Assembly: GCF_000027125.1 (NCBI RefSeq)
Contig: NC_017626.1
Direction: 5' to 3' (one strand)
Length of the DNA: 64,000 bases
DNA from: Escherichia coli 042
Lineage (GTDB): Bacteria > Pseudomonadota > Gammaproteobacteria > Enterobacterales > Enterobacteriaceae
In this document: positions 1 to 64,000 of the stretch, piece after piece
Layout: the number at the start of each line of letters is the position of its first letter
How positions within the stretch are numbered: position 1 is the first letter of the stretch
The notes under the pieces: generated by a model
The model's input: the letters and a program-made list of their open reading frames with translations, nothing else
What the model was told of the DNA's origin: nothing
Database searches by the model: none
Made by a program: the position numbers and the translations under genes

Positions 1-2
1 CC

Positions 3-1247
3 GAGCACCAAAAATTCCTGCTTGATGGCTATGCCAATGAAACCTCTCTACTCCAGGAAATGACCGCACGTTATCAGTTGTGGCATCAAAGCTGCCGTGA
101 CCTCGCGCATCATCAACAGTTAAGTCAGGAACGCGCCGCCCGTGCAGAACTGCTGCAATACCAATTAAAAGAACTTAACGAATTTAATCCGCAGCCCGGA
201 GAGTTTGAGCAAATCGACGAAGAGTACAAACGTCTGGCGAACAGCGGTCAATTGCTGACTACCAGCCAGAATGCATTGGCAGTAATGGCCGACGGTGAAG
301 ACGCAAACCTGCAAAGTCAGCTTTACACGGCTAAACAACTGGTGAGCGAATTGATTGGCATGGACAGCAAACTGTCCGGCGTACTTGATATGCTGGAAGA
401 AGCTACCATCCAGATTGCTGAAGCCAGCGATGAACTGCGCCACTACTGCGATCGTCTGGATCTCGATCCCAACCGACTGTTTGAACTTGAACAGCGCATC
501 TCAAAACAGATTTCGCTGGCACGTAAACATCACGTCAGCCCTGAGGCATTGCCACAGTATTACCAGTCGCTACTGGAAGAACAGCAGCAACTGGACGATC
601 AGGCCGACTCACAAGAAACGCTCGCGCTGGCGGTAACGAAACATCATCAGCAGGCACTGGAAACGGCGCGCGCGTTACACCAGCAACGCCAGCACTATGC
701 AGAAGAACTTGCACAGCTGATCACCGACAGTATGCATGCACTCTCTATGCCACATGGGCAGTTTACGATTGATGTTAAATTTGACGAGCATCACCTGGGC
801 GCTGACGGTGCCGATCGTATTGAGTTTCGGGTAACCACCAACCCAGGTCAGCCAATGCAGCCTATTGCCAAAGTCGCATCCGGTGGTGAATTGTCACGCA
901 TCGCATTGGCAATTCAGGTCATCACGGCGCGTAAAATGGAAACCCCGGCACTGATTTTTGATGAAGTGGATGTAGGGATTAGCGGTCCAACAGCGGCAGT
1001 TGTCGGCAAACTGCTGCGTCAACTCGGCGAATCAACTCAAGTGATGTGTGTTACCCACCTGCCACAAGTCGCGGGATGTGGTCATCAACACTATTTTGTC
1101 AGCAAAGAAACCGATGGTGCGATGACAGAAACGCATATGCAATCCCTGGATAAAAAATCGCGGTTACAAGAGCTGGCGCGCCTGCTTGGTGGCAGTGAAG
1201 TCACACGTAACACACTGGCGAATGCGAAAGAACTACTTGCGGCGTAA
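3..1247 (+). CDS. recN: DNA repair protein RecN, C-terminal part (5' end lies upstream of the window)
   Basis: Frame is open from window edge to stop at 1245-1247; translation matches RecN C-terminal region; conserved position upstream of bamE. Confidence 0.9.
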
Positions 1248-1395
1248 ACTTTTTTCCTGCTTCACGGTCAGAGTAAACAGCAAAACGCCGTAAGACCGGA
1301 AAGCAAAAGGTTTTAAAGTGATGAAAGGTCTATTATCATCGGCATATTACAGATGAGCCACGTACTGCTCGGGCCCGAAAAGGAATCAAATCACT

Positions 1396-1737
1396 ATGCG
1401 CTGTAAAACGCTGACTGCTGCAGCAGCAGTACTATTGATGTTGACCGCAGGCTGTTCCACTCTGGAGCGAGTGGTTTACCGTCCTGACATCAACCAGGGG
1501 AACTATCTGACCGCTAACGACGTATCCAAAATACGTGTTGGCATGACGCAACAACAAGTTGCGTACGCATTGGGTACACCGCTGATGTCCGATCCATTTG
1601 GTACGAATACCTGGTTCTATGTCTTCCGCCAGCAACCAGGTCATGAAGGTGTAACGCAGCAAACGCTGACGCTGACCTTTAACAGTAGCGGAGTGTTGAC
1701 CAACATTGATAACAAACCCGCGCTGAGTGGTAACTAA
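1396..1737 (+). CDS. bamE: Outer membrane protein assembly factor BamE (SmpA) lipoprotein
   Basis: 113 aa, lipobox LTAGCS, recognised BamE sequence; synteny recN-bamE-ratB. Confidence 0.93.
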
Positions 1738-1762
1738 TCATAAAGTTGCCCTCAAAGACGTT

Positions 1763-1791
1763 AAAAAAGGTGCTCAATGAGCACCTTTTTT
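1763..1791. terminator. Bidirectional intrinsic terminator between convergent bamE and ratB
   Basis: A-run, GGTGCT/AGCACC stem, then T-run (aaaaaaggtgctcaatgagcacctttttt). Confidence 0.7.
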
Positions 1792-1798
1792 CTGTCTG

Positions 1799-2089
1799 TT
1801 ATTTATTCGCTGATTTTTCTGCTCGTTGCCTGCGCAGCTCTTTCGGATCGGCAATGAGAGGACGATAAATCTCCACCCGATCGCCATCATGCACGGTATC
1901 GCTCAGTTTGGCCGGACGGCTGTAAATGCCGACTTTGTTTTTAGTTAAATCGATATCGGTACGCAATTCCAGCAAGCCACTGGCACGAATAGCTTCTTCA
2001 ACCGTCGCACCCTCCTGCAGCGTCACGCGCTGCAGGTACTGCTTCTCAGGTAGCGCATAAGCCACCTCAACGGCAATTTTACCTGGCAC
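1799..2089 (-). CDS. ratB: RatB / YfjF (RnfH-family, UPF0125)
   Basis: ORF 1799-2173; likely GTG start at 2089 giving about 96 aa ([19 protein letters not shown]...); overlaps ratA stop by 11 nt. Confidence 0.85.
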
Positions 2090-2555
2090 TGTAAACCTCT
2101 TTCGCACGAACCGTAAAAGCCTGGACCATATTAGCCGCCAGCTCTTTAAACACGCGACCAAAGGCGAGTTCAATCAACTTATTGGTAAACTCAAAGTCGA
2201 GATGAAACTCGATACGACACGCCTCCTGGCTCAGCGGCGTAAACTTCCATCCACCGATCAATTTCTTGAACGGCCCATCCACCAGATTCATAAGAATACT
2301 TTGGTTACTGGTCAACTGGTTGCGGGTAGTAAACGTTTTGCTGATCCCAGCCTTAGAGACATCTACCGCCGCAGTCATCTGCCCAGGAGTGGACTCCAGA
2401 ATCCGACTTCCGGTACAACCCGGCAAAAACTGAGGATAAGACTGAACGTCATTCACTAACTGATACATTTGCTCCGCGCTGTAGGGTACCAGTGCGGTCC
2501 GGCTAATCTGAGGCATAACAATTTCCATCAACAAAAATCCAACAAATAATATCAT
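2079..2555 (-). CDS. ratA: Ribosome association toxin RatA (SRPBCC-fold, YfjG)
   Basis: 158 aa ORF recognised as RatA; operon partner of ratB. Confidence 0.88.
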
Positions 2556-2686
2556 TTATCCTGCTGTAAAAAAAACGCTATCCCGGCGCTGGGTAACATC
2601 GGGTTCATGCTAAGATAGAGCCTTGTCCCCCGCAGGATTGATATGGGGTGTTTTCGATTTCAGATTACCGATGATTCACGACGCTT

Positions 2687-3169
2687 ATGACGAAGAAAAA
2701 AGCACATAAACCTGGTTCAGCGACCATCGCGCTTAACAAGCGCGCCCGTCACGAATACTTTATCGAAGAAGAGTTCGAAGCGGGACTTGCCCTGCAAGGC
2801 TGGGAGGTTAAATCCCTGCGCGCAGGAAAAGCCAATATCAGCGACAGCTACGTCCTTCTGCGTGACGGAGAGGCATTTCTGTTTGGCGCTAACATCACGC
2901 CAATGGCCGTGGCCTCCACGCATGTGGTGTGCGATCCTACCCGTACCCGCAAGTTACTTCTCAACCAGCGCGAACTGGACTCATTGTACGGTCGCGTCAA
3001 TCGAGAAGGCTATACCGTAGTGGCGCTCTCCCTGTACTGGAAAAATGCCTGGTGCAAAGTGAAAATCGGCGTCGCCAAAGGTAAAAAACAGCACGATAAA
3101 CGTTCAGATATCAAAGAACGCGAATGGCAGGTGGATAAAGCACGTATCATGAAAAACGCCCACCGTTAA
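2687..3169 (+). CDS. smpB: SsrA-binding protein SmpB
   Basis: 160 aa, [28 protein letters not shown]... is the SmpB N-terminus; immediately upstream of tmRNA. Confidence 0.95.
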
Positions 3170-3383
3170 ACCTGCACTCCAATTATTGACCAATTCCTCA
3201 CCGCGCCTCCCTCTCCGGCGGCGCGAATGAACATCTTATTGGCTATCACATCCGACGAAAATGTTGCCATCCCATTGCTTAATCGAATAAAAATCAGGCT
3301 ACATGGTCGCTAAATCTTTAACGATAACGCCATTGAGGCTGGTCATGGCGCTCATAAATCTGGTATACTTACCGTTACACATT

Positions 3384-3746
3384 GGGGCTGATTCTGGATT
3401 CGACGGGATTTGCGAAACCCAAGGTGCATGCCGAGGGGCGGTTGGCCTCGTAAAAAGCCGCAAAAAATAGTCGCAAACGACGAAAACTACGCTTTAGCAG
3501 CTTAATAACCTGCTTAGAGCCCTCTCTCCCTAGCCTCCGCTCTTAGGACGGGGATCAAGAGAGGTCAAACCCAAAAGAGATCGCGTGGAAGCCCTGCCTG
3601 GGGTTGAAGCGTTAAAACTTAATCAGGCTAGTTTGTTAGTGGCGTGTCCGTCCGCAGCTGGCAAGCGAATGTAAAGACTGACTAAGCATGTAGTACCGAG
3701 GACGTAGGAATTTCGGACGCGGGTTCAACTCCCGCCAGCTCCACCA
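3384..3746 (+). ncRNA. ssrA: tmRNA (SsrA), 363 nt
   Basis: Starts GGGGCTGATTCTGGATTCGACGGG, contains tag reading frame gcaaacgacgaaaactacgctttagcagcttaa (ANDENYALAA*), ends GGGTTCAACTCCCGCCAGCTCCACCA. Confidence 0.97.
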
Positions 3747-3781
3747 CTTTTTAGTAAAACAAAGTCTACTAAAGACTATCA

Positions 3782-3813
3782 AGGCCGCACCTCACAAGGG
3801 TTGCGGCCTTTTT
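3782..3813 (+). terminator. Stem-loop plus T-run downstream of ssrA
   Basis: AGGCCGCA ... TGCGGCCT inverted repeat followed by TTTTC, 36 nt after tmRNA 3' end. Confidence 0.55.
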
Positions 3814-3912
3814 CATGTCTAGCAGAGTCTACTGAGAATTGCTAGAAGCTACGCATTATGGGACCCTTATATGGACCCACCGACTGGGTCCAATAATTTG
3901 AGGGTCCAATAC

Positions 3913-5142
3913 ATGGCAAGGCAGACTAAAAAACTCACAGACACTGAAATCAAAAACACCAAACCAGCAGACAAAGAGATCAATCTCTTCGATGGTGATG
4001 GGCTACTGCTACGAATCGCTCCTTCATCAAAAGGAGGGAAGAAGAACTGGTATCTCAGATATCCAGTGCCAGTAACCAAGAAGCGCACCAAGATGAGCTT
4101 GGGTACCTACCCTCACCTCTCATTAGCAAAGGCAAGAGCTTTGCGTGATGAATACCTGTCGTTACTTGCTAATGGTGTTGACCCTCAAGTCCACATCACT
4201 GAAAAAACTAATGCTCTGAAAGATGCCACGGAGCACACGCTACAAGCAGTTTCTCGAAAGTGGTTAGATGAGAAAATTAAGACTTCTGGCATCTCTCTAG
4301 ACCATGCAGAAGATATCTGGCGCAGCCTCGAAAAAAACATCTTTTCAACTCTGGGTGATGTTCCTATCAAAGAGATCCGCCCCAAAATGCTCAAGCAGCA
4401 TCTTGACCCAATTGAGCAGCGCGGTGTTCTCGAAACTCTACGTCGTATAATTTCCAGACTGAATGAAATCTTTCGCTATGCTGCCACGGAAGAGCTTATA
4501 GAGTTCAATCCTGCCGACAATCTCGCTCAGCGTTTCAGTAAACCTAAGAAGCAAAACATGCCTGCCCTTCCACCTGATGAGCTACCACGCTTCATGGTTG
4601 CTTTATCTAACGCATCTATACGGTTAGAAACCCGTATGCTGATCGAGTGGCAATTGTTGACGTGGGTAAGGCCCGGTGAAGCCGTTCGGGCAAGATGGTG
4701 TGATATTGATGAAGAGAGCAGATTTTGGAATATCCCTTCAGAATTCATGAAAATGAAACGCCCACATAAGGTTCCATTGAGTAAAGAAGCTCTCCGCATT
4801 TTAGAAAACATGCGCCCTATCAGTGGTCATAGAGAATGGGTTTTCCCCAGCATCAAAGCTCCCCTCAGTCATATGCATGAACAAACAGCTAATGCAGCCA
4901 TAATTCGTATGGGGTTTGGCGGAGAGCTTGTTGCTCATGGTATGAGATCTATTGCAAGGACAGCAGCCGAAGAATACGGTAAGTTTAGAACGGAGGTGCT
5001 TGAATCCGCTCTGGCTCATACTAAAAAAGATGAAATAATAGCCGCGTATAACCGTTCGGAATACCTAGTTGAAAGAGAAGAACTAATGAAATGGTGGGGG
5101 GATTATGTCAGCAGCAAAAAATATAAGATGATGGCAGCATAA
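3913..5142 (+). CDS. Tyrosine recombinase / integrase, P4 family
   Basis: MARQTKKLTDTEIKNTKPADKEINLFDGDGL... with C-terminal R..HGMRS..A....Y catalytic-region pattern; similar to but diverged from K-12 IntA; ATG at 3913 preferred over ORF-track start 3871. Confidence 0.88.
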   Translation: MARQTKKLTDTEIKNTKPADKEINLFDGDGLLLRIAPSSKGGKKNWYLRYPVPVTKKRTKMSLGTYPHLSLAKARALRDEYLSLLANGVDPQVHITEKTNALKDATEHTLQAVSRKWLDEKIKTSGISLDHAEDIWRSLEKNIFSTLGDVPIKEIRPKMLKQHLDPIEQRGVLETLRRIISRLNEIFRYAATEELIEFNPADNLAQRFSKPKKQNMPALPPDELPRFMVALSNASIRLETRMLIEWQLLTWVRPGEAVRARWCDIDEESRFWNIPSEFMKMKRPHKVPLSKEALRILENMRPISGHREWVFPSIKAPLSHMHEQTANAAIIRMGFGGELVAHGMRSIARTAAEEYGKFRTEVLESALAHTKKDEIIAAYNRSEYLVEREELMKWWGDYVSSKKYKMMAA

Positions 5143-5163
5143 ATAAATTTTAATCATATAATT

Positions 5164-6501
5164 ATGACACAGCATAAGGTGAAAGTAATGAGAATATCAA
5201 AAACATTAGAATCATTATTTACATTTCTAAAGGAAAAAGAGCAGAAAGGTCAACTATTCAATAAAGAGGCTATACTCACAGCCACCGGTTGGAAAGCGGC
5301 TACATTTAGAACTTATTGGGTTAAAGGGCAGTTATCTGACTTTATTAGCGCAATTGATGAAGATACATTTGAGGCATCAAACTGTCAAAACATCTCAGTT
5401 ATAGAGTTTTCGAAACTATTATCTCAAAGTAAGCATAGAAGAGGGTTAGGTCATAATTGCCAGTCGAAACTAGCAAAAGCATTATTAACAAAATCTAGAG
5501 ATAATATGATGCTTGCTCTTGAATTATATAATAGACCTTCAATTGAGAATAGAATGGATGCATTTGTAATGTGTTTTTGCACTTCATGGGAACAATTATT
5601 AAAAGCTATTTTGATTGAAAAAAATGGTGAAGAGTCAATTTTCAAAAAAGAAAACAAGCGAGGATTCAGAGAAACTATTTCACTAAGAGACTGCTTAGAA
5701 AAAACATTCCCATCGAATTCAAAGGTAAGAAATAATATAGAACAAATAACAGTTTTCAGAGATCAGGCTGTACACCTTTTAATGCCAGAAATACAAGGGA
5801 TAGCCTCAAGGATATTTCAGTCTGGCGTTCTTAATTATTCATCATATTTTGAAAAATTCACAGAGGTTTCTTTTCTCAATAACAATAGCACAGGAATGAT
5901 ATCCTTGGTAGGTGAGTTTAGAACACCGCCAATATCCGTACTGAAATCCATTTATGGAGAAGTAGCGACTGATATATTAGACTTAGCAACAACTCTTCAG
6001 CAAGAAGTTGATGATAAAAATGACATAGAGTATGCAATTCCCTTAAATGTAAAACTTGTTTTTGCGACATCAGATGATGATGGGAATACCATAACCTTAG
6101 CTAAAGCTGATGAGGGAATCGAGGGGCTTAAGAAGGCTCTAATTATAGAAAAACCAGTAGATAGATCAAGAACACATCCGTATTTGCAGAAGGATGCCAT
6201 TGAGCATATAAATGAAAAAATCTACGAACTTTATAGTATAGAAAAGATAGAAAAGCATTTAGTATTCAAAGATAACAAAACAGGAAAGAAAGCGATAAAT
6301 AAAAATTGCTTTGATGCTGTTATTTGTAAGAACGGATGGAAAAAATCAAATAATAAATATCATCACAAAAACAATAATCCAGAATACCACTATTATTCAC
6401 CAGCATTAGTAGATGAATTTGTCAAGAAAGCTATGACAAACGAAGATTATCTAATGAATACAAAAAAATGGTATAATGCCAGAAGAAGTAAGAAAAAGTG
6501 A
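5164..6501 (+). CDS. Hypothetical protein, about 437-445 aa, low GC, Lys-rich C-terminus
   Basis: Long ORF; alternative ATG at 5188 has an AAGGTG Shine-Dalgarno; no family assignable by eye. Confidence 0.6.
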   Translation: MTQHKVKVMRISKTLESLFTFLKEKEQKGQLFNKEAILTATGWKAATFRTYWVKGQLSDFISAIDEDTFEASNCQNISVIEFSKLLSQSKHRRGLGHNCQSKLAKALLTKSRDNMMLALELYNRPSIENRMDAFVMCFCTSWEQLLKAILIEKNGEESIFKKENKRGFRETISLRDCLEKTFPSNSKVRNNIEQITVFRDQAVHLLMPEIQGIASRIFQSGVLNYSSYFEKFTEVSFLNNNSTGMISLVGEFRTPPISVLKSIYGEVATDILDLATTLQQEVDDKNDIEYAIPLNVKLVFATSDDDGNTITLAKADEGIEGLKKALIIEKPVDRSRTHPYLQKDAIEHINEKIYELYSIEKIEKHLVFKDNKTGKKAINKNCFDAVICKNGWKKSNNKYHHKNNNPEYHYYSPALVDEFVKKAMTNEDYLMNTKKWYNARRSKKK

Positions 6502-6835
6502 TGAATAGTGAAACTATGAACAGTACATATCATTTATAAGTGTGCTGTTCATAGTAATTCACAGAACATACTGATTAATTTTATTTTTTCCTAAAACCGG
6601 AAGAAAATAAACCAGTGAAATATTCTTTACATTTAAAATTCGGAGGCCACGGAAATATAAAATCTAATATTAATTACTAATTATATTTATAAAAGGTCTG
6701 CCTCTGACCATTTGAAATGAAAAACAAATCCCAATAATATAGAAAAAAATATCTGATATAATAATTTTGTAGATAAAATAGGCCTATATAAAAACATATC
6801 TTTAATTCCCCCCTTAAAAAGAGGGGCAAATACTG

Positions 6836-7801
6836 TCATTCCTCAAATCTATATAACGCGCCATCAAGATATTCTTCAACAGTATCTATACCGATCCATC
6901 TTCGGTTCAAACTCTCAGCTACAGCACCGGCAGTCATCGACCCACCAAATGGATCAAGAACTAAATCCCCTTCATCTGTAAGCATTTTAATGAAGAATTC
7001 AGGAAGCTGCATAGGGAAACGCGCAGGATGAATTTTGATACCATTAGCTTTACATTTTTTTGTATAAACGTCATTAGCTGCATTATTACCCATTTTCAAT
7101 ACATCAGACGGTGTTTCATCATCAATAAAATTAGGTGGGATAGACCCTCCATTATGGGTTTTATCAAAAGATTCATTAATATTATGTCCTGATGGTCGAA
7201 CAGTAGTTTTAACACCTTTTGCTGCAAGCCGAAGCATGTCCTTGCTATAAGGACGAAGCACTTTTTTATTACTTGCTTTTGGGTGTGGCCCTTTACTAAA
7301 CCAGAAAACATACTCTACAGAATCCTTCACTCGGACTCGTTTGACTGTAACCCATTGAGCAGGTACAGGCATCTTTGCAGGGTTGTACCAGAAAGTCTCT
7401 TGCGCTAGTCTGAATCCTACTTCCTCAACTAAAGCAATAACTAACTTAAAATGATAGATAGATCTAGTTGGCTCACCGGGATTCCAAGAGCCCCCGATGT
7501 TCAAAACGAAACTGCCATCTTCTGTCAGTATCCTTTTGATTTCTTTCGCAAAATCAACAAACCACTCAACGTAGTCCTTCTGACAGACATTACCATATTC
7601 TTTCTTAAAATGAAGTGCATATGGTGGAGATGTGAAGACTAAGTTAACCGAGTTATCAGGTATTGACTTCATCACGTCTAACGAATCGGCGTGGAAGATC
7701 GAACCCAAGTTAGATTCGTAAAACGGTTCAAACCCGTTGACTAACTTTGTAGTTGAATTTTTCTCTTTTGATGAAAAGTCAAGCGTTTTTTGAATAGTCA
7801 C
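6836..7801 (-). CDS. DNA methyltransferase, beta-class amino-methyltransferase (N4-cytosine or N6-adenine)
   Basis: Motif IV TSPPY near the N-terminus and motif [11 protein letters not shown] near the C-terminus (order IV then I); no ATG upstream of the conserved N-terminal region, so start is GTG at 7801 or GTG at 7882. Confidence 0.8.
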
Positions 7802-7869
7802 AACAATAAATCTCGAAATGGGCAATCGGATTGCATTGTTGCGTACATAACACAAGGGATCAAGTACAG

Positions 7870-8559
7870 ATGAACCAACCACAGGACTTTACAGCTCTTC
7901 TTAACAGCTTAACTCCTCAAGAGCAGCAAATGCTTTTCACGCAACTTCGCGGAAGAATTCCCATCCATCCTCTTGAACAGCAATGGAATATTACAGCAGA
8001 ATTCATTTTAGAAGCCATTGCGCGAAGCCAAGATATCACGAAACGAGGCGTAAGAGGAATCATTGCAGAGCTATGTTTCGATACATATATCATAGGTGCA
8101 ATGAAACATAAGGGCTGGATACAACATCAACTTTTTGGAGATTTACCCTATGATGCACTGATTTCTCATCCTCATGTCGGGGAAATAAAAATACAAACTA
8201 AAAACCAACGACTTGAACGTGGAGTCCCAAAATACGCAAATGGACCAATGATAAAATTCAATCCATATGTCGAAGGTTGGTATGTTTGCGAAACACAGAA
8301 AACGAGGACAGGAAAAAATGCGGAAGGGTTAGATACGAGGCCATATAGATTTGGTGAGTTTGATATACTATCAGTTTGCCTCCATCCGTCATCGGGTGAT
8401 TGGACACGATTCATGTTTTGCCCTGCATATACACTAATGCCAAGAGCGACAAATCCTGAACTAATTGCTGTTTTACAACCAGTACCACCTACACGACAAG
8501 GAAATTGGACTGATAATCTTGAGGAAGCGATTGAATGGCATTTGAACCGTAATCGTTAA
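7870..8559 (+). CDS. Putative restriction endonuclease partner of the methyltransferase (PD-ExK-like motif)
   Basis: Divergent from the methyltransferase with a short shared control region; ATG at 7870 has an AAGGG ribosome-binding site; motif [18 protein letters not shown] fits D...ExK. Confidence 0.45.
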
Positions 8560-8597
8560 AAACGGGGAATATAGCCAACTATATCTATAATATTAAA

Positions 8598-8725
8598 AGG
8601 GCCTTACGGCCCTTTCGTTTTCCCTTAAAGGGAACTCTCCCTTGGAGAGAATACATATCCCCACACTTGGGGCAAATCAATCAGCCCATTGGGCTGTACA
8701 CCACTCCCCATACATGGGGCAATCA
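8598..8725. repeat. Array of six consecutive GC-rich mini-hairpins (5-6 bp stems, 3-4 nt loops)
   Basis: GGGCC-TTAC-GGCCC, CCC-TTAAA-GGG, CTCTCC-CTT-GGAGAG, CCCCA-CACT-TGGGG, CAGCCC-ATT-GGGCTG, CCCCA-TACA-TGGGG; two units share the context TGGGGCAA(A)TCA. Confidence 0.6.
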
Positions 8726-9204
8726 GACACTTCCTGAAGTGAATATCCTCAAGGAACCATTATTAAATATAATATTAAATGTAGATTGTCAAATATATTT
8801 GAATATTTATTAAAAATATATTCACAACGACCAATCACAAATAAATTTAATCCCCCATAAATAATTAGAGGATCAAACCAAGTTCCTGATGCCTTATCTC
8901 TTTTATATCTCATGGTATATGTCTGAATGTCAAAACATGGTATATAACAACCAGAGAGCATTTTTATAGGCTGCTATTATCTGACACTCCTTTCCCCGTT
9001 GCTGTTTCCTATAAAAGAGCCAGAGATAGATAATAGCATTTTTATTTCTATCTTATTCACTCTGGATCGCTCGGCTCACAGCTTATTGGGGCGCTCGGAA
9101 CATCAACATAGGATAAAATACCTACCATTTAAATAAATCATAAGATTATACATGTCAAGATAAAGCATGAAATTATATATAGGTTTATCACGGCTATAGA
9201 TACT

Positions 9205-9516
9205 TCACTCCTGCCTCCCAATCATATCCCCAAGAAACCTTTTTCCTCGTAATTTTAATCTTGCTTTATCTTCAATGCTAATATTCGATAATTGTAATAT
9301 CAGTCCTAATATTAACTCCTTATCTACCTCTTCTACTTTACAGCCCATAGCTTTAGCTACCTCAGCACCAAGGATGATCTTCAAGCGTGTCTCTGCGCTC
9401 TTGGATAGAGATTTTTCTTTACTCTTAAGGCGATTCAGACGCATTTGAGCTGATGCTATTTTTTGCTTAATGGTTTTTTCTGATCTCGGCTTTCTACCTT
9501 TATCATCCGTATTCAT
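9205..9516 (-). CDS. mobC: MobC-like mobilisation accessory protein
   Basis: 103 aa basic protein; RL..L....E.R.K.ILGA.VAK pattern resembles RSF1010 MobC; divergent from the relaxase across the oriT-like region. Confidence 0.6.
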   Translation of the reverse strand: MNTDDKGRKPRSEKTIKQKIASAQMRLNRLKSKEKSLSKSAETRLKIILGAEVAKAMGCKVEEVDKELILGLILQLSNISIEDKARLKLRGKRFLGDMIGRQE

Positions 9517-9632
9517 AATTACTTTTCCTTCTAGTTGTCAAAAACATGGAATACAATTAAAAAAGGAAAAGGTCAAACCATAGGCAGAAGGTTGAATACT
9601 TTTTATTCCAGATTAAATAACGCAGCGCGAGA

Positions 9633-9696
9633 TGATTGTTCAAAACAATCACATTGCTGGAACAGGGTTCATCCCTGTTAATGATAGGATTCATCT
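9633..9696. promoter_or_regulatory. Copy A of a roughly 64-bp repeat: palindrome TGATTGTT-CAA-AACAATCA plus hairpin ACAGGG-TTCAT-CCCTGT
   Basis: Near-identical copy at 24961-25023; palindrome alone again at 25101-25121; lies upstream of the mobC-like gene. Confidence 0.55.
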
Positions 9697-10149
9697 CAAA
9701 AAATGATGTTTTGGTTTTAAAAATATGATATTAGTAAGCTCAAAATAAAAACATGCAACACATACGAATGCAGTCACTAACATTAATTACCTGATACTCT
9801 CCGCGTTACTTATTTTATTGAATCAATGAAAACAATTTTACCTCTTGCTTTTTGACTCTGATTTCTGGTCTTAACCTGTGAATTGTGCAACACATAAAAG
9901 TATTTATAATTTTCACTATTTATTTTAAATTCTGCTTTCCCGCCTTACGGCGAGAGACTAATTTAACTACTTTTGCCCTTACGGGCGTTTTCTAAACACC
10001 AGAATCCAATATTATTATCCTACCTCAACCGTTTATCCGATTCCTACCTTTTTAATTTCACAGTCTGTAAAACTAGAGCTATTATTTAACTATAGAAAAA
10101 CATAAAACATTGTCGTTATTTTTAGCTCCTTTAGGAGATATAAAAATAA

Positions 10150-10260
10150 AGCAATGCCCACCTATACACTGCTACGCAGTGTGTGGGGTCTACCGACGGT
10201 TGCCTGCCGCAGGCTAACACCGTTTCCTTCGGAAACAAGGTCAACGTCAACACCAGAGTT
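10150..10260. other. Candidate origin of transfer (oriT), MOBQ/RSF1010-like
   Basis: Between divergent mobC-like and mobA-like genes; inverted repeats ACACTG-CTACG-CAGTGT (10157-10188) and GTTTCC-TTC-GGAAAC (10222-10236), the latter resembling the RSF1010 oriT inverted repeat. Confidence 0.5.
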
Positions 10261-10351
10261 TTTCTTACGAAAAACTAAAACCAGCTGAGTCGTATTGGAG
10301 ATTTATATTTTGGTTTGATATTTAAATTTATTTTGAGGTTGTTTTTATTAT

Positions 10352-11860
10352 ATGGCTATTTTTCATCTGGATTTTAAAATTGTGAAACGTTCTGAAGGCA
10401 GATCTTCCGTTGCGAAAGCTGCCTATCATGCTCGTACACGTATAACAGATGAAAGAACAGGTGATACCTATGATTATAGTCGCCGTACCGATTTATACGG
10501 ACATTTCATATTAGCACCAATTAATGCTCCAGAACATATCGTGAAAGACTCTACAGCATTGTGGAATGAAGTTGAAAGAGTTGAGCGCCAGAGCAATGGT
10601 CAAACATCCCGTTATTTCGATGTTGCCATACCTGCCGAGTTAAACAATGACGACAAGAAAAGACTTGTCCTTGAGTATTGTCAGAAAAATTTCGTTGATA
10701 AAGGCATGATTGCCGATATCGCTTTCCACGATCTTGATAGCGATAATCCTCATGCTCACGTTATGTTGACATTAAAAACCATAGGCCCTGAAGGTTTTGG
10801 TAAAAAAGAAAGAAGCTGGAACGACAGAAAAATGTCTGTTATATGGCGTGAATCATGGGCATCTATGGCTAACAGCTACCTTGCTGCCGCTGGCTCGTCA
10901 GAACGTATTGACCATCGTTCTCTTCAGGCCCAGCATGAAGAGGCATTAGAAAAAGCGGCGGTAGCTTTAGATAATGAAGAAAAAGCGCTATGGCTTGCTA
11001 AAGCCGCTGAAACAAACCGTCCTCCAATGAAGCGTATCCATAGTGCCAAATGGCGTAGTAAAGCAGCACAAGAGCAAAGAGCAGCAGAACAGGCTGTTCG
11101 TGATGCTGCCAAGCAGGAAGCGGTTGAAGTCTACAAGACTTTCAGCGAACTTGATCTTGAAATCGTCGTTGATGTCAGAAGCTTCACCGTGGCTGCTCTT
11201 GCTGAACCAGAAGAGATTGTATTACCAGAAACGCGCTCCGGCTCTTCTTCTCATGAAGCACAAAGTCCTGTATTGGTAGCGCCTATTCCTCATACTCATG
11301 TGCGTGGAGTTAAATCTTACCGCGATAAAGAAAAAGTGAGTAAAGTTGTCATTAATAATATATCAGAACCAAATGTTGCTGATGCTGACATAAACACTCT
11401 TTGGAAAACATCTCCATCTAAAACCAAAAATATGGCATCCAAAAGTACCGCTGAAAGTGTTAAAAGGAAACAGGCTAATCCGCGTCAGGATAATATCTTT
11501 AAACGCTTTACAACGCTTTTGATCGGTTTCTTCAAAGAGAAATTTATATGGGCTAAGAAGAAACCTGATCCTACCGAGATTGAACATGACAGGCATGTAG
11601 CAGAAAATTACGTCTTTGATGAAGTGCTGGGTGTCTATGTATCACGCGCTGACCATGAACAACGAGCCAGATTCAACGGTGATGATAAAGAGTTCTCTGG
11701 TTACAAGCCAACACCTGATGAGATTAAGCGTTTTCCAAGCCGTCTAGCTAATACAGCACAAACTGATAGAGAGCTCGACTACATGCCTTCGCTCGTGGCT
11801 GATAAGAAATCGTTAGCACCTAAATTGAAACCAAATGCTCCCTATAAAAATAGATTATAA
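10352..11860 (+). CDS. mobA: Relaxase, MobA/MobL (MOBQ) family
   Basis: N-terminus MAIFHLDFKIVKRSEGRSSVAKAAYHARTR and NPHAHVMLT (HxH) motif parallel RSF1010 MobA (MAIYHL..., NPHCHLMIS). Confidence 0.85.
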   Translation: MAIFHLDFKIVKRSEGRSSVAKAAYHARTRITDERTGDTYDYSRRTDLYGHFILAPINAPEHIVKDSTALWNEVERVERQSNGQTSRYFDVAIPAELNNDDKKRLVLEYCQKNFVDKGMIADIAFHDLDSDNPHAHVMLTLKTIGPEGFGKKERSWNDRKMSVIWRESWASMANSYLAAAGSSERIDHRSLQAQHEEALEKAAVALDNEEKALWLAKAAETNRPPMKRIHSAKWRSKAAQEQRAAEQAVRDAAKQEAVEVYKTFSELDLEIVVDVRSFTVAALAEPEEIVLPETRSGSSSHEAQSPVLVAPIPHTHVRGVKSYRDKEKVSKVVINNISEPNVADADINTLWKTSPSKTKNMASKSTAESVKRKQANPRQDNIFKRFTTLLIGFFKEKFIWAKKKPDPTEIEHDRHVAENYVFDEVLGVYVSRADHEQRARFNGDDKEFSGYKPTPDEIKRFPSRLANTAQTDRELDYMPSLVADKKSLAPKLKPNAPYKNRL

Positions 11861-12097
11861 ATGATAATATAATTCCCAAAAATATATCTTTCCCCTAAAG
11901 ATTGACCATATCATATACTAAATAACATCATGACTATATTCCTAAGTACTCAAAACCTTGAATTCTATCAACTAAAATGGTATATTATTTTGTTTTTTTG
12001 ATTTTCAATTGCATTGTGATAAGATATTTCATACATTGATTGAGAATATTAAAGAAACGATAATGTATCTTACTTTCATCAATTAGTCGAGGTTATC

Positions 12098-12628
12098 ATG
12101 TCAACTCCTGAGGATGCTTTCAAAAAAAAATTACTAGCTGCTCAACAAGAAAAAGATGAACTTGTTAGGAAAAATCAAATTGATGCAGAGCGTAAAAAAC
12201 AAATCATTGCTGAAAAAATTAGTTTTTATCAAAAACACCAAAATGATTTCATACAACAAGTTATTGAATGGGCCAGTAGTGCAGATTTAAATATCTCATC
12301 ACTTAACATTAGTTATTACGATTATGGTCATTTATTTCAAACAACAGGCATAAGCATTGAATATGATGGTAAAAAAGTTCAGTTTATTCCGCAAGGAGTA
12401 GAACGTGGAACTTTTCTAGGTATCATAAAATTAGATTTTACTAACGCAAATTCATTCATTCAATACTATTTCGGTTTGTCTGCCAATAAAAATGAAGCCG
12501 AACCATATTGGACTTTTGTTCAATATGATACTCAAAACCCTAGTGCTTGGCAGGAAAACTCAAAGCGCATGTCAAAAGAGCTATTCTTTGAAATAATTGA
12601 AAGTATATTACTTCCACCAAAATCATGA
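12098..12628 (+). CDS. Hypothetical protein (176 aa)
   Basis: ORF in AT-rich island DNA; no recognisable motif. Confidence 0.5.
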   Translation: MSTPEDAFKKKLLAAQQEKDELVRKNQIDAERKKQIIAEKISFYQKHQNDFIQQVIEWASSADLNISSLNISYYDYGHLFQTTGISIEYDGKKVQFIPQGVERGTFLGIIKLDFTNANSFIQYYFGLSANKNEAEPYWTFVQYDTQNPSAWQENSKRMSKELFFEIIESILLPPKS

Positions 12629-12947
12629 ATATTGAATATTAGAAAAGCACTCAAGCAGTGCTTTTCTAAATACCATACTCATTTCATTATAAATGAACCT
12701 CGATTTTAATAATTTATACCCTGCCCCCATAATCTTTAATTGCCATATTTATTAATACTGAGATTTAAGCTGTGAGATATATATTTAATATAAAACCACG
12801 ATCGTGTGATAAGACGTTTTCTATATTTACTGGAAATATTAAAATCAAACTCTCCGCTTAAACATAACATTATCATTTATGCCTTGCTATTGGTAAGTAT
12901 TAATTTTTTATCTATACAAGAATCTATTATTCAGATAAAGATTCATC

Positions 12948-13208
12948 TTATTCCGCCCTGTCATAAAAATAAAATGACCAAGCATCACAGAACCATTTAA
13001 TATTTTTATCATCAGATGGATATTCATATCCTTTAAGATTCTCTTTGAGAAAAGATATTTGTGATGGCATCAGCATCCCAACAAGTATCTTTATTAGATC
13101 TTCTGAAGGATATTTATCAAACTCATCTCTGTTAATACCTGTTTTTTCTTCAATGATCACTGAAGCTTTAACTATCTCACATAAAACATCATCTTTTTTA
13201 TTTCTCAT
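12948..13208 (-). CDS. Hypothetical small protein (about 86 aa)
   Basis: ATG at 13208 preceded by AAGGAG Shine-Dalgarno; ORF-track start 13292 less likely. Confidence 0.5.
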   Translation of the reverse strand: MRNKKDDVLCEIVKASVIIEEKTGINRDEFDKYPSEDLIKILVGMLMPSQISFLKENLKGYEYPSDDKNIKWFCDAWSFYFYDRAE

Positions 13209-13379
13209 TATTATCTCCTTTATTGTTTTATATTTAATACCATATAAACAATAAATGTCAAAAATATTTAAAGACAATTTAAGAACAATCAACCCTGAAT
13301 GTATTTGATATGTTGTTCAATACAATAAGCCCTGTATCAAACAGGGCTATATGAATTAAAGGTTACAGATTAAAAAAAC

Positions 13380-14030
13380 TTACCAGCTATCATTATTTCG
13401 CTTTTCAATTGCATCACGATAACGCTGTTGTTCCACAACATCCAGATTTGGATCAAATAACACACTTGATCCTTTCACAGCAATATCGGCATCAATCTCT
13501 GATTGGGGAGCATAGGCCTTATAACCATTAGGCTGTGAAGTGGCTGTGCGGATATATGTCCCATAGTGTTTCCCATTCATAGAACAACCGATGTAAGCCA
13601 ACAGGCAGGCAAACAGGAAAAAGAATGTCCATACTGTATTATAGCCGTTAATCGTATATCCACTTCCATTCACATCTGAAAACACGCCATTAAACCTGAC
13701 CGCATAGACAATCAGGAACGATGAAAGGATAACGGTTCTGCTTTTACCAACAGTTAAATGTTTACGCACAAATTTCACTGTTGGTAGTAGAGTGACCATA
13801 AAAAGAGCGATAGCAACACATACCAGCCATATAGGAAACAGTCCATATTTTTGTGTAATGTTCTGCGATACCGTCACCAAGGACAGCACCAAGAAGGCGT
13901 TGAGCAGAAAAAGTCTGACCGCCATCCATACCTTCACGTTCTTTTGCGTCTTACGGAGAAACAGCATCGGAGTCAGTGATGGTATGTTCATCAGCAGACC
14001 GATGATAAGCACCCAATAGATAGAGTTCAT
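13380..14030 (-). CDS. Polytopic inner-membrane protein (216 aa), unknown function
   Basis: Several hydrophobic helices; last gene of a three-gene minus-strand operon. Confidence 0.6.
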   Translation of the reverse strand: MNSIYWVLIIGLLMNIPSLTPMLFLRKTQKNVKVWMAVRLFLLNAFLVLSLVTVSQNITQKYGLFPIWLVCVAIALFMVTLLPTVKFVRKHLTVGKSRTVILSSFLIVYAVRFNGVFSDVNGSGYTINGYNTVWTFFFLFACLLAYIGCSMNGKHYGTYIRTATSQPNGYKAYAPQSEIDADIAVKGSSVLFDPNLDVVEQQRYRDAIEKRNNDSW

Positions 14031-14046
14031 AGCGTTCTTCCTGTAA

Positions 14047-14601
14047 TTACCGGGCTTGCCAACCGTTATTGATTTTCACCAGAACAATTTTGGCTTCTTC
14101 TGGTTCAGACATCCCTTTCACGCCAGAGAAGGCATTTTTATCAACCCAGCCCGGCACGCCATCCAGTTTCCACGTATAGGTCACTTGCGTCATTTTAACG
14201 CCATTACCCTCACTCGGTTCAGTCCAGCTTTTAACCTCAGCTACGGCACGGTGACCAACACAGGCACCATCTTTACGATCCCAAAACTCAACCTCTTGGC
14301 CTTTGTCTGTTACTTCCAGAACATCTACGCTGCTAAAGCCGTTAGGTTGCTGCGAAACATCAAGCAGTCCCTGATTAGCCAGACCTTTCAAGATTTCATC
14401 ACTGGCACTGTATCCAGCAGAACGATAGCCATGGTTGACCTTAACCGGAAAACCTTTATTGAACGTAAAGTCATTGTCCTGAAGGGAGTAGCAGACCTTA
14501 GATTTTGATATATGCTCGTTTATCGCTTTCTCAAAGTCGCCTTTTTCACCGCAGCCTGATAACAACACGGCAAGTCCTGCAATGACTAAAAATTTACTCA
14601 T
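14047..14601 (-). CDS. Lipoprotein (184 aa), unknown function
   Basis: Signal peptide with lipobox LLSGC (MSKFLVIAGLAVLLSGC). Confidence 0.65.
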   Translation of the reverse strand: MSKFLVIAGLAVLLSGCGEKGDFEKAINEHISKSKVCYSLQDNDFTFNKGFPVKVNHGYRSAGYSASDEILKGLANQGLLDVSQQPNGFSSVDVLEVTDKGQEVEFWDRKDGACVGHRAVAEVKSWTEPSEGNGVKMTQVTYTWKLDGVPGWVDKNAFSGVKGMSEPEEAKIVLVKINNGWQAR

Positions 14602-14615
14602 GGTTCTTATTCCTT

Positions 14616-15194
14616 TTAATGATTGATAGTGCCGTTTCTCAGAACAACCAGACGAACTGGCATATCGGCATTGTTTACTGTGGCGAAGCCACGAACTTCG
14701 AAGTTGTTGACTGTTCCAGTGACACTGACTTTCTGGCCTTTCTTGTAAGTAAGAACCGCATCATCAATACCAGAGTAGTAATCCAGCCAGACCATCCCGC
14801 CGCAGTAGCTTGTATCGGCTGTTTTAAAGAGCAGATAATAATTAGGGGCTGATTTGGGCATTCCCGTCATCATATCGCTGGCACTTCTGCCCTTCGTAAC
14901 CTCAAGAACAGTGGCATTGGTGATAGCGATCCTTTTGCCAGTCCATTTTTTTTCTGCTGCCATCGCATTTTCTTCATAGTCTTTGCAGACAGCACCAAGG
15001 CCAGTAATGGACGTCGCTGGACCACTATCCTGACCGGAAGCTGAAACCCGCAGCGCTTTATCAACGGTGCTGTTCAATGATGCCAGTGAAGAGTTAATTG
15101 CCCCATTAACGCTATTCACGCCTTCGTTGAGTTGCTGGCAGCCAGAAAGAAACACCAGAGAGATCGCCAGTGGTAAGAAGTTATGTCCTTTCAT
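14616..15194 (-). CDS. Lipoprotein (192 aa), unknown function
   Basis: Signal peptide with lipobox FLSGC (MKGHNFLPLAISLVFLSGC); first gene of the operon. Confidence 0.65.
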   Translation of the reverse strand: MKGHNFLPLAISLVFLSGCQQLNEGVNSVNGAINSSLASLNSTVDKALRVSASGQDSGPATSITGLGAVCKDYEENAMAAEKKWTGKRIAITNATVLEVTKGRSASDMMTGMPKSAPNYYLLFKTADTSYCGGMVWLDYYSGIDDAVLTYKKGQKVSVTGTVNNFEVRGFATVNNADMPVRLVVLRNGTINH

Positions 15195-15317
15195 TTATTC
15201 CTCAAGGATTTAGTCAGATTCGTATACCCCAATCCCGGCGCACTGACCTATAGATCAGGAGTTATCGTCTAATCAATTGATAGAATTGAATTATTTTTAG
15301 TGTTCGTCACATCGTTT

Positions 15318-15460
15318 AAATCGATCGATATAAAACAAATGATAGACTCAGGCTATCATAGATAATATATCGATCGATAATATCAATTAAAAAACCGATC
15401 GATAAATCACTTTCAATCGTTAATGCCTATCAATATAAATTTATCGATCGATTTTACAGA
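15318..15460. promoter_or_regulatory. Four copies of the palindrome (A)TCGATCGAT(A), each with a Dam GATC site, in the divergent promoter region
   Basis: Copies near 15321, 15370, 15396 and 15444 with spacings about 49/26/48 bp; additional inverted repeat GATAG-N7-CTATC at 15341-15359. Confidence 0.6.
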
Positions 15461-15529
15461 TCATTTTGCTTGAGTATGTTGGCACTGGCGGCTATGCTGG
15501 GCTGAGATAAAGCAGTAAAACAGAGAGGG

Positions 15530-15985
15530 ATGAGCATGGAAAACAACAACGAGCGAAGCTCTATGGAAATCTTCGAAAAAGATCAAAAAATCGCTTTTGT
15601 TGACTCGTTCAGCGATGCTGCTTTGTCTTACGAATACGAACAGGCGGGCTTCACCATTAATTTAATGCAACGCTCGGTTCTTCTCTTTAACCATAATATA
15701 AAGAAAAACGTAACTGCCAAGCAGTTGCGTAAAAATAATATAAAGAATAACGTAATGTCTTCGACATTGCGTAAAAATATGAACAGCACATTTATATATT
15801 CATATAACAACATCAGGGAAATCAACTACTCGCTGCCTGATTGCAGATCCGATGATGCCGAGAACTGTATTATGATTGATGATGTATTAAATCCAGTCTG
15901 GACGTTCAGGGTTCCATCTCACGCACATTATATTTGCGAGCAATGGGTGGAAGTATTTAATAACCATATTTTCTTTGACCCATAA
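15530..15985 (+). CDS. Hypothetical protein (151 aa)
   Basis: ORF downstream of the GATC-palindrome region; low GC. Confidence 0.5.
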   Translation: MSMENNNERSSMEIFEKDQKIAFVDSFSDAALSYEYEQAGFTINLMQRSVLLFNHNIKKNVTAKQLRKNNIKNNVMSSTLRKNMNSTFIYSYNNIREINYSLPDCRSDDAENCIMIDDVLNPVWTFRVPSHAHYICEQWVEVFNNHIFFDP

Positions 15986-16110
15986 ACAAAGTATTAAGCA
16001 AAAGGAAAATAAATATCTGACTAATGATATTAATTAATAGAATTATTTGCTTTTTAGCAAATTAATGTTTAATTATATACACATAGAATAATTGATATCG
16101 AGGTATATTT

Positions 16111-16581
16111 ATGTCTGGGAAAAATCCTTTTTGGAATTATGATTATAATGCGGCGCAACGTAATAGAGAAATTGTAGACTCTTACCAACAGGCAAATGAG
16201 GCAAGGCTGGATTCTCAACAGGCGCAGTTTGAAGCGTCTATGGCTAATGACAGGGTTAGCAGAATACAGATGCAGTTGAATAACACAATCAATAGCCATA
16301 AGAAGGTTGTGGCTGATTATGAGCAACGTCTTGAAGAATATAAACAAAATTTCTTTCGTGTAGCTTTACATAAAAACATTCTCTTCAGAACGGTTCGCAG
16401 ACTTCAGGAGGAATGGCCGGATAAAAATGAATTCATCCTTGATGAAATGCAAAGACAAAGAATTTTGTGTAATCAGCAGGACTATAGAGAAAGATGGTGG
16501 AATGCCATAAAAGATAATAATCTTGCTGACGATTATCTTGAGTTTCCATTTCCTAATAGAGAGATAAAAAACAAACCATAA
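16111..16581 (+). CDS. Hypothetical protein (156 aa), charged and Gln/Glu-rich
   Basis: ORF with ATG start; no recognisable catalytic motif. Confidence 0.5.
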   Translation: MSGKNPFWNYDYNAAQRNREIVDSYQQANEARLDSQQAQFEASMANDRVSRIQMQLNNTINSHKKVVADYEQRLEEYKQNFFRVALHKNILFRTVRRLQEEWPDKNEFILDEMQRQRILCNQQDYRERWWNAIKDNNLADDYLEFPFPNREIKNKP

Positions 16582-16695
16582 TAAGTAATTAACTATTCGT
16601 TCATAACATTATATTTATTTTAATAAGACACTAACCTGCTGTGTCTCCTAAAAACACGCCTATACATCAACCATCCATTTTATGGAATACTCATC

Positions 16696-16974
16696 ATGAC
16701 AACTACTTTGCATCCAAATTACGTTGTTGTATCAAAGCTAATATCTAAGTTTGACATTACACATGATAGTAGAGATGAGAATATTAATATCTTGATTTCT
16801 GTCATTTATGACTTGGATAACGGCAATACAATCGAATACTACATTAATAATCAGGAAGAGGCCGAGAAAAAATGCATTGAGAAAAACAGATTTTCAAGGA
16901 AATTTAAAAACCGCATTGATAATATATCACCTGAAGAAATCCGCTCGGCTAAAGATAATCACAAACCCAAATAA
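16696..16974 (+). CDS. Hypothetical small protein (92 aa)
   Basis: ORF co-oriented with neighbours. Confidence 0.45.
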   Translation: MTTTLHPNYVVVSKLISKFDITHDSRDENINILISVIYDLDNGNTIEYYINNQEEAEKKCIEKNRFSRKFKNRIDNISPEEIRSAKDNHKPK

Positions 16975-17097
16975 TAAATTTGAACTCAGGATGGAACTAA
17001 TGTCTATACCGTATAATGTATTGATTTTGTGCACAGGAACGATTAAAACTATGATGTTATTGCTTGTATTCTTTACCACAAACATTAGGGAAATCGC

Positions 17098-17505
17098 ATG
17101 TCTGATGCTTTAAAGATCATCAACAATATTCGTACTCTCCGTGCTCAGGCTCGTGAACTGACACTCGAAACCTTGGAAGAGATGTTAGAAAAACTCACTA
17201 TCGTTGTAGAAGAACGTCGTGAAGAAGAGGCCTCATTTCTAAAACAGCAGGAAGAGAAACAGGCCAAGCTGGAAGCATTCCGTCAGAAGTTGTTGGAAGA
17301 TGGCATAGACCCGGCAGAGTTGCTTTCAACTGTTAGCCCATCTTCTTCCAAGACAGGAGCGAAACGCGCCCCACGTCCAGCTAAGTATAAATATGTTGAT
17401 ACCGATGGTTCGGAAAAGACGTGGACAGGTCAGGGCCGAACTCCTCGTGCTATCGCTGCTGCGCTCGAAGCCGGTAAGACACTGGAAGATTTCGAGATCA
17501 AGTAA
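17098..17505 (+). CDS. H-NS family nucleoid-associated protein, island-encoded paralogue
   Basis: 135 aa; ...[23 protein letters not shown]...[25 protein letters not shown] parallels the StpA encoded at 50350-50754 in this window. Confidence 0.85.
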
Positions 17506-17517
17506 TCTTCATACCAT

Positions 17518-18066
17518 ATGTCTACCAAATCCGCTCATTTTTCTTGGGCGGGTTTGTTGAACCAACCTACAGGGATTAACATGCCAATAAAAGAGTTCTT
17601 AATTATGAAATCAAAAGCCTTTATTAACTTCATGCGCACTGAACTAAAAAACACATTTACAACTTCTCCTTGCGAAAATAAATTAAGAAAGGCTATTTTT
17701 ATTTTTTCTTTATTAAATGCCTTAAATATCATAGGTTATTACATCCTCACATATAGTATGCAAATCCTGTTCCTGTTGCCTATTATTTGGGGAGGGTTAT
17801 TAGCACACGGGACTTACAAACGCTATGGAGATTTGCTTAGATCTGGTTCTGATTGTGCTCTTTTTCTGGTGGCTACTATTACATCAGCATATCTCGTCAT
17901 TAACACAGCAAGTGATGATGTCGATTTTTTTGAAAAGCATATGATAAATGGATTAGGTTTTTTGATTACATATGTTTTTGCTGTAGCTGCATCCGTTCGT
18001 TTTTATATCAGTGCAATAGATTTATATAATAGCTTTATTTCTTTTAAAAAATCAAAAGAAAAATGA
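17518..18066 (+). CDS. Membrane protein (182 aa), unknown function
   Basis: Hydrophobic helices; immediately downstream of the H-NS paralogue. Confidence 0.5.
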   Translation: MSTKSAHFSWAGLLNQPTGINMPIKEFLIMKSKAFINFMRTELKNTFTTSPCENKLRKAIFIFSLLNALNIIGYYILTYSMQILFLLPIIWGGLLAHGTYKRYGDLLRSGSDCALFLVATITSAYLVINTASDDVDFFEKHMINGLGFLITYVFAVAASVRFYISAIDLYNSFISFKKSKEK

Positions 18067-18324
18067 AATCACTCATCCTTAGAGTCCATATCTGCCCTGA
18101 GGATGATATACCAAAATACATGTATAAAGATAAACAATAAATTAAATGCATAAACCTTTTGATTCATTGCTATTAAGTTCACAAAAACACTCACAATAAG
18201 AAATAAATAGTTCTTTTTTCTATGTTCTTTTAGATACCTGATGAATAACATAATAACCTCCATATTGAAAATATGGAAATTATTTAACATCTATCATTAA
18301 TAAGTCAAGGCAGTCTACAGGAAT

Positions 18325-19578
18325 TTATTCACTTGCCTGAGTCGCTCTTGTCGCATTTGTTTTTAAATTATTCAGCATTTGCTTATCAACCGGTTGCAGT
18401 TGTTGTCCTAACAGAGCCGCAAGCAAAATATTTGTGTCTTCTGTTCTTTCGATTTGAAGCATTTGTAATCTTAAATCAAGTGCCTGCATTCTTGCCTGCT
18501 CATGCGCAGTTTCTTTTTCATCAGCACTACTGATTTTTACCTGCCAAGCGTCAGCACCTGTTGTATCTGCATAGCGTGAATAGATCTCATATCTTAACAT
18601 TTCCCACTCTGAAGGATTATCCGGGAATGTTGTGCCGGGAAATAAGGTCGCATACTTGTTTTTTACGGAAGCATCTGACCAAGCAAGGTTTGCTCCCTGC
18701 GTAGAGCCCAATGTGGATCCTATTTTGGCCCCTCTGGAGTTCACTGATATATTACTTGCTTTTTTCATTGCCAGTACGGAATCAATGGCGTTTGTTCCAG
18801 CAGTGCTTCTGGAGACAAAGCTCGAAAAGGCCGATAAATATTCTCGACCTTCATTTGTGTCTTCTAATCCTTTGTTCTTCAATGGTTCAACGGGCAAGTT
18901 CCCTATAAGATTTCTTTTTGCCGCTTCAGCAACCTCAATCTGCTCAACAGAATAGGACTGATTCGAAACCTTATTAGACAATGCATCGGATTTAGATAAT
19001 GGTGGTGTAATCAGGCTTGATGCCGACTTATCTTTATCAGGATACTGACCTATAGTATTACACCCACCTCTGTTATATTTCACATCATCTTCGGAGCAAA
19101 CATTTATTGATACTCTGCCCATGATGTTTTTCTTGGCCTCATTTATTCTGGTATTTGCTTGTGTAAACATCTTAACGCTGTTTTCAGATAAAGCCTCTTT
19201 AGCTGAGCTTGTATTCGATCCTGCTGCACCACGACCACCTGCGCTCGTGACTTCTTCACAGGCGTTGGCATCAGGTATTCTGTTTAAGATATTTTTCATG
19301 CGCTGTTCTTGGATTGCCTGACTGGCATTACTGACAACCGCATTCTTCTGATTCTCACTGGCTGTTATGGTTGCTTGTGCCAGCTTGTCGTTCATTGAGA
19401 CTAATGTTTCAATTATTCCATTGCCCATAGATTGGGGTGAAGCCCCCATAAGATACGGTGTCAAAACCTCTTCTGTGACGGGCCAGACAGCGAAAGCTGT
19501 ATTTGTATATAATACAGAAAAACACAAAGCTGAAACCACTGTTATTCTCTTTACTTTAAATTTATTATTACTCATCAC
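18325..19578 (-). CDS. Secreted/periplasmic protein (417 aa), unknown function
   Basis: N-terminal signal peptide (…LYTNTAFAVWP); third gene of a three-gene minus-strand cluster. Confidence 0.6.
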   Translation of the reverse strand: MMSNNKFKVKRITVVSALCFSVLYTNTAFAVWPVTEEVLTPYLMGASPQSMGNGIIETLVSMNDKLAQATITASENQKNAVVSNASQAIQEQRMKNILNRIPDANACEEVTSAGGRGAAGSNTSSAKEALSENSVKMFTQANTRINEAKKNIMGRVSINVCSEDDVKYNRGGCNTIGQYPDKDKSASSLITPPLSKSDALSNKVSNQSYSVEQIEVAEAAKRNLIGNLPVEPLKNKGLEDTNEGREYLSAFSSFVSRSTAGTNAIDSVLAMKKASNISVNSRGAKIGSTLGSTQGANLAWSDASVKNKYATLFPGTTFPDNPSEWEMLRYEIYSRYADTTGADAWQVKISSADEKETAHEQARMQALDLRLQMLQIERTEDTNILLAALLGQQLQPVDKQMLNNLKTNATRATQASE

Positions 19579-19948
19579 AACACTCCTGTTAACTTATTAC
19601 CTTCTTTATTATTTAACCAATTAAATATGAACTGTCAATTTTAACAAAAATATTCATCTGGCATCCAACTTTAAAATTATTATAAAAGAAGCGTATAAAT
19701 CCAACGAAGTAGATTCCATGAACTAGCGTGGTGCTTTTATAGCTTTATCGATGAAGATAGATAGCATGAAATAACTTTACTTTTACGGGAGCATAAAACT
19801 TTATAAAAGTAATGTTTCCATTCAAAAAAGCCGTAGCAATATTTTATTTTAGATGCAGCCATTTCAACTTTGTTTATAAGAAAAAATATAAAGTGAGTTT
19901 CATTGCAGATAATAATCAGTTAGAAAGAGGACCGAAGCCCTCTTAATA

Positions 19949-22609
19949 TCACATTCCATCATTACCTTCTTTTGATGATGAACTACCACCGGAAGATCCA
20001 CTACCGCTCCCTTTCTCTGGAGCCTTAAAGCTTTCAATTGGTGAAGCTTGGGCCTGTAAACTTACAGGCAGCAACGGTCTGTTATGTTCACCAAACGATA
20101 CCGCTCTGTTAGCAGCCTTTTGAGCTACATTCATATAACCTGCTGCGCCTGCTGTATCACCAATAGCATCTGCTGCCTCAGCTGCATGGTAAGCCGAGTT
20201 AGCACTTTCAAGAGACTGATATTCATCCTGCTGATCAAGTGGGCCAGCATTACTCATATGAGTTCTGAATGCAGATCCCGTATCATTGGCTTTATTAGCC
20301 GCCAGTGCTTTCCCCTGTTGAGCCTGTTGCTGTTGTTGAAGCTCACGTTGCTGTTCACGGTCTTTGTTAATTTGCGCATTCCTGATCTGATTACCCATCG
20401 CATTTGAGGTATGGGAAACCTGATCCAACACGGTTTTGGTAAACATAGCACCTTCAACACCTTTTGATGCCGACTGTGCGTAACCCGACATGCTCTGACC
20501 ACCATGAACACCAAGCCACTTCATAATTTCATCAGGGATGATGTGAATCAGTGAAAGTGATTTCTTCACTACCGTGAACATCATTGCAATATAAACAGCA
20601 ATGAGAGCCAGTGACTCGATGATACCTATCCCGGCATTGGCTGACATCATGCCAAAAGCGCCGGAGAATGTTTCGTTGACGATCCCACCAAGGATAGGGA
20701 GCATCGTATAGGCTGCTATTAATCCTGTTATCATTAGCGCTGGTCGCATGGTTAACGATAAAACCAGACCATAACCAGCGCCACCACGACCCACTACGCC
20801 ATCACCATCTGGATGTAAATGTGTTATTACCCATAATGGTGCTGCGACCATTGCTTCAAGGCACAGGATCATCCAGCCTACGCAAACACCAAACCACATG
20901 ACGTAAGGCAGCATAGGAATGACGACGGCTAAAGTATCGCCAGCTATCCATAAAGGGATAACCAGTGGCATAACAATCCCCATAGCGCCAAATGCACCCG
21001 ATACCCAGCTTGCAGTCGCTGATGTCCATGCGCCAAGACCTGCCCCAACAACAGCAGAACTCCCTAATAACGTCCAGCCAGCGGCACTGATCGTATCCCC
21101 AAGCCCTTTAACAGCTAATAACGGGTTTATTGCCTGTAAATTGGCAGCGGTTGTGTCCGTCGAGAACGAGACGATTTTCCCTTGTTTTCTTCCATTGATA
21201 ACGCTGGAACTGAGAAAACCCGCCATTGCACCAGAAATGCTCTTATTGGCTTCACTTTGAAGAGAAGAAACTATTTTTCCAGCATCATCTGTTTTAGGGC
21301 CTACACCACTTTTACCACTGGTATTGGCTTCCGTTCGGTTTTGCGCATCAATACCATTCGCATATCTTGAAGCTGTCGTTGATTTCGCCATATCTTGAGC
21401 CACTTTTGCCATAATCGCGTTCAGGCTGTTATCGAATATATCTCCGTATTCCATTGTCGCTTGCCCGGCTACAGGAAGATTATGAGCTGCTCCATTAATC
21501 GCATCCTGCACACGGATCAGTTTCATACTCCATGCGCCAGCCATAAACCATCCGTCTTTCTGGACATTCTCTTTGAAATCATCCCACTGGTCGCCAGTGG
21601 AGAAAACTGTTCGTACTGCAGTATCAATAATGGATACATATGAGGCCGTTGCGCTGTTTATTCCGGTCTGAATATCAATATTATTATCGGCCACATACTG
21701 TTCAGCCAGCGTTTTCATACTATTATCAAGGCCGATAAATGCGGCATTGTGTGCCTCAATAACATCTGAAATATTCGTCTTTATATCCTGTGGCATATAA
21801 GCCATATACATGCCGCCAGCAGCAATGGTAGCCTGAGCTTTAGCCTGTTCGTCATAAGAAGCTTTGGCCTTCGGGTCTGTAAGCGTGATGCTTCCACATG
21901 CAGCCTTGGATACCAGTAAATTTTTATTCATATCATTACCGGCATTGCTGGCTCCATAACTGTATGTGTATAAATAGGCACCTTTCTCCGGTGTCATTTC
22001 AAACGCAGGCGTGACGTGCGGGAAGGGATCGGCTGCTGCTGATTTCTTCCATAATTCTCCCGCCTTTAACATACAGACGTTATTGATAAAGGCGGTTTTC
22101 GCTATGCGATCAAGCTCCTGATAAGATGCAGATGTGGTAATAACAGCCCCATCTGAGGGGTTGGATGCATAGGTATTCCAGACGGTATCTGCCAGACCGA
22201 CTCCCTGATTAATCATCCACAGCACCATAACCTGAGCGGCACAGAAACCACCTGCTGCCGGGAGTATCATTGCCGTGCCTAATGCAGTTCTTACGGGCAA
22301 CCACATGGAAGACCATTTCTTACCCAGCATTTCTCCGTCATGTGCCGTTGACATGGTTCCGGCAATCAGTGTGTAGGCAGCTAAAATGCCACCAACCAGT
22401 AAAACAGCGCTGTTAAGGATTGTCATTGTGCTGGCTAAGGGACTTTCCGCTAAATTGTCCGGGAATAAGATATCCAGAAACCACAGCTTTGATTTGTCTG
22501 TCTCCGGGACGGTAAATAAATCTGCGGCATAAGCTGACTGAGTTAATAACAGGCAAGCTAATATTACTAATAATATCGATACTTCTTTTTTCTTTATATT
22601 TATCATCAT
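19949..22609 (-). CDS. Large polytopic membrane protein (886 aa) with signal peptide and Gln-rich / Gly-Ser-rich C-terminus; possibly mating-pore related
   Basis: Signal peptide ...LLTQSAYAADL; many hydrophobic segments; C-terminal ELQQQQQAQQ and GSGSGSSGGSSSS low-complexity runs. Confidence 0.6.
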   Translation of the reverse strand: MMINIKKKEVSILLVILACLLLTQSAYAADLFTVPETDKSKLWFLDILFPDNLAESPLASTMTILNSAVLLVGGILAAYTLIAGTMSTAHDGEMLGKKWSSMWLPVRTALGTAMILPAAGGFCAAQVMVLWMINQGVGLADTVWNTYASNPSDGAVITTSASYQELDRIAKTAFINNVCMLKAGELWKKSAAADPFPHVTPAFEMTPEKGAYLYTYSYGASNAGNDMNKNLLVSKAACGSITLTDPKAKASYDEQAKAQATIAAGGMYMAYMPQDIKTNISDVIEAHNAAFIGLDNSMKTLAEQYVADNNIDIQTGINSATASYVSIIDTAVRTVFSTGDQWDDFKENVQKDGWFMAGAWSMKLIRVQDAINGAAHNLPVAGQATMEYGDIFDNSLNAIMAKVAQDMAKSTTASRYANGIDAQNRTEANTSGKSGVGPKTDDAGKIVSSLQSEANKSISGAMAGFLSSSVINGRKQGKIVSFSTDTTAANLQAINPLLAVKGLGDTISAAGWTLLGSSAVVGAGLGAWTSATASWVSGAFGAMGIVMPLVIPLWIAGDTLAVVIPMLPYVMWFGVCVGWMILCLEAMVAAPLWVITHLHPDGDGVVGRGGAGYGLVLSLTMRPALMITGLIAAYTMLPILGGIVNETFSGAFGMMSANAGIGIIESLALIAVYIAMMFTVVKKSLSLIHIIPDEIMKWLGVHGGQSMSGYAQSASKGVEGAMFTKTVLDQVSHTSNAMGNQIRNAQINKDREQQRELQQQQQAQQGKALAANKANDTGSAFRTHMSNAGPLDQQDEYQSLESANSAYHAAEAADAIGDTAGAAGYMNVAQKAANRAVSFGEHNRPLLPVSLQAQASPIESFKAPEKGSGSGSSGGSSSSKEGNDGM

Positions 22610-22625
22610 TACATTCCTTTGCCTC

Positions 22626-23150
22626 TTACTTCATTGAATTACTGATGCTGCTCCAGACATCGTTTCCGTTGACTGTTGCTCCCGATCCTGATGAAGAGCC
22701 AGTTCCTGTAGAAACACTTCCATTTGCGATATTCCCAATCACGGGCATATCAATAGAAATGCTTTCGGATATACTTCCGGTCAGTTGACTTACTTTTTCC
22801 CTCGCAATCGAACAGGCTTTACTTATTGCTGCTTCCTTCGTTTTTTTAATTATTGAATCCACAGATGGCAGGCTGATGCCGAGGTTACCCACAGGCCAAG
22901 CGTCCGTACAACCAATCGTCTCAAGTGACTGATTGATGTTATCCATGAAATTCTTCGCTACCGGCTCTAACTGAGCCGCATCCTGCTTCATTGCGTTATA
23001 TTGCGCTTGTTTTAATGATGAGCTGACATCCGGGCTACAGACTGCTGCATTAGCTGTGGTTGCTGAAATTAATATTGTTGCGGGAAGGATTATTTTGAAA
23101 ATGCGGACACAGACATTTGTTCGCCATTTATTTTTATTAAGTTTATTCAT
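22626..23150 (-). CDS. Secreted protein (174 aa), Ser/Gly-rich C-terminus
   Basis: Signal peptide ...ISATTANAAVCSP; 16 nt upstream of the 886-aa gene. Confidence 0.55.
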   Translation of the reverse strand: MNKLNKNKWRTNVCVRIFKIILPATILISATTANAAVCSPDVSSSLKQAQYNAMKQDAAQLEPVAKNFMDNINQSLETIGCTDAWPVGNLGISLPSVDSIIKKTKEAAISKACSIAREKVSQLTGSISESISIDMPVIGNIANGSVSTGTGSSSGSGATVNGNDVWSSISNSMK

Positions 23151-23470
23151 TTGATACTCCTTTAATTTATTACATTTTATTCACCATATTTTCTTCTTGT
23201 GATTAAATAAAAATACAATGCCTTATTAATATATATTAAATAAAATAGAATTAATCAAGAGAACGATCATTTAATTTGACAATGACTTTATTTTTGATTA
23301 CTGTTTAAAAGTAAATAAATGATTACTCCAAAAAATTTATTACAATACTCTGAAGAGGCCAGTTTATCTGGCTTCTTTTAATTTAATAAGGATTTCACCT
23401 TCCACATTCCAACGTTTAAAATATGAATATATGTGTATAAAAAGTTCAGAGAAGTCGCGTTAATGGATCA

Positions 23471-24235
23471 CTAAATATTATCCCAATCTAACGGTTCTTC
23501 TGGTGGCACAAGACTTGTGTTCTCTACAGAAGGGATTTCATTTATACTTTCACTCTTCACTAACCCTTGAGACTTTTTAGCCTGCAATCTTGCGATTAAC
23601 AAATCTATCTCATCTTGGTTATTAACTTCTTGTATAACTGCTTCAATTGACCTGTTTTTATCTTTAAGTATGCTATTGCCACCGCCATTGACGACTATGC
23701 TTTCGGGTTGTTCTTCCATTGCTTCTTTCTTTTTTATAATCTCTGATACAAAGCGAGCACGATCACCATTGAAGACAATAGCAGGGTTTATGAAATACCA
23801 GTTTTTCTCATTGGTTTTAGCAATAATACGTTTTTCGATGAGTTCTTTGATACCTCTGTAAAAGATAGATTCAGACAAAACAAAGTGATCTATCTTTTCC
23901 GCAAGAGACATTGCCTTTTTACAGCTCAGGTAGAAATGATCTTTGCCTATCGCATCCTGATATATTCGTAAAAATATGAAAAACACTTTGTATGCTGTTT
24001 TCGTGAGATCAAAATATGCTTTTATCTGAGAGGTATAGAGTTTAATGAACTCTTCTTTATCGACCTCTTGTGTATGCACGATATTGGCGAAGTAGCTTTT
24101 ACCTGTATCTTTCTTTTCGATAAGTTCTGTGCCTCTTGAAACGGTCAGATTTTTCTTTCGTGTTTCAATCTTTAGCTCTGTCTCAAAGCAAAAAGGATTT
24201 AACCCTAAATCTAAGTCAACGTCTATTTCATTCAT
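23471..24235 (-). CDS. Winged-helix DNA-binding protein, candidate replication initiator or regulator (254 aa)
   Basis: Central ...SIFYRGIKELIEKRIIAKT...YFINPAIVFNGDR block is winged-helix-like; paralogous layout to the 25693 gene; iteron-like array 170-250 bp upstream. Confidence 0.5.
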   Translation of the reverse strand: MNEIDVDLDLGLNPFCFETELKIETRKKNLTVSRGTELIEKKDTGKSYFANIVHTQEVDKEEFIKLYTSQIKAYFDLTKTAYKVFFIFLRIYQDAIGKDHFYLSCKKAMSLAEKIDHFVLSESIFYRGIKELIEKRIIAKTNEKNWYFINPAIVFNGDRARFVSEIIKKKEAMEEQPESIVVNGGGNSILKDKNRSIEAVIQEVNNQDEIDLLIARLQAKKSQGLVKSESINEIPSVENTSLVPPEEPLDWDNI

Positions 24236-24401
24236 TTCATTATTACCTCTTGTTGTTTTATTTATAATAAATTAAATACCATGCACAAAAAAGATATCAA
24301 GTTTTTTGCATATTTTTTTGCGAAAATATTTTCAAAATCGCAACTATTCCAGTGACGATACTTTAAAGCACTGTCGTTTTTAAGCTAAAAATGACATAGA
24401 A

Positions 24402-24484
24402 ACTGACTGCAAAGTCAGGAAAGCTCACCGTGCAGTCAGGAATACTGACTATAGAGTCAGGAACACTGACTGTACGGTCAGTCG
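24402..24484. repeat. Iteron-like array: 3-4 tandem units of ACTGACT-N4/5-AGTCAGGAA at about 21-22 bp periodicity
   Basis: AGTCAGGAA at 24412, 24434 and 24455; ACTGACT at 24402, 24444 and 24465; each unit is an inverted repeat. Confidence 0.65.
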
Positions 24485-24960
24485 TATATTTTCGTTCTAA
24501 GCCTTATGCCGTAAGGGCTACAGGCCGGTTTTTTCTTAATTTAATTTTGCAAGAAGTAAGAGATAATACTTAATAGGATTAAAAGAAACCGGGCGATTTT
24601 TATAATCGCCATACAGGGTTTCAATATTTTAAATGATTAGTTTTTTTGAGTGCAATATTTATTTTTATTGCGAAGCATTTCTTTCTATTTCACTAACATC
24701 TTTTTTTTGAAAATCACCACCATCTATGAGCTGAAGCTCATGTGCTGACGCACGGCTACGCCCTAACTCTGAAATATGTATTTTTATCTTGATGAGGTGT
24801 CTTATTAATATTGATAGTAAAAAGAGGAAAGATCTTTTCCAGATCATTTCATCATAAAAAACAAAATTGATCCTATGTTTGAACATAGCATTACCGCAAT
24901 AACATATAGCATTTTCCCTTAAACGAATAGGAAAATTATATTTTCAGTAGCAGCACTTAG

Positions 24961-25121
24961 TGATTGTTCAAGACAATCACATTGCTGGAACAGGGTTCAT
25001 CCCTGTCAATGATGGATTTATCCATAAAGAATTGCGGCGATAGCCGCTATGAAATAAAGGAGAAACAATTTCATCTGTACTCATATATAAGCAGTGCTAA
25101 GTGATTGTTTAAAACAATCAC
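24961..25121. promoter_or_regulatory. Copy B of the 64-bp repeat (24961-25023) plus a third copy of the palindrome GTGATTGTTTAAAACAATCAC (25101-25121)
   Basis: Copy B is about 90 percent identical to copy A at 9633-9696, including hairpin ACAGGGTTCATCCCTGT. Confidence 0.55.
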
Positions 25122-25389
25122 TTCGCTGTAATAACATTATAGTAAAAATAAAATAGGTAGCACAAGGTGCCATTTTCATAAGGCACAAATGAGTTTCATA
25201 GCAAAACGTTTCTGGATAGATCAATTAAGAAATATTTCAATACAATTCATCCTTCATTGCTGAAAACCTCCAACGCCATTCATAAAACAGCAGGTGCCAT
25301 TCAACAGGCACACATTCCCTTTTACTATATTAAACTTATTACTATATTACAGCTGTTATTTCTCATATAAAACAACATATTACAGAAAA

Positions 25390-25480
25390 AAGGTTATAGG
25401 TTCCTATAACTATGGTTATCGATATCTATAACTCGGATTATAGTTTACTATAACCATAATTAGCAAAAACTATAACTATA
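25390..25480. repeat. Cluster of about six CTATAAC / GTTATAG motifs in direct and inverted orientation
   Basis: aggttataggttcctataactatggttatcgatatctataactcggattatagtttactataaccataattagcaaaaactataactatagtt; about 200-300 bp upstream of the 25693 gene. Confidence 0.55.
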
Positions 25481-25692
25481 GTTCCGCACTGAAACTAATC
25501 TTTAAAACTGGCGAGCATTCCACTCTCAATAAACTTATTCCAGTCACGAATCAATAACGGCTTCAATTTATCCTGTTCTGTGGATGGTTTTCCACTATAT
25601 TAAAACTTTTTCCACTTATTTTTGACTTTGTTATTGACCATAGTGTTTAATCTGTTATGTATTAATAAAAACAATAACAAAAGGAAAATACA

Positions 25693-26391
25693 ATGACACA
25701 AATAGATTTTCAATCTCTTAGCAGTTTATCCCCCTTTCAGCTAACACAGTATATTGATGATCATCTTTTCACTAATGAACAGAAAGTGCAGATATTCGAA
25801 CATTATCACAGCACACATAAAGACACTACCAATATCTATTCGAGAAAAGAAAACATTAAATCTATTAAAAAAGATGTTGATTATGTCCATATGTTCACAA
25901 AAAACTTCCAGCAACTCGCAGAACTTGATATTTCCAAGAATGAGTTGAAGGTTATCGCAAGGATTTTAAACATCATGGAGTTTGGAAACTGCTTTCATAT
26001 ATCGCAAGCAAAGCTATGCCGCGACTTAGATATTAAAAAATCAAATATGTCTCTTGTCTTTAAAAAGCTCAAAAAGAAAGGGATCATTATTGATAAAGAT
26101 GGAGATCTCTTTATGAACTCCAACATATTTCTTAAGGGACAAGCGCATTCTATCAATGCCAAACAACGCCCTAATGTTAAAAAGGCACAGGGATTTAACG
26201 CTAATAATGAACCAGTATTTGATAATGTTTATACATTTAATCAAACAAATGATTCTGACAATCAACCTACAGAAGGAATGACTACATCTGAGCCACCAAA
26301 AACATCTGATAGCTGTTCTAACAAAGAAACAGATCCAGCACTGACGCTGCAGTATCCTAAAACAGAAGAGCCAGCTTATGATGATGTTTAA
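25693..26391 (+). CDS. Winged-helix DNA-binding protein, candidate Rep-like or regulator (232 aa)
   Basis: ...ISQAKLCRDLDIKKSNMSLVFKKLKKKGIIIDKDGDLFMNSNIFLKG winged-helix-like block; repeat array upstream. Confidence 0.5.
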   Translation: MTQIDFQSLSSLSPFQLTQYIDDHLFTNEQKVQIFEHYHSTHKDTTNIYSRKENIKSIKKDVDYVHMFTKNFQQLAELDISKNELKVIARILNIMEFGNCFHISQAKLCRDLDIKKSNMSLVFKKLKKKGIIIDKDGDLFMNSNIFLKGQAHSINAKQRPNVKKAQGFNANNEPVFDNVYTFNQTNDSDNQPTEGMTTSEPPKTSDSCSNKETDPALTLQYPKTEEPAYDDV

Positions 26392-26422
26392 TATATAAGC
26401 GAAGAAGCAACATAGTGACTGG

Positions 26423-26719
26423 CTACTGCCAGTCAATGAGATCCTCTGGTGATATCCTATCCTTCTCCATCAATTTGAGGATCTTTTTCATTTTTAACTT
26501 ACGTGCCTTTTTCTCACCAATCTCCTGATAGTATTCTTCCCGCCGTTCCGCTACTACCTTGCGGAACTTCTTCAAGAGTTTGTTCAATGTCTTTATATCA
26601 GTGGTAGCCGCTTCAGCTTGGATTTTTCTATACATATACATAACGTGGAATTCATCAATCATATTAAACCTCTTAGTTTTATCATTCATGTGATTTCCCT
26701 CTTTCGAGGGAATACTCAT
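26423..26719 (-). CDS. Hypothetical small protein (98 aa)
   Basis: Last gene in a co-oriented run of small genes. Confidence 0.45.
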   Translation of the reverse strand: MSIPSKEGNHMNDKTKRFNMIDEFHVMYMYRKIQAEAATTDIKTLNKLLKKFRKVVAERREEYYQEIGEKKARKLKMKKILKLMEKDRISPEDLIDWQ

Positions 26720-26731
26720 TACATCTAAATA

Positions 26732-27082
26732 TCAAATAACTGTCATTTTTAGCTTCCAGTAAATCGGATCTTCATTTTCATCCTGATTTATATTTTTTGA
26801 AACAAGTTCAATGATGTGTTCTTGATGCCAATACAAGATTGTGGCTTTTAAATCTCTTCTATTGATATCAGATACATCATTTTTGACAGAGTATTTCTTC
26901 ATCTCACGAGCAATCAAAACGTCATATGTGATGCCTGAAAGGAAACCATCATTCAAAATATCTATTGCTGTTTCAGGATGTTTTTCATAAATACCATATA
27001 TCTCATCACAGTATCCTTGTAAGATGTTAGCAACAAGTTCGTTTTTTGTTTCCTCATAACTATTCAATATAATCTCTTTCAT
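26732..27082 (-). CDS. Hypothetical small acidic protein (116 aa)
   Basis: Tightly packed ORF, Asp/Glu-rich. Confidence 0.5.
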   Translation of the reverse strand: MKEIILNSYEETKNELVANILQGYCDEIYGIYEKHPETAIDILNDGFLSGITYDVLIAREMKKYSVKNDVSDINRRDLKATILYWHQEHIIELVSKNINQDENEDPIYWKLKMTVI

Positions 27083-27121
27083 CTTTAATCCTTTTATTTT
27101 GTTAATGGTTAGTAAAAATAA

Positions 27122-27358
27122 TTAGTTGTTATAACCGATATTGATGATAACGGAGCCATATTCCAAATCTAACTCATCAACTAAATCGTTATTGACATGT
27201 CTATTTAAAGCATCAATCAAGTTCTTATCCCCTATCATTTCTTCTACTGAATACCCACTTAGAGCAACAAATACATCAAAGCTTTCTTGAATAGTATTCA
27301 TTACGTTAGGAGTTCCTTCGCACAGCATACTTACTACTACAGATATTTTATTTGTCAT
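27122..27358 (-). CDS. Hypothetical small acidic protein (78 aa)
   Basis: Tightly packed ORF, Asp/Glu-rich. Confidence 0.45.
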   Translation of the reverse strand: MTNKISVVVSMLCEGTPNVMNTIQESFDVFVALSGYSVEEMIGDKNLIDALNRHVNNDLVDELDLEYGSVIINIGYNN

Positions 27359-27410
27359 TTATATTTTCCTTTATTACTAATCTTAGCCCCTTGCGGGGCA
27401 AAATGGATTC

Positions 27411-27707
27411 TTATTTTCTGAAGCTGTCTGAATATCTAACCAACATAGCAGCAACCATTTCAAAGTTAACCTGATTAATATCACCGTTATTACCCTCTTG
27501 GGCAGTGAATATTTCAAAGTTGTTCTGAATGTGGTCAATCGCATGGATAATAAATGGACTCATAAAATCCGGGTCATCTAGATAATCATTAGCATCCCCA
27601 TCGCCATTAACTTCCATGAACATATTCCAGCTTGTGGCAAATGATCTACATGCAAGGTCATAGAACAGTTCAGTTGATTTATTAATACCTATCTTCTCTT
27701 TAAACAT
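27411..27707 (-). CDS. Hypothetical small acidic protein (98 aa)
   Basis: Asp-rich (DGDANDYLDDPDF); followed by hairpin GCCCC-TTGC-GGGGC at 27386-27399. Confidence 0.5.
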   Translation of the reverse strand: MFKEKIGINKSTELFYDLACRSFATSWNMFMEVNGDGDANDYLDDPDFMSPFIIHAIDHIQNNFEIFTAQEGNNGDINQVNFEMVAAMLVRYSDSFRK

Positions 27708-27786
27708 ATTTATATCCTCATAGTTAAATGCTTATTTAATTCATTGTGTTTTTTATTAGCCCCTTCCGGGGCCGAATACGCGGTTA

Positions 27787-28146
27787 TTAGCTCATACTAA
27801 AAAGTAATGCTTGAGTATGTACATATCTCATTTCATGCATAACTTTATCCATATCAACATAAATCAGTCTTTCTCTTTTACCTGCCTCTTCCATATGTTT
27901 ATCAAAGCGCTTTTCCAGATATTCTTTAACATGCAAAAGATATGATTCAGTTCTATTACTATCTAACATTATGGCTTCCAATACCTCATACTCTTCCTGC
28001 TCTTTATATATACGTATTCCTGTGATATAAAGATTCTTCGCCATAGCAGTAAAAACTTTAGTTGATGAGTCCTTAATGTTATTTAGTTCTTCAGTATTCA
28101 TATAGTTACTCCATATTTTTTGATATATAGCCCCCTGCATTTTCAT
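27787..28146 (-). CDS. Hypothetical protein (119 aa)
   Basis: First gene of the small-gene run; followed by hairpin GCCCC-TTCC-GGGGC at 27759-27772. Confidence 0.5.
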   Translation of the reverse strand: MKMQGAIYQKIWSNYMNTEELNNIKDSSTKVFTAMAKNLYITGIRIYKEQEEYEVLEAIMLDSNRTESYLLHVKEYLEKRFDKHMEEAGKRERLIYVDMDKVMHEMRYVHTQALLFSMS

Positions 28147-28280
28147 GCATTATTTTGAGAGCAGCTTATTTTTTCGTTTTATTATGATGATAAGTTCGAT
28201 TGTGTTTACATATGACCTCCCACGTTTATATTTTTAGTTAATAGACTAACCAGCTACCGAAACCATTATTATTTTGATTT

Positions 28281-28514
28281 TTATGCTACTTTATTACGTG
28301 ATAAAGTAATCTTTTCATCAATCCACTTATCTATATCACTCTCTAAGAATGCTATTGCTCTTTCACCAAGTTTTATTGGCGATGGGAATTCATTACGACT
28401 AATCAAACGATAAATCCACGCTTTACATAAACCAGTACGATTTAATACTTCTGGTAAACGAATAAGTCTTTTACTGTTTGATACTACATTAGTATTCATC
28501 TTTATCTCCTTCAC
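28281..28514 (-). CDS. alpA: AlpA-family phage regulatory protein (small HTH regulator/excisionase-like)
   Basis: 77 aa; KRLIRLPEVLNRTGLCKAWIYRLISRNEFPSPIKLGERAIAFLESDIDKWI fits the AlpA pattern. Confidence 0.8.
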   Translation of the reverse strand: MKEIKMNTNVVSNSKRLIRLPEVLNRTGLCKAWIYRLISRNEFPSPIKLGERAIAFLESDIDKWIDEKITLSRNKVA

Positions 28515-28654
28515 GTTGTTCTCGATAGAGATAATTATCGTATTTTTTCTAGGAGCTAACTAGGGGTGTTCAGGCGAGAGATTTTAACGCTAAAGTGAGT
28601 TTTGATGAGTTTCGGGGAAGTTCAACCGGAGTGAAGTTCCCCATTTTTTGCTTT

Positions 28655-29521
28655 TTACTTTTCTTGTTCTTCTTGCTCGTCTTCGGGTAAGTAGTAGTTG
28701 ATGAAACTCCACACTTTCCAATCCCTGTCAGAGTCGTATTTAACTATAAAATCGCCTAACGATTTGATGTAGCTCTGGTTGGTCATAAAACCTACAGCCA
28801 AAGGATAATCAGTATCTTTTACCATGCCTTCACTGCGGTTATTTTCACTAATCAGATGAGGGTAAAGCAACCTCGTCAGCAGCGCTATACCAATTTTGGT
28901 GTTGTTCTTTTTCTCCCAGAACATGAGATCAAACATCGGTATAAGATTATATTTCATAACTTTTTTGATCGTACCGACCCCAAAACGATAACCTCTTTCT
29001 TCATGGGGCCTCACCTTAAGCTCCTTCTTCCATCGCGGTATCATCGTTTTCAGATGCTCAATGATGTCTTCTGTAGAAGCCTCTGAGAGATGAATTTCAA
29101 CAAACATGACATCTTTACTGATGCCCGCTTGATTAAGGTATTGCGAAAGCTGCCTTGACCTCTTAGCCTCTTCTTGCGGGCCAATAAGTCTATTCACCAT
29201 ATCAACAGCCCCAATAACATCTTTCGCACCAGCAATAGTCAGTGGATTTGCTATGTAGCTTGATGAAAGGATTTCTTCTGGCTTGTCAATTTTAGCGTCC
29301 TCATTAAAGAGGACTTGCCCGGACTGTATCTTCTGCTCATGATCATCAACAAGAGCTTTAAGTTGGGGTTTAAGCGAATCGTATTGGGTGAGCAGATTGT
29401 AAGCAAGAACACGTCTTTCTACTTCTATGTATATCTGTTCAACCGTCAGCTCGTTCAGCACATTATACTTGTCAACGTCGAACCATTTAGTCACTACCTT
29501 TACTATTTCTGTTCTCGTCAT
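28655..29521 (-). CDS. Hypothetical protein (288 aa)
   Basis: ORF; start overlaps stop of upstream gene by 4 nt. Confidence 0.5.
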   Translation of the reverse strand: MTRTEIVKVVTKWFDVDKYNVLNELTVEQIYIEVERRVLAYNLLTQYDSLKPQLKALVDDHEQKIQSGQVLFNEDAKIDKPEEILSSSYIANPLTIAGAKDVIGAVDMVNRLIGPQEEAKRSRQLSQYLNQAGISKDVMFVEIHLSEASTEDIIEHLKTMIPRWKKELKVRPHEERGYRFGVGTIKKVMKYNLIPMFDLMFWEKKNNTKIGIALLTRLLYPHLISENNRSEGMVKDTDYPLAVGFMTNQSYIKSLGDFIVKYDSDRDWKVWSFINYYLPEDEQEEQEK

Positions 29522-50349: not shown

Positions 50350-50754
50350 TTAGATCAGGAAATCGTCGAGAGATTTACCTTCTGCCAGCGCCTGAGCGAT
50401 TGGCTTCGGTGTACGGCCCTGACCGGTCCAGGTTTTAGTTTCACCGTTAACATCGGTGAATTTATATTTTGCCGGACGCGGCTGGCGTTTTTTACCAGCG
50501 CGTGGTGCAGCAGCAGAGCTATTACCCAATAACTCTTCCGGGTTAATTCCGTCAGCTTTCATCAGCTCCAGCCAGGTGCTAATTTTTTCCTGGCGCTCTG
50601 CCAGTTCACGCTGCTGCTGTTCTTCTTCTTCACGTCTTTCTTTAGTGACAACCCTGAATTTTTCGAGCATTTCTTCAAGAACGTCAATGGAGAATTCGCG
50701 AGCCATCGCACGGAGAGTGCGAATGTTATTTAAACTTTGTAACATTACGGACAT
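50350..50754 (-). CDS. stpA: DNA-binding protein StpA (H-NS paralogue)
   Basis: 134 aa, [33 protein letters not shown]...; synteny. Confidence 0.93.
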
Positions 50755-51421
50755 AATAAAGAAAACCTTTTAACGCCAAAACAAAAAAGTATTTCGTCGC
50801 GTAGTGTAAGCGATCACTTATTATATTTCCACAAAATTTAATCTATTTACAGTCCTGCGCGAGATTATTTCAGCTGTTATTTTCTGAAACTCTCAGAATA
50901 ATTTCAAGATTATATATTAGCCATTTTGATGAGTAATTTAGATTATTGGTGAACAGAGCGGCGCTCTCTGCTCGCTAATTCCGCAAGCCTGACAAAACCG
51001 AAGTGAATAAAAATGCAATATAACAGAATAAAAGAAAACACCCCTCACTGGTGCTTTCTGCTGTTAATGTACATTTTCTGGCATAAAAAATGCTGTAAAT
51101 GACCCGGTCACGACATACACCGAATTCTCTACGCTTATAGCGTTACCTCACCCCCAAACTTTCATTAGTTAAATTAAAGGTAATCTCATATCTAATTGAT
51201 TTAATTGAAAATAAATCATATCGGCATGTAAAAATCCACAATGTACAAAAAACGCGCCGTTACGGAATATTTTATCTACAAAAACTGACTAAATAAAAAT
51301 TTTTCACTAATTGATTAGTCATAGCTAGCGATATACGCTATGCGAAAATGCAGATGGCAATGAGATCCACTGTTTTCATCTCCATTAACATCCCATTACG
51401 CTTTTATTAAGGAGCATTAGC

Positions 51422-51871
51422 ATGTTCTCACCGCAGTCACGCTTGCGTCATGCAGTTGCAGATACGTTCGCGATGGTTGTTTACTGTTCTGTCGTGAACA
51501 TGTGTATTGAAGTTTTCCTCTCCGGAATGAGCTTCGAACAGTCTCTTTATTCCAGATTGGTAGCGATTCCGGTGAACATCTTAATTGCATGGCCATACGG
51601 TATGTACCGCGATCTGTTTATGCGCGCAGCACGCAAAGTTAGCCCGTCGGGCTGGATAAAAAATCTGGCGGATATCATGGCTTATGTGACGTTCCAGTCA
51701 CCGGTGTATGTGGCGATCTTGTTAGTGGTGGGCGCAGACTGGCATCAGATTATGGCGGCGGTCAGTTCAAACATCGTTGTTTCGATGTTGATGGGGGCGG
51801 TTTATGGCTACTTCCTCGATTATTGCCGCCGACTGTTTAAAGTCAGCCGTTACCAGCAGGTAAAAGCCTGA
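51422..51871 (+). CDS. alaE: L-alanine exporter AlaE (YgaW)
   Basis: 149 aa membrane protein at the conserved position after stpA. Confidence 0.88.
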
Positions 51872-51907
51872 GCCTTCTTTTCGCGACTGGCATCGCCAGT
51901 CGCGTCT

Positions 51908-52252
51908 TTAACTGGCTTCGCCAAATAAACCATTCAAATAACGTTCAAGCGCAACACGCGAACTAAAGCCATGGGGGATACCGTAATGCTCATGACGTTC
52001 ACCCGCTAAATAGAGCGGAAATTGCTGGTAATGATCGCAAGTTTTAATATCGGAAGCGGGTTCAGCCAGTGTCGAACTACGTTCTTTTAATGTTGGATGA
52101 ATTACCAGGGCGGTACGTCCCATTCGTGCTTCACGATTAACATAGACATAATTTTCCCCACGGCGGTAACCATACGCTTTCTGGGTTACCACATCGACAG
52201 TAAAACCGACTTTTTCAAGTACGCGCGCCACCTCGTCTGGTCGTAAATACAT
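51908..52252 (-). CDS. ygaC: Uncharacterised protein YgaC
   Basis: 114 aa; synteny. Confidence 0.85.
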
Positions 52253-52403
52253 ATTTGATCCTCGTTATTATCAACCGCGGGCCTACCTTACCTGATTGCG
52301 CATTCACAACGCTTTCAGAAAAGTCCATAAAGCCGCGATGAACCTCAGTTAAGAAAATTATGGTCTACACTGAAAATTACATCGAATTCTAATGGGGGAT
52401 CAT

Positions 52404-52733
52404 ATGTTTAACCGACCGAACCGCAACGACGTCGATGATGGCGTGCAGGATATCCAGAATGATGTCAATCAATTAGCTGACAGCCTCGAATCTGTATTGA
52501 AGTCCTGGGGCAGCGACGCCAAAGGGGAAGCCGAAGCCGCTCGTAGTAAAGCGCAGGCTCTACTGAAAGAAACCAGAGCGCGAATGCATGGTCGTACTCG
52601 CGTCCAGCAAGCCGCGCGCGATGCCGTTGGCTGCGCGGATTCTTTTGTTCGTGAAAGACCCTGGTGTAGCGTGGGTACAGCAGCTGCGGTTGGTATTTTT
52701 ATCGGCGCACTGTTAAGCATGCGCAAATCGTAG
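52404..52733 (+). CDS. ygaM: Ribosome-associated inner-membrane protein YgaM (ElaB/DUF883 family)
   Basis: Translation from ATG 52404 begins MFNRPNRNDVDDGVQDIQND...; C-terminal TM helix. Confidence 0.88.
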   Translation: MFNRPNRNDVDDGVQDIQNDVNQLADSLESVLKSWGSDAKGEAEAARSKAQALLKETRARMHGRTRVQQAARDAVGCADSFVRERPWCSVGTAAAVGIFIGALLSMRKS

Positions 52734-52789
52734 TGCAATAATGATATTAAATACGCGTCTTTGACCCCGAAGCCTGGCTTCGGGGTTTT

Positions 52790-54124
52790 TTAGCTTAAGG
52801 CTTTACGTAATTGTTGTGCTACCTGTCGCGCCATACCTTCGTTAACGATATTAGTAAACGAGAGCAGTAATCCACCTTCCCCACTTGAACGGATACGCCA
52901 GTCGCTAAGTGCCTGCACCGCAAGGCCTGCAGCATTGGCTTTACGCGCATGGGCAATATCATCGCCTATCATTCTGATCACCATCTGGATACCACCTTTC
53001 TGCGGCACAACCTGAAATCCTTGCTGCGTCAACGCTTGCTCAATCCATTGCCGACGTTGAGCATAATGCTGACGCATTTTCTTCAGATGCCGCCAGAAAT
53101 GCCCCTCGCGAAGAAAGTCTGCCAGTGTGTTCTGCCATAGAACAGGTACCGCACATGGAGCCAGTGACGCCTGGTGGCGGAATTGTGCAATTTGCTTCAC
53201 CGGCAACACCAGCCACGCACAGCGCAATGCAGGAAATAGCGCTTTGCTGAATGTTCCGGCATAAATTACCCGCTGCGGTGCGTCGAGACTTTTTAACGCC
53301 GGTAACGGCTTACCGTGATAGCGAAACTCACTGTCATAATCATCTTCAATAATCCATGCCTGACTACGATCTGCCCATTCCAGTATCTGATGCCTGCGCG
53401 CTAAAGAGAGCGCCACACCCAGCGGACTTTGGTGTGCTGGTGTTATCAGGGCAAAACGCGCATCAGGATAATTTTGTATTCCGCTTGTGATATCCAGTCC
53501 ATTGTCATCAACCGGCACAGGCAAAATTTCCACATCATGGCGAGTGACAATCGGGCGAATCAGTGGAAAGCCGGGATCTTCTATCCACATCCCGTTTCCC
53601 GGTTTCGCCAGCGCGTGCAGAATTAAAGCTATTGAGGCCGCATAACCGTGAGTGATAAAGACCTGCTCTGGCTGACAATCAATCCCACGTGAAACGCGTA
53701 AGTAATCAACTATTGCCTCGCGCAACGCCACCTCACCGCAGACATCGCCTAACGCCAAATCAAAGCGCGTCTGGGTACGAAGGCGACGCCCCATCACCCG
53801 CGCCCACAGCTCTCGCGGAAAGAGATCGAGTGCGGGTAATCCCATTTGAAATGGCAACGGTTGCTGACTTTCACCGGCAAAAGCTAAAACTTGTACAGTA
53901 GATTGTTGCGGATATATCCGCTCACTGACAAATGTGCCAGCCTGTCCCCGCCTGATCAGCCATCCTTGCGCCACCAGCTCAGCATACGCATTTTCGACAG
54001 TGGATCGAGACACCCCCAGCTCCTGCGACCAGGTACGACTTGAAGGCAGCCTTGCGCCGGGTTTCAGTTCCCCTTGCTCAATAGCCGTTTTTAACTGACG
54101 GGCGATATCCTGATAGCGCGGCAT
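52790..54124 (-). CDS. MocR-family transcriptional regulator (GntR HTH fused to aminotransferase-like domain)
   Basis: 444 aa; N-terminal HTH (RLPSSRTWSQELGVSRSTVENAYAELVAQGW) plus large PLP-fold domain; I recall no gene between ygaM and nrdH in K-12. Confidence 0.8.
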   Translation of the reverse strand: MPRYQDIARQLKTAIEQGELKPGARLPSSRTWSQELGVSRSTVENAYAELVAQGWLIRRGQAGTFVSERIYPQQSTVQVLAFAGESQQPLPFQMGLPALDLFPRELWARVMGRRLRTQTRFDLALGDVCGEVALREAIVDYLRVSRGIDCQPEQVFITHGYAASIALILHALAKPGNGMWIEDPGFPLIRPIVTRHDVEILPVPVDDNGLDITSGIQNYPDARFALITPAHQSPLGVALSLARRHQILEWADRSQAWIIEDDYDSEFRYHGKPLPALKSLDAPQRVIYAGTFSKALFPALRCAWLVLPVKQIAQFRHQASLAPCAVPVLWQNTLADFLREGHFWRHLKKMRQHYAQRRQWIEQALTQQGFQVVPQKGGIQMVIRMIGDDIAHARKANAAGLAVQALSDWRIRSSGEGGLLLSFTNIVNEGMARQVAQQLRKALS

Positions 54125-54211
54125 ATGGTCTGCTTTTTTAGGTAATTTATGGCTCTCTTTAGCAGTCCATTATAGTGCTACATTGCGGGCGTTAATAAGA
54201 GGAGAAACTGT

Positions 54212-54643
54212 ATGACTACATTACGTCAGCCTTACTACGAACTTAGCCCGGCAGTGTATAACGCACTAGTGCAGGCCAAAACGGCACTGGAAAATAGCAC
54301 GCTGGATACCACGTTGATGGAGTTAGTTTATTTGCGCGTCTCGCAAATCAACGGCTGCGCATTTTGTCTGGAGATGCACAGCAAAGCATTGCGCAAATCC
54401 GGCGTGCCACAGCACAAACTGGACGCCCTGGCAGGTTGGCGCGTAAGCCATCATTTTGATGAACGCGAGCGGGCGGCGCTGGCATGGGCGGAATCGGTAA
54501 CCGAAATTGCCAGAACCCATGCGGAAGACGAGGTTTATCAGCCTTTGCTTGAGCATTTCAGCGCAGCAGAGATCAGCGACTTAACGTTTGCCATCGGGCT
54601 GATGAATTGTTTTAACCGTCTGGCCGTTTCCATGCGGATGTAA
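54212..54643 (+). CDS. AhpD-like / carboxymuconolactone decarboxylase family protein
   Basis: 143 aa with CxxxH-type motif (CAFCLEMH); divergent from the MocR-like gene. Confidence 0.75.
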   Translation: MTTLRQPYYELSPAVYNALVQAKTALENSTLDTTLMELVYLRVSQINGCAFCLEMHSKALRKSGVPQHKLDALAGWRVSHHFDERERAALAWAESVTEIARTHAEDEVYQPLLEHFSAAEISDLTFAIGLMNCFNRLAVSMRM

Positions 54644-54774
54644 CTTCTTGATGCCGGGTATTCGCCCGGCAAAAAAACACAAAATCCCCTACCCCGTTGA
54701 GCCATTCATCGGTGGCGTAATCAATCTAAAATTCCCATATCTTGTATGGTTGAATCTTTTTTCAACTACATCTA

Positions 54775-54798
54775 GTATCTCTGTATCAACAGAGATAC
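54775..54798. promoter_or_regulatory. Perfect 9-bp inverted repeat GTATCTCTG-N6-CAGAGATAC upstream of nrdH; candidate NrdR-type operator
   Basis: Palindrome about 55 bp upstream of the nrdH start codon. Confidence 0.45.
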
Positions 54799-54851
54799 AA
54801 CCCGACGCGTATCATCGCGCCGTATCTTCATTTTAAACGGAAATACGAATC

Positions 54852-55097
54852 ATGCGCATTACTATTTACACTCGTAACGATTGCGTTCAGTGCCACGCCA
54901 CCAAACGGGCGATGGAAAACCGGGGCTTTGATTTTGAAATGATTAATGTCGATCGCGTTCCTGAAGCGGCAGAAGCGCTGCGTGCTCAGGGCTTTCGTCA
55001 GTTGCCGGTTGTGATTGCAGGCGATCTTAGCTGGTCTGGTTTCCGTCCGGACATGATTAACCGTCTGCATCCAGCGCCACACGCGGCCAGTGCATGA
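54852..55097 (+). CDS. nrdH: Glutaredoxin-like protein NrdH
   Basis: 81 aa with CVQC redox motif; first gene of nrdHIEF. Confidence 0.93.
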
Positions 55098-55495
55098 GCC
55101 AGCTCGTCTACTTCTCCAGTAGCTCCGAAAATACGCAGCGTTTTATCGAACGTTTAGGACTGCCCGCGGTGCGCATCCCGCTCAATGAGCGGGAACGGAT
55201 TCAGGTAGACGAGCCTTACATCCTGATCGTGCCCTCTTACGGCGGCGGCGGTACGGCTGGCGCAGTGCCACGACAGGTCATTCGCTTTTTAAACGACGAG
55301 CACAACCGGGTGTTGCTGCGCGGCGTTATTGCTTCGGGTAATCGCAACTTTGGTGAGGCGTATGGCCGCGCCGGAGATGTGATAGCCCGGAAATGCGGCG
55401 TGCCGTGGCTGTACCGCTTTGAACTCATGGGTACGCAAAGCGATATCGAAAACGTTCGTAAAGGAGTAACCGAATTTTGGCAACGACAACCGTAG
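55094..55495 (+). CDS. nrdI: Flavodoxin-like protein NrdI
   Basis: Begins [23 protein letters not shown]; overlaps nrdH stop by 4 nt. Confidence 0.93.
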
Positions 55496-57621
55496 AACGC
55501 CTGACGCAGGAAACGATGGATTATCACGCTCTGAATGCGATGCTTAACCTTTACGATAGTGCAGGTCGCATTCAGTTCGATAAAGACCGCCAGGCCGTTG
55601 ACGCCTTTATTGCGACGCATGTGCGTCCGAACAGTGTGACCTTCAGTAGCCAACAGCAGCGCCTGAACTGGCTGGTCAACGAAGGTTACTATGATGAAAG
55701 CGTTCTTAATCGGTACTCTCGCGACTTTGTCATTACGCTGTTTGCCCACGCACACACCAGCGGTTTTCGTTTCCAGACATTCCTCGGGGCATGGAAGTTT
55801 TACACCAGCTATACGCTGAAAACATTCGACGGTAAGCGTTATCTGGAAGATTTTGCCGATCGCGTCACGATGGTGGCGCTGACGCTGGCACAAGGCGATG
55901 AAACACTGGCGACGCAGCTCACTGATGAGATGCTGTCAGGACGCTTTCAGCCAGCCACGCCGACATTCCTCAACTGCGGTAAGCAGCAGCGCGGCGAACT
56001 GGTTTCCTGTTTTCTACTGCGTATTGAAGACAATATGGAGTCGATTGGCCGGGCGGTAAATTCCGCACTGCAACTGTCGAAACGCGGCGGCGGCGTAGCA
56101 TTTTTGCTGTCGAATCTGCGAGAAGCGGGCGCGCCAATTAAACGTATTGAAAATCAATCTTCTGGCGTGATTCCGGTGATGAAAATGCTGGAAGACGCAT
56201 TTTCCTATGCCAACCAGCTCGGCGCGCGTCAGGGTGCTGGCGCAGTCTATTTACATGCCCATCATCCCGATATTCTGCGTTTTCTCGATACAAAGCGGGA
56301 AAATGCCGACGAGAAAATCCGCATTAAAACACTGTCGCTGGGCGTGGTGATCCCGGATATCACTTTCCATCTGGCAAAAGAGAATGCGCAGATGGCACTG
56401 TTTTCGCCTTATGACGTTGAGCGGGTTTATGGCAAGCCGTTTGCTGATATCGCCATCAGTGAACACTATGCCGAACTGGTTGCCAATGAACGCATCCGCA
56501 AAAAATACATCAACGCCCGTGATTTCTTCCAGCGACTGGCAGAAATCCAGTTTGAGTCCGGCTATCCCTACATCATGTATGAAGACACGGTTAACCGTGC
56601 TAACCCTATCGCCGGGCGCATAAATATGAGCAATCTCTGCTCAGAAATTTTGCAGGTTAACAGCGCCTCAGAGTATGACGAGAATCTCGACTATGCCCGC
56701 ACAGGCCATGATATTTCCTGCAATTTAGGTTCGTTGAATATTGCCCACACCATGGATTCCCCCGACTTTGCCCGCACGGTAGAGACTGCCATGCGCGGTT
56801 TAACGGCAGTATCAGATATGAGTCATATCCGCAGCGTGCCGTCCATCGAAGCCGGAAATGCCGCCTCGCACGCCATCGGCCTGGGGCAGATGAATTTACA
56901 CGGTTATCTGGCGCGAGAAGGCATCGCTTATGGATCGCCGGAAGCACTGGATTTCACTAATCTCTATTTCTATACCATCACCTGGCACGCACTGCGTACC
57001 TCGATGTTGCTGGCGCGCGAACGCAGTGAAACCTTCGCCGGGTTCAAACAGTCACGCTATGCCAATGGTGAATATTTTAGCCAATATCTGCAAGGGAACT
57101 GGCAGCCGAAAACGGCGAAAGTTGGCGAACTGTTTACCCGTAGCGGTATTACGTTACCTACCCGTGAGATGTGGGCGCGGCTGCGCGACGACGTGATGCG
57201 CTACGGCATTTACAACCAGAATCTTCAGGCGGTGCCGCCAACCGGTTCTATCTCTTATATCAACCATGCTACGTCGAGTATTCATCCGATTGTGGCGAAA
57301 GTAGAGATACGCAAAGAGGGCAAAACAGGACGCGTTTACTACCCTGCCCCGTTTATGACTAACGAGAATCTGGCGCTGTATCAGGACGCTTACGAAATTG
57401 GCGCAGAAAAGATCATCGACACTTACGCGGAAGCGACTCGCCATGTCGATCAGGGGCTGTCGCTGACGCTGTTTTTCCCCGATACCGCCACCACTCGCGA
57501 TATCAACAAAGCGCAGATTTACGCCTGGCGCAAAGGTATCAAAACGCTCTATTACATCCGCCTGCGTCAGATGGCGCTGGAAGGCACTGAAATTGAAGGC
57601 TGCGTCTCGTGTGCACTTTAA
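55477..57621 (+). CDS. nrdE: Ribonucleotide reductase class Ib alpha subunit NrdE
   Basis: 714 aa, recognised NrdE sequence. Confidence 0.95.
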
Positions 57622-58590
<969 letters not shown>

Positions 58591-58850
58591 GGGTGTTATT
58601 TTTCAAAAATATCACTACCCGCAGCAGGGAAATAATTCCCACCAAATAGCTTTTTATCACGCAAATATTTTGTGGTGATCTACACTGACACTCTGTTGCA
58701 TTATTCGCCTGAAACCACAATATTCAGGCGTTTTTTCGCTATCTTTGACAAAAAATATCAACTTTTCTCGATTTGCTCTCAGCCCTTATATCATGGGAAA
58801 TTCCGGCGATTTGCTCACATCAATATTCATGCCACATTTGCCATCAGGGG

Positions 58851-58878
58851 TTGCCTCAGATTCTCAGTATGTTAGGGT
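58851..58878 (+). promoter_or_regulatory. proU (proVWX) sigma-70 promoter
   Basis: -35 TTGCCT (58851-58856) and -10 TAGGGT (58873-58878) with 16-bp spacer, about 70 bp upstream of proV. Confidence 0.6.
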
Positions 58879-58946
58879 AGAAAAAAGTGACTATTTCCAT
58901 TGGGTAATGTATCGACATAAACAAATAACAGGAATCTTTCTATTGC

Positions 58947-60149
58947 ATGGCAATTAAATTAGAAATTAAAAATCTTTATAAAATATTTGGTGAGCATCCA
59001 CAGCGAGCTTTCAAATATATCGAACAAGGACTTTCAAAAGAACAAATTCTGGAAAAAACTGGGCTATCGCTTGGCGTAAAAGACGCCAGTCTGGCCATTG
59101 AAGAAGGCGAGATATTTGTCATCATGGGATTATCCGGTTCGGGTAAATCCACAATGGTACGCCTTCTCAATCGCCTGATTGAACCCACCCGCGGGCAAGT
59201 GCTGATTGATGGTGTGGATATTGCCAAAATATCCGACGCCGAACTCCGTGAGGTGCGCAGAAAAAAGATTGCGATGGTCTTTCAGTCCTTTGCCTTAATG
59301 CCGCATATGACCGTGCTGGACAATACTGCATTCGGTATGGAATTGGCCGGAATTAATGCCGAAGAACGCCGGGAAAAAGCCCTTGATGCACTGCGTCAGG
59401 TCGGGCTGGAAAATTATGCCCACAGCTACCCGGATGAACTCTCTGGCGGGATGCGTCAACGTGTGGGATTAGCCCGCGCGTTAGCGATTAATCCGGATAT
59501 ATTATTAATGGACGAAGCCTTCTCAGCACTCGATCCATTAATTCGCACCGAGATGCAGGATGAGCTGGTAAAATTACAGGCGAAACATCAGCGCACCATT
59601 GTCTTTATTTCCCACGATCTCGATGAAGCTATGCGTATTGGCGACCGAATTGCCATTATGCAAAATGGTGAAGTGGTACAGGTCGGCACACCGGATGAAA
59701 TTCTCAATAATCCGGCGAATGATTATGTCCGTACCTTCTTCCGTGGCGTCGATATTAGTCAGGTATTCAGTGCGAAAGATATTGCTCGCCGGACACCGAA
59801 CGGCTTAATCCGTAAAACCCCCGGCTTCGGCCCGCGTTCGGCACTGAAATTATTGCAGGATGAAGATCGCGAATATGGCTACGTCATCGAACGCGGTAAT
59901 AAGTTTGTCGGCGCAGTGTCTATCGATTCGCTTAAAACCGCGTTAACGCAGCAGCAAGGTCTTGATGCGGCGCTGATTGATGCGCCGTTAGCGGTCGATG
60001 CACAAACGCCTCTTAGCGAGTTGCTCTCTCATGTCGGACAGGCCCCCTGTGCGGTGCCCGTGGTCGACGAGGACCAACAGTATGTCGGCATCATTTCGAA
60101 AGGAATGCTGCTGCGCGCTTTAGATCGTGAGGGGGTAAATAATGGCTGA
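58947..60149 (+). CDS. proV: Glycine betaine/proline ABC transporter ATPase ProV
   Basis: 400 aa with Walker [10 protein letters not shown] and C-terminal CBS domains. Confidence 0.95.
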
Positions 60150-61206
60150 TCAAAATAATCCGTGGGATACCACGCCAGCGGCGGACAGTGCCGCACAGTC
60201 CGCAGACGCCTGGGGTACACCGGCTGCTGCACCGACTGACGGCGGTGGTGCTGACTGGCTGACCAGTACGCCTGCGCCAAACGTCGAGCATTTTAATATT
60301 CTCGATCCGTTCCATAAAACGCTGATCCCGCTCGACAGTTGGGTCACTGAAGGGATCGACTGGGTCGTTACCCATTTCCGTCCCGTCTTCCAGGGCGTGC
60401 GCGTTCCGGTTGATTATATCCTCAACGGTTTCCAGCAATTGCTGCTGGGTATGCCAGCGCCAGTGGCGATTATCGTTTTCGCTCTCATCGCCTGGCAGAT
60501 TTCCGGGGTCGGAATGGGCGTGGCGACGCTGGTTTCGCTGATTGCCATCGGCGCAATCGGTGCCTGGTCACAGGCAATGGTTACTCTGGCGCTGGTGCTA
60601 ACCGCCCTGCTGTTCTGTATCGTCATCGGTTTGCCGTTGGGGATCTGGCTGGCGAGAAGTCCACGAGCGGCGAAAATTATTCGTCCACTGCTTGATGCCA
60701 TGCAGACCACGCCAGCGTTTGTTTATCTGGTACCAATCGTCATGCTGTTTGGTATCGGTAACGTGCCGGGCGTAGTGGTGACGATCATCTTTGCTCTGCC
60801 GCCGATTATCCGTCTGACAATTCTGGGGATTAACCAGGTTCCGGCGGATCTGATTGAAGCCTCGCGCTCATTCGGTGCCAGCCCGCGCCAGATGCTGTTC
60901 AAAGTTCAGTTACCGCTGGCGATGCCGACCATTATGGCGGGCGTTAACCAGACGCTGATGCTGGCCCTTTCTATGGTGGTCATCGCCTCGATGATTGCAG
61001 TCGGCGGGCTGGGTCAGATGGTACTTCGCGGTATCGGTCGTCTGGATATGGGGCTTGCCACCGTTGGCGGCGTCGGGATTGTGATCCTCGCCATTATCCT
61101 CGACCGCCTGACGCAGGCCGTTGGGCGCGACTCACGCAGTCGCGGCAACCGTCGCTGGTACACCACTGGCCCTGTTGGTTTGCTGACCCGCCCATTCATT
61201 AAGTAA
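60142..61206 (+). CDS. proW: Glycine betaine/proline ABC transporter permease ProW
   Basis: 354 aa polytopic permease; overlaps proV stop. Confidence 0.95.
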
Positions 61207-61263
61207 CTCTGCACTTGCCCGGTGACGCCGGGCATTATCACCCTGCCAAAAAAAGGAATAACA

Positions 61264-62256
61264 ATGCGACATAGCGTACTTTTTGCGACAGCGTTTGCCA
61301 CGCTTATCTCTACACAAACTTTTGCTGCCGATCTGCCGGGCAAAGGCATTACTGTTAATCCAGTTCAGAGCACCATCACTGAAGAAACCTTCCAGACGCT
61401 GCTGGTCAGTCGTGCACTGGAGAAATTAGGTTATACCGTCAATAAACCCAGCGAAGTGGATTACAACGTTGGCTACACCTCGCTTGCTTCCGGCGATGCA
61501 ACCTTCACCGCCGTGAACTGGACGCCGCTGCATGACAACATGTACGAAGCTGCCGGTGGCGATAAGAAATTTTATCGTGAAGGAGTATTTGTTAACGGCG
61601 CGGCACAGGGTTACCTGATCGATAAGAAAACTGCCGACCAGTACAAAATCACCAACATCGCGCAACTGAAAGATCCGAAGATCGCCAAACTGTTCGATAC
61701 CAACGGCGACGGTAAAGCGGATTTGACTGGCTGTAACCCTGGCTGGGGCTGCGAAGGTGCGATCAACCACCAGCTTGCCGCGTATGGACTGACCAATACC
61801 GTGACGCATAATCAGGGGAACTACGCAGCGATGATGGCTGACACCATCAGTCGTTACAAAGAGGGTAAGCCGGTGTTTTACTACACCTGGACGCCGTACT
61901 GGGTGAGTAACGAACTGAAACCGGGGAAAGATGTGGTCTGGTTGCAGGTGCCGTTCTCCGCACTGCCGGGCGATAAAAATGCCGATACCAAACTGCCGAA
62001 TGGCGCGAATTACGGCTTCCCGGTCAGTACCATGCATATCGTTGCCAACAAAGCCTGGGCCGAGAAAAACCCGGCAGCAGCGAAACTGTTTGCCATTATG
62101 CAGTTACCAGTGGCAGATATTAACGCCCAGAACGCCATTATGCATGACGGCAAAGCCTCAGAAGGCGATATTCAGGGCCACGTTGATGGCTGGATCAAAG
62201 CCCACCAGCAGCAGTTCGATGGCTGGGTGAATGAGGCGCTGGCAGCGCAGAAGTAA
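61264..62256 (+). CDS. proX: Glycine betaine/proline periplasmic binding protein ProX
   Basis: Translation from ATG 61264 begins [28 protein letters not shown] (signal peptide). Confidence 0.93.
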
Positions 62257-62708
62257 ATATTGATAACCGCGCAGATAATGCTCATGTGAGTAAAACAATT
62301 GCAGCGATGGTTTTAATCCGGCTGAAAATCGATGAGACGTTTTCTGAAGGCCGGGGCGACGCGCAGGGATGCGCGGCGAGGGCGCGTCTTACAGGGATGT
62401 TACCTCGCGCCCGTACCCGATAGCCGTAAGAAATAAGTCGAATGTACCGCGTAGCGGCGATTTTGTGCCAAAAGCCTGGGTCGCCAGGGCGGTGGCGACT
62501 GAGCCACCCTGGCACGTTCACCAGCAAAATAGTGACAAAGTAGCTATAATCTGGAAGTGAACGTAACATTTGCCTTAGTGGCATATTTCACCTTCAAATA
62601 CCCTCTCCCCATTACCCGCACATTTTAACAATCTATCTTTCGCCCCATATTCATAAACATCCGCTATTATTGATTCCCAGCTTAATCATCACCTGATGAA
62701 CAAAAATA

Positions 62709-64000: not shown

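Follow-up and report, generated by a model that had tools for sequence, protein, structure and literature searches.

A three-gene operon for two predicted lipoproteins and an inner-membrane protein on a mobilisable island of Escherichia coli 042

What might a compact set of genes for two lipoproteins and one membrane protein do on a mobile island? The question was raised by positions 13380-15194 of a stretch of 64,000 nucleotides from contig NC_017626.1 of E. coli 042 (the window), where an earlier note had described two consecutive lipobox proteins and a membrane-spanning protein encoded in a compact operon of an island. The open reading frames matched these limits exactly. According to the ORF list and the PGAP counterparts, the minus strand carries gene A (15194..14616), encoding a lipoprotein of 192 aa, gene B (14601..14047), encoding a SEN1982-family lipoprotein of 184 aa, and gene C (14030..13380), encoding an inner-membrane protein of 216 aa. 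The same three genes were called by PGAP on an E. coli chromosome (locus L001) that is 99.8% identical over window positions 12900-15600. Gene A is preceded by GAGGAATAA, and Shine-Dalgarno-like sequences lie within the gaps between A and B (14 nt; AAGGAATAAGAACC) and between B and C (16 nt; TTACAGGAAGAACGCT). The end of the operon is marked 3' of C by a hairpin on the minus strand resembling an intrinsic terminator (13348-13328), with an 8-bp G+C-rich stem (AGCCCTGT-TTGAT-ACAGGGCT) and a T-rich tail (TATTGTATTG). Another terminator-like match at 15172-15153 was dismissed, as it is located inside the signal-peptide coding part of gene A.

In three inter-genus comparisons the dN/dS ratios of A, B and C were each between 0.13 and 0.28 (0.13-0.18 for A), and hundreds of full-length homologues were found for each gene. 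The genes are under purifying selection, and both observations argue against chance ORFs. The locus is a real three-gene operon for two predicted lipoproteins and one inner-membrane protein, carried as cargo of a mobilisable island. This ROD21/EARL-like island of about 26.5 kb (window positions ~3750-30270) is inserted at the tmRNA gene ssrA (3384-3746), and its gene content was read from the annotation of the colinear locus L001. The features expected of such islands were found, namely a P4-type integrase at the tmRNA gene, a small HTH protein of the RDF type at the far end, TraD together with a relaxase of the MOBQ (MobQ) type, and an H-NS paralogue; the EARL papers describe integration at Asn-tRNA genes. 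An extra 10.7 kb relative to L001 (30272-41019) does not belong to the island and corresponds to the normal ypjA region of E. coli.

In the N-termini of A (MKGHNFLPLAISLVFLSG followed by C) and B (MSKFLVIAGLAVLLSG followed by C), basic residues come first, then a hydrophobic core and finally the lipobox L-S-G-C, and LSG-C19 of A and LSG-C17 of B satisfy the pattern [LVI][ASTVI][GAS]C of Lgt/LspA substrates. Both proteins are predicted bacterial lipoproteins. The signal peptide of A covers residues 1-18, and the predicted lipidated Cys19 (codon 15140-15138) is followed by Gln at position +2; in B the predicted lipidated residue is Cys17 (codon 14553-14551), with Gly at +2. The lipobox Cys of A was invariant among 46 homologues, as were Cys70 and Cys131, and that of B was the sole invariant column among 75 homologues with identities down to 24%. 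Cys37 and Cys114 of B are conserved.

Behind its lipobox, A probably consists of a long flexible tether (residues ~20-65, rich in Ser, Asn and Gly) and a disulfide-bonded OB-fold domain (residues ~66-192, with the conserved Cys70 and Cys131), on sub-threshold evidence. Residues 69-166 were aligned with PF12869 (tRNA_anti-like) at a sub-threshold i-Evalue of 0.0067 and 16.4 bits; all 46 homologues matched this family at E <= 0.1, just one of them at E <= 0.001. The AF2 model of A, calculated from 46 close homologues, was poor (pLDDT 50.4), and its order of strands and helices fits a helix plus an OB fold. A search of PDB sequences with the A profile gave nothing relevant.

The AF2 model of B reached a pLDDT of 90 and showed helices in the N-terminal part, which includes a winged-helix-like segment (residues ~63-112), and a cystatin/NTF2-like sheet (residues 112-183). 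B is accordingly modelled as a cystatin/NTF2-like alpha+beta domain with a winged-helix-like insert. PDB sequence searches with the B profile gave only weak matches to PadR/MarR wings. Homology searches and structure prediction, the checks suggested by the earlier note, yielded a confident AF2 fold for B, but a model with a pLDDT of 50 for A and no family match for C.

The names attached to B deserve some care. PGAP designates it (WP_000033071.1, locus L001) a 'SEN1982 family lipoprotein'; as none of the NCBIfam release-20 HMMs matched B significantly, this name probably derives from a rule type other than an HMM. On the strength of a PadR-like match obtained with Phyre2, SEN1982 has been proposed to regulate by binding DNA (PMC10655114). 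This is unlikely as stated for an exported lipoprotein with conserved cysteines, although B does contain the winged-helix-like segment. We treat 'DNA-directed RNA polymerase subunit beta', given in a source annotation, as a mislabel of a 184-aa lipoprotein; it found no support in the family scans. The label 'Type IV secretion lipoprotein VirB7' probably reflects only a lipid-attachment-site signature.

Hydropathy analysis of C gave hydrophobic segments at residues 6-25, 31-58, 60-89, 99-118 and 131-153, followed by a hydrophilic tail of about 60 aa that ends in a conserved VEQQRYRDAxEK motif. C is an inner-membrane protein with five predicted transmembrane helices, and we infer from the positive-inside rule that its N-terminus lies outside and its tail in the cytoplasm. 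None of its 377 homologues is named, and no family match was obtained for C in Pfam, NCBIfam, PADLOC or PHROGs. A relative with 43% identity is encoded on a Citrobacter plasmid downstream of two unrelated lipoprotein genes. In some loci C is replaced by an unrelated membrane protein of 91 aa with a zinc ribbon and two transmembrane helices (ZnR); by topology, we infer that C and ZnR each have a soluble part on the cytoplasmic side.

That the proteins show no recognisable motif and may be an undescribed system, as had been supposed, was borne out insofar as A, B and C remained below significance in Pfam, NCBIfam, PADLOC and PHROGs; B, however, already bears a family name, and SEN1982 has been discussed in papers. 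No family of PADLOC-DB v2 was found for A, B or C at E <= 1, and the Pfam-A and NCBIfam scans gave no TraT, TraS, TrbK, Eex or ExcA family at E <= 1-10. Homology to a housekeeping lipoprotein family, which the same note had named as a refutation, was not found in the Pfam and NCBIfam scans, and matches to LptM and LPAM were rejected, as they span the signal peptide only. A phage origin was likewise rejected: tblastn against 50,697 phage records (INPHARED) gave no match for B and one for A at E = 0.4, and a BFVD search gave nothing at E <= 0.001. A was matched partially to PHROG 8545 ('Sie-like') at E = 0.0018 and 19 bits, below the threshold. An exclusion or receptor-masking function would be suggested solely by the architecture of the operon and by this one PHROG match.

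Genes for TraW and DotA/TraY lie nearby, but a T4BSS component is not supported, as similarity to known components is lacking and many members of the family occur where there is no T4SS. It is also very improbable that the genes provide an accessory factor for mobilisation of the island, such as an adaptor or remodelling subunit for the type IV secretion system of a helper plasmid. The EARL papers leave A, B and C out of the conserved transfer core, ICEKp258.2 is devoid of them, and Klebsiella plasmids have kept the trio as an IS-flanked fragment without a relaxase. The B family is common without a nearby T4SS, and the scores of VirB8-like folds for B were below those of cystatins.

The set of two lipoproteins plus C, present here as described, is not a fixed trio, and C alternates with the unrelated 91-aa zinc-ribbon protein. 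Among 14 related loci, B comes after A in 12, but C in only 8. The arrangements A-B-C, A-B-ZnR, A-ZnR, A-(c92-like)-ZnR, A-B'-g422-C and c92-c424-C were observed, always with one to three lipoprotein genes and then one small inner-membrane gene. Lipoproteins unrelated to A and B, either 92-95 aa or 422-424 aa long, can also occupy the lipoprotein slots; g422, c92, ZnR and the C-like protein matched nothing significantly in Pfam, NCBIfam, PADLOC or PHROGs. Alleles of B fall into classes of 48-90% identity, and dS differed up to five-fold between genes within one locus pair, pointing to a mosaic history of the cassette genes.

Such combinatorial shuffling of non-homologous lipoproteins and membrane proteins, with mosaic alleles and B singletons on many plasmids, would fit an array of independent orphan immunity genes collected by the mobile element, in which the lipoproteins act against periplasm-acting effectors and the membrane proteins against pore-formers, and no complex is formed. 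The best fold matches of B, which are protein inhibitors, point in the same direction. Such an array is nevertheless improbable, because the gene order is conserved with A first and the membrane protein last, and a toxin gene was absent nearby in every locus examined. Moreover, the match to NF045617 ('T6SS immunity periplasmic lipoprotein') reached 16.9 bits at a cutoff of 43 and is limited to residues 4-43, i.e., the signal peptide and a short following stretch; fusions with FHA and zinc-ribbon modules, as described below, are unusual among immunity proteins.

These modules were found in distant B homologues of other phyla, where the B domain is fused via a transmembrane helix to cytoplasmic modules. 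One protein (P0488) has the architecture zinc ribbon-TM-B domain; FHA-TM-B proteins exist as well, and the gene of one adjoins a Ser/Thr kinase gene, while the gene of another distant B-domain protein adjoins an ECF sigma factor gene. Because of these fusions, B probably acts on the periplasmic side of the inner-membrane protein whose gene follows it (here C). With A and B exported to the periplasm and C in the inner membrane, B would form an envelope complex there with A.

The same fusions and gene neighbours could indicate envelope sensing or signalling, with B binding a periplasmic ligand or responding to damage and reporting through C or ZnR, for example to tune expression or excision of the island; the soluble parts of C and ZnR on the cytoplasmic side would agree with this. 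We consider this function rather unlikely, though, as neither the tail of C nor ZnR has a recognisable output domain, the operon encodes no cognate regulator, and B also occurs alone on plasmids.

Between gene A and an operon on the opposite strand (15530-18066), which includes the H-NS paralogue gene (17098-17505), lies a divergent regulatory region (15195..15529). It contains four palindromes of the ATCGATCGAT type (15320-15329, 15369-15378, 15396-15403 and 15443-15452) and, at 15364-15447, three sites that agree with the H-NS motif tCGATAAATT, the high-affinity binding motif of PMC2094087, either fully or with one mismatch. ATCGATCG is matched eight times in the 64-kb window, where 2.3 matches are expected, and seven of these are located in 15195-15529. 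In diverged genera the palindromes are found at conserved distances from the start codon of A (-133/-138 and -182/-188). As these conserved ATCGATCGAT palindromes of the A promoter contain the H-NS motif, the operon is probably silenced by H-NS or by the island paralogue, and it would be de-repressed together with the island. Expression of SEN1982 shifts with island excision, as determined by RT-qPCR (PMC6968874). The palindromes offer a handle on the regulation of the cassette.

The cassette or parts of it were present in 246 of 5,426 complete E. coli genomes and in many strains of Salmonella, Klebsiella, Citrobacter, Yersinia, Pectobacterium and Dickeya, and in Enterobacterales it is carried almost only on mobile elements. 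In nearly every locus, this one included, the operon is convergent with the MobQ relaxase gene. B-like genes were found on 620 plasmids, of which 492 are conjugative, including IncX4 and IncFII backbones, and also on Klebsiella IncFIB/IncHI1B backbones. Genes for resistance or virulence are often found on IncX4 plasmids and on the IncFIB/IncHI1B plasmids of Klebsiella. A further reading is a role in virulence or host interaction, in which the lipoproteins would aid systemic infection. Transposon mutants in SEN1982 are reported to be attenuated in colonisation of mouse spleen and liver (Silva et al. 2012, as cited in PMC10655114 and PMC6968874); the attenuation is known to us secondhand and stems from a pooled transposon screen. 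We regard this role as quite improbable, as the family is found just as frequently in environmental genera, on plasmids and in the plant pathogens Pectobacterium and Dickeya, and its remote members extend to Proteobacteria, Acidobacteria and Cyanobacteria with a free-living lifestyle.

An envelope barrier of the exclusion or immunity type, rather than a housekeeping function or a part of a secretion machine, is our tentative best guess. The cassette would serve the mobile element as an 'envelope gatekeeper' against incoming DNA, phage or periplasm-acting toxins, and this is the weakest step of the proposed mechanism. The reading as a whole draws on the operon structure, the island context, the modular and mosaic make-up of the cassette, the B-domain fusions, the carriage almost only on mobile elements, the regulatory sites and the weak 'Sie-like' match of A. 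In a bolder and doubtful version, the cassettes would represent an unrecognised modular class of envelope systems on mobile elements, in which a small inner-membrane platform (C or ZnR type) and swappable lipoproteins with nucleic-acid-type folds (tentatively OB in A, winged helix in B) intercept what passes through the periplasm, for example toxins, injected phage DNA or DNA-protein complexes of conjugation. The variable N-domain of B would then set the specificity, and H-NS would silence the genes until the island is activated. Should the operon act as a barrier for exclusion or immunity, it would influence the interactions of clinically important strains with phages, plasmids and competitors and would add a family without homology to known exclusion proteins; if it is ordinary accessory cargo, the gain would be no more than an improved annotation of the SEN1982 family. 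The combinatorial swapping of parts, the B-domain fusions in other bacteria and the conserved promoter palindromes with H-NS motifs are newly found here, and the first two lead to testable predictions on which proteins work together.

The closest known relative is the island ROD21 of Salmonella Enteritidis, whose SEN1982 is discussed in PMC10655114, PMC6968874 and PMC3198454. ROD21 lists the membrane-protein gene SEN1981A (264 bp), the lipoprotein gene SEN1982 and the 'exported protein' pseudogene SEN1983. By position and annotation, without an alignment, SEN1983 appears to be the homologue of A; the 91-aa ZnR is equated with SEN1981A by size and position only, likewise without an alignment. 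Both islands share the backbone of integrase, TraD, MobQ relaxase and H-NS paralogue, the operon is convergent with the relaxase gene, and the gene order matches. ROD21 differs in its Asn-tRNA site (ssrA here), in the pseudogene SEN1983 (A is intact here) and in the third gene of 264 bp (the 216-aa C here).

The exclusion pair of the F plasmid consists of the outer-membrane lipoprotein TraT and the inner-membrane protein TraS. As here, the genes for a lipoprotein and a small inner-membrane protein are neighbours on an element that can be transmitted, one part being conserved and one allelically variable; however, A, B and C have no sequence or profile similarity to this pair, and the island is without a complete T4SS of its own. 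Prophage lipoproteins that act in superinfection exclusion include Ltp of phage TP-J34, with its HTH repeats, and the receptor blockers Llp and Cor. These are extracytoplasmic lipoproteins that reuse nucleic-acid-binding folds, comparable to the winged-helix-like segment of B and the weak 'Sie-like' PHROG match of A, but the domain architecture differs, A and B have no homologue in phage genomes or BFVD, and the PHROG match is sub-threshold. PF12869 comprises OB-fold proteins that are often anchored to membranes or lipids; its alignment with A and the order of secondary-structure elements fit, although the match is below significance and the three-dimensional model of A is of low confidence. 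For B, cystatin/latexin and NTF2-like folds, the latter including VirB8-like folds, are among the closest to the predicted model.

Three head-to-tail open reading frames on the minus strand of the window fitted the limits 13380-15194 exactly, as the earlier note had claimed for a three-gene operon. Gene A (15194..14616) encodes 192 aa, gene B (14601..14047) 184 aa and gene C (14030..13380) 216 aa. The genes were separated by 14 and 16 nt with a Shine-Dalgarno-like sequence in each gap, and A was preceded by GAGGAATAA. Beyond C, at 13348-13328, came a hairpin rich in G+C, with a T-rich tail. The same three genes were called by PGAP on an E. coli chromosome with 99.8% identity. Purifying selection was evident for each of A, B and C, with dN/dS ratios of 0.13-0.28 against the Intestinirhabdus, Mangrovibacter and Kluyvera loci. 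Chance ORFs were ruled out, and to judge from the sequence A, B and C are expressed, selected genes. Within one locus pair dS ranged from 0.24 (A) to 1.28 (B), indicating recombination inside the operon.

The start of A (MKGHNFLPLAISLVFLSG-C) and that of B (MSKFLVIAGLAVLLSG-C) read as textbook lipoprotein signal peptides. The lipobox cysteine of A was invariant in the 46 homologues compared, and that of B was the sole invariant column among 75 homologues with identities down to 24%. C showed five segments of hydrophobic character ahead of a hydrophilic tail some 60 residues long. The description as two lipobox proteins and a polytopic membrane protein was therefore borne out, as was the statement that none of the three has a recognisable motif, since no significant family match was obtained for A, B or C in Pfam, NCBIfam, PADLOC or PHROG. 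The positive-inside rule, applied to the loops RKTQKNVK and VKFVRKHLTVGKSR, predicts for C an N-terminus outside and a cytoplasmic tail. Family and homologue searches with C gave no informative match, and all 377 homologues were unnamed. Glutamine at position +2 predicts the outer membrane for A. Glycine at +2, as in B, can sometimes keep an E. coli lipoprotein in the inner membrane.

Residues 20-65 of A form a Ser/Asn/Gly-rich tether. Three independent sub-threshold matches coincided on one stretch of A, to PF12869 tRNA_anti-like (E = 0.0067, residues 69-166), to an Acinetobacter lipoprotein family (E = 0.0075) and to PHROG 8545 'Sie-like' (E = 0.0018); PF12869 was matched at E <= 0.1 by all 46 close homologues. 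The AF2 model of A was unreliable (pLDDT 50.4), although the order of its helices and strands was compatible with an OB fold preceded by a helix. Cys70 and Cys131 were invariant in the 46-homologue comparison. A is best read as a tethered lipoprotein, probably disulfide-bonded, and an OB fold is probable with moderate confidence.

An exhaustive HMMER search with B yielded 278 representative homologues, and AF2 modelling from 75 diverse sequences established its fold at a pLDDT of 89.8 and a pTM of 0.81. A Foldseek search of AFDB50 with this model gave 272 matches at E <= 0.001, the best 50 of which included Proteobacteria, Acidobacteria and Cyanobacteria and were nearly all named merely 'lipoprotein' or 'uncharacterized'. 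Positions 63-112 weakly matched PadR/MarR proteins in a profile search of PDB sequences (E = 0.011-0.3), in accord with a Phyre2 observation (PMC10655114). Cys37 and Cys114 were nearly invariant in the 75-homologue alignment, as would suit a disulfide in the periplasm. Among 13 aligned homologues most variation fell between about residues 38 and 105, the C-terminal sheet being conserved.

In high-G+C bacteria the B domain was found as the extracytoplasmic C-terminus of larger proteins, with FHA domains, a zinc ribbon or an unnamed beta-rich domain plus several TM helices at the N-terminus (fusions and related proteins P0380, P0382, P0391, P0396, P0405, P0408, P0421, P0425 and P0488). The beta-rich N-terminal 'RGTIIKVPD...' domain matched no NCBIfam model. 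On metagenomic contig L006 a B-type domain instead formed a lipoprotein of its own, and its gene lay downstream of one for a beta-domain/multi-TM membrane protein. A Ser/Thr kinase gene adjoined one FHA-B fusion gene, and an ECF sigma factor gene adjoined a beta-domain-B fusion gene. These FHA and ECF contexts favour a sensing or signalling module, which is a possible but doubtful explanation of the operon. Protein P0488 has the order zinc ribbon-TM-B and mirrors the gene order on islands where a B lipoprotein precedes a zinc-ribbon/TM protein. Although indirect, this correspondence is the strongest evidence that B may work with the membrane protein encoded downstream.

Arrangements were surveyed in 14 A-carrying loci, one Citrobacter plasmid and, from the literature, the Salmonella Enteritidis island ROD21. 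A-B-C was present in the window, Kluyvera, Intestinirhabdus, Buttiauxella (C frameshifted) and Mangrovibacter. In a plasmid-borne island of Klebsiella, in Citrobacter, Pluralibacter, Yersinia artesiana and Enterobacter, and probably in ROD21, C was replaced by ZnR, an unrelated protein of 91 aa that combines a CxxC...CxxC zinc ribbon at its N-terminus with two TM helices. Hafnia had A-ZnR, and Yersinia thracica had a 95-aa lipoprotein between A and ZnR. In loci L002-L004 (5569-8690) an IS element had taken away the 5' half of A, and the truncated gene was followed by B' (an alternative to B), a 422-aa lipoprotein and C. The Citrobacter plasmid (L026, 4321-6669) carried a 92-aa lipoprotein, a 424-aa lipoprotein and a C-like protein with 43% identity to C of the window. 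Family scans with the 422-424-aa lipoprotein gave no match. Among A-carrying loci the identity to the window proteins was 79-93% for A and 69-74% for C, while B fell into discrete classes at 48-90%. Throughout this modular swapping the constant theme was one to three lipoprotein genes, then one small inner-membrane gene.

A convergent MobQ gene was located downstream of the cassette in almost every locus, the exception being Klebsiella IncFIB/IncHI1B plasmids, in which the surviving fragment was flanked by IS elements and its A truncated at the 5' end. That the operon is a mobilisation accessory is very unlikely. The interval between cassette and MobQ was a variable cargo spot whose contents differed between islands. 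In L019 (9501-11377, minus strand) it was occupied by two ORFs that carry no annotation, one of 260 aa and one of 365 aa, the latter metallo-beta-lactamase-like by eye; the equivalent stretch of L014 also had different genes, and a 298-aa and a 366-aa protein occurred in L008 and L011, respectively. Carriage by mobile elements extended to lone, distant B-like genes on IncX4 backbones adjoining topB-hha-hns, on IncFII/MPF_I Klebsiella plasmids and on a small mobilisable Providencia plasmid.

The operon was a member of none of the testable exclusion, defence, immunity, T4SS or housekeeping families, which also answers the earlier note's check for a housekeeping lipoprotein. Every statement on function is one that we infer. 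As a tentative best explanation, the operon may encode a 'gatekeeper' complex of the cell envelope, carried by the mobile element. The long linker would anchor A to a membrane, and B would lie against its inner-membrane partner on the periplasmic side and determine specificity through its variable N-domain; the complex of A, B and partner would guard the island host against incoming DNA, phage or toxins. It is unlikely that the genes are instead an array of orphan immunity genes acting independently, and a virulence factor, suggested by a transposon screen as reported at second hand, is quite improbable.

Seven of the eight matches to ATCGATCG in the window clustered at 15320-15452, between A and a divergent operon, with 2.3 matches expected in the whole 64 kb. 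This divergent promoter region contained four ATCGATCGAT palindromes. As operator-like repeats, the 10-bp palindromes were kept in diverged genera at -133/-138 and -182/-188 relative to the start codon of A. One copy, TCGATAAATT, was identical to the motif that Lang et al. (PMC2094087) describe for high-affinity H-NS binding, two further one-mismatch matches lay within 85 bp of it, and the palindromes jointly embed the H-NS motif tCGATAAATT. The divergent operon (15530-18066, plus strand) comprised three unknown proteins (151, 156 and 92 aa) without family matches, an H-NS paralogue (17098-17505, plus strand) and a hydrophobic 182-aa ORF, possibly for a membrane protein. In the loci of Kluyvera and Enterobacter this divergent operon, H-NS paralogue included, was likewise conserved beside the cassette. 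Blocked excision of ROD21 shifted SEN1982 expression in RT-qPCR (PMC6968874). We infer H-NS-type silencing of the operon. Because every palindrome contains a GATC (Dam) site, Dam-sensitive control or a dedicated repressor is also possible.

Among 5,426 complete E. coli genomes, 246 carried the operon or its parts, and the 2.7-kb query was covered to 80% or more in 22 of them. The suggestion of an undescribed system held only in part: the gene set is uncharacterised, but it is already catalogued, B being named 'SEN1982 family lipoprotein' by PGAP. Hypothetical envelope genes on an island will not surprise a specialist. The apparently new elements are the combinatorial lipoprotein/membrane-protein architecture, the fusions as evidence of a link between B and a membrane partner, the fold of B as predicted with high confidence, and conserved palindromes with a putative H-NS motif. 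The SEN1982-type family, as yet wholly uncharacterised, is large and linked to mobile elements, and the predictions lend themselves to direct tests.

The window belongs to the E. coli chromosome. Its positions 3-30271 were colinear with E. coli AHB1 (99.5%), and ssrA (tmRNA, 3384-3746) was followed by an island of about 26.5 kb. According to the AHB1 annotation and the window ORF list, it contained an integrase (3871-5142), TraD (9205-9516) and a MobQ relaxase (10352-11860), followed by the operon. Beyond the divergent operon came a TraW-family gene (18325-19578) and a DotA/TraY-family gene (19949-22609), both on the minus strand and named by PGAP on AHB1, then a short H-NS-family gene (about 26423-26662, minus strand; AHB1 annotation) and finally an HTH and a DUF6387 gene. 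A DUF3644 protein and a DNA methyltransferase straight after the integrase (5164-7882) may form a defence or restriction-modification-like cargo module. Besides the TraW- and DotA/TraY-family genes, which were accompanied by unknown ORFs at 22626-23150 and 23471-24235, no IncI-type type IVB secretion genes were annotated on the island. This set could be a decayed ICE. In SGI1, replacement subunits of the island remodel the mating apparatus of a helper plasmid, and by analogy the two proteins could alternatively serve in this way. The 10.7 kb at 30272-41019, an ordinary ypjA autotransporter region found in most E. coli and including a tRNA gene with a CAT anticodon (37995-38070), were absent from AHB1; the island flanks therefore differ between strains.

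The backbone of the island is the same as that of ROD21 and the other excisable, mobilisable islands of the EARL family (PMC6035254, PMC10763509), although those are located at an Asn-tRNA gene and this one at ssrA. ROD21 has SEN1981A (264 bp, membrane protein), SEN1982 (lipoprotein) and SEN1983 (pseudogene, 'exported protein') in an order matching the operon (PMC3198454); SEN1983 was provisionally assigned to A and SEN1981A to ZnR from position and size. No A/B/C-type genes are listed in the conserved core by the EARL papers, and ICEKp258.2 is without them (PMC6035254, PMC10763509). The operon is cargo of the variable region adjoining the relaxase.

What the first reader, a model, noticed from the sequence alone, without database searches (positions are those of the whole stretch)
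15318..15460. Cluster of four ATCGATCGAT palindromes (Dam GATC sites) in a divergent promoter region
Four near-identical palindromes, each centred on GATC, are spaced about 49/26/48 bp between the envelope operon and the oppositely oriented 15530 gene. Clustered GATC sites within repeated protein-binding-like motifs are the hallmark of Dam-methylation-dependent epigenetic switches (pap, agn43 type) and of SeqA-bound regions. This may be a phase-variable ON/OFF control of the flanking accessory genes.
Basis: partly seen in the sequence, partly recalled or inferred. Interest (0 to 1): 0.6.

Follow-up and report, generated by a model that had tools for sequence, protein, structure and literature searches.

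The report
OxyR/Dam epigenetic switch in island
The four GATC palindromes are real and belong to a 200-bp control region that closely matches the known OxyR/Dam-methylation on-off switches of Salmonella (opvAB, gtr) and E. coli (agn43), here sitting between a lipoprotein operon and cargo genes of a mobile genomic island carried by about one E. coli genome in eight.

Summary
ATCGATCGAT occurs at 15320, 15369 and 15443, and ACCGATCGAT at 15394, nowhere else in 64 kb. A fifth GATC lies at 15459.

The palindromes are not the functional unit. They are the GATC-bearing ends of OxyR-type half-sites (ATAGnTnnnAnCTAT). Six such half-sites lie at centres 15287, 15318, 15349, 15380, 15423 and 15454, spaced 31/31/31/43/31 bp.

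GATC spacing (49/25/49) and half-site spacing reproduce the Salmonella opvAB switch (50/23/50; 32/41/32), which aligns collinearly.

In 22 diverged copies from Enterobacterales (about 75% identity), GATC1-4 are kept in 21-22 of 22. The central half-site matches the OxyR consensus 9.7/10, conserved at consensus positions and free at the 'n' positions.

The window carries a ROD21-like island at ssrA. The switch core is found in 641 of 5426 complete E. coli genomes, including the Nissle 1917 tcpC island.

The constant neighbour is the leftward SEN1982-family lipoprotein operon; right-hand genes vary.

Best reading: host OxyR and Dam compete here and give heritable ON/OFF states. This is a new member of a known kind. 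OxyR binding, methylation states and phase variation remain untested.

The parts
15270..15466 (.). Conserved switch core (about 197 bp). It is the only part of the intergenic region alignable across genera.
   Evidence: Distant blastn hits in 564 E. coli genomes and 4 plasmid-collection records cover only window 15270-15465.
15320..15329 (.). Palindrome 1 (ATCGATCGAT), containing GATC1 (15323-26).
   Evidence: GATC1 is conserved in 21 of 22 copies.
15369..15378 (.). Palindrome 2 (ATCGATCGAT), containing GATC2 (15372-75).
   Evidence: GATC2 is conserved in 21 of 22 copies; the exception is a decayed O111 island. TATATCGATCGATAA is identical to the agn43 GATC-III context.
15394..15403 (.). Palindrome 3 (ACCGATCGAT), containing GATC3 (15397-15400).
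   Evidence: GATC3 is conserved in 22 of 22 copies. opvAB has aACGATCGAT at the same place.
15443..15452 (.). Palindrome 4 (ATCGATCGAT), containing GATC4 (15446-49).
   Evidence: GATC4 is conserved in 22 of 22 copies.
15459..15462 (.). GATC5, 9 nt after GATC4. The GATC-N9-GATC arrangement is the same as in the gtr half-sites A and C and in agn43 GATC II-III.
   Evidence: Conserved in 18 of 22 copies. It is the only GATC-N9-GATC in the window.
15280..15294 (.). Half-site H0, ATAGAATTGAATTAT (8/10 to the OxyR consensus). It overlaps the candidate leftward -10 and spacer.
   Evidence: mean 7.68/10 in 22 copies, nearly invariant. It is among the six best offsets of an unbiased scan.
15311..15325 (.). 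Half-site H1, ATCGTTTAAATCGAT (8/10), ending in GATC1. It is 14 of 15 identical to the agn43 half-site ATCGTTTATATCGAT.
   Evidence: (mean 7.95/10).
15342..15356 (.). Half-site H2, ATAGACTCAGGCTAT (8/10 here), with no GATC. It is the counterpart of opvAB OBS-A and gtr OxyR(B).
   Evidence: mean 9.73/10 in 22 copies, with information content 1.87 bits at consensus positions and 0.50 at 'n' positions. It is the only ATAG-N7-CTAT in the window.
15373..15387 (.). Half-site H3, ATCGATAATATCAAT (8/10), starting inside GATC2. It is the counterpart of opvAB OBS-B (ATCGATTTTAATTAT, 8/10).
   Evidence: mean 7.86/10.
15416..15430 (.). Half-site H4, ATCGTTAATGCCTAT (8/10), with no GATC. It is the counterpart of opvAB OBS-C.
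   Evidence: mean 8.82/10, with information content 1.77 against 0.57.
15447..15461 (.). Half-site H5, ATCGATTTTACAGAT (7/10), bracketed by GATC4 and GATC5. It is the counterpart of opvAB OBS-D (7/10) and has the form of gtr OxyR(C).
   Evidence: (mean 6.77/10).
15470..15498 (+). Candidate rightward sigma-70 promoter: -35 TTGAGT (15470-75), 17-nt spacer, -10 TATGCT (15493-98). An alternative is TTTACA 15453-58 / TATGTT 15475-80.
   Evidence: Both hexamers are invariant in 6 variants of this island. The same arrangement is present in L025 and L040, and TTGCTA-17-TAGAGT/TAAAGT occupies the same place in 9 other copies. The alternative comes from the consensus scan. This is inference; no transcription start data.
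15282..15310 (-). Candidate leftward promoter: -35 GTGACG (reverse complement of 15305-10), 17-nt spacer, -10 AATTCT (reverse complement of 15282-87). It has the geometry GATC1-N12-(-35)-N17-(-10).
   Evidence: The same geometry occurs at the mapped opvAB promoter (GATC4-N12-GTGAAT-N17-TAAAAT) and in 16 single-unit relatives. ATGACG and AATnCT are invariant in the class-1 copies. The -10 is weak. This is inference.
13380..15194 (-). Leftward operon: a 192-aa lipoprotein (14616-15194), a 184-aa SEN1982-family lipoprotein (14047-14601) and a 216-aa membrane protein (13380-14030). A terminator-like hairpin follows at 13348-13328.
   Evidence: (48% identity to the Nissle SEN1982-family protein). 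A lipoprotein gene of these families adjoins the switch on this side in every class-1 locus with enough flank.
15530..18066 (+). Rightward genes: a 151-aa distant DUF4755 homologue (15530-15985), 156-aa and 92-aa proteins, an H-NS paralogue (17098-17505) and a 182-aa membrane protein. No terminator-like site separates them.
   Evidence: Gene content on this side varies among relatives.

Best explanation
The region is an OxyR/Dam epigenetic phase-variation switch of the opvAB/gtr/agn43 kind, built into a ROD21-like (EARL-type) genomic island integrated at ssrA.

Host OxyR, in its reduced tetrameric form, can occupy alternative pairs of 15-bp half-sites spaced 31 bp apart. Three of the six half-sites (H1, H3, H5) carry GATC sites. 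Dam methylation of those GATCs blocks OxyR, and bound OxyR blocks Dam. After replication the two proteins compete, and each cell lineage inherits one of two methylation/occupancy patterns. By analogy with opvAB, the patterns would be GATC1+3 free with GATC2+4 methylated, or the reverse.

One pattern places OxyR next to a weak promoter and activates it. The other leaves the promoter inactive or occluded. This would give ON and OFF subpopulations.

The most constant target is the leftward lipoprotein operon (192-aa lipoprotein, SEN1982-family lipoprotein, membrane protein). A conserved rightward promoter just after GATC5 suggests that the right-hand cargo genes may be switched as well.

Shown here: the sequence architecture, its selective conservation, its sequence relatedness to opvAB, and its genomic context. 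Inferred: OxyR binding, methylation patterns, promoter positions, and which occupancy state is ON.
For: 1. Architecture. GATC centres at 15324.5, 15373.5, 15398.5 and 15447.5 give spacings of 49/25/49. opvAB has GATCs at -172.5, -122.5, -99.5 and -49.5, i.e. 50/23/50. Half-site centres here are spaced 31/43/31 against 32/41/32 in opvAB. The consensus matches of 8, 8, 8 and 7 out of 10 compare with 10, 8, 10 and 7 in opvAB.

2. Sequence identity to proven OxyR/Dam sites. H1 is 14 of 15 identical to the agn43 half-site, and TATATCGATCGATAA is shared with agn43. H5 has the GATC-N9-GATC form of gtr half-sites A and C.

3. Phylogenetic footprint in 22 copies at about 75% identity. GATC1-4 are kept in 21-22 of 22 and GATC5 in 18 of 22, while a control GATC just outside the core (15253) is kept in 1 of 22. 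H2 matches the OxyR consensus 9.73/10 and H4 8.82/10. Information content is 1.82 bits at consensus positions against 0.54 at the 'n' positions (permutation p about 1e-5). An unbiased scan of every offset returns exactly the six half-sites as the six best.

4. Within this island lineage, substitutions fall in 'n' positions and spacers only.

5. opvAB (L023) aligns collinearly from GATC1 to GATC4. A profile of the class-1 core finds opvAB (E 9e-13). It also finds the independently fetched P22 gtr region (E 6e-6) and the K-12 agn43 region (E 3e-4), each at the experimentally defined place.

6. A 21-base architecture pattern found 44 loci among 100,044 species genomes. Forty are in Enterobacterales records. 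Two are short contigs binned in a Flavobacterium MAG whose sequences match the enterobacterial copies, probably contaminants. The last two, in Pseudanabaena, are coding-region matches, in line with my back-of-envelope chance estimate of about 2.

7. The annotation of the near-identical island shows no LysR-type regulator or Dam-like methylase, so host OxyR and Dam are the candidates.

8. The noncoding core (75% DNA identity) is far better conserved than the adjacent DUF4755 gene (26% amino-acid identity).
Against: - There is no experimental datum for this locus: no methylome, OxyR binding or expression-heterogeneity data were found.
- The window's own H2 and H4 are only 8/10.
- GATC3 does not lie in a good half-site (about 5/10), as is also true in opvAB.
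- Promoter positions are only predicted. The leftward -10 is weak (AATTCT). The rightward promoter places H5 at about -51 rather than the -43 seen in opvAB.
- Most comparison loci were retrieved with a pattern derived from this element. This biases the conservation of part of the H4-GATC4 segment. The other segments, and the blastn-retrieved copies, are not affected.
Confidence: 0.75

Rival explanations
1. The half-sites are bound not by host OxyR but by another winged-helix or LysR-like protein, for example the island's own RepL-like wHTH protein (SEN1990 family). Dam methylation could still modulate that binding. The switch would then be island-autonomous, or the island protein would modulate OxyR-type switches.
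For: A RepL-like gene lies 1.4-8.5 kb from most class-1 switches that have enough flank. In S. Enteritidis, deleting SEN1990 significantly lowered only oafB, a gene of the gtr operon, which is a known OxyR/Dam phase-variable operon. SEN1990 was modelled as a wHTH protein with LysR-like similarity.
Against: The conserved positions match the OxyR consensus specifically (ATAG, T6, A10, CTAT; 9.7/10 at H2), and the spacing is that of reduced OxyR. Homologous opvAB and gtr regions work with OxyR in strains that lack such islands. SEN1990 homologues are not ubiquitous in these islands. The oafB effect could simply reflect a clonal ON/OFF bias.
Confidence: 0.1
2. It is an ordinary OxyR- or other regulator-controlled divergent promoter without heritable bistability. 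The GATCs would be fully methylated or irrelevant, and expression would be graded, for example in response to oxidative stress.
For: OxyR half-sites alone define many non-switching promoters. The window copy's half-sites are imperfect (7-8/10).
Against: Near-absolute conservation of four GATCs placed at the ends of half-sites across about 75%-identical copies is not needed for plain OxyR control. The 31-32-bp spacing is that used by reduced OxyR in all three known switches, which do not depend on OxyR's oxidation state. The alternative overlapping registers are the hallmark of gtr and opvAB.
Confidence: 0.08
3. The GATC cluster serves SeqA sequestration, replication or transfer (an origin-like element of the island) rather than transcription.
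For: GATC pairs 13 and 25 bp apart can bind SeqA. The region is AT-rich (34-38% GC), and the island encodes RepL-like and MobQ proteins. SeqA is an ancillary factor at opvAB.
Against: This does not explain the ATAG-N7-CTAT elements, which lack GATC yet are the best-conserved OxyR-like sites. oriT is expected next to mobQ, which lies 3.4 kb away. The element always abuts the start of a lipoprotein operon.
Confidence: 0.04
4. It is a pap-type (Lrp/PapI) methylation switch, as the first reader also suggested.
For: Some relatives have CGATCTTTTAT at GATC4, which resembles the pap GATC context as I recall it.
Against: The window copy has no GATCTTTT. GATC spacings of 49/25/49/13 bp are not the roughly 102 bp of pap (from memory). 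No papI/papB-like genes flank the region. The CGATCTTTT context is not conserved across copies.
Confidence: 0.02

Closest known systems
opvAB regulatory region of Salmonella enterica (Cota et al. 2012, 2015; PMC3350482, PMC4856963)
   Same: Four GATCs with 50/23/50 spacing (here 49/25/49). Four OxyR half-sites, two between GATC pairs without a GATC and two starting inside GATC2 and GATC4. Spacing is 32/41/32 (here 31/43/31), and the B and D sites match 8/10 and 7/10 in both. The two regions align collinearly, with an nhmmer E-value of 9e-13. Even the left edge (GTCACAT...ACGATCAA...ATGATAG) is shared.
   Different: The window has a fifth GATC, which makes the D site gtr-like, and two further half-sites (H1, H0) on the left next to a divergent promoter candidate. 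The flanking genes are unrelated to opvA/opvB. The A and C sites are 8/10 here against 10/10. The host is E. coli, on a mobile island. opvAB has been reported as absent outside Salmonella (PMC12902445); that statement concerns the operon, not the regulatory module.
gtr (O-antigen glucosylation) switch of phage P22 and Salmonella (Broadbent et al. 2010; PMC2909390)
   Same: A triad of OxyR half-sites 32 bp apart, the outer two carrying GATCs (GATC-N9-GATC) and the middle one without. Alternative occupancy AB (ON) or BC (OFF). H1-H2-H3 here form such a triad at 31/31 bp, and H5 has the two-GATC form. The class-1 profile hits the P22 region.
   Different: gtr has one triad and four GATCs in two pairs. 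Here there are two units in tandem, and the GATC-bearing sites of the left unit carry a single GATC each.
agn43 (flu) switch of E. coli
   Same: The same ATCGATCGAT / ATCGTTTAnATCGAT sequence blocks. OxyR and Dam compete there.
   Different: agn43 has three GATCs within one OxyR site that overlaps the promoter, and OxyR acts only as a repressor there (from memory). There is no tandem unit and no GATC-free consensus half-sites.
ROD21 / EARL (Enterobacteriaceae-associated ROD21-like) genomic islands, including the tcpC island of E. coli Nissle 1917
   Same: The context is the same: MobQ relaxase, TraD, SEN1982-family lipoprotein, DUF4755, SEN1984-like lipoprotein, RepL-like gene and H-NS paralogue.
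   Different: This island sits at ssrA and has an extra 192-aa lipoprotein gene between the switch and the SEN1982 homologue. I found no description of the switch in the ROD21 paper read here.

Membership tests
OxyR/Dam phase-variation switches (agn43, gtr, opvAB) | Several GATC sites lying inside or at the ends of OxyR half-sites | tested here: met
   GATC1 lies in H1, GATC2 in H3, and GATC4 and GATC5 in H5. They are conserved in 18-22 of 22 copies.
OxyR/Dam phase-variation switches (agn43, gtr, opvAB) | Half-sites matching ATAGnTnnnAnCTAT, with selective conservation of the ten consensus positions | tested here: met
   Matches are 7-8/10 in the window. Family means are 9.73 (H2), 8.82 (H4) and 6.8-8.0 for the others. 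Information content is 1.85 bits against 0.98 at 'n' positions, p about 1e-5.
OxyR/Dam phase-variation switches (agn43, gtr, opvAB) | Half-site spacing of about 32 bp (reduced OxyR), with alternative overlapping registers | tested here: met
   Centres 15287, 15318, 15349, 15380, 15423 and 15454 give spacings of 31/31/31/43/31. gtr has 32/32 and opvAB 32/41/32.
OxyR/Dam phase-variation switches (agn43, gtr, opvAB) | The host has both Dam and OxyR | tested here: met
   The window is E. coli chromosome. Of the 44 loci retrieved with the architecture pattern, 40 are Enterobacterales records, 2 are probable contaminant contigs in a Flavobacterium MAG, and 2 are chance matches in Pseudanabaena coding sequence. 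That E. coli carries dam and oxyR is established knowledge; they were not looked up in this genome.
OxyR/Dam phase-variation switches (agn43, gtr, opvAB) | OxyR binds the region, methylation blocks that binding, and bound OxyR blocks Dam | not testable with these tools
   Needs EMSA or footprinting with and without Dam methylation, and in vivo methylation mapping.
OxyR/Dam phase-variation switches (agn43, gtr, opvAB) | Heritable, reversible ON/OFF expression that depends on dam and oxyR | not testable with these tools
   Needs reporter fusions and single-cell analysis. No published data were found.
opvAB-type architecture specifically | Four GATCs in a symmetric 46/19/46-nt arrangement, with four OxyR half-sites: A and C between the GATCs, B and D overlapping GATC2 and GATC4 | tested here: met
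   The arrangement here is 45/21/45 nt. H2, H3, H4 and H5 occupy the same relative places, and the alignment is collinear.
opvAB-type architecture specifically | Controls opvA/opvB (O-antigen chain-length modulators) | tested here: not met
   The flanking genes are lipoprotein, membrane-protein and DUF4755 genes, with no OpvB/Wzz-like protein. The element is therefore a relative of the regulatory module, not of the operon.
pap-type Lrp/PapI/Dam switch | Two GATCs about 102 bp apart in CGATCTTTT contexts within Lrp site triplets, with papI/papB-like regulators adjacent | tested here: not met
   There is no GATCTTTT in the window copy, the spacings are 49/25/49/13, and no such genes flank the region. 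The defining features are recalled from memory.
SeqA-bound GATC cluster | Two or more GATCs within about 31 bp | tested here: met
   GATC4-5 are 13 bp apart and GATC2-3 are 25 bp apart. This feature is trivial and does not explain the conserved GATC-free half-sites. The 31-bp criterion is recalled from memory.

The most novel reading that the evidence does not exclude
The module may be a bidirectional epigenetic toggle with six half-sites, ancestral to or sharing ancestry with the opvAB switch, and carried as standard equipment by ROD21-like islands across Enterobacterales.

Alternative OxyR registers would switch the leftward lipoprotein operon (H0-H1 occluding, H1-H2 activating, H2-H3 idle) and the rightward cargo, here including an H-NS paralogue, in a coordinated or antiphase way. 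Carriage of the island would then create host subpopulations with different surfaces and different silencing states.

The island's RepL-like wHTH protein might additionally cross-talk with host OxyR/Dam switches such as gtr.
Probability: 0.2. Interest if true: 0.75.

Novelty: new member of a known kind. Interest (0 to 1): 0.6.

Why it matters
OxyR/Dam switches are textbook examples of bacterial epigenetic inheritance, but only a few loci are known (agn43, gtr, opvAB).

This finding suggests that the opvAB-type module is not a Salmonella oddity. It appears to be a conserved, mobile regulatory cassette of ROD21-like islands. It is present in about 12% of complete E. coli genomes, including the tcpC island of Nissle 1917, and in Salmonella, Klebsiella, Yersinia, Pectobacterium and other genera.

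It predicts phase-variable expression of envelope lipoproteins. According to a study cited in the ROD21 paper, a Salmonella Enteritidis strain lacking the ROD21 homologue SEN1982 colonised mouse organs less well. It possibly also predicts phase-variable expression of island cargo.

It gives a plausible evolutionary source for the horizontally acquired opvAB control region. All of this is directly testable with existing opvAB and gtr tools.

Tried and rejected
- **Palindrome as operator.** I considered the 10-bp palindrome as the operator of an island-encoded regulator. Rejected, because the palindrome itself is not conserved in relatives.
- **Related DNA in phages.** A search found nothing relevant.
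- **Function of flanking genes.** NCBIfam, PADLOC and Pfam gave no significant family apart from H-NS. An AlphaFold model of the SEN1982-family lipoprotein (pLDDT 80) had no significant PDB match, only weak NTF2/VirB8-like resemblance.
- **Literature.** I searched for methylome or phase-variation data on ROD21/EARL/tcpC islands, SEN1982 and the ATCGATCGAT+OxyR combination. No description of this switch was found in the held library, which lacks most subscription journals.
- **Single-unit relatives.** I first read them as gtr operons driving rightward genes. ORF inspection showed that they drive leftward zinc-ribbon and lipoprotein genes downstream of a relaxase.
- **Full conjugative element.** I first assumed a full ICE. 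The annotation of the near-identical strain shows an island of about 30 kb with only a DotA/TraY remnant.
- **Promoter assignment.** The consensus scan is weak: it is not enriched over shuffles.
Full report
**1. Observation**

The sequence between the minus-strand gene that starts at 15194 and the plus-strand gene at 15530 contains ATCGATCGAT at 15320, 15369 and 15443, and ACCGATCGAT at 15394. No further copies with up to one mismatch occur in the 64 kb.

The number of matches is unremarkable for the window as a whole: 24 of 100 shuffles reach 4. Their concentration is not. All four CGATCGAT cores lie within 133 bp (Poisson about 1e-9), and the stretch is the densest GATC cluster of the window.

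- two tandem 74-bp units;
- each unit is a roughly 59-bp dyad, ATCGATCGAT-N10-TGATAG-N7-CTATCA-N10-ATCGATCGAT;
- a fifth GATC lies at 15459, 9 nt after the fourth.

**2. What the sequence resembles**

The ATAG-N7-CTAT and ATCG-N7-CGAT blocks fit the OxyR dimer half-site ATAGnTnnnAnCTAT. Six such elements occur:

| Half-site | Coordinates | Match to consensus |
|---|---|---|
| H0 | 15280-94 | 8/10 |
| H1 | 15311-25 | 8/10 |
| H2 | 15342-56 | 8/10 |
| H3 | 15373-87 | 8/10 |
| H4 | 15416-30 | 8/10 |
| H5 | 15447-61 | 7/10 |

Centre-to-centre spacing is 31/31/31/43/31 bp. GATC1 ends H1, GATC2 begins H3, and GATC4 and GATC5 bracket H5.

I fetched or reconstructed the three experimentally characterised OxyR/Dam switches for direct comparison.

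- **agn43 (K-12).** It reads ...ATCGATCGtttatATCGATCGATaagc. Its half-site ATCGTTTATATCGAT is 14 of 15 identical to H1, and TATATCGATCGATAA is shared with site 2.
- **gtr (P22).** It has GATCggtaacaacGATC / ATAGATAAAAACTAT / GATCgcttgtatcGATC at 32-bp spacing. OxyR bound at AB activates, OxyR bound at BC represses, and methylation abolishes binding.
- **opvAB.** Its four GATCs are centred at -172.5, -122.5, -99.5 and -49.5 (50/23/50). Its four half-sites lie at -148, -116, -75 and -43, matching 10, 8, 10 and 7 of 10. From the published mutagenic oligonucleotides, OBS-B is ATCGATTTTAATTAT and OBS-D is ATCGATATAACCAGT.

The window's 49/25/49 GATC spacing, its 31/43/31 half-site spacing for H2-H5, and its 8/10 and 7/10 matches for H3 and H5 reproduce the opvAB layout almost exactly.

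**3. Relatives and context**

The window is E. coli chromosome carrying an island of about 30 kb inserted at ssrA (tmRNA 3384-3746). The island holds an integrase, an ABC-three-component defence system, a TraD pseudogene, a MobQ relaxase, two H-NS paralogues, a RepL-like gene and a DotA/TraY remnant.

Sensitive blastn finds the intergenic region in 641 of 5426 complete E. coli genomes. Of these, 77 carry this island at 90-99% identity. The other 564 match at 72-78% identity, and only over window 15270-15465.

In Nissle 1917 the matching copy lies in the tcpC island, between a SEN1982-family lipoprotein gene and a DUF4755 gene. This is the gene order of Salmonella Enteritidis ROD21 and the 'EARL' islands.

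The window's 184-aa lipoprotein is 48% identical to the Nissle SEN1982-family protein. The 151-aa protein is only 26% identical to the Nissle DUF4755 protein. The noncoding core is therefore much better conserved than the neighbouring coding sequence.

A scan of 100,044 species genomes used a 21-base pattern designed to fit the window, the Nissle copy and opvAB alike. It returned 44 loci:
- 40 in Enterobacterales records;
- 2 on short contigs of a Flavobacterium MAG that look like enterobacterial contaminants;
- 2 in Pseudanabaena coding sequence, which are the chance matches; my back-of-envelope expectation was about 2.

The loci fall into three groups: full double-unit copies like the window ('class 1'; Pectobacterium, Pluralibacter, Hafnia, Yersinia, Klebsiella, Citrobacter and others), single-unit copies ('class 2'), and opvAB itself (S. 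arizonae, with GATC1 as GATT, as published in PMC12902445).

A Salmonella enterica contig, fetched independently through the lipoprotein, carries an intact class-1 switch.

**4. Phylogenetic footprint**

I aligned 22 class-1 copies.

- GATC1, 2, 3 and 4 are kept in 21, 21, 22 and 22 of 22 copies, and GATC5 in 18. A GATC just outside the core (15253) is kept in 1 of 22.
- H2 matches the OxyR consensus 9.73/10 on average and H4 8.82/10.
- In these two sites the ten consensus positions carry 1.82 bits and the five 'n' positions 0.54 bits (permutation p about 1e-5).
- Scanning every offset of the alignment for the OxyR consensus returns exactly H2, H4, H1, H3, H0 and H5 as the six best, against a median of 2.9/10.
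- The 10-bp palindrome is not conserved. Relatives have AACGATCAAA, ACCGATCAAT and ATCGATCTTT.
- Among six variants of this island (90-99% identity), substitutions cluster in the 'n' positions of H2 and H4 and in spacers, while all GATCs are invariant. The same 'structured variability' has been described for opvAB.

opvAB aligns collinearly with class 1 from the left edge (GTCACAT...ACGATCAA...ATGATAG) to GATC4.

An nhmmer profile of the class-1 core hits opvAB at E 9e-13. It also hits the independently fetched P22 gtr region (21058-21155, E 6e-6) and the K-12 agn43 region (503-556, E 3e-4), each at the experimentally defined site.

One caveat applies. Loci L006-L049 were selected with a pattern covering H4 through GATC4, so conservation of those 21 bases is partly circular. 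The other elements, and the blastn-derived copies, are free of this bias.

**5. Which genes are controlled**

In every class-1 locus with enough flank, the gene next to the switch on the left and diverging from it is a lipoprotein gene. It belongs either to the 192-aa family or to the SEN1982 family, and is followed by a 91-aa protein or the 216-aa membrane protein. The right side varies: DUF4755, a SEN1984/BamE-like lipoprotein, RepL, or nothing nearby.

*Leftward promoter candidate.*
- Class-2 modules lie downstream of a relaxase gene. They drive leftward genes for a zinc-ribbon membrane protein and BamE-like lipoproteins.
- Their geometry is GATC-N12-(-35 TTTACT/TTGCTT)-N17-(-10 GAAAAT).
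- This is the geometry of the mapped opvAB promoter, GATC4-N12-GTGAAT-N17-TAAAAT.
- The left side of class 1 has it too: GATC1-N12-ATGACG (GTGACG in the window)-N17-AATnCT, all invariant.
- H0 overlaps this candidate -10 and spacer.

*Rightward promoter candidate.*
- A promoter-like TTGAGT-17-TATGCT starts 7 nt after GATC5.
- It is invariant in the island lineage and replaced at the same place by TTGCTA-17-TAGAGT/TAAAGT in other copies.
- No terminator-like site separates the five right-hand genes, which include an H-NS paralogue. A hairpin at 13348-13328 closes the left operon.

Both directions are therefore candidates, and the left operon is the constant partner. Promoter positions are inference.

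**6. Mechanism (inferred by analogy with experimentally characterised relatives)**

- Reduced OxyR tetramers bind pairs of half-sites 31-32 bp apart.
- Methylated GATCs in H1, H3 and H5 exclude OxyR, and bound OxyR excludes Dam.
- After replication the competition re-establishes one of two patterns. In opvAB, OFF has GATC1/3 free and ON has GATC2/4 free.
- Occupancy next to the -35 activates. Occupancy elsewhere, or over the promoter, does not.
- The island annotation shows no LysR-type regulator or Dam homologue, so the host proteins are the likely actors.

**7. Rivals**

- An island wHTH protein (RepL-like, SEN1990 family) might bind or modulate the sites. Its deletion in S. Enteritidis lowered only oafB, in the OxyR/Dam-controlled gtr operon, and that operon's gtrA and gtrB non-significantly. 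However, the footprint is OxyR-specific, and opvAB and gtr function without such islands.
- Plain OxyR regulation without bistability does not explain the conserved GATCs.
- A SeqA or origin role does not explain the GATC-free consensus half-sites.
- A pap-type switch fails on spacing, sequence context and accessory genes.

**8. Novelty**

I found no description of this switch in ROD21/EARL/tcpC-island papers or in methylome studies within the searchable library. That library is incomplete.

The element is a new member of the OxyR/Dam switch family and a close relative of the opvAB control region. It has extra features: a fifth GATC, two additional half-sites, and a divergent promoter arrangement.

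Its wide distribution on mobile islands, and the existence of a single-unit form beside relaxase genes, suggest a mobile regulatory cassette. The functions of the switched lipoproteins remain unknown.

Noticed in passing
L006, L009, L014, L015, L017 (about 2020-2140), L019-L021, L024, L026, L028-L030, L035, L037, L038: A single-unit version of the module was found in many Enterobacterales. Its layout is GATC-N9-GATC half-site, then a perfect ATAG..CTAT half-site, then a GATC half-site, then -35/-10. It lies directly downstream of a relaxase gene and faces an operon for a 91-aa zinc-ribbon membrane protein and BamE-like lipoproteins. It looks like another family of predicted OxyR/Dam-switched envelope genes, one I found no description of, on mobilisable elements.
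   Followed up: partly
window about 23747-24199 (minus strand), and the RepL-like genes in L004, L008, L044, L046, L050: A RepL-like wHTH gene (SEN1990 family) accompanies most class-1 switches. According to PMC10655114, deleting SEN1990 in S. Enteritidis significantly lowered only oafB, a gene of the OxyR/Dam phase-variable gtr operon. This could be crosstalk with such switches, or a clonal ON/OFF artefact.
   Followed up: partly
window 3384-3746 and about 3900-33500: The tmRNA gene ssrA is followed by an integrase and an island of about 30 kb. The island carries ABC-three-component defence genes, a TraD pseudogene, MobQ (10352-11860), two H-NS paralogues, a DotA/TraY remnant (19949-22609), and PIN-domain and adenylate/guanylate cyclase genes. 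It is a ROD21-like island at an ssrA site rather than an Asn-tRNA site.
   Followed up: partly
window 14047-14601 (minus strand): The SEN1982-family lipoprotein is widely mis-named 'DNA-directed RNA polymerase subunit beta' in public records. An AlphaFold model (pLDDT 80) has no significant solved-structure match, only weak NTF2/VirB8-like hints.
   Followed up: yes
L005 6095-6105 (E. coli O111:NM): In a decayed copy of the island (truncated MobA, IS insertion, pseudogenes), GATC2 has become GATT. This is consistent with relaxed selection once the island is degenerate.
   Followed up: no
window 38261-38275: There is a lone OxyR-like half-site, ATAGTTATCATCGAT, near a tRNA-Met gene (37995-38070). 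It is probably a chance match.
   Followed up: no
window about 450, 45943 and 61617: These are the next densest GATC clusters (4 GATC in 150 bp). They lie outside the island and were not examined.
   Followed up: no
window 24000-46000: This stretch matches E. coli genomes at only 93-95% identity (ypjA autotransporter, gab genes and others), whereas the island switch is 99.4% identical to strain 4/1-1. The source strain may be a divergent Escherichia lineage, or the region may be mosaic.
   Followed up: no

Follow-up and report, generated by a model that had tools for sequence, protein, structure and literature searches.

The H-NS paralogue gene hns2 of enteroaggregative Escherichia coli 042 and its genomic island setting at ssrA

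The open reading frame at positions 17098..17505 is almost certainly hns2, the third H-NS-family gene of enteroaggregative E. coli (EAEC) 042, whose product serves as a weakly expressed auxiliary or backup silencer in H-NS/Hha complexes. We use "window" for the whole stretch of 64,000 nucleotides that was analysed. The gene is not new: it has been named and experimentally characterised in two papers (Prieto et al. 2018, PMC5861252; Prieto et al. 2020, PMC7582179), and the primers, accession, length of 135 aa, sequence identities and promoter described there all agree with the window. What is added here is the setting of the gene on a mobilisable, ROD21-like island at ssrA, in the company of an H-NST-type homologue. 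Neither H-NS2 paper treats the island context or the co-resident truncated homologue, and the words "island", "H-NST" and "truncated" are absent from both. The initial annotation had singled out an island-encoded H-NS paralogue alongside chromosomal stpA, and that observation is confirmed and far beyond chance.

Identification of the gene rests on an intact reading frame that begins with ATG and has its stop codon within the coordinates, and on its agreement with published reagents and accessions.

17098..17505 (+): hns2 coding sequence (H-NS2, EC042_2834, WP_001278198.1), 135 aa; identified by the open reading frame, both Pfam H-NS domains, primers and accession

All ten hns2-specific oligonucleotides listed in Table S4 of Prieto et al. 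2018 (PMC5861252) match the window exactly, between 16821 and 17822, and bracket the reading frame. The deletion-arm primers map to 17062-17103 and 17500-17541, those for cloning span the frame from its ATG (17098) to its stop codon (17505), and the check primers flank it at 16821 and 17822; the matches include stretches of 36-42 nt over both ends of the reading frame. The same paper gives WP_001278198.1 and CBG35667 as the accessions of H-NS2 and describes it as a third H-NS paralogue encoded by EC042_2834 in EAEC 042. Strains 4/1-1 and AHB1 have a 100%-identical gene, which RefSeq likewise annotates with WP_001278198.1. In our alignments the window protein is 64.4% identical to K-12 H-NS and 53.0% identical to StpA, reproducing the published values of 64.4% and 52.99% (PMC5861252). 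Primers, protein accessions and gene order point to strain 042, or to one indistinguishable from it at this locus. The truncated homologue described below matches CBG35676.1 exactly, an accession nine numbers past CBG35667, and a reading frame 13 genes upstream of hns2 has a weak match to a Pfam family named after EC042_2821. The closest complete genomes are 99.8-99.9% identical across the hns2 island.

The protein has the two-domain architecture of H-NS and StpA. Residues 1-77 match Histone_HNS_N (Pfam PF22470; E = 4.4e-25, 87.8 bits against a cut-off of 24.5) and residues 96-134 match the Histone_HNS C-terminal DNA-binding domain (PF00816; E = 2e-16), both well over the gathering scores. The closest solved structure for the N-terminus is the oligomerisation domain of H-NS, residues 1-83 (3nr7, E = 1e-25), and for the C-terminus the matches are 2lrx and 2l93, structures of the C-terminal domains of StpA and H-NS. 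The alignment further shows that the H-NS dimerisation residues R12, R15, L26, L30 and L33 are kept and that the sequence TWTGQGRTP, with the QGR minor-groove DNA-binding motif, occupies residues 108-116; these elements too are shared with H-NS and StpA. H-NS2 departs from H-NS at C21, which is replaced by leucine, and within the second oligomerisation site, for example at Y61F and M64K.

The initial annotation had likened the protein to StpA, whose chromosomal gene it correctly located in the same window.

50350..50754 (-): chromosomal stpA, the core paralogue, 134 aa; open reading frame with both H-NS Pfam domains

We assign this gene to stpA because its product scores 281.5 bits against the NCBIfam StpA equivalog model, for which the cut-off is 202. 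The likeness is genuine in that both proteins carry both domains and align end to end without gaps (53% identity, E = 2e-45); it is incomplete in that H-NS2 is nearer to H-NS and nearer still to Hfp. H-NS2 scores 168.5 bits against the StpA equivalog (NF007656; cut-off 202) and 180.9 bits against the H-NS equivalog (NF008193; cut-off 211), and thus falls below both cut-offs. The alignment with H-NS, StpA, Hfp and a plasmid homologue that had been suggested at the outset, extended to two further island homologues, gave the following identities to H-NS2.

Hfp (536, serU island): 76.1%
serU-island homologue (strain PAR): 74.6%
homologue on the cadC-adjacent island: 73.1%
H-NS (K-12): 64.4%
IncH-type plasmid homologue: 63.4%
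StpA: 53.0%

A neighbour-joining tree of eight sequences, built without bootstrap, places H-NS2 as sister to the Hfp group and apart from the H-NS, StpA and plasmid branches. Fitzgerald et al. 2020 equate hns2 with hfp, as the same gene under another name. The identity of 76.1% is well short of the >90% that they used to collect Hfp, and because of this gap H-NS2 is, as judged from its sequence, a distinct sub-lineage beside Hfp. Hfp (also H-NSB), encoded on the serU island of the uropathogenic strains 536 and CFT073, is nonetheless the closest characterised relative. Like H-NS2 it is encoded on an island, is under repression by H-NS, interacts with H-NS and serves as a backup silencer, and the two islands share a backbone of TraD, MobQ, DotA/TraY, H-NST, AlpA and DUF6387 genes. 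They differ in a sequence divergence of 24%, in the integration site (serU versus ssrA) and in the integrase, that of the serU locus compared being only 31% identical. The temperature bias is also opposite, Hfp acting mainly at 25 °C and H-NS2 mainly at 37 °C, as reported. Sfh, or H-NS(R27), of the IncHI plasmids is likewise a full-length H-NS homologue on AT-rich mobile DNA, but it is only 63% identical and falls on a separate branch; it is plasmid-borne and abundant, whereas H-NS2 is chromosomal, island-borne and scarce.

We also considered membership of the HlpC clade of Fitzgerald et al., whose host range is similar and whose sequences vary little. This placement was rejected because HlpC diverges at position 33, where H-NS2 keeps L33, and because hns2 was itself equated with hfp.

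The expression signals of hns2 agree with the published promoter. 5' RACE (PMC7582179) identified a G as the transcription start; it follows the -10 box by 7 nt and precedes the ATG by about 41 nt. From that description the elements could be located in the window as follows.

17021-17026 (+): -35 box of hns2, TTGATT, placed from the description in PMC7582179
17027-17043 (+): promoter spacer, 17 bp
17044-17049 (+): -10 box, TAAAAC, placed from the description in PMC7582179
17056 (+): transcription start G, placed from the description in PMC7582179
17087-17091 (+): AGGGA, a putative Shine-Dalgarno-like site 6 nt before the ATG, read from the sequence

In hns mutants a C>T change arises at the -10 box's final base (PMC7582179); the window carries the wild-type base, C17049, and the same weak -10 box is found in the three other ssrA-island copies examined. 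A consensus promoter scan did not report this promoter because it demands T at position 6 of the -10 box and the real box is TAAAAC. The scan for terminator-like sites found none 3' of hns2. Twelve nt past the hns2 stop codon begins a reading frame of 182 codons (17518..18066) that has hydrophobic stretches and no Pfam match and is present in only 6 of the 77 hns2-carrying genomes. In the other 71, homology ends at about 17535, some 30 nt beyond the stop codon, and hns2 therefore lies at a junction between backbone and cargo.

The expression of hns2, its repression by H-NS, the interaction of its product with H-NS, Hha and Lon, its regulon subset and its capacity to compensate for H-NS are matters of published experiment. 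The mRNA of hns2 is >80-fold below that of hns (PMC5861252), and H-NS2 is more abundant at 37 °C, in minimal medium or DMEM, during stationary phase and when hns is mutated (Prieto et al. 2018, PMC5861252). H-NS represses hns2 (Prieto et al.). In pull-downs H-NS2 co-purifies with H-NS, Lon and Hha (PMC5861252), which bears out the interaction with H-NS that the initial annotation had put forward for checking. A subset of H-NS/Hha-silenced, probably horizontally acquired genes is derepressed in an hns2 mutant at 37 °C and not at 25 °C (Prieto et al.); the gene is thus expressed, and its deletion has an effect on H-NS-repressed and mostly horizontally acquired genes, two points on which the initial annotation had made its case depend. 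A strain lacking only hns2 grows almost normally at 37 °C, the growth of an hns mutant becomes poorer when hns2 is removed as well, and cloned hns2 rescues growth of an MG1655 hns mutant (Prieto et al. 2018), so that H-NS can be replaced by H-NS2 for growth. An up-mutation in the -10 box yields more H-NS2 and compensates for the loss of hns, and an excess of H-NS2 can be deleterious (Prieto et al. 2020, PMC7582179). On account of these mutant, pull-down and compensation phenotypes we regard H-NS2 as taking part in H-NS/Hha nucleoprotein complexes as an auxiliary or backup silencer.

The mechanics of the individual domains we infer from the sequence. The N-terminal coiled-coil would allow mixed oligomers with resident H-NS and contact with the Hha co-repressor, and the C-terminal domain would bind AT-rich DNA in the minor groove. 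The gene has a weak sigma-70 promoter, its -10 box TAAAAC being without the consensus final T, and under repression by H-NS the protein makes up a minor fraction of the wild-type H-NS pool. Its level is higher at 37 °C, in minimal medium, during stationary phase and on loss of H-NS. At 37 °C it helps to silence a subset of the H-NS/Hha-repressed genes, mostly horizontally acquired; with H-NS absent it stands in as a backup, and the single C>T change in the -10 box lifts its level enough to restore growth. From its present location, hns2 probably arrived on the mobilisable ROD21-like island at ssrA. Accessory H-NS paralogues of this kind bear on how mobile AT-rich DNA joins the host silencing network and on how EAEC 042 copes when a global regulator is lost. 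For hns2 that significance has already been established experimentally, and the value remaining to be added is modest.

The label "island-encoded" given to hns2 in the initial annotation is correct, because an AT-rich block starts right after ssrA with an integrase gene. GC content falls to about 30-40% from roughly 5 to 41 kb of the window; it is 37.7% across 3747..29900 as against 51.6% in the core flank (41000..64000), in accord with the earlier description of the island as strongly AT-rich. The low-GC block begins directly 3' of ssrA (3384..3746).

3384..3746 (+): ssrA (tmRNA), the integration site; ARAGORN
3747..30271: ssrA-adjacent genomic island, ~26.5 kb, 37.7% GC; delimited by composition, the annotation of relatives and backbone identities, right end approximate
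3871..5142 (+): island tyrosine integrase; Pfam Arm-DNA-bind_3, Phage_int_M and Phage_integrase, RefSeq start ~3913
9205..11860: mobilisation module, consisting of the TraD homologue and the relaxase
9205..9516 (-): TraD homologue; annotation of relatives, 77% identity to the cadC-adjacent island protein
10352..11860 (+): MobQ/MobA-MobL relaxase; Pfam MobA_MobL (E = 1.7e-56), 77% identity to the cadC-adjacent island protein
28281..28514 (-): AlpA-family helix-turn-helix protein, candidate excisionase (recombination directionality factor, RDF); Pfam Phage_AlpA (E = 9.5e-18), role taken from the EARL description
28655..29521 (-): DUF6387 gene, 867 bp, beside the candidate excisionase; Pfam DUF6387 (E = 1.1e-47), comparable with the ~843-bp RDF companion of ROD21-like islands

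Other island genes encode an SEN1982-family lipoprotein and TraW-like and DotA/TraY-like proteins. The backbone proteins TraD, MobQ, TraW-like and DotA/TraY are 77-85% identical to their counterparts on the serU and cadC-adjacent islands. In contrast, the integrase is only 31-33% identical to those at the serU-adjacent and cadC-adjacent loci compared, and AlpA and DUF6387 are 36-47% identical to those of the same islands. Because of this difference between backbone and integration genes, the hns2 island has a ROD21/serU-type backbone with a different integration module.

Several features match the EARL (ROD21-like) islands described by Pina-Iturbe et al. 2018. The GC content of 37.7% lies within the EARL range of 35.7-39.2%, the hns2 island has a P4-type integrase, an AlpA-like RDF with a gene of ~850 bp, and TraD with a MobA/MobL relaxase, and it carries the pair of a full-length H-NS homologue (hns2, +) and a truncated homologue (-). 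EARL elements are integrated at an Asn-tRNA gene, however, whereas the hns2 island is at ssrA and has a divergent integrase, so that the integration module that defines EARL differs here. The serU island has been described as ROD21-related with a different integrase, and the hns2 island parallels it.

No repeat of the ssrA 3' end that could serve as attR was found by a direct-repeat search with 12-nt seeds, and a search of the whole window with the 25-nt pattern of the ssrA 3' end (3722..3746), allowing three mismatches or fewer, returned only ssrA itself. The right end was hence set at ~30271, where homology to other ssrA islands ceases, and is approximate. The right attachment site of this copy may have been lost, leaving the island immobile.

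Between its conserved blocks the island has a variable slot (5164..7882) that here holds genes for a DUF3644 protein with an EC042_2821-like nuclease domain and for a DNA methyltransferase. The cargo between the conserved blocks of related ssrA islands includes an ABC-three-component system, ApeA, a reverse transcriptase/TIR system and GmrSD.

The gene of most interest to specialists is the H-NST-type partner of hns2 in the same island. Absent from the initial annotation, it was found by tblastn with residues 12-76 of StpA.

26423..26662 (-): truncated H-NS-like gene (H-NST type), 79 aa; tblastn and Pfam, exact match to CBG35676.1

Residues 1-76 of the product match Histone_HNS_N (E = 1.5e-17) and the C-terminal domain is absent. 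It shares 79% identity with the protein that occupies the H-NST position on the serU island of uropathogenic strain 536, and 81% identity was obtained with the serU and cadC-adjacent island counterparts. A16 and L30 are conserved, and positions 60 and 63 are K, not R. Relatives of the gene occur in 557 of the 5426 complete E. coli genomes. A literature search for EC042_2843, the locus tag that we deduce for this gene from its accession offset to hns2, returned no mention of it. By its sequence the product fits the H-NST type known from the serU and IE3 islands (~80 aa, N-terminal domain only) and is the better candidate for an H-NS antagonist. We suggest, very tentatively, that hns2 and this gene could form an island-borne silencer/anti-silencer pair whose ratio sets the active share of the host H-NS pool. 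If so, the hns2 phenotypes of strain 042 (temperature switch, subset regulon, toxicity on over-expression) would depend in part on the truncated partner, and the pair would travel on an ssrA-targeting variant of the ROD21-like backbone that swaps anti-phage cargo between strains. The truncated homologue could accordingly confound or explain some of the phenotypes ascribed to hns2.

Three other roles for H-NS2 can be weighed against that of an auxiliary or backup silencer. By analogy with Sfh on pSf-R27, for which such a function was demonstrated, H-NS2 might supply extra silencer so that an incoming 26-kb AT-rich island spares the host from titration of H-NS and the fitness cost that follows. 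The difference in GC content between island and core (37.7% versus 51.6%) speaks for such a role. ROD21-like islands are very AT-rich as a group and often carry H-NS homologues, for which this role has been proposed in reviews, and hns2 belongs to an island backbone that is conserved in several genera. Yet an mRNA >80-fold under that of hns would add little silencer capacity in the wild type, and growth at 37 °C is hardly affected by deletion of hns2. The published lists of top H-NS2 targets, moreover, contain no genes of the hns2 island and no locus numbers near stpA (EC042_RS15335). We consider this role unlikely, though it is the strongest of the three.

A less probable proposal, to which we give little credence, is that H-NS2 and the H-NST-like protein chiefly control the excision, replication or transfer of their own island, chromosome-wide effects being secondary. 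Full-length and short H-NS homologues in opposite orientation occur together in many ROD21-like islands, as they do here, the expression of ROD21 island genes, including that of the H-NS homologue, has been linked to excision, and hns2 has its place at the margin of the conserved backbone. Against this, locus numbers near the island are missing from the published lists of top targets, and with no attR found this copy may have lost the ability to excise.

That H-NS2 instead forms defective hetero-oligomers with H-NS and so derepresses island or virulence genes is very improbable and largely refuted by the published mutant phenotypes: although H-NS2 binds H-NS, differs from it at positions in the second oligomerisation site (for example Y61F and M64K) and has truncated relatives (H-NST) that are proven antagonists, its targets go up and not down when hns2 is deleted, cloned hns2 restores growth of the MG1655 hns mutant and over-expression makes up for the loss of hns, a complete DNA-binding domain is kept, and the 79-aa gene at 26423..26662 fits the antagonist role better. 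The initial proposal that an acquired paralogue can modulate or counter host silencing consequently stands in its first half, the published data showing reinforcement and backup, and is contradicted in its second.

As an auxiliary silencer H-NS2 is confined to a minority of strains. Of 5426 complete E. coli genomes, 77 were found by megablast to carry the hns2 locus, in each case on the chromosome, and the copies are annotated as "H-NS family histone-like protein". Unlike the core genes hns and stpA, hns2 is thus accessory, as well as being far more weakly transcribed than hns. About 770 further genomes carry a paralogue that is ~70% identical at the DNA level, in some cases on plasmids. The exact H-NS2 protein is found on at least 1000 contigs, and its 90% cluster includes Klebsiella, Salmonella, Citrobacter, Enterobacter, Cronobacter and Raoultella. 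The sequence of hns2 has been stated to be identical in all carrying strains (PMC5861252); among the complete E. coli genomes its alleles span 90-100% nucleotide identity, with 11 at 99% or above, 52 at 95-99% and 14 at 90-95%. The H-NS2 of strain SaT040 (20001..20408 of its locus) is 97% identical in protein sequence to the window copy.

Two further observations concern the structure of the region. An 83-nt direct repeat occurs at 9622..9704 and 24950..25032, the copies being 81% identical, 15.3 kb apart and on either side of hns2. It contains two short hairpins, TGATTGT..ACAATCA and ACAGGG..CCCTGT, and the copy at 9622..9704 lies between traD and mobQ, the expected place of an oriT. The repeat may be a duplicated oriT-like site. 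Beyond the island, the segment 30272..41000 holds ypjA and a tRNA gene and is missing in the other hns2-island strains examined, in which the island abuts glaH directly.

30281..34984 (-): ypjA
37995..38070 (-): tRNA Met(CAT) according to ARAGORN; presumably ileY, going by the K-12 map, with an anticodon that reads CAT before modification

What the first reader, a model, noticed from the sequence alone, without database searches (positions are those of the whole stretch)
18325..23150. Secreted 174-aa protein, 886-aa polytopic membrane protein and secreted 417-aa protein: candidate mating-pore-like or novel envelope system
Three co-oriented genes each have signal peptides. The large one has many transmembrane segments and Gln-rich and Gly/Ser-rich low-complexity C-terminal tails, as seen in VirB6/TraG-type proteins. 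Mobilisable islands are known to encode substitutes for helper-plasmid mating-pore components, but no VirB4/VirD4 ATPase is present, so the function could equally be unrelated and undescribed.
Basis: inference. Interest (0 to 1): 0.6.

Follow-up and report, generated by a model that had tools for sequence, protein, structure and literature searches.

The report
Orphan DotA/TraY–TraW conjugation-channel genes on island
A mobilisable E. coli genomic island with no conjugation machine of its own carries its own versions of the two proteins that form the central channel of IncI-type (type IVB) conjugation systems, most likely so that it can refit a helper plasmid's mating channel for its own spread.

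Summary
Three co-oriented minus-strand genes (22626-23150, 19949-22609, 18325-19578) encode exported proteins.

- **886-aa protein:** a DotA/TraY family protein (TIGR04346, 419.7 bits against a cutoff of 100). It has DotA's layout of signal peptide, two TM helices, a large periplasmic domain, about five hydrophobic helices and a tail.
- **174-aa protein:** belongs to no known family.

DotA and IcmX form the central pentameric protochannel of type IVB systems. TraY is also the donor-side target of IncI entry exclusion.

The genes lie in a roughly 26-kb ROD21/serU-like mobilisable island at ssrA. The island has an integrase, a MobQ relaxase, TraD, H-NS and RepL-like genes, but no T4SS ATPase or core complex.

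The trio is backbone: it recurs at ssrA, pheV and serU and in six other genera, and it evolves under strong purifying selection (dN/dS 0.06-0.13).

My best reading (about 0.55) is that these are SGI1-style replacement subunits for an MPF_I helper, possibly evading exclusion. The helper is unidentified, and TraY is at most 31% identical to any plasmid TraY. The VirB6/TraG family assignment is wrong; the mating-pore idea is right.

The parts
22626..23150 (-). 174-aa exported protein of unknown family, first gene of the cluster, ending 16 nt upstream of traY
   Evidence: ORF; signal peptide and Cys positions. The family alignment A3 has three invariant Cys (C38, C81, C113). No hit in Pfam, NCBIfam, PHROGs or PADLOC. 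The only outside similarity is weak (hhalign E 1.7e-4, 49.5%; hmmsearch E 0.002), to the ORF just upstream of the TraW-like gene of a Pseudomonas MPF_I plasmid. It sits directly upstream of TraY in every island-clade locus examined. dN/dS is 0.129. The AlphaFold model was unusable (pLDDT 43).
19949..22609 (-). 886-aa DotA/TraY family polytopic inner-membrane protein (channel base; VirB6 analog; entry-exclusion target in IncI systems)
   Evidence: TIGR04346 DotA_TraY scores 419.7 bits (cutoff 100), covering residues 43-700 over the whole model. phmmer to solved DotA 9ngy gives E 4.7e-42, aligning the N-terminal TM region and the C-terminal hydrophobic helices. The hydropathy layout matches DotA (PMC12501162). 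Identity is 21-23% to IncI/K/L/M TraY, 28% to a Pseudomonas MPF_I plasmid TraY and 31% to the best plasmid hit. dN/dS is 0.055.
18325..19578 (-). 417-aa (416 from the ATG at 19575) secreted TraW/IcmX-family protein (channel cap; partner of DotA/TraY)
19579..19948 (-). 370-nt traY-traW spacer, a cargo-insertion hot spot in related islands
   Evidence: Sequence; a short GC hairpin (AGAGGGCTTCGGTCCTCT) follows the traY stop codon, read by eye. In L008, L017 and L019 the same interval holds inserts of about 2.4-3 kb, such as a GNAT gene.
10352..11860 (+). MobQ-family relaxase of the island (context: the island is mobilisable, not self-transmissible)
   Evidence: NCBIfam NF041496 MobQ, 259.7 bits against a cutoff of 200; annotated mobQ in an identical record.
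9205..9516 (-). Small TraD-like relaxosome accessory gene, divergent from mobQ
   Evidence: PGAP annotation 'conjugal transfer protein TraD' in records carrying this island; 57% identical to the L008 TraD.
9622..9704 (+). Candidate oriT element in the traD-mobQ intergenic region, with two hairpins; a second copy at 81% identity lies at 24950-25032
   Evidence: Direct-repeat family D1; inverted repeats TGATTGTT/AACAATCA and AACAGGG/CCCTGTT. The oriT role is inferred from position only.
3871..5142 (+). Island integrase next to the ssrA (tmRNA, 3384-3746) attachment site
   Evidence: tmRNA identified; integrase annotation.
23471..24235 (-). RepL-like protein immediately upstream of the trio (possible replication of the excised island)
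   Evidence: 46.7% identical to an ORF with a weak Pfam RepL hit in L009, and 30.5% to the annotated RepL of L008. It is conserved at 96-98% next to the trio in the Enterobacter, Kluyvera and Serratia islands.
17098..17505 (+). Full-length H-NS paralog (Hfp/H-NSB type), an island backbone regulator
   Evidence: Annotation; 76% identical to the L008 copy; literature on serU/EARL islands (PMC7074111).

Best explanation
The three genes are a portable mating-channel cassette carried by an integrative mobilisable element of the ROD21/serU-island kind. The island can excise (integrase) and process its own DNA (MobQ relaxase, TraD-like protein, candidate oriT), but it has no secretion machine, so it must borrow a type IVB / MPF_I conjugation apparatus from a co-resident plasmid or ICE. 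[quoted passage not shown] The two are supplied together because they interlock through their variable periplasmic domains. The 174-aa periplasmic protein would act as an accessory. The likely pay-off is twofold: a channel that favours island DNA, and, because IncI ExcA in recipients recognises the donor's TraY, escape from the helper's entry exclusion so that the island can invade cells that already carry the helper. Shown here: the family identity of TraY and TraW, their orphan status, their backbone conservation and purifying selection, and the mobilisable nature of the island. Inferred: incorporation into a helper machine, exclusion escape, the role of the 174-aa protein and the identity of the helper.
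For: **Family identity**
- TraY.
- TraW/IcmX.

**Orphan status and mobilisable context**
- The island has an integrase, a MobQ relaxase and TraD, but no ATPase, coupling protein or core-complex genes.
- No other IncI T4SS homolog lies within 10 kb of TraY in four further genera.

**Backbone conservation**
- The same trio and backbone occur at ssrA, tRNA-Phe and serU.
- TraY of 89-98% identity was recovered from Enterobacter, Kluyvera, Serratia and Pectobacterium genome loci, and homologs carry Salmonella, Dickeya, Citrobacter and Klebsiella source names.
- The region is found in 190 of 5426 complete E. coli genomes, always on the chromosome.
- TraY and TraW are among the best-conserved island genes (85.6% and 79.9%, against 39-54% for TraD, the lipoprotein and DUF6387), with dN/dS about 0.06.

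**Other MPF_I recipient-facing parts in relatives**
- The serU relative also encodes a PilV tip adhesin and a type IV pilin.

**Pattern of variation in TraY**
- The membrane helices are conserved, while the periplasmic domain and tail vary. These are the parts that contact IcmX in Legionella (PMC12501162).

**Literature**
- DotA-IcmX form the central protochannel with an interface above 4000 A2 (PMC12501162).
- traW and traY are essential and can be complemented in trans in R64 and pCTX-M3 (PMC6112013).
- IncI ExcA targets TraY (PMC11493245, PMC4027160, PMC12282955).
- SGI1 uses TraG_S (37% identical to the helper's TraG) together with its partner TraH_S to remodel the IncC apparatus and evade exclusion (PMC5389848).
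Against: - No helper is identified. Island TraY is at most 31% identical to any TraY in 72,556 plasmids and only 21-23% to IncI1/K/L/M TraY, lower than SGI1's 37-78%.
- The strain with the identical island carries an IncF plasmid as its 'plasmid 2', not an IncI one. This is a single record, and other plasmids of that assembly were not examined.
- No ExcA-like, TraX-like or TraV-like gene was found in the island.
- Orphan TraY homologs also occur in other contexts without a visible T4SS (L002, L009, L011, L013). They could be further hitchers, or they could point to a T4SS-independent role.
- TraW is not always within 10 kb of these more distant TraYs.
- ROD21 transfer was attributed to machinery outside the island, with an F-like plasmid suspected (PMC3976249).
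- No expression, localisation or transfer data exist for these genes.
Confidence: 0.55

Rival explanations
1. Interference or exclusion module. The island's TraY/TraW are not there to carry island DNA. Instead they would sabotage or gate conjugation, for example by poisoning the helper's own transfer through non-productive mixed pentamers, or by acting in island-bearing recipients as a decoy or barrier against incoming MPF_I elements.
For: TraY is the determinant through which IncI exclusion works (PMC11493245, PMC4027160). Other IMEs are proposed to use exclusion factors defensively (PMC11493245). The pentameric architecture (PMC12501162) lends itself to dominant-negative mixing. The island's cargo is rich in defence-type genes in some copies and includes a PADLOC candidate, PDC-S19.
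Against: Known exclusion factors are small recipient-side proteins such as ExcA, TraS and Eex, not channel subunits. Keeping two large essential-type subunits plus PilV and pilin in relatives fits building a working apparatus better than blocking one. PADLOC gave no hit for the trio. The full-length DotA architecture is conserved under strong purifying selection.
Confidence: 0.15
2. Helper-independent envelope function. The DotA/IcmX-like pair and the 174-aa protein would form a stand-alone membrane conduit or surface structure used for something other than conjugation, such as secretion, adhesion, virulence or phage resistance.
For: There are no T4SS partners in cis. TraY homologs recur in several T4SS-less contexts. 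The family is widespread in pathogens and linked to virulence-associated islands (PMC6035254).
Against: Every characterised member of both families is part of a type IVB machine whose assembly depends on the core complex (DotG; PMC12501162). There is no energy source in the cluster. The genes always travel with a relaxase/TraD module, and in relatives with conjugative-pilus PilV.
Confidence: 0.1
3. Decaying remnant. The island descends from an ICE or plasmid with a full type IVB system, and these three genes are leftovers with no current role.
For: Incomplete or decaying MPF loci are common in genomic islands (bioRxiv 10.64898/2026.01.13.699239). The relaxase is frameshifted in one relative.
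Against: dN/dS is 0.055-0.13 with synonymous sites saturated. The same exact subset is retained intact at three insertion sites and in at least seven genera, with 96-98% identity across genera. No other T4SS fragment or pseudogene is seen in any copy.
Confidence: 0.05
4. VirB6/TraG-type (F-like or P-like) mating-pair protein with TraH-like partner.
For: The protein is polytopic with a long hydrophilic tail, and it is functionally analogous to VirB6 (PMC4027160, PMC12282955).
Against: Pfam gave no TraG_N, VirB6 or TrbL match, even at E 10. There is a strong, full-length DotA/TraY match instead. The partner is TraW/IcmX, not TraH.
Confidence: 0.02

Closest known systems
SGI1 traN_S / traH_S / traG_S remodelling of the IncC (MPF_F) mating apparatus (Carraro et al. 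2017, PMC5389848)
   Same: Both are integrative mobilisable elements with their own relaxase and no T4SS. Both encode diverged copies of the helper-type channel subunit that is the entry-exclusion target (a VirB6-type protein there, TraY here), together with a cognate partner subunit.
   Different: The secretion-system class differs (type IVB / MPF_I here, F-type there) and the protein families are unrelated. The helper is unknown here, and identity to any plasmid homolog is much lower (at most 31% here, 37-78% for SGI1). There is no adhesin TraN equivalent, although relatives carry PilV. Nothing here has been tested experimentally.
IncI1 R64 / IncM pCTX-M3 TraY, TraW and ExcA (MPF_I conjugation)
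   Same: The protein families are the same (TIGR04346; TraW-like PF28212), and the genes are near each other on the same strand. In those plasmids both are essential for transfer and can be complemented in trans (PMC6112013).
   Different: Identity is only 21-23% for TraY. The order is 174aa-traY-traW, not traV-traW-traX-traY-excA. No TraX, TraV or ExcA is present. The island TraY has a 185-aa low-complexity tail. The rest of the 20-plus tra/trb/pil genes are absent.
Legionella pneumophila DotA-IcmX protochannel (PDB 9ngy; Yue et al. 2025, PMC12501162)
   Different: The island protein falls below the NCBIfam T4SS_DotA equivalog cutoff (280.5 against 500). Its periplasmic domain is shorter and cannot be aligned. 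The setting is a DNA-transfer island, not an effector-translocation system. Sequence profiles of the TraW family do not reach IcmX.
ROD21-like (EARL) and serU genomic islands of Enterobacteriaceae (PMC6035254, PMC7074111, PMC10763509)
   Same: The backbone matches: P4-type integrase next to a tRNA/tmRNA gene, DUF3644/SpnT-like gene, TraD plus MobQ relaxase, SEN1982-family lipoprotein, full-length and truncated H-NS, DUF6387, and low GC content.
   Different: The insertion site is ssrA, not Asn-tRNA, and the integrase differs. The papers on this family that I could search describe type IV pilus-related genes and state that the islands encode no T4SS; none mentions DotA/TraY or TraW.
VirB6 / VirB5 of type IVA systems
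   Same: The role is analogous: a polytopic channel base plus a distal cap. VirB6-type proteins are the donor-side exclusion targets (PMC12282955).
   Different: There is no detectable sequence homology, and the structure paper reports only limited structural similarity (PMC12501162).

Membership tests
DotA/TraY family (NCBIfam TIGR04346) | Whole-protein HMM score above the curated cutoff, with full model coverage | tested here: met
   419.7 bits against a cutoff of 100; residues 43-700 align to model positions 4-656 of 656.
DotA/TraY family (NCBIfam TIGR04346) | Architecture of signal peptide, two N-terminal TM helices, large periplasmic domain and a cluster of about five C-terminal hydrophobic helices | tested here: met
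   Hydropathy segments at 8-32 (signal peptide), 58-87, 112-133 and 533-688. The alignment to solved DotA covers exactly these parts. Architecture as described in PMC12501162.
DotA/TraY family (NCBIfam TIGR04346) | Encoded within a type IVB / MPF_I locus, with VirB4-like TraU/DotO, DotB/TraJ and the DotC/D/G/H core | tested here: not met
   No such genes occur in the island or within 10 kb in relatives. The protein is a family member by sequence but an orphan by context.
Legionella-type DotA (NCBIfam NF033886 equivalog) | Score above the equivalog cutoff | tested here: not met
   280.5 bits against a cutoff of 500.
TraW-like / IcmX family (Pfam PF28212) | Profile-level sequence homology to IncI-type TraW | tested here: met
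   PF28212 is precomputed on homologs of 60-98% identity. The A2 profile against IncI TraW gives hhalign 99.1% and E 7.5e-19 and hmmsearch E 2.5e-33. The Pfam copy available to profile_search and NCBIfam gave no direct hit.
TraW-like / IcmX family (Pfam PF28212) | IcmX fold: N- and C-terminal long helices with an inserted loop-rich domain, in a secreted protein | tested here: met
TraW-like / IcmX family (Pfam PF28212) | Forms a pentameric cap on a DotA/TraY pentamer | not testable with these tools
   No multimer prediction or experiment was available.
VirB6 / TraG_N (F-type TraG) family | Match to Pfam TraG_N (PF07916) or VirB6/TrbL (PF04610) | tested here: not met
   No Pfam family matched the 886-aa protein, even at E 10.
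SGI1-type 'mating-apparatus remodelling' IMEs | Integrative element with its own relaxase/oriT and no T4SS | tested here: met
   Integrase at ssrA, MobQ and TraD are present, and no T4SS ATPase or core is found.
SGI1-type 'mating-apparatus remodelling' IMEs | Encodes diverged homologs of helper T4SS subunits, including the exclusion-target subunit | tested here: met
   TraY and TraW homologs. TraY is the IncI exclusion target according to the literature (PMC11493245).
SGI1-type 'mating-apparatus remodelling' IMEs | The island subunits functionally replace helper subunits, enhance island transfer and relieve exclusion; their expression is activated by the helper | not testable with these tools
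   This requires mating, complementation and expression experiments, and the helper is not identified.
EARL (ROD21-like) islands sensu Pina-Iturbe 2018 | Integration at an Asn-tRNA gene through the conserved EARL integrase/attL | tested here: not met
   The island lies next to ssrA; related copies are at tRNA-Phe and serU. The family definition comes from PMC6035254.
EARL (ROD21-like) islands sensu Pina-Iturbe 2018 | Shared backbone of TraD, MobA/MobQ relaxase, H-NS homologs and SEN1982-type lipoprotein | tested here: met
   Annotations and NCBIfam results; comparison with the serU island.

The most novel reading that the evidence does not exclude
The DotA/IcmX-like pair, with the 174-aa protein, does not need a cognate type IVB helper. 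One version is that it plugs into an unrelated machine, such as an F-type T4SS, taking the place of VirB6-like TraG and the distal cap. The strain with the identical island carries an IncF plasmid whose traG is broken by IS elements, and ROD21 transfer has been linked to an F-like plasmid. The other version is that it works without any T4SS, as a membrane gate acting in recipients. Either would be the first cross-class chimeric T4SS, or the first T4SS-independent use of a protochannel.
Probability: 0.08. Interest if true: 0.85.

Novelty: new variant of a known kind. Interest (0 to 1): 0.6.

Why it matters
- ROD21-like, serU and ICEKp258.2-type islands are common in E. coli, Salmonella, Klebsiella and plant pathogens, and they carry virulence and defence cargo. 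How they move is unresolved: the papers on the family that I could search say they encode no T4SS.
- Finding that a widespread subfamily carries its own DotA/TraY-IcmX/TraW pair (and PilV plus pilin in relatives) points to MPF_I (IncI-like) elements as the helpers. That makes the question directly testable.
- If confirmed, it would extend SGI1's strategy of refitting the helper's mating pore and dodging its exclusion from F-type to type IVB systems.
- It would also give a natural, genetically tractable experiment on which parts of the newly solved DotA-IcmX protochannel are interchangeable.
- It bears on how IncI, IncK and IncL/M resistance plasmids and chromosomal islands influence each other's spread.

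Tried and rejected
- **Pfam on the three proteins:** nothing significant. The library copy appears to predate PF28212.
- **Sequence searches of the PDB for IcmX:** the 417-aa protein, the close profile A1 and the broad profile A2 all found nothing. Only structure comparison reached IcmX.
- **The 174-aa protein:**
  - No hit in NCBIfam, PHROGs or PADLOC.
  - No similarity to IncI TraX, TraV or ExcA.
  - Its weak Pseudomonas counterpart is not similar to IncI TraV, nor that ORF's neighbour to TraX.
  - The small ORFs upstream of more distant TraYs (L009, L011) are not homologous to it.
  - The AlphaFold model had pLDDT 43, so no fold search was attempted.
- **Defence-system reading of the trio:** rejected; no PADLOC hits.
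- **Phage origin of the closest plasmid TraY context (L002):** not supported, with no PHROG hits and nothing decisive in NCBIfam. The nature of these plasmids is unresolved.
- **attR copy of the ssrA 3' end at the right island border:** none found between 26 and 41 kb, so the right boundary (about 29.9-30.3 kb) rests on gene content only.
- **Reference IncI plasmids:** fetching R64 and pEK204 by accession failed because they are not in the collection. An IncI-gamma/K1 plasmid was used instead.
- **Literature searches:** one timed out and one was swamped by unrelated 'tray' papers.
- **Helper co-occurrence statistics:** could not be computed, because only 60 rows per search are listed.
Full report
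**1. Observation.**
In an identical public record PGAP starts the last gene at the ATG at 19575, giving 416 aa.

Each protein begins with a hydrophobic stretch and an AxA-type cleavage motif. The large protein has hydrophobic segments at 58-87 and 112-133 and about five between 533 and 688.

The 174-aa gene ends 16 nt before the next start codon. A 370-nt spacer separates the second and third genes.

These are working genes. Against a copy diverged by 14-40% at the protein level, dN/dS is 0.055, 0.058 and 0.129 for the 886-, 417- and 174-aa genes, with synonymous sites near saturation.

**2. What the proteins are.**

*The 886-aa protein* is a DotA/TraY family protein.
- NCBIfam TIGR04346 scores 419.7 bits against a cutoff of 100, over the whole model.
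- The only solved structure it matches by sequence is Legionella DotA (9ngy, E 4.7e-42). The alignment covers the N-terminal TM region and the C-terminal hydrophobic helices.
- Its layout is the one described for DotA: signal peptide, TM1, TM2, a large periplasmic 'extended' domain, then five hydrophobic helices (PMC12501162).
- It is not a Legionella-type DotA equivalog (280.5 bits against a cutoff of 500).
- It has no Pfam TraG_N or VirB6 match.

*The 417-aa protein* is a TraW/IcmX family member.
- Its close homologs carry the recently defined Pfam family PF28212 'TraW-like'.
- A 59-sequence family profile (A2), built from an exhaustive HMM search, matches IncI-type TraW at 99.1% hhalign probability (E 7.5e-19) and hmmsearch E 2.5e-33.
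- The same profile matches the protein encoded next to TraY on a Pseudomonas MPF_I plasmid at 99.4%.

*The 174-aa protein* has a conserved family with three invariant cysteines but no known relatives.
- The only outside similarity is weak. It is to the ORF in the equivalent position, just upstream of the TraW-like gene, on the Pseudomonas MPF_I plasmid.
- Its structure could not be predicted.

**3. Context.**
The window is E. coli chromosome. The genes lie in a low-GC island of about 26 kb that begins at the 3' end of ssrA (tmRNA 3384-3746). The island ends before the ypjA autotransporter at 30281.

The island carries:
- an integrase and a DUF3644 gene;
- a methyltransferase;
- a small TraD-like gene divergent from a MobQ relaxase (NF041496, 259.7 bits);
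- two lipoproteins and a membrane protein;
- a full-length and a truncated H-NS;
- RepL-like genes and a DUF6387 gene.

It has no VirB4/TraU-, DotB-, coupling-protein- or core-complex-like gene.

This is the backbone of the ROD21-like (EARL) and serU islands (PMC6035254, PMC7074111), but with a different integrase and insertion site.

**4. The trio is part of the island backbone and is moving now.**
- The region occurs in 190 of 5426 complete E. coli genomes, always chromosomal.
- The same backbone and trio sit at tRNA-Phe in one strain, with entirely different defence-type cargo, and at serU in another.
- A scan of one genome per species found TraY of 96-98% identity, with the 174-aa gene, the RepL-like gene and the rest of the backbone, in Enterobacter, Kluyvera and Serratia, and of 89% in Pectobacterium. 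A TraW-like gene was recovered in three of these four loci; the Kluyvera contig ends just after traY. No other IncI T4SS homolog lies within 10 kb.
- Homologs also carry Salmonella, Klebsiella, Citrobacter, Dickeya and Brenneria source names.
- Between the ssrA and serU islands, TraY (85.6%) and TraW (79.9%) are among the most conserved genes. TraD, the lipoprotein and DUF6387 are 39-54% identical.
- The traY-traW spacer holds 2.4-3 kb inserts in several relatives.
- The serU relative also encodes a PilV-type conjugative thin-pilus tip adhesin and a type IV pilin. These are presumably the 'type IV pilus-related' genes noted in the EARL literature (PMC6035254, PMC10763509).

**5. How it most likely works.**
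[quoted passage not shown] They interlock through their extended domains over more than 4000 A2, and the complex opens into a trans-envelope conduit on contact with the target cell (PMC12501162).

In the related conjugative systems of R64 and pCTX-M3, traY and traW are essential and can be supplied in trans (PMC6112013). TraY is the donor protein recognised by the recipient's ExcA in entry exclusion (PMC11493245, PMC4027160, PMC12282955).

SGI1 is an island with no T4SS. It encodes a 37%-identical substitute for the IncC exclusion-target subunit TraG, plus its specific partner TraH. It uses them to favour its own transfer and to enter cells that already hold the helper (PMC5389848).

By analogy, I propose that this island supplies its own TraY-TraW pair, with the 174-aa protein as a periplasmic accessory, to an MPF_I helper's machine.
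- Supplying both proteins is what a large co-evolved interface would require.
- The variation among island TraYs fits this. The membrane helices are nearly invariant, while the periplasmic domain (181-340, 421-440) and the tail (741-886) vary.

The steps from 'homolog present' to 'incorporated into a helper machine' and 'evades exclusion' are inference.

**6. Weak points.**
- No helper is identified. Island TraY is at most 31% identical to any TraY among 72,556 plasmids, and 21-23% to IncI1/K/L/M.
- Its best plasmid relatives sit on 26-37 kb plasmids typed non-mobilisable, with no recognisable T4SS.
- More distant TraYs also occur in IME-like or other T4SS-less contexts. That could mean a general hitcher strategy, or a T4SS-independent role.
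- The strain with the identical island has an IncF plasmid rather than an IncI one; only one of its plasmids was examined.
- No ExcA, TraX or TraV counterpart was found.

**7. Rivals.**
- An interference or exclusion role: 0.15.
- A helper-independent envelope function: 0.10.
- A decaying remnant: 0.05. This is contradicted by selection and by repeated retention of the same subset.
- The VirB6/TraG assignment: 0.02. This is refuted at family level.

**8. Comparison with what is known, and novelty.**
Family-level names already exist in RefSeq: 'DotA/TraY family protein', and in one record 'TraW family protein'. The gene identities are therefore not new.

What I did not find in the searchable literature is any recognition that ROD21/serU-type islands carry the type IVB protochannel pair. 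The family papers state that these islands encode no T4SS and do not mention TraY, DotA or TraW. I also found no example of an IME carrying MPF_I subunits. The library is incomplete, so this is absence of evidence.

I classify the finding as a new variant of a known kind: SGI1-like apparatus remodelling transposed to type IVB systems.

**9. Verdict.**
- Best explanation: 0.55.
- Interest: 0.6.

Noticed in passing
window 9622-9704 and 24950-25032: An 83-nt element with two hairpins (TGATTGTT/AACAATCA and AACAGGG/CCCTGTT) occurs twice at 81% identity. One copy is in the traD-mobQ intergenic region, where oriT is expected. The other lies between the RepL-like gene and the 232-aa gene. It may be a second oriT or a shared regulatory or origin element.
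   Followed up: partly
window 24403-24482 and 25392-25483: There are dense inverted repeats (CTGACT...AGTCAG) and iteron-like TATAAC repeats, flanked by a RepL-like 254-aa gene (23471-24235, minus strand) and a 232-aa gene (25693-26391). This looks like a replicon module, suggesting the excised island replicates.
   Followed up: partly
window 16111-16581: A 156-aa cytoplasmic protein is unusually conserved among island variants: 82% in the serU island and 97% in Enterobacter. It is 40% identical to an ORF adjacent to a 54%-identical TraY in an unrelated metagenomic context (L011), so it seems to travel with TraY.
   Followed up: partly
window 13380-15194 (minus strand): An operon of two lipoproteins (192 aa and 184 aa, the latter SEN1982 family) and a polytopic 216-aa membrane protein is conserved in the island backbone. 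Its function is unknown; an exclusion or immunity role is conceivable.
   Followed up: no
L002 (NZ_CP083799.1, K. pneumoniae pINF019_3) and about 30 similar 26-37 kb plasmids: The closest plasmid relatives of the island TraY (31% identity) are on small plasmids typed non-mobilisable. They carry ParA, a DUF927 helicase, ArdC-like and LPD7 genes and a long operon of unknown genes, but no recognisable T4SS, relaxase or phage genes.
   Followed up: partly
L011, L012, L013 (metagenomic contigs): TraY homologs of 54% and 32% identity sit in a conserved neighbourhood of an FtsH-like AAA protease, a Suv3-like helicase, a GH5 'cellulase' and two unknown genes, again with no T4SS genes within 10 kb.
   Followed up: no
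L009/L010 (metagenomic contigs): A 37%-identical TraY lies in another IME-like module (TraD, MobA/MobL relaxase, RepL-like gene) next to a chaperone-usher fimbrial operon. No TraW-like gene is within 10 kb.
   Followed up: partly
L016 (NZ_OZ547151.1, plasmid 2 of the strain with the identical island): This is an IncFII plasmid whose traG (VirB6-like mating-pair stabilisation and exclusion-target gene) is split by IS21-family insertions. The strain's other plasmids were not examined.
   Followed up: no
window 5164-6501: The DUF3644 protein next to the integrase (the position of the SpnT-like gene in ICEKp258.2) matches the PADLOC candidate defence family PDC-S19 (E 2.6e-68).
   Followed up: no
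L004 (NZ_CP116726.1, P. aeruginosa 142-kb plasmid) 8275-11493: This MPF_I plus MOBQ plasmid has two tandem TraW-like paralogs (376 and 344 aa; A2 hmmsearch E 1.9e-30 and 5.5e-20) divergent from TraY. They are preceded by the 163-aa ORF that weakly resembles the island's 174-aa protein. The plasmid also carries a type IV CRISPR-Cas locus.
   Followed up: partly
window 29900-41000: No direct repeat of the ssrA 3' end marks the right island border. The window keeps ypjA (1567-aa autotransporter, 30281-34984), split ypjC/B ORFs, a tRNA-Met (37995-38070) and a ygaQ-like ORF between the island and glaH. The record with the 100%-identical trio lacks them, so the window comes from a different strain.
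   Followed up: partly

What the first reader, a model, noticed from the sequence alone, without database searches (positions are those of the whole stretch)
23471..26391. Two divergent winged-helix genes flanking a 1.45-kb noncoding hub with two distinct iteron arrays
Upstream of the minus-strand winged-helix gene lie 3-4 tandem ACTGACT-N-AGTCAGGAA units (24402-24484). Upstream of the plus-strand gene lie about six CTATAAC/GTTATAG motifs (25390-25480). Between them are two copies of the island-wide palindromic operator and a terminator-like hairpin. This organisation resembles plasmid or phage-plasmid origins with Rep-binding iterons, or a centromere/partition site, suggesting the excised island may replicate or be actively maintained.
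Basis: partly seen in the sequence, partly recalled or inferred. Interest (0 to 1): 0.65.

Follow-up and report, generated by a model that had tools for sequence, protein, structure and literature searches.

The report
Two plasmid-type replication modules in island
An E. coli genomic island next to the tmRNA gene carries two back-to-back copies of a small-plasmid replication unit (initiator gene plus its repeated binding sites), which suggests that this widespread island family can copy itself once it leaves the chromosome, although this has not been shown.

Summary
Four CTGACT-N4-AGTCAG palindromes sit 21 bp apart at 24403-24481. Four GTTATAG-N4-CTATAAC units sit 22 bp apart at 25393-25483. 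A palindrome pair lies between them.

Neither flanking protein matches Pfam or NCBIfam. By tblastn, however, both match the replication initiators of 2.3-2.9 kb enterobacterial plasmids:
- The 254-aa protein is 47-63% identical to the sole or main ORF of such plasmids.
- The 232-aa protein is 34-40% identical to RepM (pIGMS31), RepR (pIGRK) and Rep (pHW126), which have been characterised experimentally.

The two proteins are distant paralogues (hhalign 92.5%, E 5e-7) in the RepL superfamily. Each module keeps the pHW126-family layout of conserved region, four iterons, promoter and rep gene. Array B uses the same 18-bp iteron as pIGMS31.

The hub is conserved in Salmonella and Klebsiella islands. 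There the cis elements are 93-100% identical, although the 232-aa gene has dS of 0.63-0.74.

The island belongs to the ROD21-like (EARL) family. ROD21's SEN1990 is a B-type homologue with its own four iterons. Deleting it did not change island copy number, so replication of the island remains an inference. The centromere and phage-plasmid readings found no support.

The parts
23471..24235 (-). repA-like gene (254 aa), A-type RepL-superfamily initiator homologue
   Evidence: 47-63% identical to the sole or main ORF of 2.5-2.9 kb plasmids. The family has 2091 clusters at 50% identity. The model shows a winged-helix core. dN/dS is 0.10-0.39.
24236..24401 (-). repA promoter/operator region
   Evidence: 97.6-99.4% identical in the E. 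coli, Salmonella and Klebsiella islands. Assigned by its position between the iterons and the start codon, as in pIGRK and pIGMS31 (PMC6854812). The promoter itself was not mapped.
24402..24484 (.). Array A: four 21-bp iterons, each a CTGACT-N4-AGTCAG palindrome
   Evidence: Conserved in Salmonella (4 units) and Klebsiella (3 units), with changes in the N4 spacers.
24495..24585 (-). A-module origin core: motif 2 (24495-24530) and a conserved-region-like TCTTA-repeat stretch (24535-24585)
   Evidence: Aligns with the conserved region and the CCCTTGATATTAC motif of pHW126, pIGRK and pIGMS31, and with the A-type plasmids L002, L004 and L005. 92-98% identical across genera.
24585..24622 (.). Distal hairpin of the A module, a candidate ssi-like element
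   Evidence: Folds as DNA with z -3.4. It occupies the position of the ssi palindrome in pHW126-family modules (PMC6854812). This is an inference.
24725..25190 (.). Central structured non-coding module: GTGCTGACGCACGGCTACGCCCT (24742-24764), CTATGTTTGAACATAG (24873-24888), palindrome P1 (24949-24990), hairpins at 24990-25006, 25014-25023 and 25034-25047, palindrome P2 (25090-25131)
   Evidence: Present in 780 of 5426 complete E. coli genomes. It lay upstream of a RepL-type gene in every locus inspected. Compensatory changes keep two of the hairpins paired. No Rfam family matches.
25317..25392 (+). B-module conserved-region-like stretch (25317-25352) and ATATTACAG-A6 motif (25376-25392)
   Evidence: Aligns weakly with the plasmid conserved region and better with motif 2. 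96-99% identical across genera, while the adjacent gene has dS 0.63-0.74.
25393..25483 (.). Array B: four 22-bp iterons, GTTATAG-N4-CTATAAC
   Evidence: Same unit as the pIGMS31 iterons GTTATAGATTCCTATAAC. 93-100% identical across genera.
25484..25692 (+). repB promoter/operator region with GTTAT/ATAAC half-sites
   Evidence: Read directly from the sequence. Assigned by analogy with the IR1/IR2 operators of pIGMS31 (bioRxiv 10.1101/2022.12.05.519187). Not mapped.
25693..26391 (+). repB-like gene (232 aa), B-type pHW126-family initiator homologue
   Evidence: 34-40% identical to RepM, RepR and pHW126 Rep. 43% identical to the SEN1990-type protein. dN/dS is 0.17-0.21. The model shows a winged-helix core.
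9620..9700 (.). Partial extra copy of the central module (palindrome plus hairpin 2), between traD and mobQ
   Evidence: 93.7% identity over 63 bp.

Best explanation
The hub consists of two complete replication modules of the pHW126/pIGRK/pIGMS31 type (RepL superfamily), placed back to back inside a ROD21-like (EARL-family) mobilisable island.

Each module has a winged-helix initiator gene, its promoter, four iterons two helical turns apart, and a conserved region distal to the iterons. A structured non-coding module lies between the two, where these plasmids carry their single-strand-initiation palindrome.

Inferred mechanism, by analogy with the plasmids:
1. Each Rep dimer binds its own palindromic iterons and represses its own promoter.
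2. It opens or nicks the adjacent conserved region.
3. This starts replication of the circular, excised island, or of the copy that has just entered a recipient cell.
4. The free form is thereby kept and amplified until it is transferred or re-integrated.

Shown here: the homology, the architecture, the sharing of one iteron type with pIGMS31, and purifying selection on the genes and the cis elements. Inferred only: DNA binding, origin firing and any effect on island maintenance.
For: Homology of the proteins
- The A protein is 47-63% identical to the main ORF of 2.5-2.9 kb plasmids. One of these plasmids has that ORF as its only annotated gene.
- The B protein is 34-40% identical to RepM, RepR and pHW126 Rep. 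Their roles as initiators and autorepressors, and the minimal origins made of the conserved region plus IT1-4, were shown experimentally (PMC6854812; bioRxiv 10.1101/2022.12.05.519187).
- Plasmid members of both alignments match Pfam RepL (best 7.4e-5 and 5.4e-8).
- The A and B profiles are homologous to each other (hhalign 92.5%, E 5e-7).

Cis elements
- The iterons number four, with periods of 21 and 22 bp, matching IT1-4 of the family (20 bp plus a 2-bp spacer).
- Array B has the pIGMS31 iteron unit.
- A-type plasmids have analogous arrays with a 20-22 bp period upstream of rep.
- The conserved region and motif 2 align in the same order.

Conservation
- The same hub occurs in Salmonella and Klebsiella islands.
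- dN/dS is 0.1-0.4. The B cis elements are 93-100% identical, against dS 0.63-0.74 in the gene.
- Palindrome arms stay fixed while the spacers change.
- SEN1990-type islands have the same layout with a different iteron, CTATGTT-N2-AACATAG in four copies.
Against: - Deleting SEN1990, the only Rep homologue I saw in the ROD21-type locus I inspected (L026), changed neither island copy number (one per chromosome) nor the amount of excised circle (PMC10655114). Only about 3% of cells had excised the island, and conditions after transfer were not tested.
- The window proteins themselves match no Pfam or NCBIfam family. The link runs only through the plasmid homologues.
- The conserved region of module B is only loosely similar to the plasmid one.
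- blastn found no DNA-level match of either origin in plasmids.
- The replication mode of the pHW126 family is itself unsettled (rolling circle or theta), and RepM nicks DNA non-specifically in vitro.
- Why one island needs two modules is not explained.
Confidence: 0.6

Rival explanations
1. The two proteins are domesticated winged-helix transcription factors. The arrays are operators for autoregulation and for control of island or host genes, and no replication is involved. This is the published view of SEN1990.
For: - A SEN1990 deletion did not alter ROD21 copy number but lowered oafB expression and organ colonisation (PMC10655114).
- pHW126-family Reps are also autorepressors (PMC6854812).
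- The only fold matches are generic MarR/ArsR-like winged helices.
Against: - Autoregulation needs one operator. It does not need four phased iterons plus a conserved-region-like stretch laid out as in a plasmid minimal origin.
- The distal origin-like DNA is as conserved as the promoter, or more so.
- The closest homologues are the only candidate initiators of 2.3-2.9 kb plasmids.
Confidence: 0.2
2. The modules serve in plasmid incompatibility or cross-talk. Chromosomal iterons and Rep titrate or handcuff the replication machinery of co-resident pHW126-like small plasmids. Alternatively, a resident plasmid's Rep fires the island origin.
For: - Array B has the same unit as the pIGMS31 iterons.
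- IT1-4 and the repM ORF are incompatibility determinants in pIGMS31, as is IT1-4 in pIGRK (bioRxiv 10.1101/2022.12.05.519187; PMC6854812).
Against: - No plasmid with array A iterons was found.
- The island keeps full-length rep genes under purifying selection, not just the iterons.
- Nothing tested here addresses incompatibility directly.
Confidence: 0.1
3. The modules are inert remnants of small plasmids that once integrated into the island.
For: The modules resemble whole small-plasmid replicons, and different island variants carry different Rep types at the same position. This suggests cassette exchange.
Against: - The ORFs are intact, with dN/dS of 0.1-0.4.
- The cis elements are nearly invariant across three genera.
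- The arrangement is present in many Enterobacterales.
Confidence: 0.07
4. The arrays are partition centromeres bound by winged-helix centromere-binding proteins.
For: Phased repeats upstream of a DNA-binding protein gene also describe some parS/parC sites.
Against: - No ParA- or ParM-type gene was seen next to the hub.
- Both proteins are homologous to initiators, not to centromere-binding proteins.
Confidence: 0.03

Closest known systems
pHW126-like plasmid replicons (pHW126, pIGRK, pIGMS31)
   Same: - The initiator is homologous (B protein 34-40% identical; the A family is linked by profile comparison and by Pfam RepL matches of its plasmid members).
- There are four iterons with a period of about 22 bp.
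- A conserved region lies distal to the iterons.
- Palindromic elements lie further out, and the rep gene faces away from the origin.
- Array B and pIGMS31 share the iteron unit.
   Different: - The modules sit in a chromosomal integrative mobilisable island, not in a 2-3 kb plasmid.
- Two modules of different specificity lie back to back.
- The ssi position is occupied by a different, larger structured module.
- The conserved region of module B is diverged.
- No replication has been shown.
SEN1990 of Salmonella island ROD21 (EARL family)
   Same: - It lies at the same position in the same island family.
- The SEN1990-type protein is 43% identical to the B protein.
- It has the same layout of central module, conserved-region-like stretch, four 22-bp iterons and gene.
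   Different: - The iteron sequence differs (CTATGTT-N2-AACATAG).
- The ROD21-type locus I inspected has one module and no A-type gene.
- It is published as a transcription regulator that does not act in replication. That paper mentions neither iterons nor the pHW126 family.
Staphylococcal RepL plasmids (pSN2 group; Pfam PF05732)
   Same: Same superfamily: plasmid homologues of both proteins reach the Pfam model. The A family keeps the conserved Asn-Pro motif (N150, P151).
   Different: The window proteins do not reach the Pfam threshold themselves. The B family has Asn-Ser in place of Asn-Pro.
Replicating mobilisable islands such as SGI1 (from my own knowledge, not tested here)
   Same: An integrative mobilisable island that carries its own rep gene and origin. 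It also carries a few T4SS subunit homologues, here TraW and DotA/TraY.
   Different: The initiator family is unrelated. No helper-dependent activation is known here. Replication of this island family has not been observed.

Membership tests
pHW126-like replicon (REP module) | Rep protein homologous to pHW126 Rep, RepR or RepM, with a central winged helix | tested here: met
   B protein: tblastn 34-40% identity over 63-71% of its length and a full-length alignment. A protein: linked through its own plasmid homologues and by hhalign to the B family (92.5%, E 5e-7). The models show a winged helix in both.
pHW126-like replicon (REP module) | Four iteron-like direct repeats of about 20 bp with 2-bp spacers upstream of rep | tested here: met
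   Array A has four units with a 21-bp period. Array B has four units with a 22-bp period. The array B unit equals the pIGMS31 iteron.
pHW126-like replicon (REP module) | Conserved region (CR) distal to the iterons | tested here: inconclusive
   Module A aligns with the TCTTA-repeat conserved region and with motif 2. Module B keeps motif 2, but its conserved region is only loosely similar. No statistical test was possible on such short AT-rich DNA.
pHW126-like replicon (REP module) | ssi-like palindrome beyond the conserved region (not essential for replication) | tested here: inconclusive
   Stable hairpins occupy that position: 24585-24622, P1 and P2 (z -3.4 to -5.5). They have no sequence similarity to the plasmid ssi, and priming was not tested.
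pHW126-like replicon (REP module) | Supports autonomous replication; Rep acts in trans on the conserved region plus iterons; Rep represses its own promoter | not testable with these tools
   This needs the two-plasmid assay of Wawrzyniak et al. 2019. The only related experiment, the SEN1990 deletion in ROD21, was negative for copy number (PMC10655114).
Pfam RepL (PF05732) | A significant match to the family HMM | tested here: not met
   The window proteins give no RepL match. One of 8 A-family sequences and 3 of 8 B-family sequences match at E <= 0.001. Membership holds at superfamily level only.
EARL (ROD21-like) genomic islands | P4-type integrase, AlpA-like RDF, TraD, MOBQ relaxase, H-NS paralogue, SEN1982-type lipoprotein, same gene order | tested here: met
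   RefSeq annotation of a 99.9% identical locus. The gene order matches the Salmonella, Klebsiella and ROD21-type loci. One difference: this island lies next to ssrA, whereas the published members are described at Asn-tRNA genes (PMC10763509).
Partition centromere | An adjacent ParA/ParM-type NTPase and a centromere-binding protein | tested here: not met
   Neither the ORF list nor the RefSeq annotation shows such a gene around the hub.
Phage or phage-plasmid replication module | Homologues in phage genomes | tested here: not met
   tblastn of both proteins against 50,697 phage records found no match. PHROGs gave only weak 'replication initiation O-like' hits (E 0.0017).

The most novel reading that the evidence does not exclude
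The hub is an establishment unit for an island that travels as single-stranded DNA.
- The widely conserved central hairpin module acts as a single-strand initiation signal, or as a structured RNA. It converts the incoming strand to a duplex, and a partial copy sits near the transfer genes.
- The two initiator-origin pairs of different specificity then replicate the circle transiently until it integrates.

If so, ROD21-like islands would be conditionally replicating elements, and the published view that SEN1990 has no role in replication would hold only for uninduced cultures.
Probability: 0.25. Interest if true: 0.7.

Novelty: new member of a known kind. Interest (0 to 1): 0.52.

Why it matters
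ROD21-like islands are common in E. coli, Salmonella, Klebsiella (including the ST258 island ICEKp258.2) and plant pathogens. How their excised form survives is unknown.

The one gene in this region that has been studied, SEN1990, was judged not to be a replication protein. That judgement rested on comparison with Gram-positive RepL proteins and on a negative copy-number test. Neither iterons nor the pHW126 plasmid family appear in that paper.

Recognising complete pHW126-type modules, with conserved iterons, gives a concrete and testable hypothesis for island replication or establishment after transfer. It also predicts cross-talk or incompatibility with common small cryptic plasmids such as pIGMS31. 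Finally, it offers chromosomal, cross-genus comparative data for a poorly understood initiator family that has no solved structure.

Tried and rejected
- Direct family searches with the two proteins gave nothing significant: Pfam, NCBIfam, PHROGs, PADLOC and PDB sequences.
- Pairwise BLASTP between the two proteins showed no similarity. An 8-sequence profile comparison was marginal. Only deeper alignments showed the homology.
- Foldseek against the PDB returned only generic winged-helix hits with E > 0.03.
- blastn of either origin against plasmids found no match.
- No direct repeat of the ssrA 3' end of at least 12 bp was found, so the right end of the island was not mapped.
- I suspected that GTGCTGACGCACGGCTACGCCCT (24742-24764) was a MOBQ nick site. 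RSF1010 was not in the collection. The sequence shared with small plasmids that carry a homologous relaxase lies at 10153-10190, just upstream of mobQ. The origin of transfer is therefore more likely there, and the hub motif remains unexplained.
- The supplements of the SEN1990 paper hold no sequence. I identified SEN1990 indirectly, in two ways. The E. coli ORF (L016 8974-9708, 244 aa) fits the residue numbering given in the paper (K71, K118-L121, I130). It is also 92% identical to a Salmonella cluster of more than 1000 contigs that RefSeq names RepL.
Full report
**Context.**
The window is E. coli chromosome. A tmRNA gene lies at 3384-3746 and is followed by an integrase gene. A 99.9% identical locus in RefSeq annotates the region as an island. 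That island carries a DNA methyltransferase, TraD, a MobQ relaxase, a SEN1982-family lipoprotein, H-NS paralogues, TraW and DotA/TraY homologues, an AlpA-like regulator and a DUF6387 protein. This gene set and order are those of the Enterobacteriaceae-associated ROD21-like (EARL) islands (PMC6035254, PMC10763509). The finding lies in the middle of the island. In RefSeq both flanking genes are 'hypothetical protein', and nothing is annotated in the 1457 bp between them.

**Observation.**
- Array A is four CTGACT-N4-AGTCAG palindromes exactly 21 bp apart, at 24403-24481.
- Array B is four GTTATAG-N4-CTATAAC units 22 bp apart, at 25393-25483. The fourth unit is half degenerate.
- Apart from one 2-mismatch array A hit at 34141, the arrays are unique in the 64 kb and far above the shuffle expectation.
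- The palindrome GTGATTGT-N5-ACAATCAC occurs at 24960 and 25101, and once more at 9632. 'Island-wide' is therefore too strong.

**What the proteins are.**
Direct searches with the two proteins gave nothing significant in Pfam, NCBIfam, PHROGs, PADLOC or PDB sequences. A tblastn search against plasmids was decisive.

The 254-aa protein (A) is 47-63% identical to the sole or main ORF of 2.5-2.9 kb enterobacterial plasmids. One 2873-bp Klebsiella plasmid has that ORF as its only annotated gene.

The 232-aa protein (B) is 34-40% identical to three proteins:
- RepM of pIGMS31
- RepR of pIGRK
- Rep of pHW126

Both proteins align over their full length with their plasmid homologues. Plasmid members of both alignments reach Pfam RepL. 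With deeper alignments the two families are homologous to each other over 105 columns (hhalign 92.5%, E 5e-7). The two divergent genes are therefore distant paralogues. The A family is large, with 2091 clusters at 50% identity.

AlphaFold2 models give a confident three-stranded winged-helix core in both proteins. The PDB holds no relative beyond generic winged helices. There are no phage homologues.

**What the DNA is.**
The literature defines the family's REP module as this series:
1. an ssi-like palindrome
2. a conserved region (CR)
3. four 20-bp iterons with 2-bp spacers
4. operator repeats
5. the rep gene

The conserved region plus the iterons form the minimal origin, and the iterons are incompatibility determinants.

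Both modules in the window follow this order, reading outward from each gene. Array B uses essentially the pIGMS31 iteron: GTTATAGGTTCCTATAAC against GTTATAGATTCCTATAAC. A-type plasmids carry their own arrays with a 20-22 bp period at the same distance upstream of rep.

Distal to array A lie two stretches that align with the plasmid origins:
- 24495-24530 aligns with the CCCTTGATATTAC motif.
- 24535-24585 aligns with the TCTTA-repeat conserved region.

Module B keeps the ATATTAC-A-run motif next to the first iteron. Its conserved region is only loosely similar.

**Conservation.**
The same gene pair and hub occur in Salmonella and Klebsiella islands. Homologues of both proteins are found in Pectobacterium, Dickeya, Yersinia, Citrobacter, Erwinia and other genera.
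- Both genes are under purifying selection, with dN/dS of 0.10-0.39.
- The B gene has dS of 0.63-0.74 between the window and the other two islands. Its conserved-region-like stretch is 96-99% identical and its iterons 93-100%.
- Within the palindromes, the arms are fixed and the spacers vary.

This pattern fits selection on the non-coding elements, although mosaic recombination could contribute to it.

**Link to SEN1990.**
Two lines of evidence tie SEN1990 to a 244-aa ORF in another E. coli island (L016 8974-9708):
- The ORF fits the residue numbering published for SEN1990 (K71, K118-L121, I130).
- It is 92% identical to a Salmonella cluster of more than 1000 contigs that RefSeq names RepL.

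This ORF is 43% identical to protein B. Upstream of it, in E. coli and in a Salmonella ROD21-type locus, lie the following:
- the same palindrome pair
- a clear conserved-region-like stretch (CTCTCTTAACTTCTTAC)
- four 22-bp iterons of a different sequence (CTATGTT-N2-AACATAG)

E. coli 536 and MP1 carry yet another RepL type at this position. The strain 536 protein is 29% identical to A, with E 6e-22.

The island family therefore carries exchangeable Rep-iteron cassettes at a fixed site.

The published study of SEN1990 does not mention iterons or the pHW126 family. It found ROD21 at one copy per chromosome and saw no effect of the deletion on the excised form. I saw only that one Rep homologue in the ROD21-type locus I inspected. 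This is real evidence against constitutive replication. However, only about 3% of cells had excised the island, and the authors themselves leave replication after transfer open.

**The middle of the hub.**
The segment at about 24725-25190 is much more widespread than this particular Rep pair. It is found in 780 of 5426 complete E. coli genomes. It lay 0.3-0.6 kb upstream of a RepL-type gene in every locus I inspected.

It contains P1, P2 and three smaller hairpins. Two of the hairpins keep their pairing through changes on both sides:
- ACAGGG/CCCTGT becomes GGAG/CTCC.
- GCGGC/GCCGC becomes GCGTC/GACGC.

This points to a folded single strand, either DNA or RNA, rather than a simple operator. 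The sample is small (8 sequences, few independent events). No Rfam family matches. A partial copy lies between traD and mobQ.

By its position, the module corresponds to the ssi element of the plasmids. That is an inference only.

A conserved motif at 24742-24764 looked like a relaxase nick site. The sequence shared with small MOBQ plasmids, however, lies at 10153-10190.

**Verdict.**
The identification as two pHW126-type replication modules rests on homology, architecture, a shared iteron and selection. I hold it at about 0.9. That the modules actually replicate or establish the excised island is an inference, at about 0.5. The combined statement is scored 0.6.

The rivals, in order of weight:
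1. domesticated regulators
2. plasmid incompatibility or cross-talk
3. inert relics
4. a partition centromere

The kind of system is known: an iteron replicon of a described plasmid family, and islands that replicate. The case is new in three respects:
- Its place is a chromosomal mobilisable island family.
- The arrangement is double.
- It conflicts with the published reading of SEN1990.

Noticed in passing
window 24725-25190 (and 9620-9700): A structured non-coding module (palindromes P1 and P2 plus three hairpins) is present in 780 of 5426 complete E. coli genomes. It lay upstream of a RepL-type gene in every locus inspected. Two hairpins keep their pairing through compensatory changes. There is no Rfam match. 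A partial copy lies between traD and mobQ.
   Followed up: partly
window 24742-24764: The motif GTGCTGACGCACGGCTACGCCCT, preceded by short inverted repeats, marks the left edge of the central module. It recurs in E. coli 536 (L019 ~5003) and twice in a Salmonella ROD21-type locus (L026 ~2771 and ~3257). Its function is unknown. A relaxase nick site was considered but not supported.
   Followed up: partly
window 10153-10190: AATGCCCACCTATACACTGC-TAC-GCAGTGTGTGGGG, just upstream of mobQ, matches the traD-mobQ intergenic region of 3.4-3.9 kb MOBQ plasmids whose relaxase is 57% identical. It is a likely origin of transfer for the island.
   Followed up: partly
window 24873-24888: A single CTATGTTTGAACATAG palindrome in the central module equals the iteron unit of SEN1990-type islands (L016 8757-8850; L026 3795-3877). 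It could be a cross-recognition site or a vestige.
   Followed up: no
L026 2760-3660: In a Salmonella ROD21-type locus the central module is partly duplicated. The divergent neighbour is an 89-aa ORF rather than an A-type rep gene, so I saw only one Rep-iteron module there.
   Followed up: partly
window 18325-22609: The island encodes TraW-family and DotA/TraY-family proteins, which are parts of an IncI-type transfer apparatus, but I saw no complete secretion system. This recalls mobilisable islands that replace subunits of a helper plasmid's mating apparatus. That comparison is from my own knowledge and was not tested.
   Followed up: no
plasmids CP110748.1 (~126-133 kb), NZ_AP028969.1 (~60-68 kb), CP088875.1 (~133 kb): Homologues of the island's MobQ relaxase (60-76% identical) occur in all three of these 300-500 kb plasmids. 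Rep-like gene hits were seen in two of them (CP110748.1 and NZ_AP028969.1). EARL-like elements may therefore also sit in megaplasmids.
   Followed up: no
window 26423-26719: A short H-NS-family ORF (98 aa as listed here; 79 aa in RefSeq, N-terminal domain only) lies convergent with the B-type rep gene. It is conserved at that position in the Salmonella and Klebsiella islands.
   Followed up: no
window 30281-34984, 37995-38070: A 1567-aa ORF with about 50% G+C and a tRNA-Met gene lie beyond the point where the island ends in the closest RefSeq genome. The window therefore holds extra inserted DNA. The right end of the island was not mapped.
   Followed up: no

What the first reader, a model, noticed from the sequence alone, without database searches (positions are those of the whole stretch)
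26423..28146. Cassette of five small, mostly acidic proteins separated by GCCCC-GNRA-GGGGC hairpins
Five co-oriented 78-119 aa genes are tightly packed, several being strongly Asp/Glu-rich. Two intergenic gaps carry nearly identical hairpins whose loops on the coding strand are GNRA tetraloops (plus-strand GCCCC-TTGC-GGGGC at 27386-27399 and GCCCC-TTCC-GGGGC at 27759-27772). The same hairpin type recurs at 8599, 9942 and 9975. Small acidic proteins on mobile elements are often DNA mimics or anti-defence factors, and the hairpins may be processing or stability elements.
Basis: inference. Interest (0 to 1): 0.55.

Follow-up and report, generated by a model that had tools for sequence, protein, structure and literature searches.

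The report
Genomic-island regulatory operon with tetraloop hairpins
This is the conserved small-gene operon at the far end of a ROD21-like mobile island in E. coli: it ends in a truncated H-NS "anti-silencer", carries three related helical proteins of unknown function each followed by a conserved RNA hairpin, and gives no real evidence of DNA-mimic proteins.

Summary
The five co-oriented genes and the two GCCCC-GNAA-GGGGC hairpins exist where stated, and the hairpins are far beyond chance. The reading needs correcting.

- **Location.** The window is E. coli chromosome carrying a ~26-kb low-GC island beside ssrA. It has a P4-type integrase, a MobQ relaxase, full-length H-NS, and AlpA plus DUF6387, so it is ROD21-like (EARL).
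- **The cassette.** It is the island's conserved distal operon: alpA, p104 (SEN1997 family), p98 (SEN1996 family), p78, p116, hnsT. It is syntenic in 27 Enterobacterales loci.
- **The genes.** The last gene is a basic (pI 9.6) truncated H-NS, an H-NST-type antagonist. p104, p98 and p116 are divergent paralogues with an orphan helical-bundle fold. p78 is an orphan.
- **Acidity.** Only p98 and p78 are consistently acidic (net about -9, 15-17% Asp+Glu). The match to Ocr is no better than to unrelated helical proteins.
- **Hairpins.** A third one (UUCCCUC-GAAA-GAGGGAA) was missed, as was a 5'-leader hairpin. Across relatives the loops read G-N-A-A on the coding strand, with N taking all four bases. 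Stems tolerate C-to-U (G·U) changes. No U-tract follows. Each hairpin sits just after a paralogue's stop codon.

They are most likely mRNA 3'-end protection or processing elements, not terminators. This is a new member of a known kind, of modest interest.

The parts
28281..28499 (-). alpA-family recombination directionality factor / regulator (72 aa), first gene of the module
   Evidence: PHROG excisionase families at E 3e-11. RefSeq annotates it as an HTH regulator. PF05930 Phage_AlpA is recorded on the orthologues. It corresponds by position to SEN1998 of ROD21 (PMC3198454 gene table; PMC8844411).
28181..28208 (-). sigma-70-like promoter candidate in the 180-nt alpA-p104 spacer (TAAACA-16-CATAAT)
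   Evidence: Consensus scan, 9 of 12 matches. This is weak evidence. In Pectobacterium-type loci the spacer is absent and alpA abuts p104.
28136..28149 (-). 5'-leader hairpin UGCAU-GAAA-AUGCA
   Evidence: Folding energy -4.9 kcal/mol. Conserved in the loci that have the spacer. The variants GUGUA and AUGUA keep pairing through G·U only on the sense strand.
27787..28101 (-). p104 (SEN1997 family), helical paralogue, near-neutral
   Evidence: 54 homologues, almost all 104 aa and all annotated hypothetical. Matches phrog_19730 at E 4e-3. hhalign to the p98 family gives E 3.7e-4 over 82 collinear columns. Median pI is 6.06.
27754..27778 (-). hairpin Ha: UAUU-C-GGCCCC-GGAA-GGGGCU-AAUA, 11-14 nt after the p104 stop
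   Evidence: Folding energy -12.9 kcal/mol. Loops in relatives are GGAA, GUAA, GAAA, GCAA and GAAAA. No U-tract follows.
27411..27707 (-). p98 (SEN1996 family), acidic three/four-helix bundle
   Evidence: 224 homologues, the listed best 120 at 79% identity or more, all annotated hypothetical. Only 20 clusters among 1.84 billion representatives. AlphaFold2 pLDDT 89.8, pTM 0.81. Median pI 4.41.
27386..27399 (-). hairpin Hb: GCCCC-GCAA-GGGGC, 11 nt after the p98 stop
   Evidence: Folding energy -12.3 kcal/mol, z -2.8. Present in all 27 loci, whether the next gene is p78, p116 or hnsT.
27122..27358 (-). p78, acidic orphan protein not related to the paralogue family
   Evidence: No Pfam, PDB, PHROG or NCBIfam match. 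hhalign to p98 gives probability 5.6%. Median pI 4.05.
26732..27082 (-). p116, helical-bundle paralogue (ECA2914 family)
   Evidence: Folding energy -12.3 kcal/mol, z -3.25. The stem is invariant in 19 loci. Variant loops are GUACA, GUGCA and AAAA.
26423..26662 (-). hnsT: truncated H-NS (79 aa, pI 9.6), oligomerisation domain only
   Evidence: NCBIfam StpA and H-NS match the N-terminal 77 residues at E 5e-9 and 2e-7. Residues 5-77 align to H-NS 8-80 of PDB 3NR7 at E 8.5e-6. RefSeq calls it 'H-NS family histone-like protein'. PF22470 Histone_HNS_N is recorded on the orthologues.
26416..26435 (-). terminal hairpin UGACUGGC-AGUA-GCCAGUCA overlapping the hnsT stop; probable weak operon-end terminator
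   Evidence: -13.9 kcal/mol. The tail CUAUGUUGCUUCUUCGCUU is U-rich but below the scan threshold. Conserved in L004, L006 and L011.

Best explanation
The region is the distal regulatory operon of a ROD21-like (EARL-type) integrative mobilisable island inserted next to ssrA. It is transcribed on the minus strand in the order alpA (recombination directionality factor), p104, p98, p78, p116, hnsT.

**hnsT.** It encodes only the H-NS oligomerisation domain. By analogy with H-NST of EPEC, it is inferred to heteromerise with host H-NS/StpA and so relieve silencing of this AT-rich island when the operon is on.

**The small proteins.** p104, p98 and p116 are divergent tandem paralogues with an island-specific helical-bundle fold. 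Their function is unknown. p78 is an unrelated acidic orphan.

**The hairpins.** Each paralogue carries a stable stem-loop of -12 to -13 kcal/mol, capped by a GNAA tetraloop, 10-20 nt after its stop codon. These are RNA elements on the sense strand and are not intrinsic terminators. The proposed mechanism is inferred and not shown. The polycistronic mRNA would be cut in the A/U-rich single-stranded stretch after each hairpin. The hairpin would then block 3'-to-5' exonucleases. Upstream cistrons would outlast downstream ones, which would set the relative doses of the small proteins and of H-NST.
For: **Island identity**
- tmRNA at 3384-3746.
- Integrase domain model NF007246 at 442 bits against a cut-off of 434, and full-length H-NS at E 1e-53.
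- MobQ, TraD, TraW, DotA/TraY, DUF6387 and an HTH regulator (the AlpA-family gene; AlpA by name in related records) in RefSeq annotation.
- GC content of 33-42% across most of the island.

**Synteny and literature**
- The alpA-to-hnsT module is syntenic in Pectobacterium, Klebsiella, Salmonella and 23 further species.
- ROD21 has SEN1996 (98 aa), SEN1997 and SEN1998 (AlpA) in this order (PMC3198454).
- The EARL family and its truncated H-NS are described in PMC6035254 and PMC7074111.

**hnsT**
-.

**Real coding genes**
- Third-codon-position differences are 2-3 times more frequent than first- or second-position differences in all five genes.

**Paralogy**
- Both p98 and p104 hit phrog_19730.
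- hhalign gives E 3.7e-4.
- The 105-aa variant matches p98 at E 4.7e-7 and p116 at E 3e-3.
- Foldseek finds only uncharacterised Enterobacterales proteins of 68-131 aa.

**Hairpins**
- Observed 2 against 0.02 expected.
- The loop begins with G in 51 of 54 cases and ends in AA in 54 of 54. N is A, C, G or U in both Ha and Hb.
- 95-97% of stem cells are paired.
- One-sided stem changes are mainly C-to-U, giving G·U on the sense strand. By my count there are about 10 of these, against one G-to-A.
- Density is 0.77 per kb on the sense strand in the cassette, 0.11 per kb outside it, and 0.06 per kb on the antisense strand.
- None has a terminator-like U-tract.
- The hairpins persist when the neighbouring genes are permuted or replaced.
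Against: - No transcript data were available. Operon structure, processing and half-lives are all inferred.
- Formal covariation is nil. No stem pair shows a change on both sides, and shuffles score as high as the observed alignment. The support therefore comes from conservation pattern and strand asymmetry, not from compensatory mutations.
- About 8 stem cells are plain mismatches, for example in L015-L017.
- The intergenic regions are themselves 80-90% conserved, so conservation alone is weak evidence.
- The anti-silencing role of hnsT rests on homology to H-NST of EPEC.
- The island sits at ssrA, not at an Asn-tRNA as in described EARL islands, and I found no attR repeat.
- The function of p104, p98, p78 and p116 remains unknown.
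Confidence: 0.55

Rival explanations
1. The small acidic proteins are DNA mimics or other anti-defence factors (Ocr/ArdA-like) that protect the island DNA from restriction on entering a new host.
For: - p98 and p78 are consistently acidic, with median pI 4.4 and 4.05 and net charge about -9.
- If transfer starts at the presumed oriT between traD and mobQ and the relaxase gene enters last, the cassette lies co-oriented on the leading side of the excised circle, about 8-10 kb from oriT. An orphan adenine methyltransferase lies on the same side. This is inference.
Against: - Asp+Glu is 15-18%, against roughly 25-30% in Ocr and ArdA (the latter figure is from my own knowledge).
- There is no Pfam ArdA/Ocr or PADLOC hit.
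- p104 and p116 are not consistently acidic, and the fifth protein is basic.
- p98 is absent from 50,697 phage records and found on one plasmid only.
Confidence: 0.1
2. The GNAA hairpins are protein-recognition sites rather than passive decay barriers. They could be boxB/nut-like sites for a processive antiterminator (AlpA-family proteins include one), or operators bound by the adjacent paralogues for autoregulation.
For: - The stem and loop closely resemble lambda boxB (GCCCU-GAAAA-AGGGC, from my own knowledge). L011 has GGCCCC-GAAAA-GGGGC and L004 has GCCCU-GAAA-GGGGC.
- G and AA are strictly retained in the loop, and CUAA is conserved immediately after the stem.
- One hairpin accompanies each paralogue.
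Against: - No boxA-like element is evident upstream.
- No arginine-rich-motif protein is encoded in the locus (sequences).
- There are no terminators for an antiterminator to override.
- The free N position and the GNAA pattern are equally explained by tetraloop stability alone.
Confidence: 0.12
3. The palindromes act at the DNA level. They could be hairpins in the transferred single strand during conjugation, or short homology anchors at which gene modules are exchanged.
For: - Homology breakpoints between variant cassettes fall right at the hairpins. p104 is replaced by the 105-aa gene just upstream of Ha. After Hb, p78, p116 or hnsT may follow.
- The island is mobilisable, with a MobQ relaxase.
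Against: - The centre of the palindrome is asymmetric and strand-specific (G-N-A-A against T-T-N-C).
- Tolerated stem changes give G·U on the sense strand, which would be A·C mismatches on the other strand.
- There are no integron attC core sites (direct reading).
- Persistence at the junctions is also expected if each gene simply keeps its own 3' hairpin.
Confidence: 0.08
4. The hairpins are intrinsic terminators or attenuators that step down transcription along the operon.
For: - The stems are GC-rich at -12 to -13 kcal/mol and lie in intercistronic positions.
- The 8596-8615 hairpin elsewhere in the island does look like a terminator.
Against: - None of Ha, Hb or Hc passes the terminator scan.
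- In all 27 loci the 8 nt after the stem are A-rich, for example UAAUAAAA and UAACCAAA.
- No U-tract follows the hairpins on the other strand either: there the U-run precedes the hairpin and an A-run or mixed sequence follows it.
Confidence: 0.06

Closest known systems
[quoted passage not shown]
   Same: - P4-type integrase beside the insertion site.
- AlpA-family RDF followed by a DUF6387 gene at the far end.
- MobQ relaxase and a TraD-like gene.
- Full-length and truncated H-NS homologues.
- Low GC content and about 26 kb in size.
- A run of small hypothetical genes after alpA. SEN1996 and SEN1997 are the p98 and p104 families.
   Different: - This island is inserted next to ssrA (tmRNA) rather than an Asn-tRNA gene.
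- No type IV pilin genes were seen in the stretch examined.
- The small genes and their hairpins have not been described or studied in the papers I could search.
H-NST of EPEC/UPEC (Williamson & Free 2005, as summarised in PMC7074111)
   Same: - About 80 aa.
- Homologous to the H-NS N-terminal oligomerisation domain only.
- No DNA-binding domain.
- Island-encoded.
- A16 and L30 are present at the same numbering.
   Different: - Position 60 is K, not R.
- Antagonism of H-NS has not been tested for this protein.
Stable tetraloop hairpins in intercistronic regions that protect upstream mRNA (T4 C(UUCG)G hairpins, REP in malE-malF, the pap and puf operons; from my own knowledge)
   Same: - Short GC stem with an extra-stable tetraloop.
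- Placed just after a stop codon.
- No U-tract, and followed by A/U-rich single-stranded RNA.
   Different: - The loop class here is GNAA.
- One hairpin accompanies each member of a paralogous gene family.
- The effect on stability is untested.
Lambda nut boxB
   Same: A 5-bp GCCC(U/C) stem with a GNRA-type loop. One relative has the pentaloop GAAAA.
   Different: - The loop is a tetraloop in nearly all copies.
- There is no boxA.
- There is no N-like protein.
- There are no downstream terminators.
Ocr / ArdA DNA-mimic anti-restriction proteins
   Same: Small, helical, acidic, and encoded on a mobile element.
   Different: - Charge density is about half that of Ocr or ArdA.
- There is no sequence or profile match.
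- The structural match is in the noise range for helical bundles.

Membership tests
EARL (ROD21-like) genomic island | P4-related tyrosine integrase immediately downstream of the insertion site | tested here: met
   ORF 3871-5142 matches NF007246 at 442 bits against a cut-off of 434. It starts 125 nt after the tmRNA gene.
EARL (ROD21-like) genomic island | [quoted passage not shown] | tested here: met
   The RDF lies at 28281-28499 and DUF6387 at 28655-29521. The same pair occurs in related loci.
EARL (ROD21-like) genomic island | Integration into an Asn-tRNA gene, with flanking direct repeats | tested here: not met
   The island abuts ssrA. No repeat of the ssrA 3' end was found at up to 3 mismatches, and none among the reported direct-repeat families of the right-hand region.
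EARL (ROD21-like) genomic island | MobQ-type relaxase with a TraD-like gene, and H-NS homologues | tested here: met
   RefSeq annotation of the identical record. H-NS is at 17098-17505 with E 1e-53.
H-NST (truncated H-NS antagonist) | [quoted passage not shown] | tested here: met
   The protein is 79 aa. It aligns to H-NS residues 8-80 and ends there.
H-NST (truncated H-NS antagonist) | Residues A16, L30 and R60 needed for H-NST(EPEC) activity (PMC7074111) | tested here: inconclusive
   A16 and L30 are present by direct numbering and position 60 is K (sequence). It was not aligned to the EPEC protein itself.
H-NST (truncated H-NS antagonist) | Binds H-NS and derepresses H-NS-silenced promoters | not testable with these tools
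   This needs two-hybrid or pull-down assays and proU/bgl reporter assays.
DNA-mimic anti-restriction proteins (Ocr, ArdA) | Sequence or profile membership (Pfam ArdA or Ocr families) | tested here: not met
   No Pfam match, even at E of 10 or less, for p116, p78, p98 or p104. No PADLOC or PHROG functional hit.
DNA-mimic anti-restriction proteins (Ocr, ArdA) | Very high density of surface carboxylates (about a quarter or more Asp+Glu, with a large net negative charge) | tested here: not met
   Asp+Glu is 15-18% and net charge is -2 to -9.
DNA-mimic anti-restriction proteins (Ocr, ArdA) | Fold match to a known mimic that stands out from background | tested here: not met
Intrinsic (Rho-independent) terminator | GC-rich hairpin | tested here: met
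Intrinsic (Rho-independent) terminator | U-rich tract immediately 3' of the hairpin | tested here: not met
   None of the three is reported by the scan. The tails are A-rich in all loci.
GNRA-tetraloop RNA hairpin | Four-base loop G-N-R-A closed by a Watson-Crick pair, with N free to vary | tested here: met
   G in 51 of 54 loops and AA in 54 of 54. N takes all four bases. The closing pair is C-G or U·G.
GNRA-tetraloop RNA hairpin | Stem supported by compensatory base changes | tested here: not met
   No pair has changes on both sides, and the shuffle control is uninformative. Only one-sided C-to-U changes were seen.
Lambda-type nut site | boxB hairpin preceded by boxA, with a cognate arginine-rich N protein | tested here: not met
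   The hairpin is boxB-like. No boxA-like sequence and no ARM protein were seen by direct reading.
Integron gene cassette (ORF + attC) | Imperfect 57-141-bp attC palindrome with RYYYAAC / GTTRRRY core sites | tested here: not met
   The hairpins are 14-25 nt and no core sites flank them (direct reading).

The most novel reading that the evidence does not exclude
The helical paralogues (p104/p105, p98, p116) and their private GNAA hairpins could form a dedicated RNA-protein or host-takeover system. It would be switched on together with the excision factor AlpA and with H-NST. Two examples:

- The paralogues are a new family of modulators of nucleoid-associated or defence proteins, whose dosage is set by the hairpins.
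- The hairpins are specific binding sites for these proteins or for an AlpA-type antiterminator.

The family is confined to Enterobacterales islands, is under strong purifying selection, and has no characterised relative by sequence or fold.
Probability: 0.12. Interest if true: 0.65.

Novelty: new member of a known kind. Interest (0 to 1): 0.33.

Why it matters
ROD21-like islands sit in major pathogens, including Salmonella Enteritidis, K. pneumoniae ST258, EPEC and Pectobacterium. Their excision affects virulence.

The genes next to the excision factor are conserved at 80-90% identity across genera but have never been studied. Three points follow from this work:

- Three of them belong to one paralogous family.
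- Each of those three carries a conserved RNA hairpin.
- The operon ends in an H-NS antagonist.

Together these give a concrete and testable picture of how such an island might escape silencing and tune its early genes. The work also removes an attractive but unsupported 'DNA mimic' label.

Tried and rejected
- **Function from sequence.** Pfam, NCBIfam, PHROGs, PADLOC and PDB sequence searches on all four unknown proteins gave no functional hit.
- **Deeper homology.** The exhaustive representative search for p98 found only 20 clusters and no annotated relative.
- **Fold searches.**
  - AFDB50 returned only uncharacterised Enterobacterales proteins.
- **RNA families.** Rfam has no family for the hairpins or for the 8.6-kb structured element.
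- **Covariation.** The formal test on Ha and Hb gave no compensatory pairs.
- **Island boundary.** The search for attR, a repeat of the ssrA 3' end, found nothing.
- **Other replicons.** Searches for p98 gave no phage and one plasmid, which carries an EARL-like segment.
- **Literature.** Searches on SEN1996/SEN1997, c2414/c2415 and ECA2914-2917 found only gene tables.
- **Loop motifs.** CsrA (GGA in the loop) was considered and rejected because GGAA is only one of four loop variants.
- **Cassette type.** Integron attC was rejected on size and on the lack of core sites.
Full report
**1. What is in the sequence**

The minus strand between 26423 and 28146 carries five consecutive ORFs. Exact copies of GCCCC-N4-GGGGC lie at 27386-27399 and 27759-27772. 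That is 2 matches against 0.02 expected, and none of 100 shuffles gave two.

RefSeq annotation of an identical E. coli record, and the lengths of the homologues, give 79 aa (26423-26662) and 104 aa (27787-28101).

Trimming the first ORF uncovers a third hairpin of the same kind. It is TTCCCTC-TTTC-GAGGGAA at 26695-26712, which reads GAAA on the coding strand. The start of the supposed 119-aa ORF lies inside a small 5'-leader hairpin, UGCAU-GAAA-AUGCA, at 28136-28149. An 8-bp hairpin at 26416-26435 overlaps the stop codon of the last gene.

Folding energies are -12.9, -12.3 and -12.3 kcal/mol for the three intercistronic hairpins. They are -4.9 for the leader hairpin and -13.9 for the terminal one.

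**2. Acidity**

Asp+Glu is 15-18% in all five proteins. The pI values are 9.6 (79 aa), 4.8 (116 aa), 4.05 (78 aa), 4.3 (98 aa) and 5.6 (104 aa).

| Protein | Median pI across 16-27 orthologues | Consistently acidic? |
|---|---|---|
| p98 | 4.41 | yes |
| p78 | 4.05 | yes |
| p116 | 5.24 (ranges up to 9.35) | no |
| p104 | 6.06 | no |
| hnsT | 9.4 | no (basic) |

'Mostly, strongly acidic' is therefore an overstatement.

**3. Context**

- The window is E. coli chromosome, 100% identical over the cassette to NZ_OZ547150.
- A tmRNA gene lies at 3384-3746.
- A P4-type integrase follows at 3871-5142.
- A stretch of mostly 33-42% GC then runs to about 30 kb.
- That stretch holds an adenine methyltransferase, a TraD-like gene, a MobQ relaxase, TraW, DotA/TraY, a full-length H-NS paralogue and, at the far end, an HTH regulator (AlpA-family) plus DUF6387.

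This is the gene set that defines the ROD21-like (EARL) islands (PMC6035254, PMC10763509). Described members sit at Asn-tRNA genes, whereas this one sits at ssrA. I found no attR repeat.

In the ROD21 gene table, SEN1996 (297 nt), SEN1997, SEN1998 (AlpA) and SEN1999 correspond in order and size to p98, p104, alpA and DUF6387. The papers I could search do not study the small genes.

**4. The cassette is a conserved module**

About 9% of complete E. coli genomes (509 of 5426) carry it at 80-90% identity. The order alpA, p104, p98, p78, p116, hnsT recurs in Pectobacterium, Klebsiella and Salmonella. It also recurs in 23 further species representatives.

All five genes show a 2-3-fold excess of third-position differences, as expected of real coding sequences.

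In Pectobacterium-type loci alpA ends about 30 nt before p104. This argues for one operon. In the window's type a 180-nt spacer intervenes, holding a weak promoter-like site and the leader hairpin.

**5. The proteins**

*hnsT.* The 79-aa protein is a truncated H-NS. It matches the first 77 positions of the NCBIfam StpA and H-NS models at E 5e-9 and 2e-7. It aligns to residues 8-80 of the H-NS oligomerisation domain (PDB 3NR7) at E 8.5e-6 and stops before the DNA-binding domain.

Truncated H-NS proteins of EARL islands are homologues of H-NST(EPEC). That protein heteromerises with H-NS and relieves silencing (PMC7074111). A16 and L30 are present here and position 60 is K.

*The other four.* They have no Pfam, NCBIfam, PADLOC or PDB sequence match.

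- **p98:** 224 close homologues, the listed ones all 'hypothetical'. Only 20 clusters exist among 1.84 billion representatives.
- **Paralogy:**
  - p98 and p104 both hit phrog_19730, a family of unknown function.
  - Their profiles align collinearly over 82 columns at E 3.7e-4, probability 36%.
  - A 105-aa variant that replaces p104 in some islands matches p98 at E 4.7e-7 and p116 at E 3e-3.
- **Models:**
  - AlphaFold2 gives confident helical bundles, with pLDDT 89.8 for p98 and 83.8 for p116.
- **Foldseek:** against AFDB50 it finds only uncharacterised Enterobacterales proteins of 68-131 aa.

I conclude that p104/p105, p98 and p116 are divergent paralogues of one island-specific orphan family. 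p78 is unrelated, with hhalign probability 5.6%.

**6. DNA mimicry**

**7. The hairpins across relatives**

*Loops.*
- Ha (after p104/p105) has loops GGAA, GUAA, GAAA, GCAA and once GAAAA.
- Hb (after p98) has GCAA, GAAA, GUAA, GGAA and ACAA.
- Taking both together, position 1 is G in 51 of 54 loops and positions 3-4 are AA in 54 of 54. Position 2 takes all four bases.

This is the signature of a GNRA tetraloop read on the coding strand. The opposite strand would read UUNC, which is not a recognised stable loop.

*Stems.*
- Stems are 95-97% paired.
- Formal covariation is nil, with no double changes, and the shuffle control is uninformative.
- The one-sided changes are mainly C-to-U in the 5' arm, or the equivalent in the leader hairpin. 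These keep G·U pairs on the sense strand only. I count about 10 of these against one G-to-A. The events are not phylogenetically independent.

*Tails and density.*
- None of the hairpins is followed by a U-tract. The tails are A-rich in every locus, and the terminator scan does not report them.
- GNAA hairpins occur at 0.77 per kb on the sense strand in the cassette. The figure is 0.11 per kb outside it and 0.06 per kb on the antisense strand.

**8. Hairpins and gene shuffling**

In a divergent clade (L023-L030) the order is alpA, p105, Ha, p78, p98, Hb, hnsT. In L029, Hb is followed by p116. In L019-L022, p105 replaces p104 and homology resumes a few bases before Ha.

Each member of the paralogue family thus keeps a GNAA hairpin just after its stop codon, whatever gene follows. 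alpA and p78 have no GNAA hairpin of their own; in the divergent clade only a weak, non-GNRA stem-loop follows p78. The simplest history is tandem duplication of a unit made of gene plus 3' hairpin. The identical stems of Ha and Hb, and the shared CUAA after each, fit this.

**9. Mechanism proposed**

*Shown:*
- Conserved sense-strand stem-loops with extra-stable tetraloops.
- Intercistronic placement, non-terminator tails, and an A/U-rich single strand downstream.

*Inferred, by analogy with T4 C(UUCG)G hairpins, REP in malEF and the pap and puf operons (my own knowledge):*
- Endonucleolytic cleavage in the A/U-rich spacer leaves upstream RNAs ending in the hairpin.
- The hairpin then blocks 3' exonucleases.
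- This sets a gradient of expression along alpA-hnsT.
- H-NST at the end would counter H-NS silencing of the AT-rich island when the operon is active.

The function of the paralogues remains unknown.

**10. Rivals**

The rivals are DNA mimics, boxB-like protein sites, DNA-level roles and terminators. Each is listed in the Rival explanations section with its evidence. None has positive support beyond resemblance.

**11. Verdict**

The object is the uncharacterised but widely conserved distal operon of a known island family. It is a new member of a known kind and of modest interest. The paralogue-plus-hairpin architecture is a small new detail.

Noticed in passing
window 8590-8760, minus strand: About 170 nt of five or six consecutive GC-rich hairpins, ending in AAAGGGCC-GUAA-GGCCCUUUU followed by UAAUAUU, which looks like a terminator on the minus strand. 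RNAfold gives -69.9 kcal/mol, z -4.78. There is no Rfam match and no RefSeq annotation. It lies 450-600 nt downstream of the TraD-like gene. It is conserved at about 87% identity in other E. coli islands. It is a candidate structured sRNA or 3' UTR.
   Followed up: partly
window 9938-9955 and 9975-9988: Two small GUAA-loop hairpins (minus-strand reading) lie in the divergent intergenic region between the TraD-like gene and mobQ. This is the expected position of oriT or of the traD leader. No similarity to the RSF1010 nick region was evident by eye.
   Followed up: no
window 27564-27602 (p98 residues 36-48): DGDANDYLDDPDF fits the EF-hand calcium-loop pattern (PROSITE PS00018, as I recall it). 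In the model it sits in and around the linker between the two long helices. It is present in 96 of 120 close orthologues and absent in distant relatives. Pfam EF-hand models do not hit. Much of p98's acidity comes from this loop.
   Followed up: partly
L023-L030, L019-L022, L029 (related loci): Gene order in the cassette is permuted or genes are replaced: a 105-aa paralogue stands in for p104, p78 lies before p98, and hnsT or p116 lies directly after p98. The hairpins stay at the junctions, and homology breakpoints fall within a few bases of the stems.
   Followed up: partly
window 3384-3746 and about 29900-30300: The island abuts ssrA rather than an Asn-tRNA gene, and no copy of the ssrA 3' end marks the right boundary. 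The right end therefore remains undefined.
   Followed up: partly
window 6836-7882, minus strand: An orphan adenine DNA methyltransferase (NCBIfam E 8e-25) lies about 2 kb from the presumed oriT. It is co-oriented with traD and with the cassette in the excised circle. This arrangement recalls plasmid leading regions, though that is inference only.
   Followed up: no
L031 (K. pneumoniae plasmid pINF177.2) 3623-5802 and 5268-5421: An IncFIB/IncHI1B plasmid carries an EARL-like segment: DUF6387, AlpA, five small ORFs, then H-NS. The hairpin before its p98-like gene is AGCCCCA-CAUA-UGGGGCU. A long inverted repeat of about 130 nt (-43.6 kcal/mol) follows that gene.
   Followed up: partly
window 30281-34984, minus strand: A 1567-aa ORF at about 50% GC lies just outside the island and is full of degenerate internal repeats, including 12-nt tandem units at 31214-31315. 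It was not identified here.
   Followed up: no
window 25693-26391, plus strand: A 232-aa gene convergent with the cassette has weak PHROG hits to replication-initiation O-like and HTH proteins (E 2e-3). It may correspond to the RepL/wHTH-like gene (SEN1990) discussed for ROD21.
   Followed up: no
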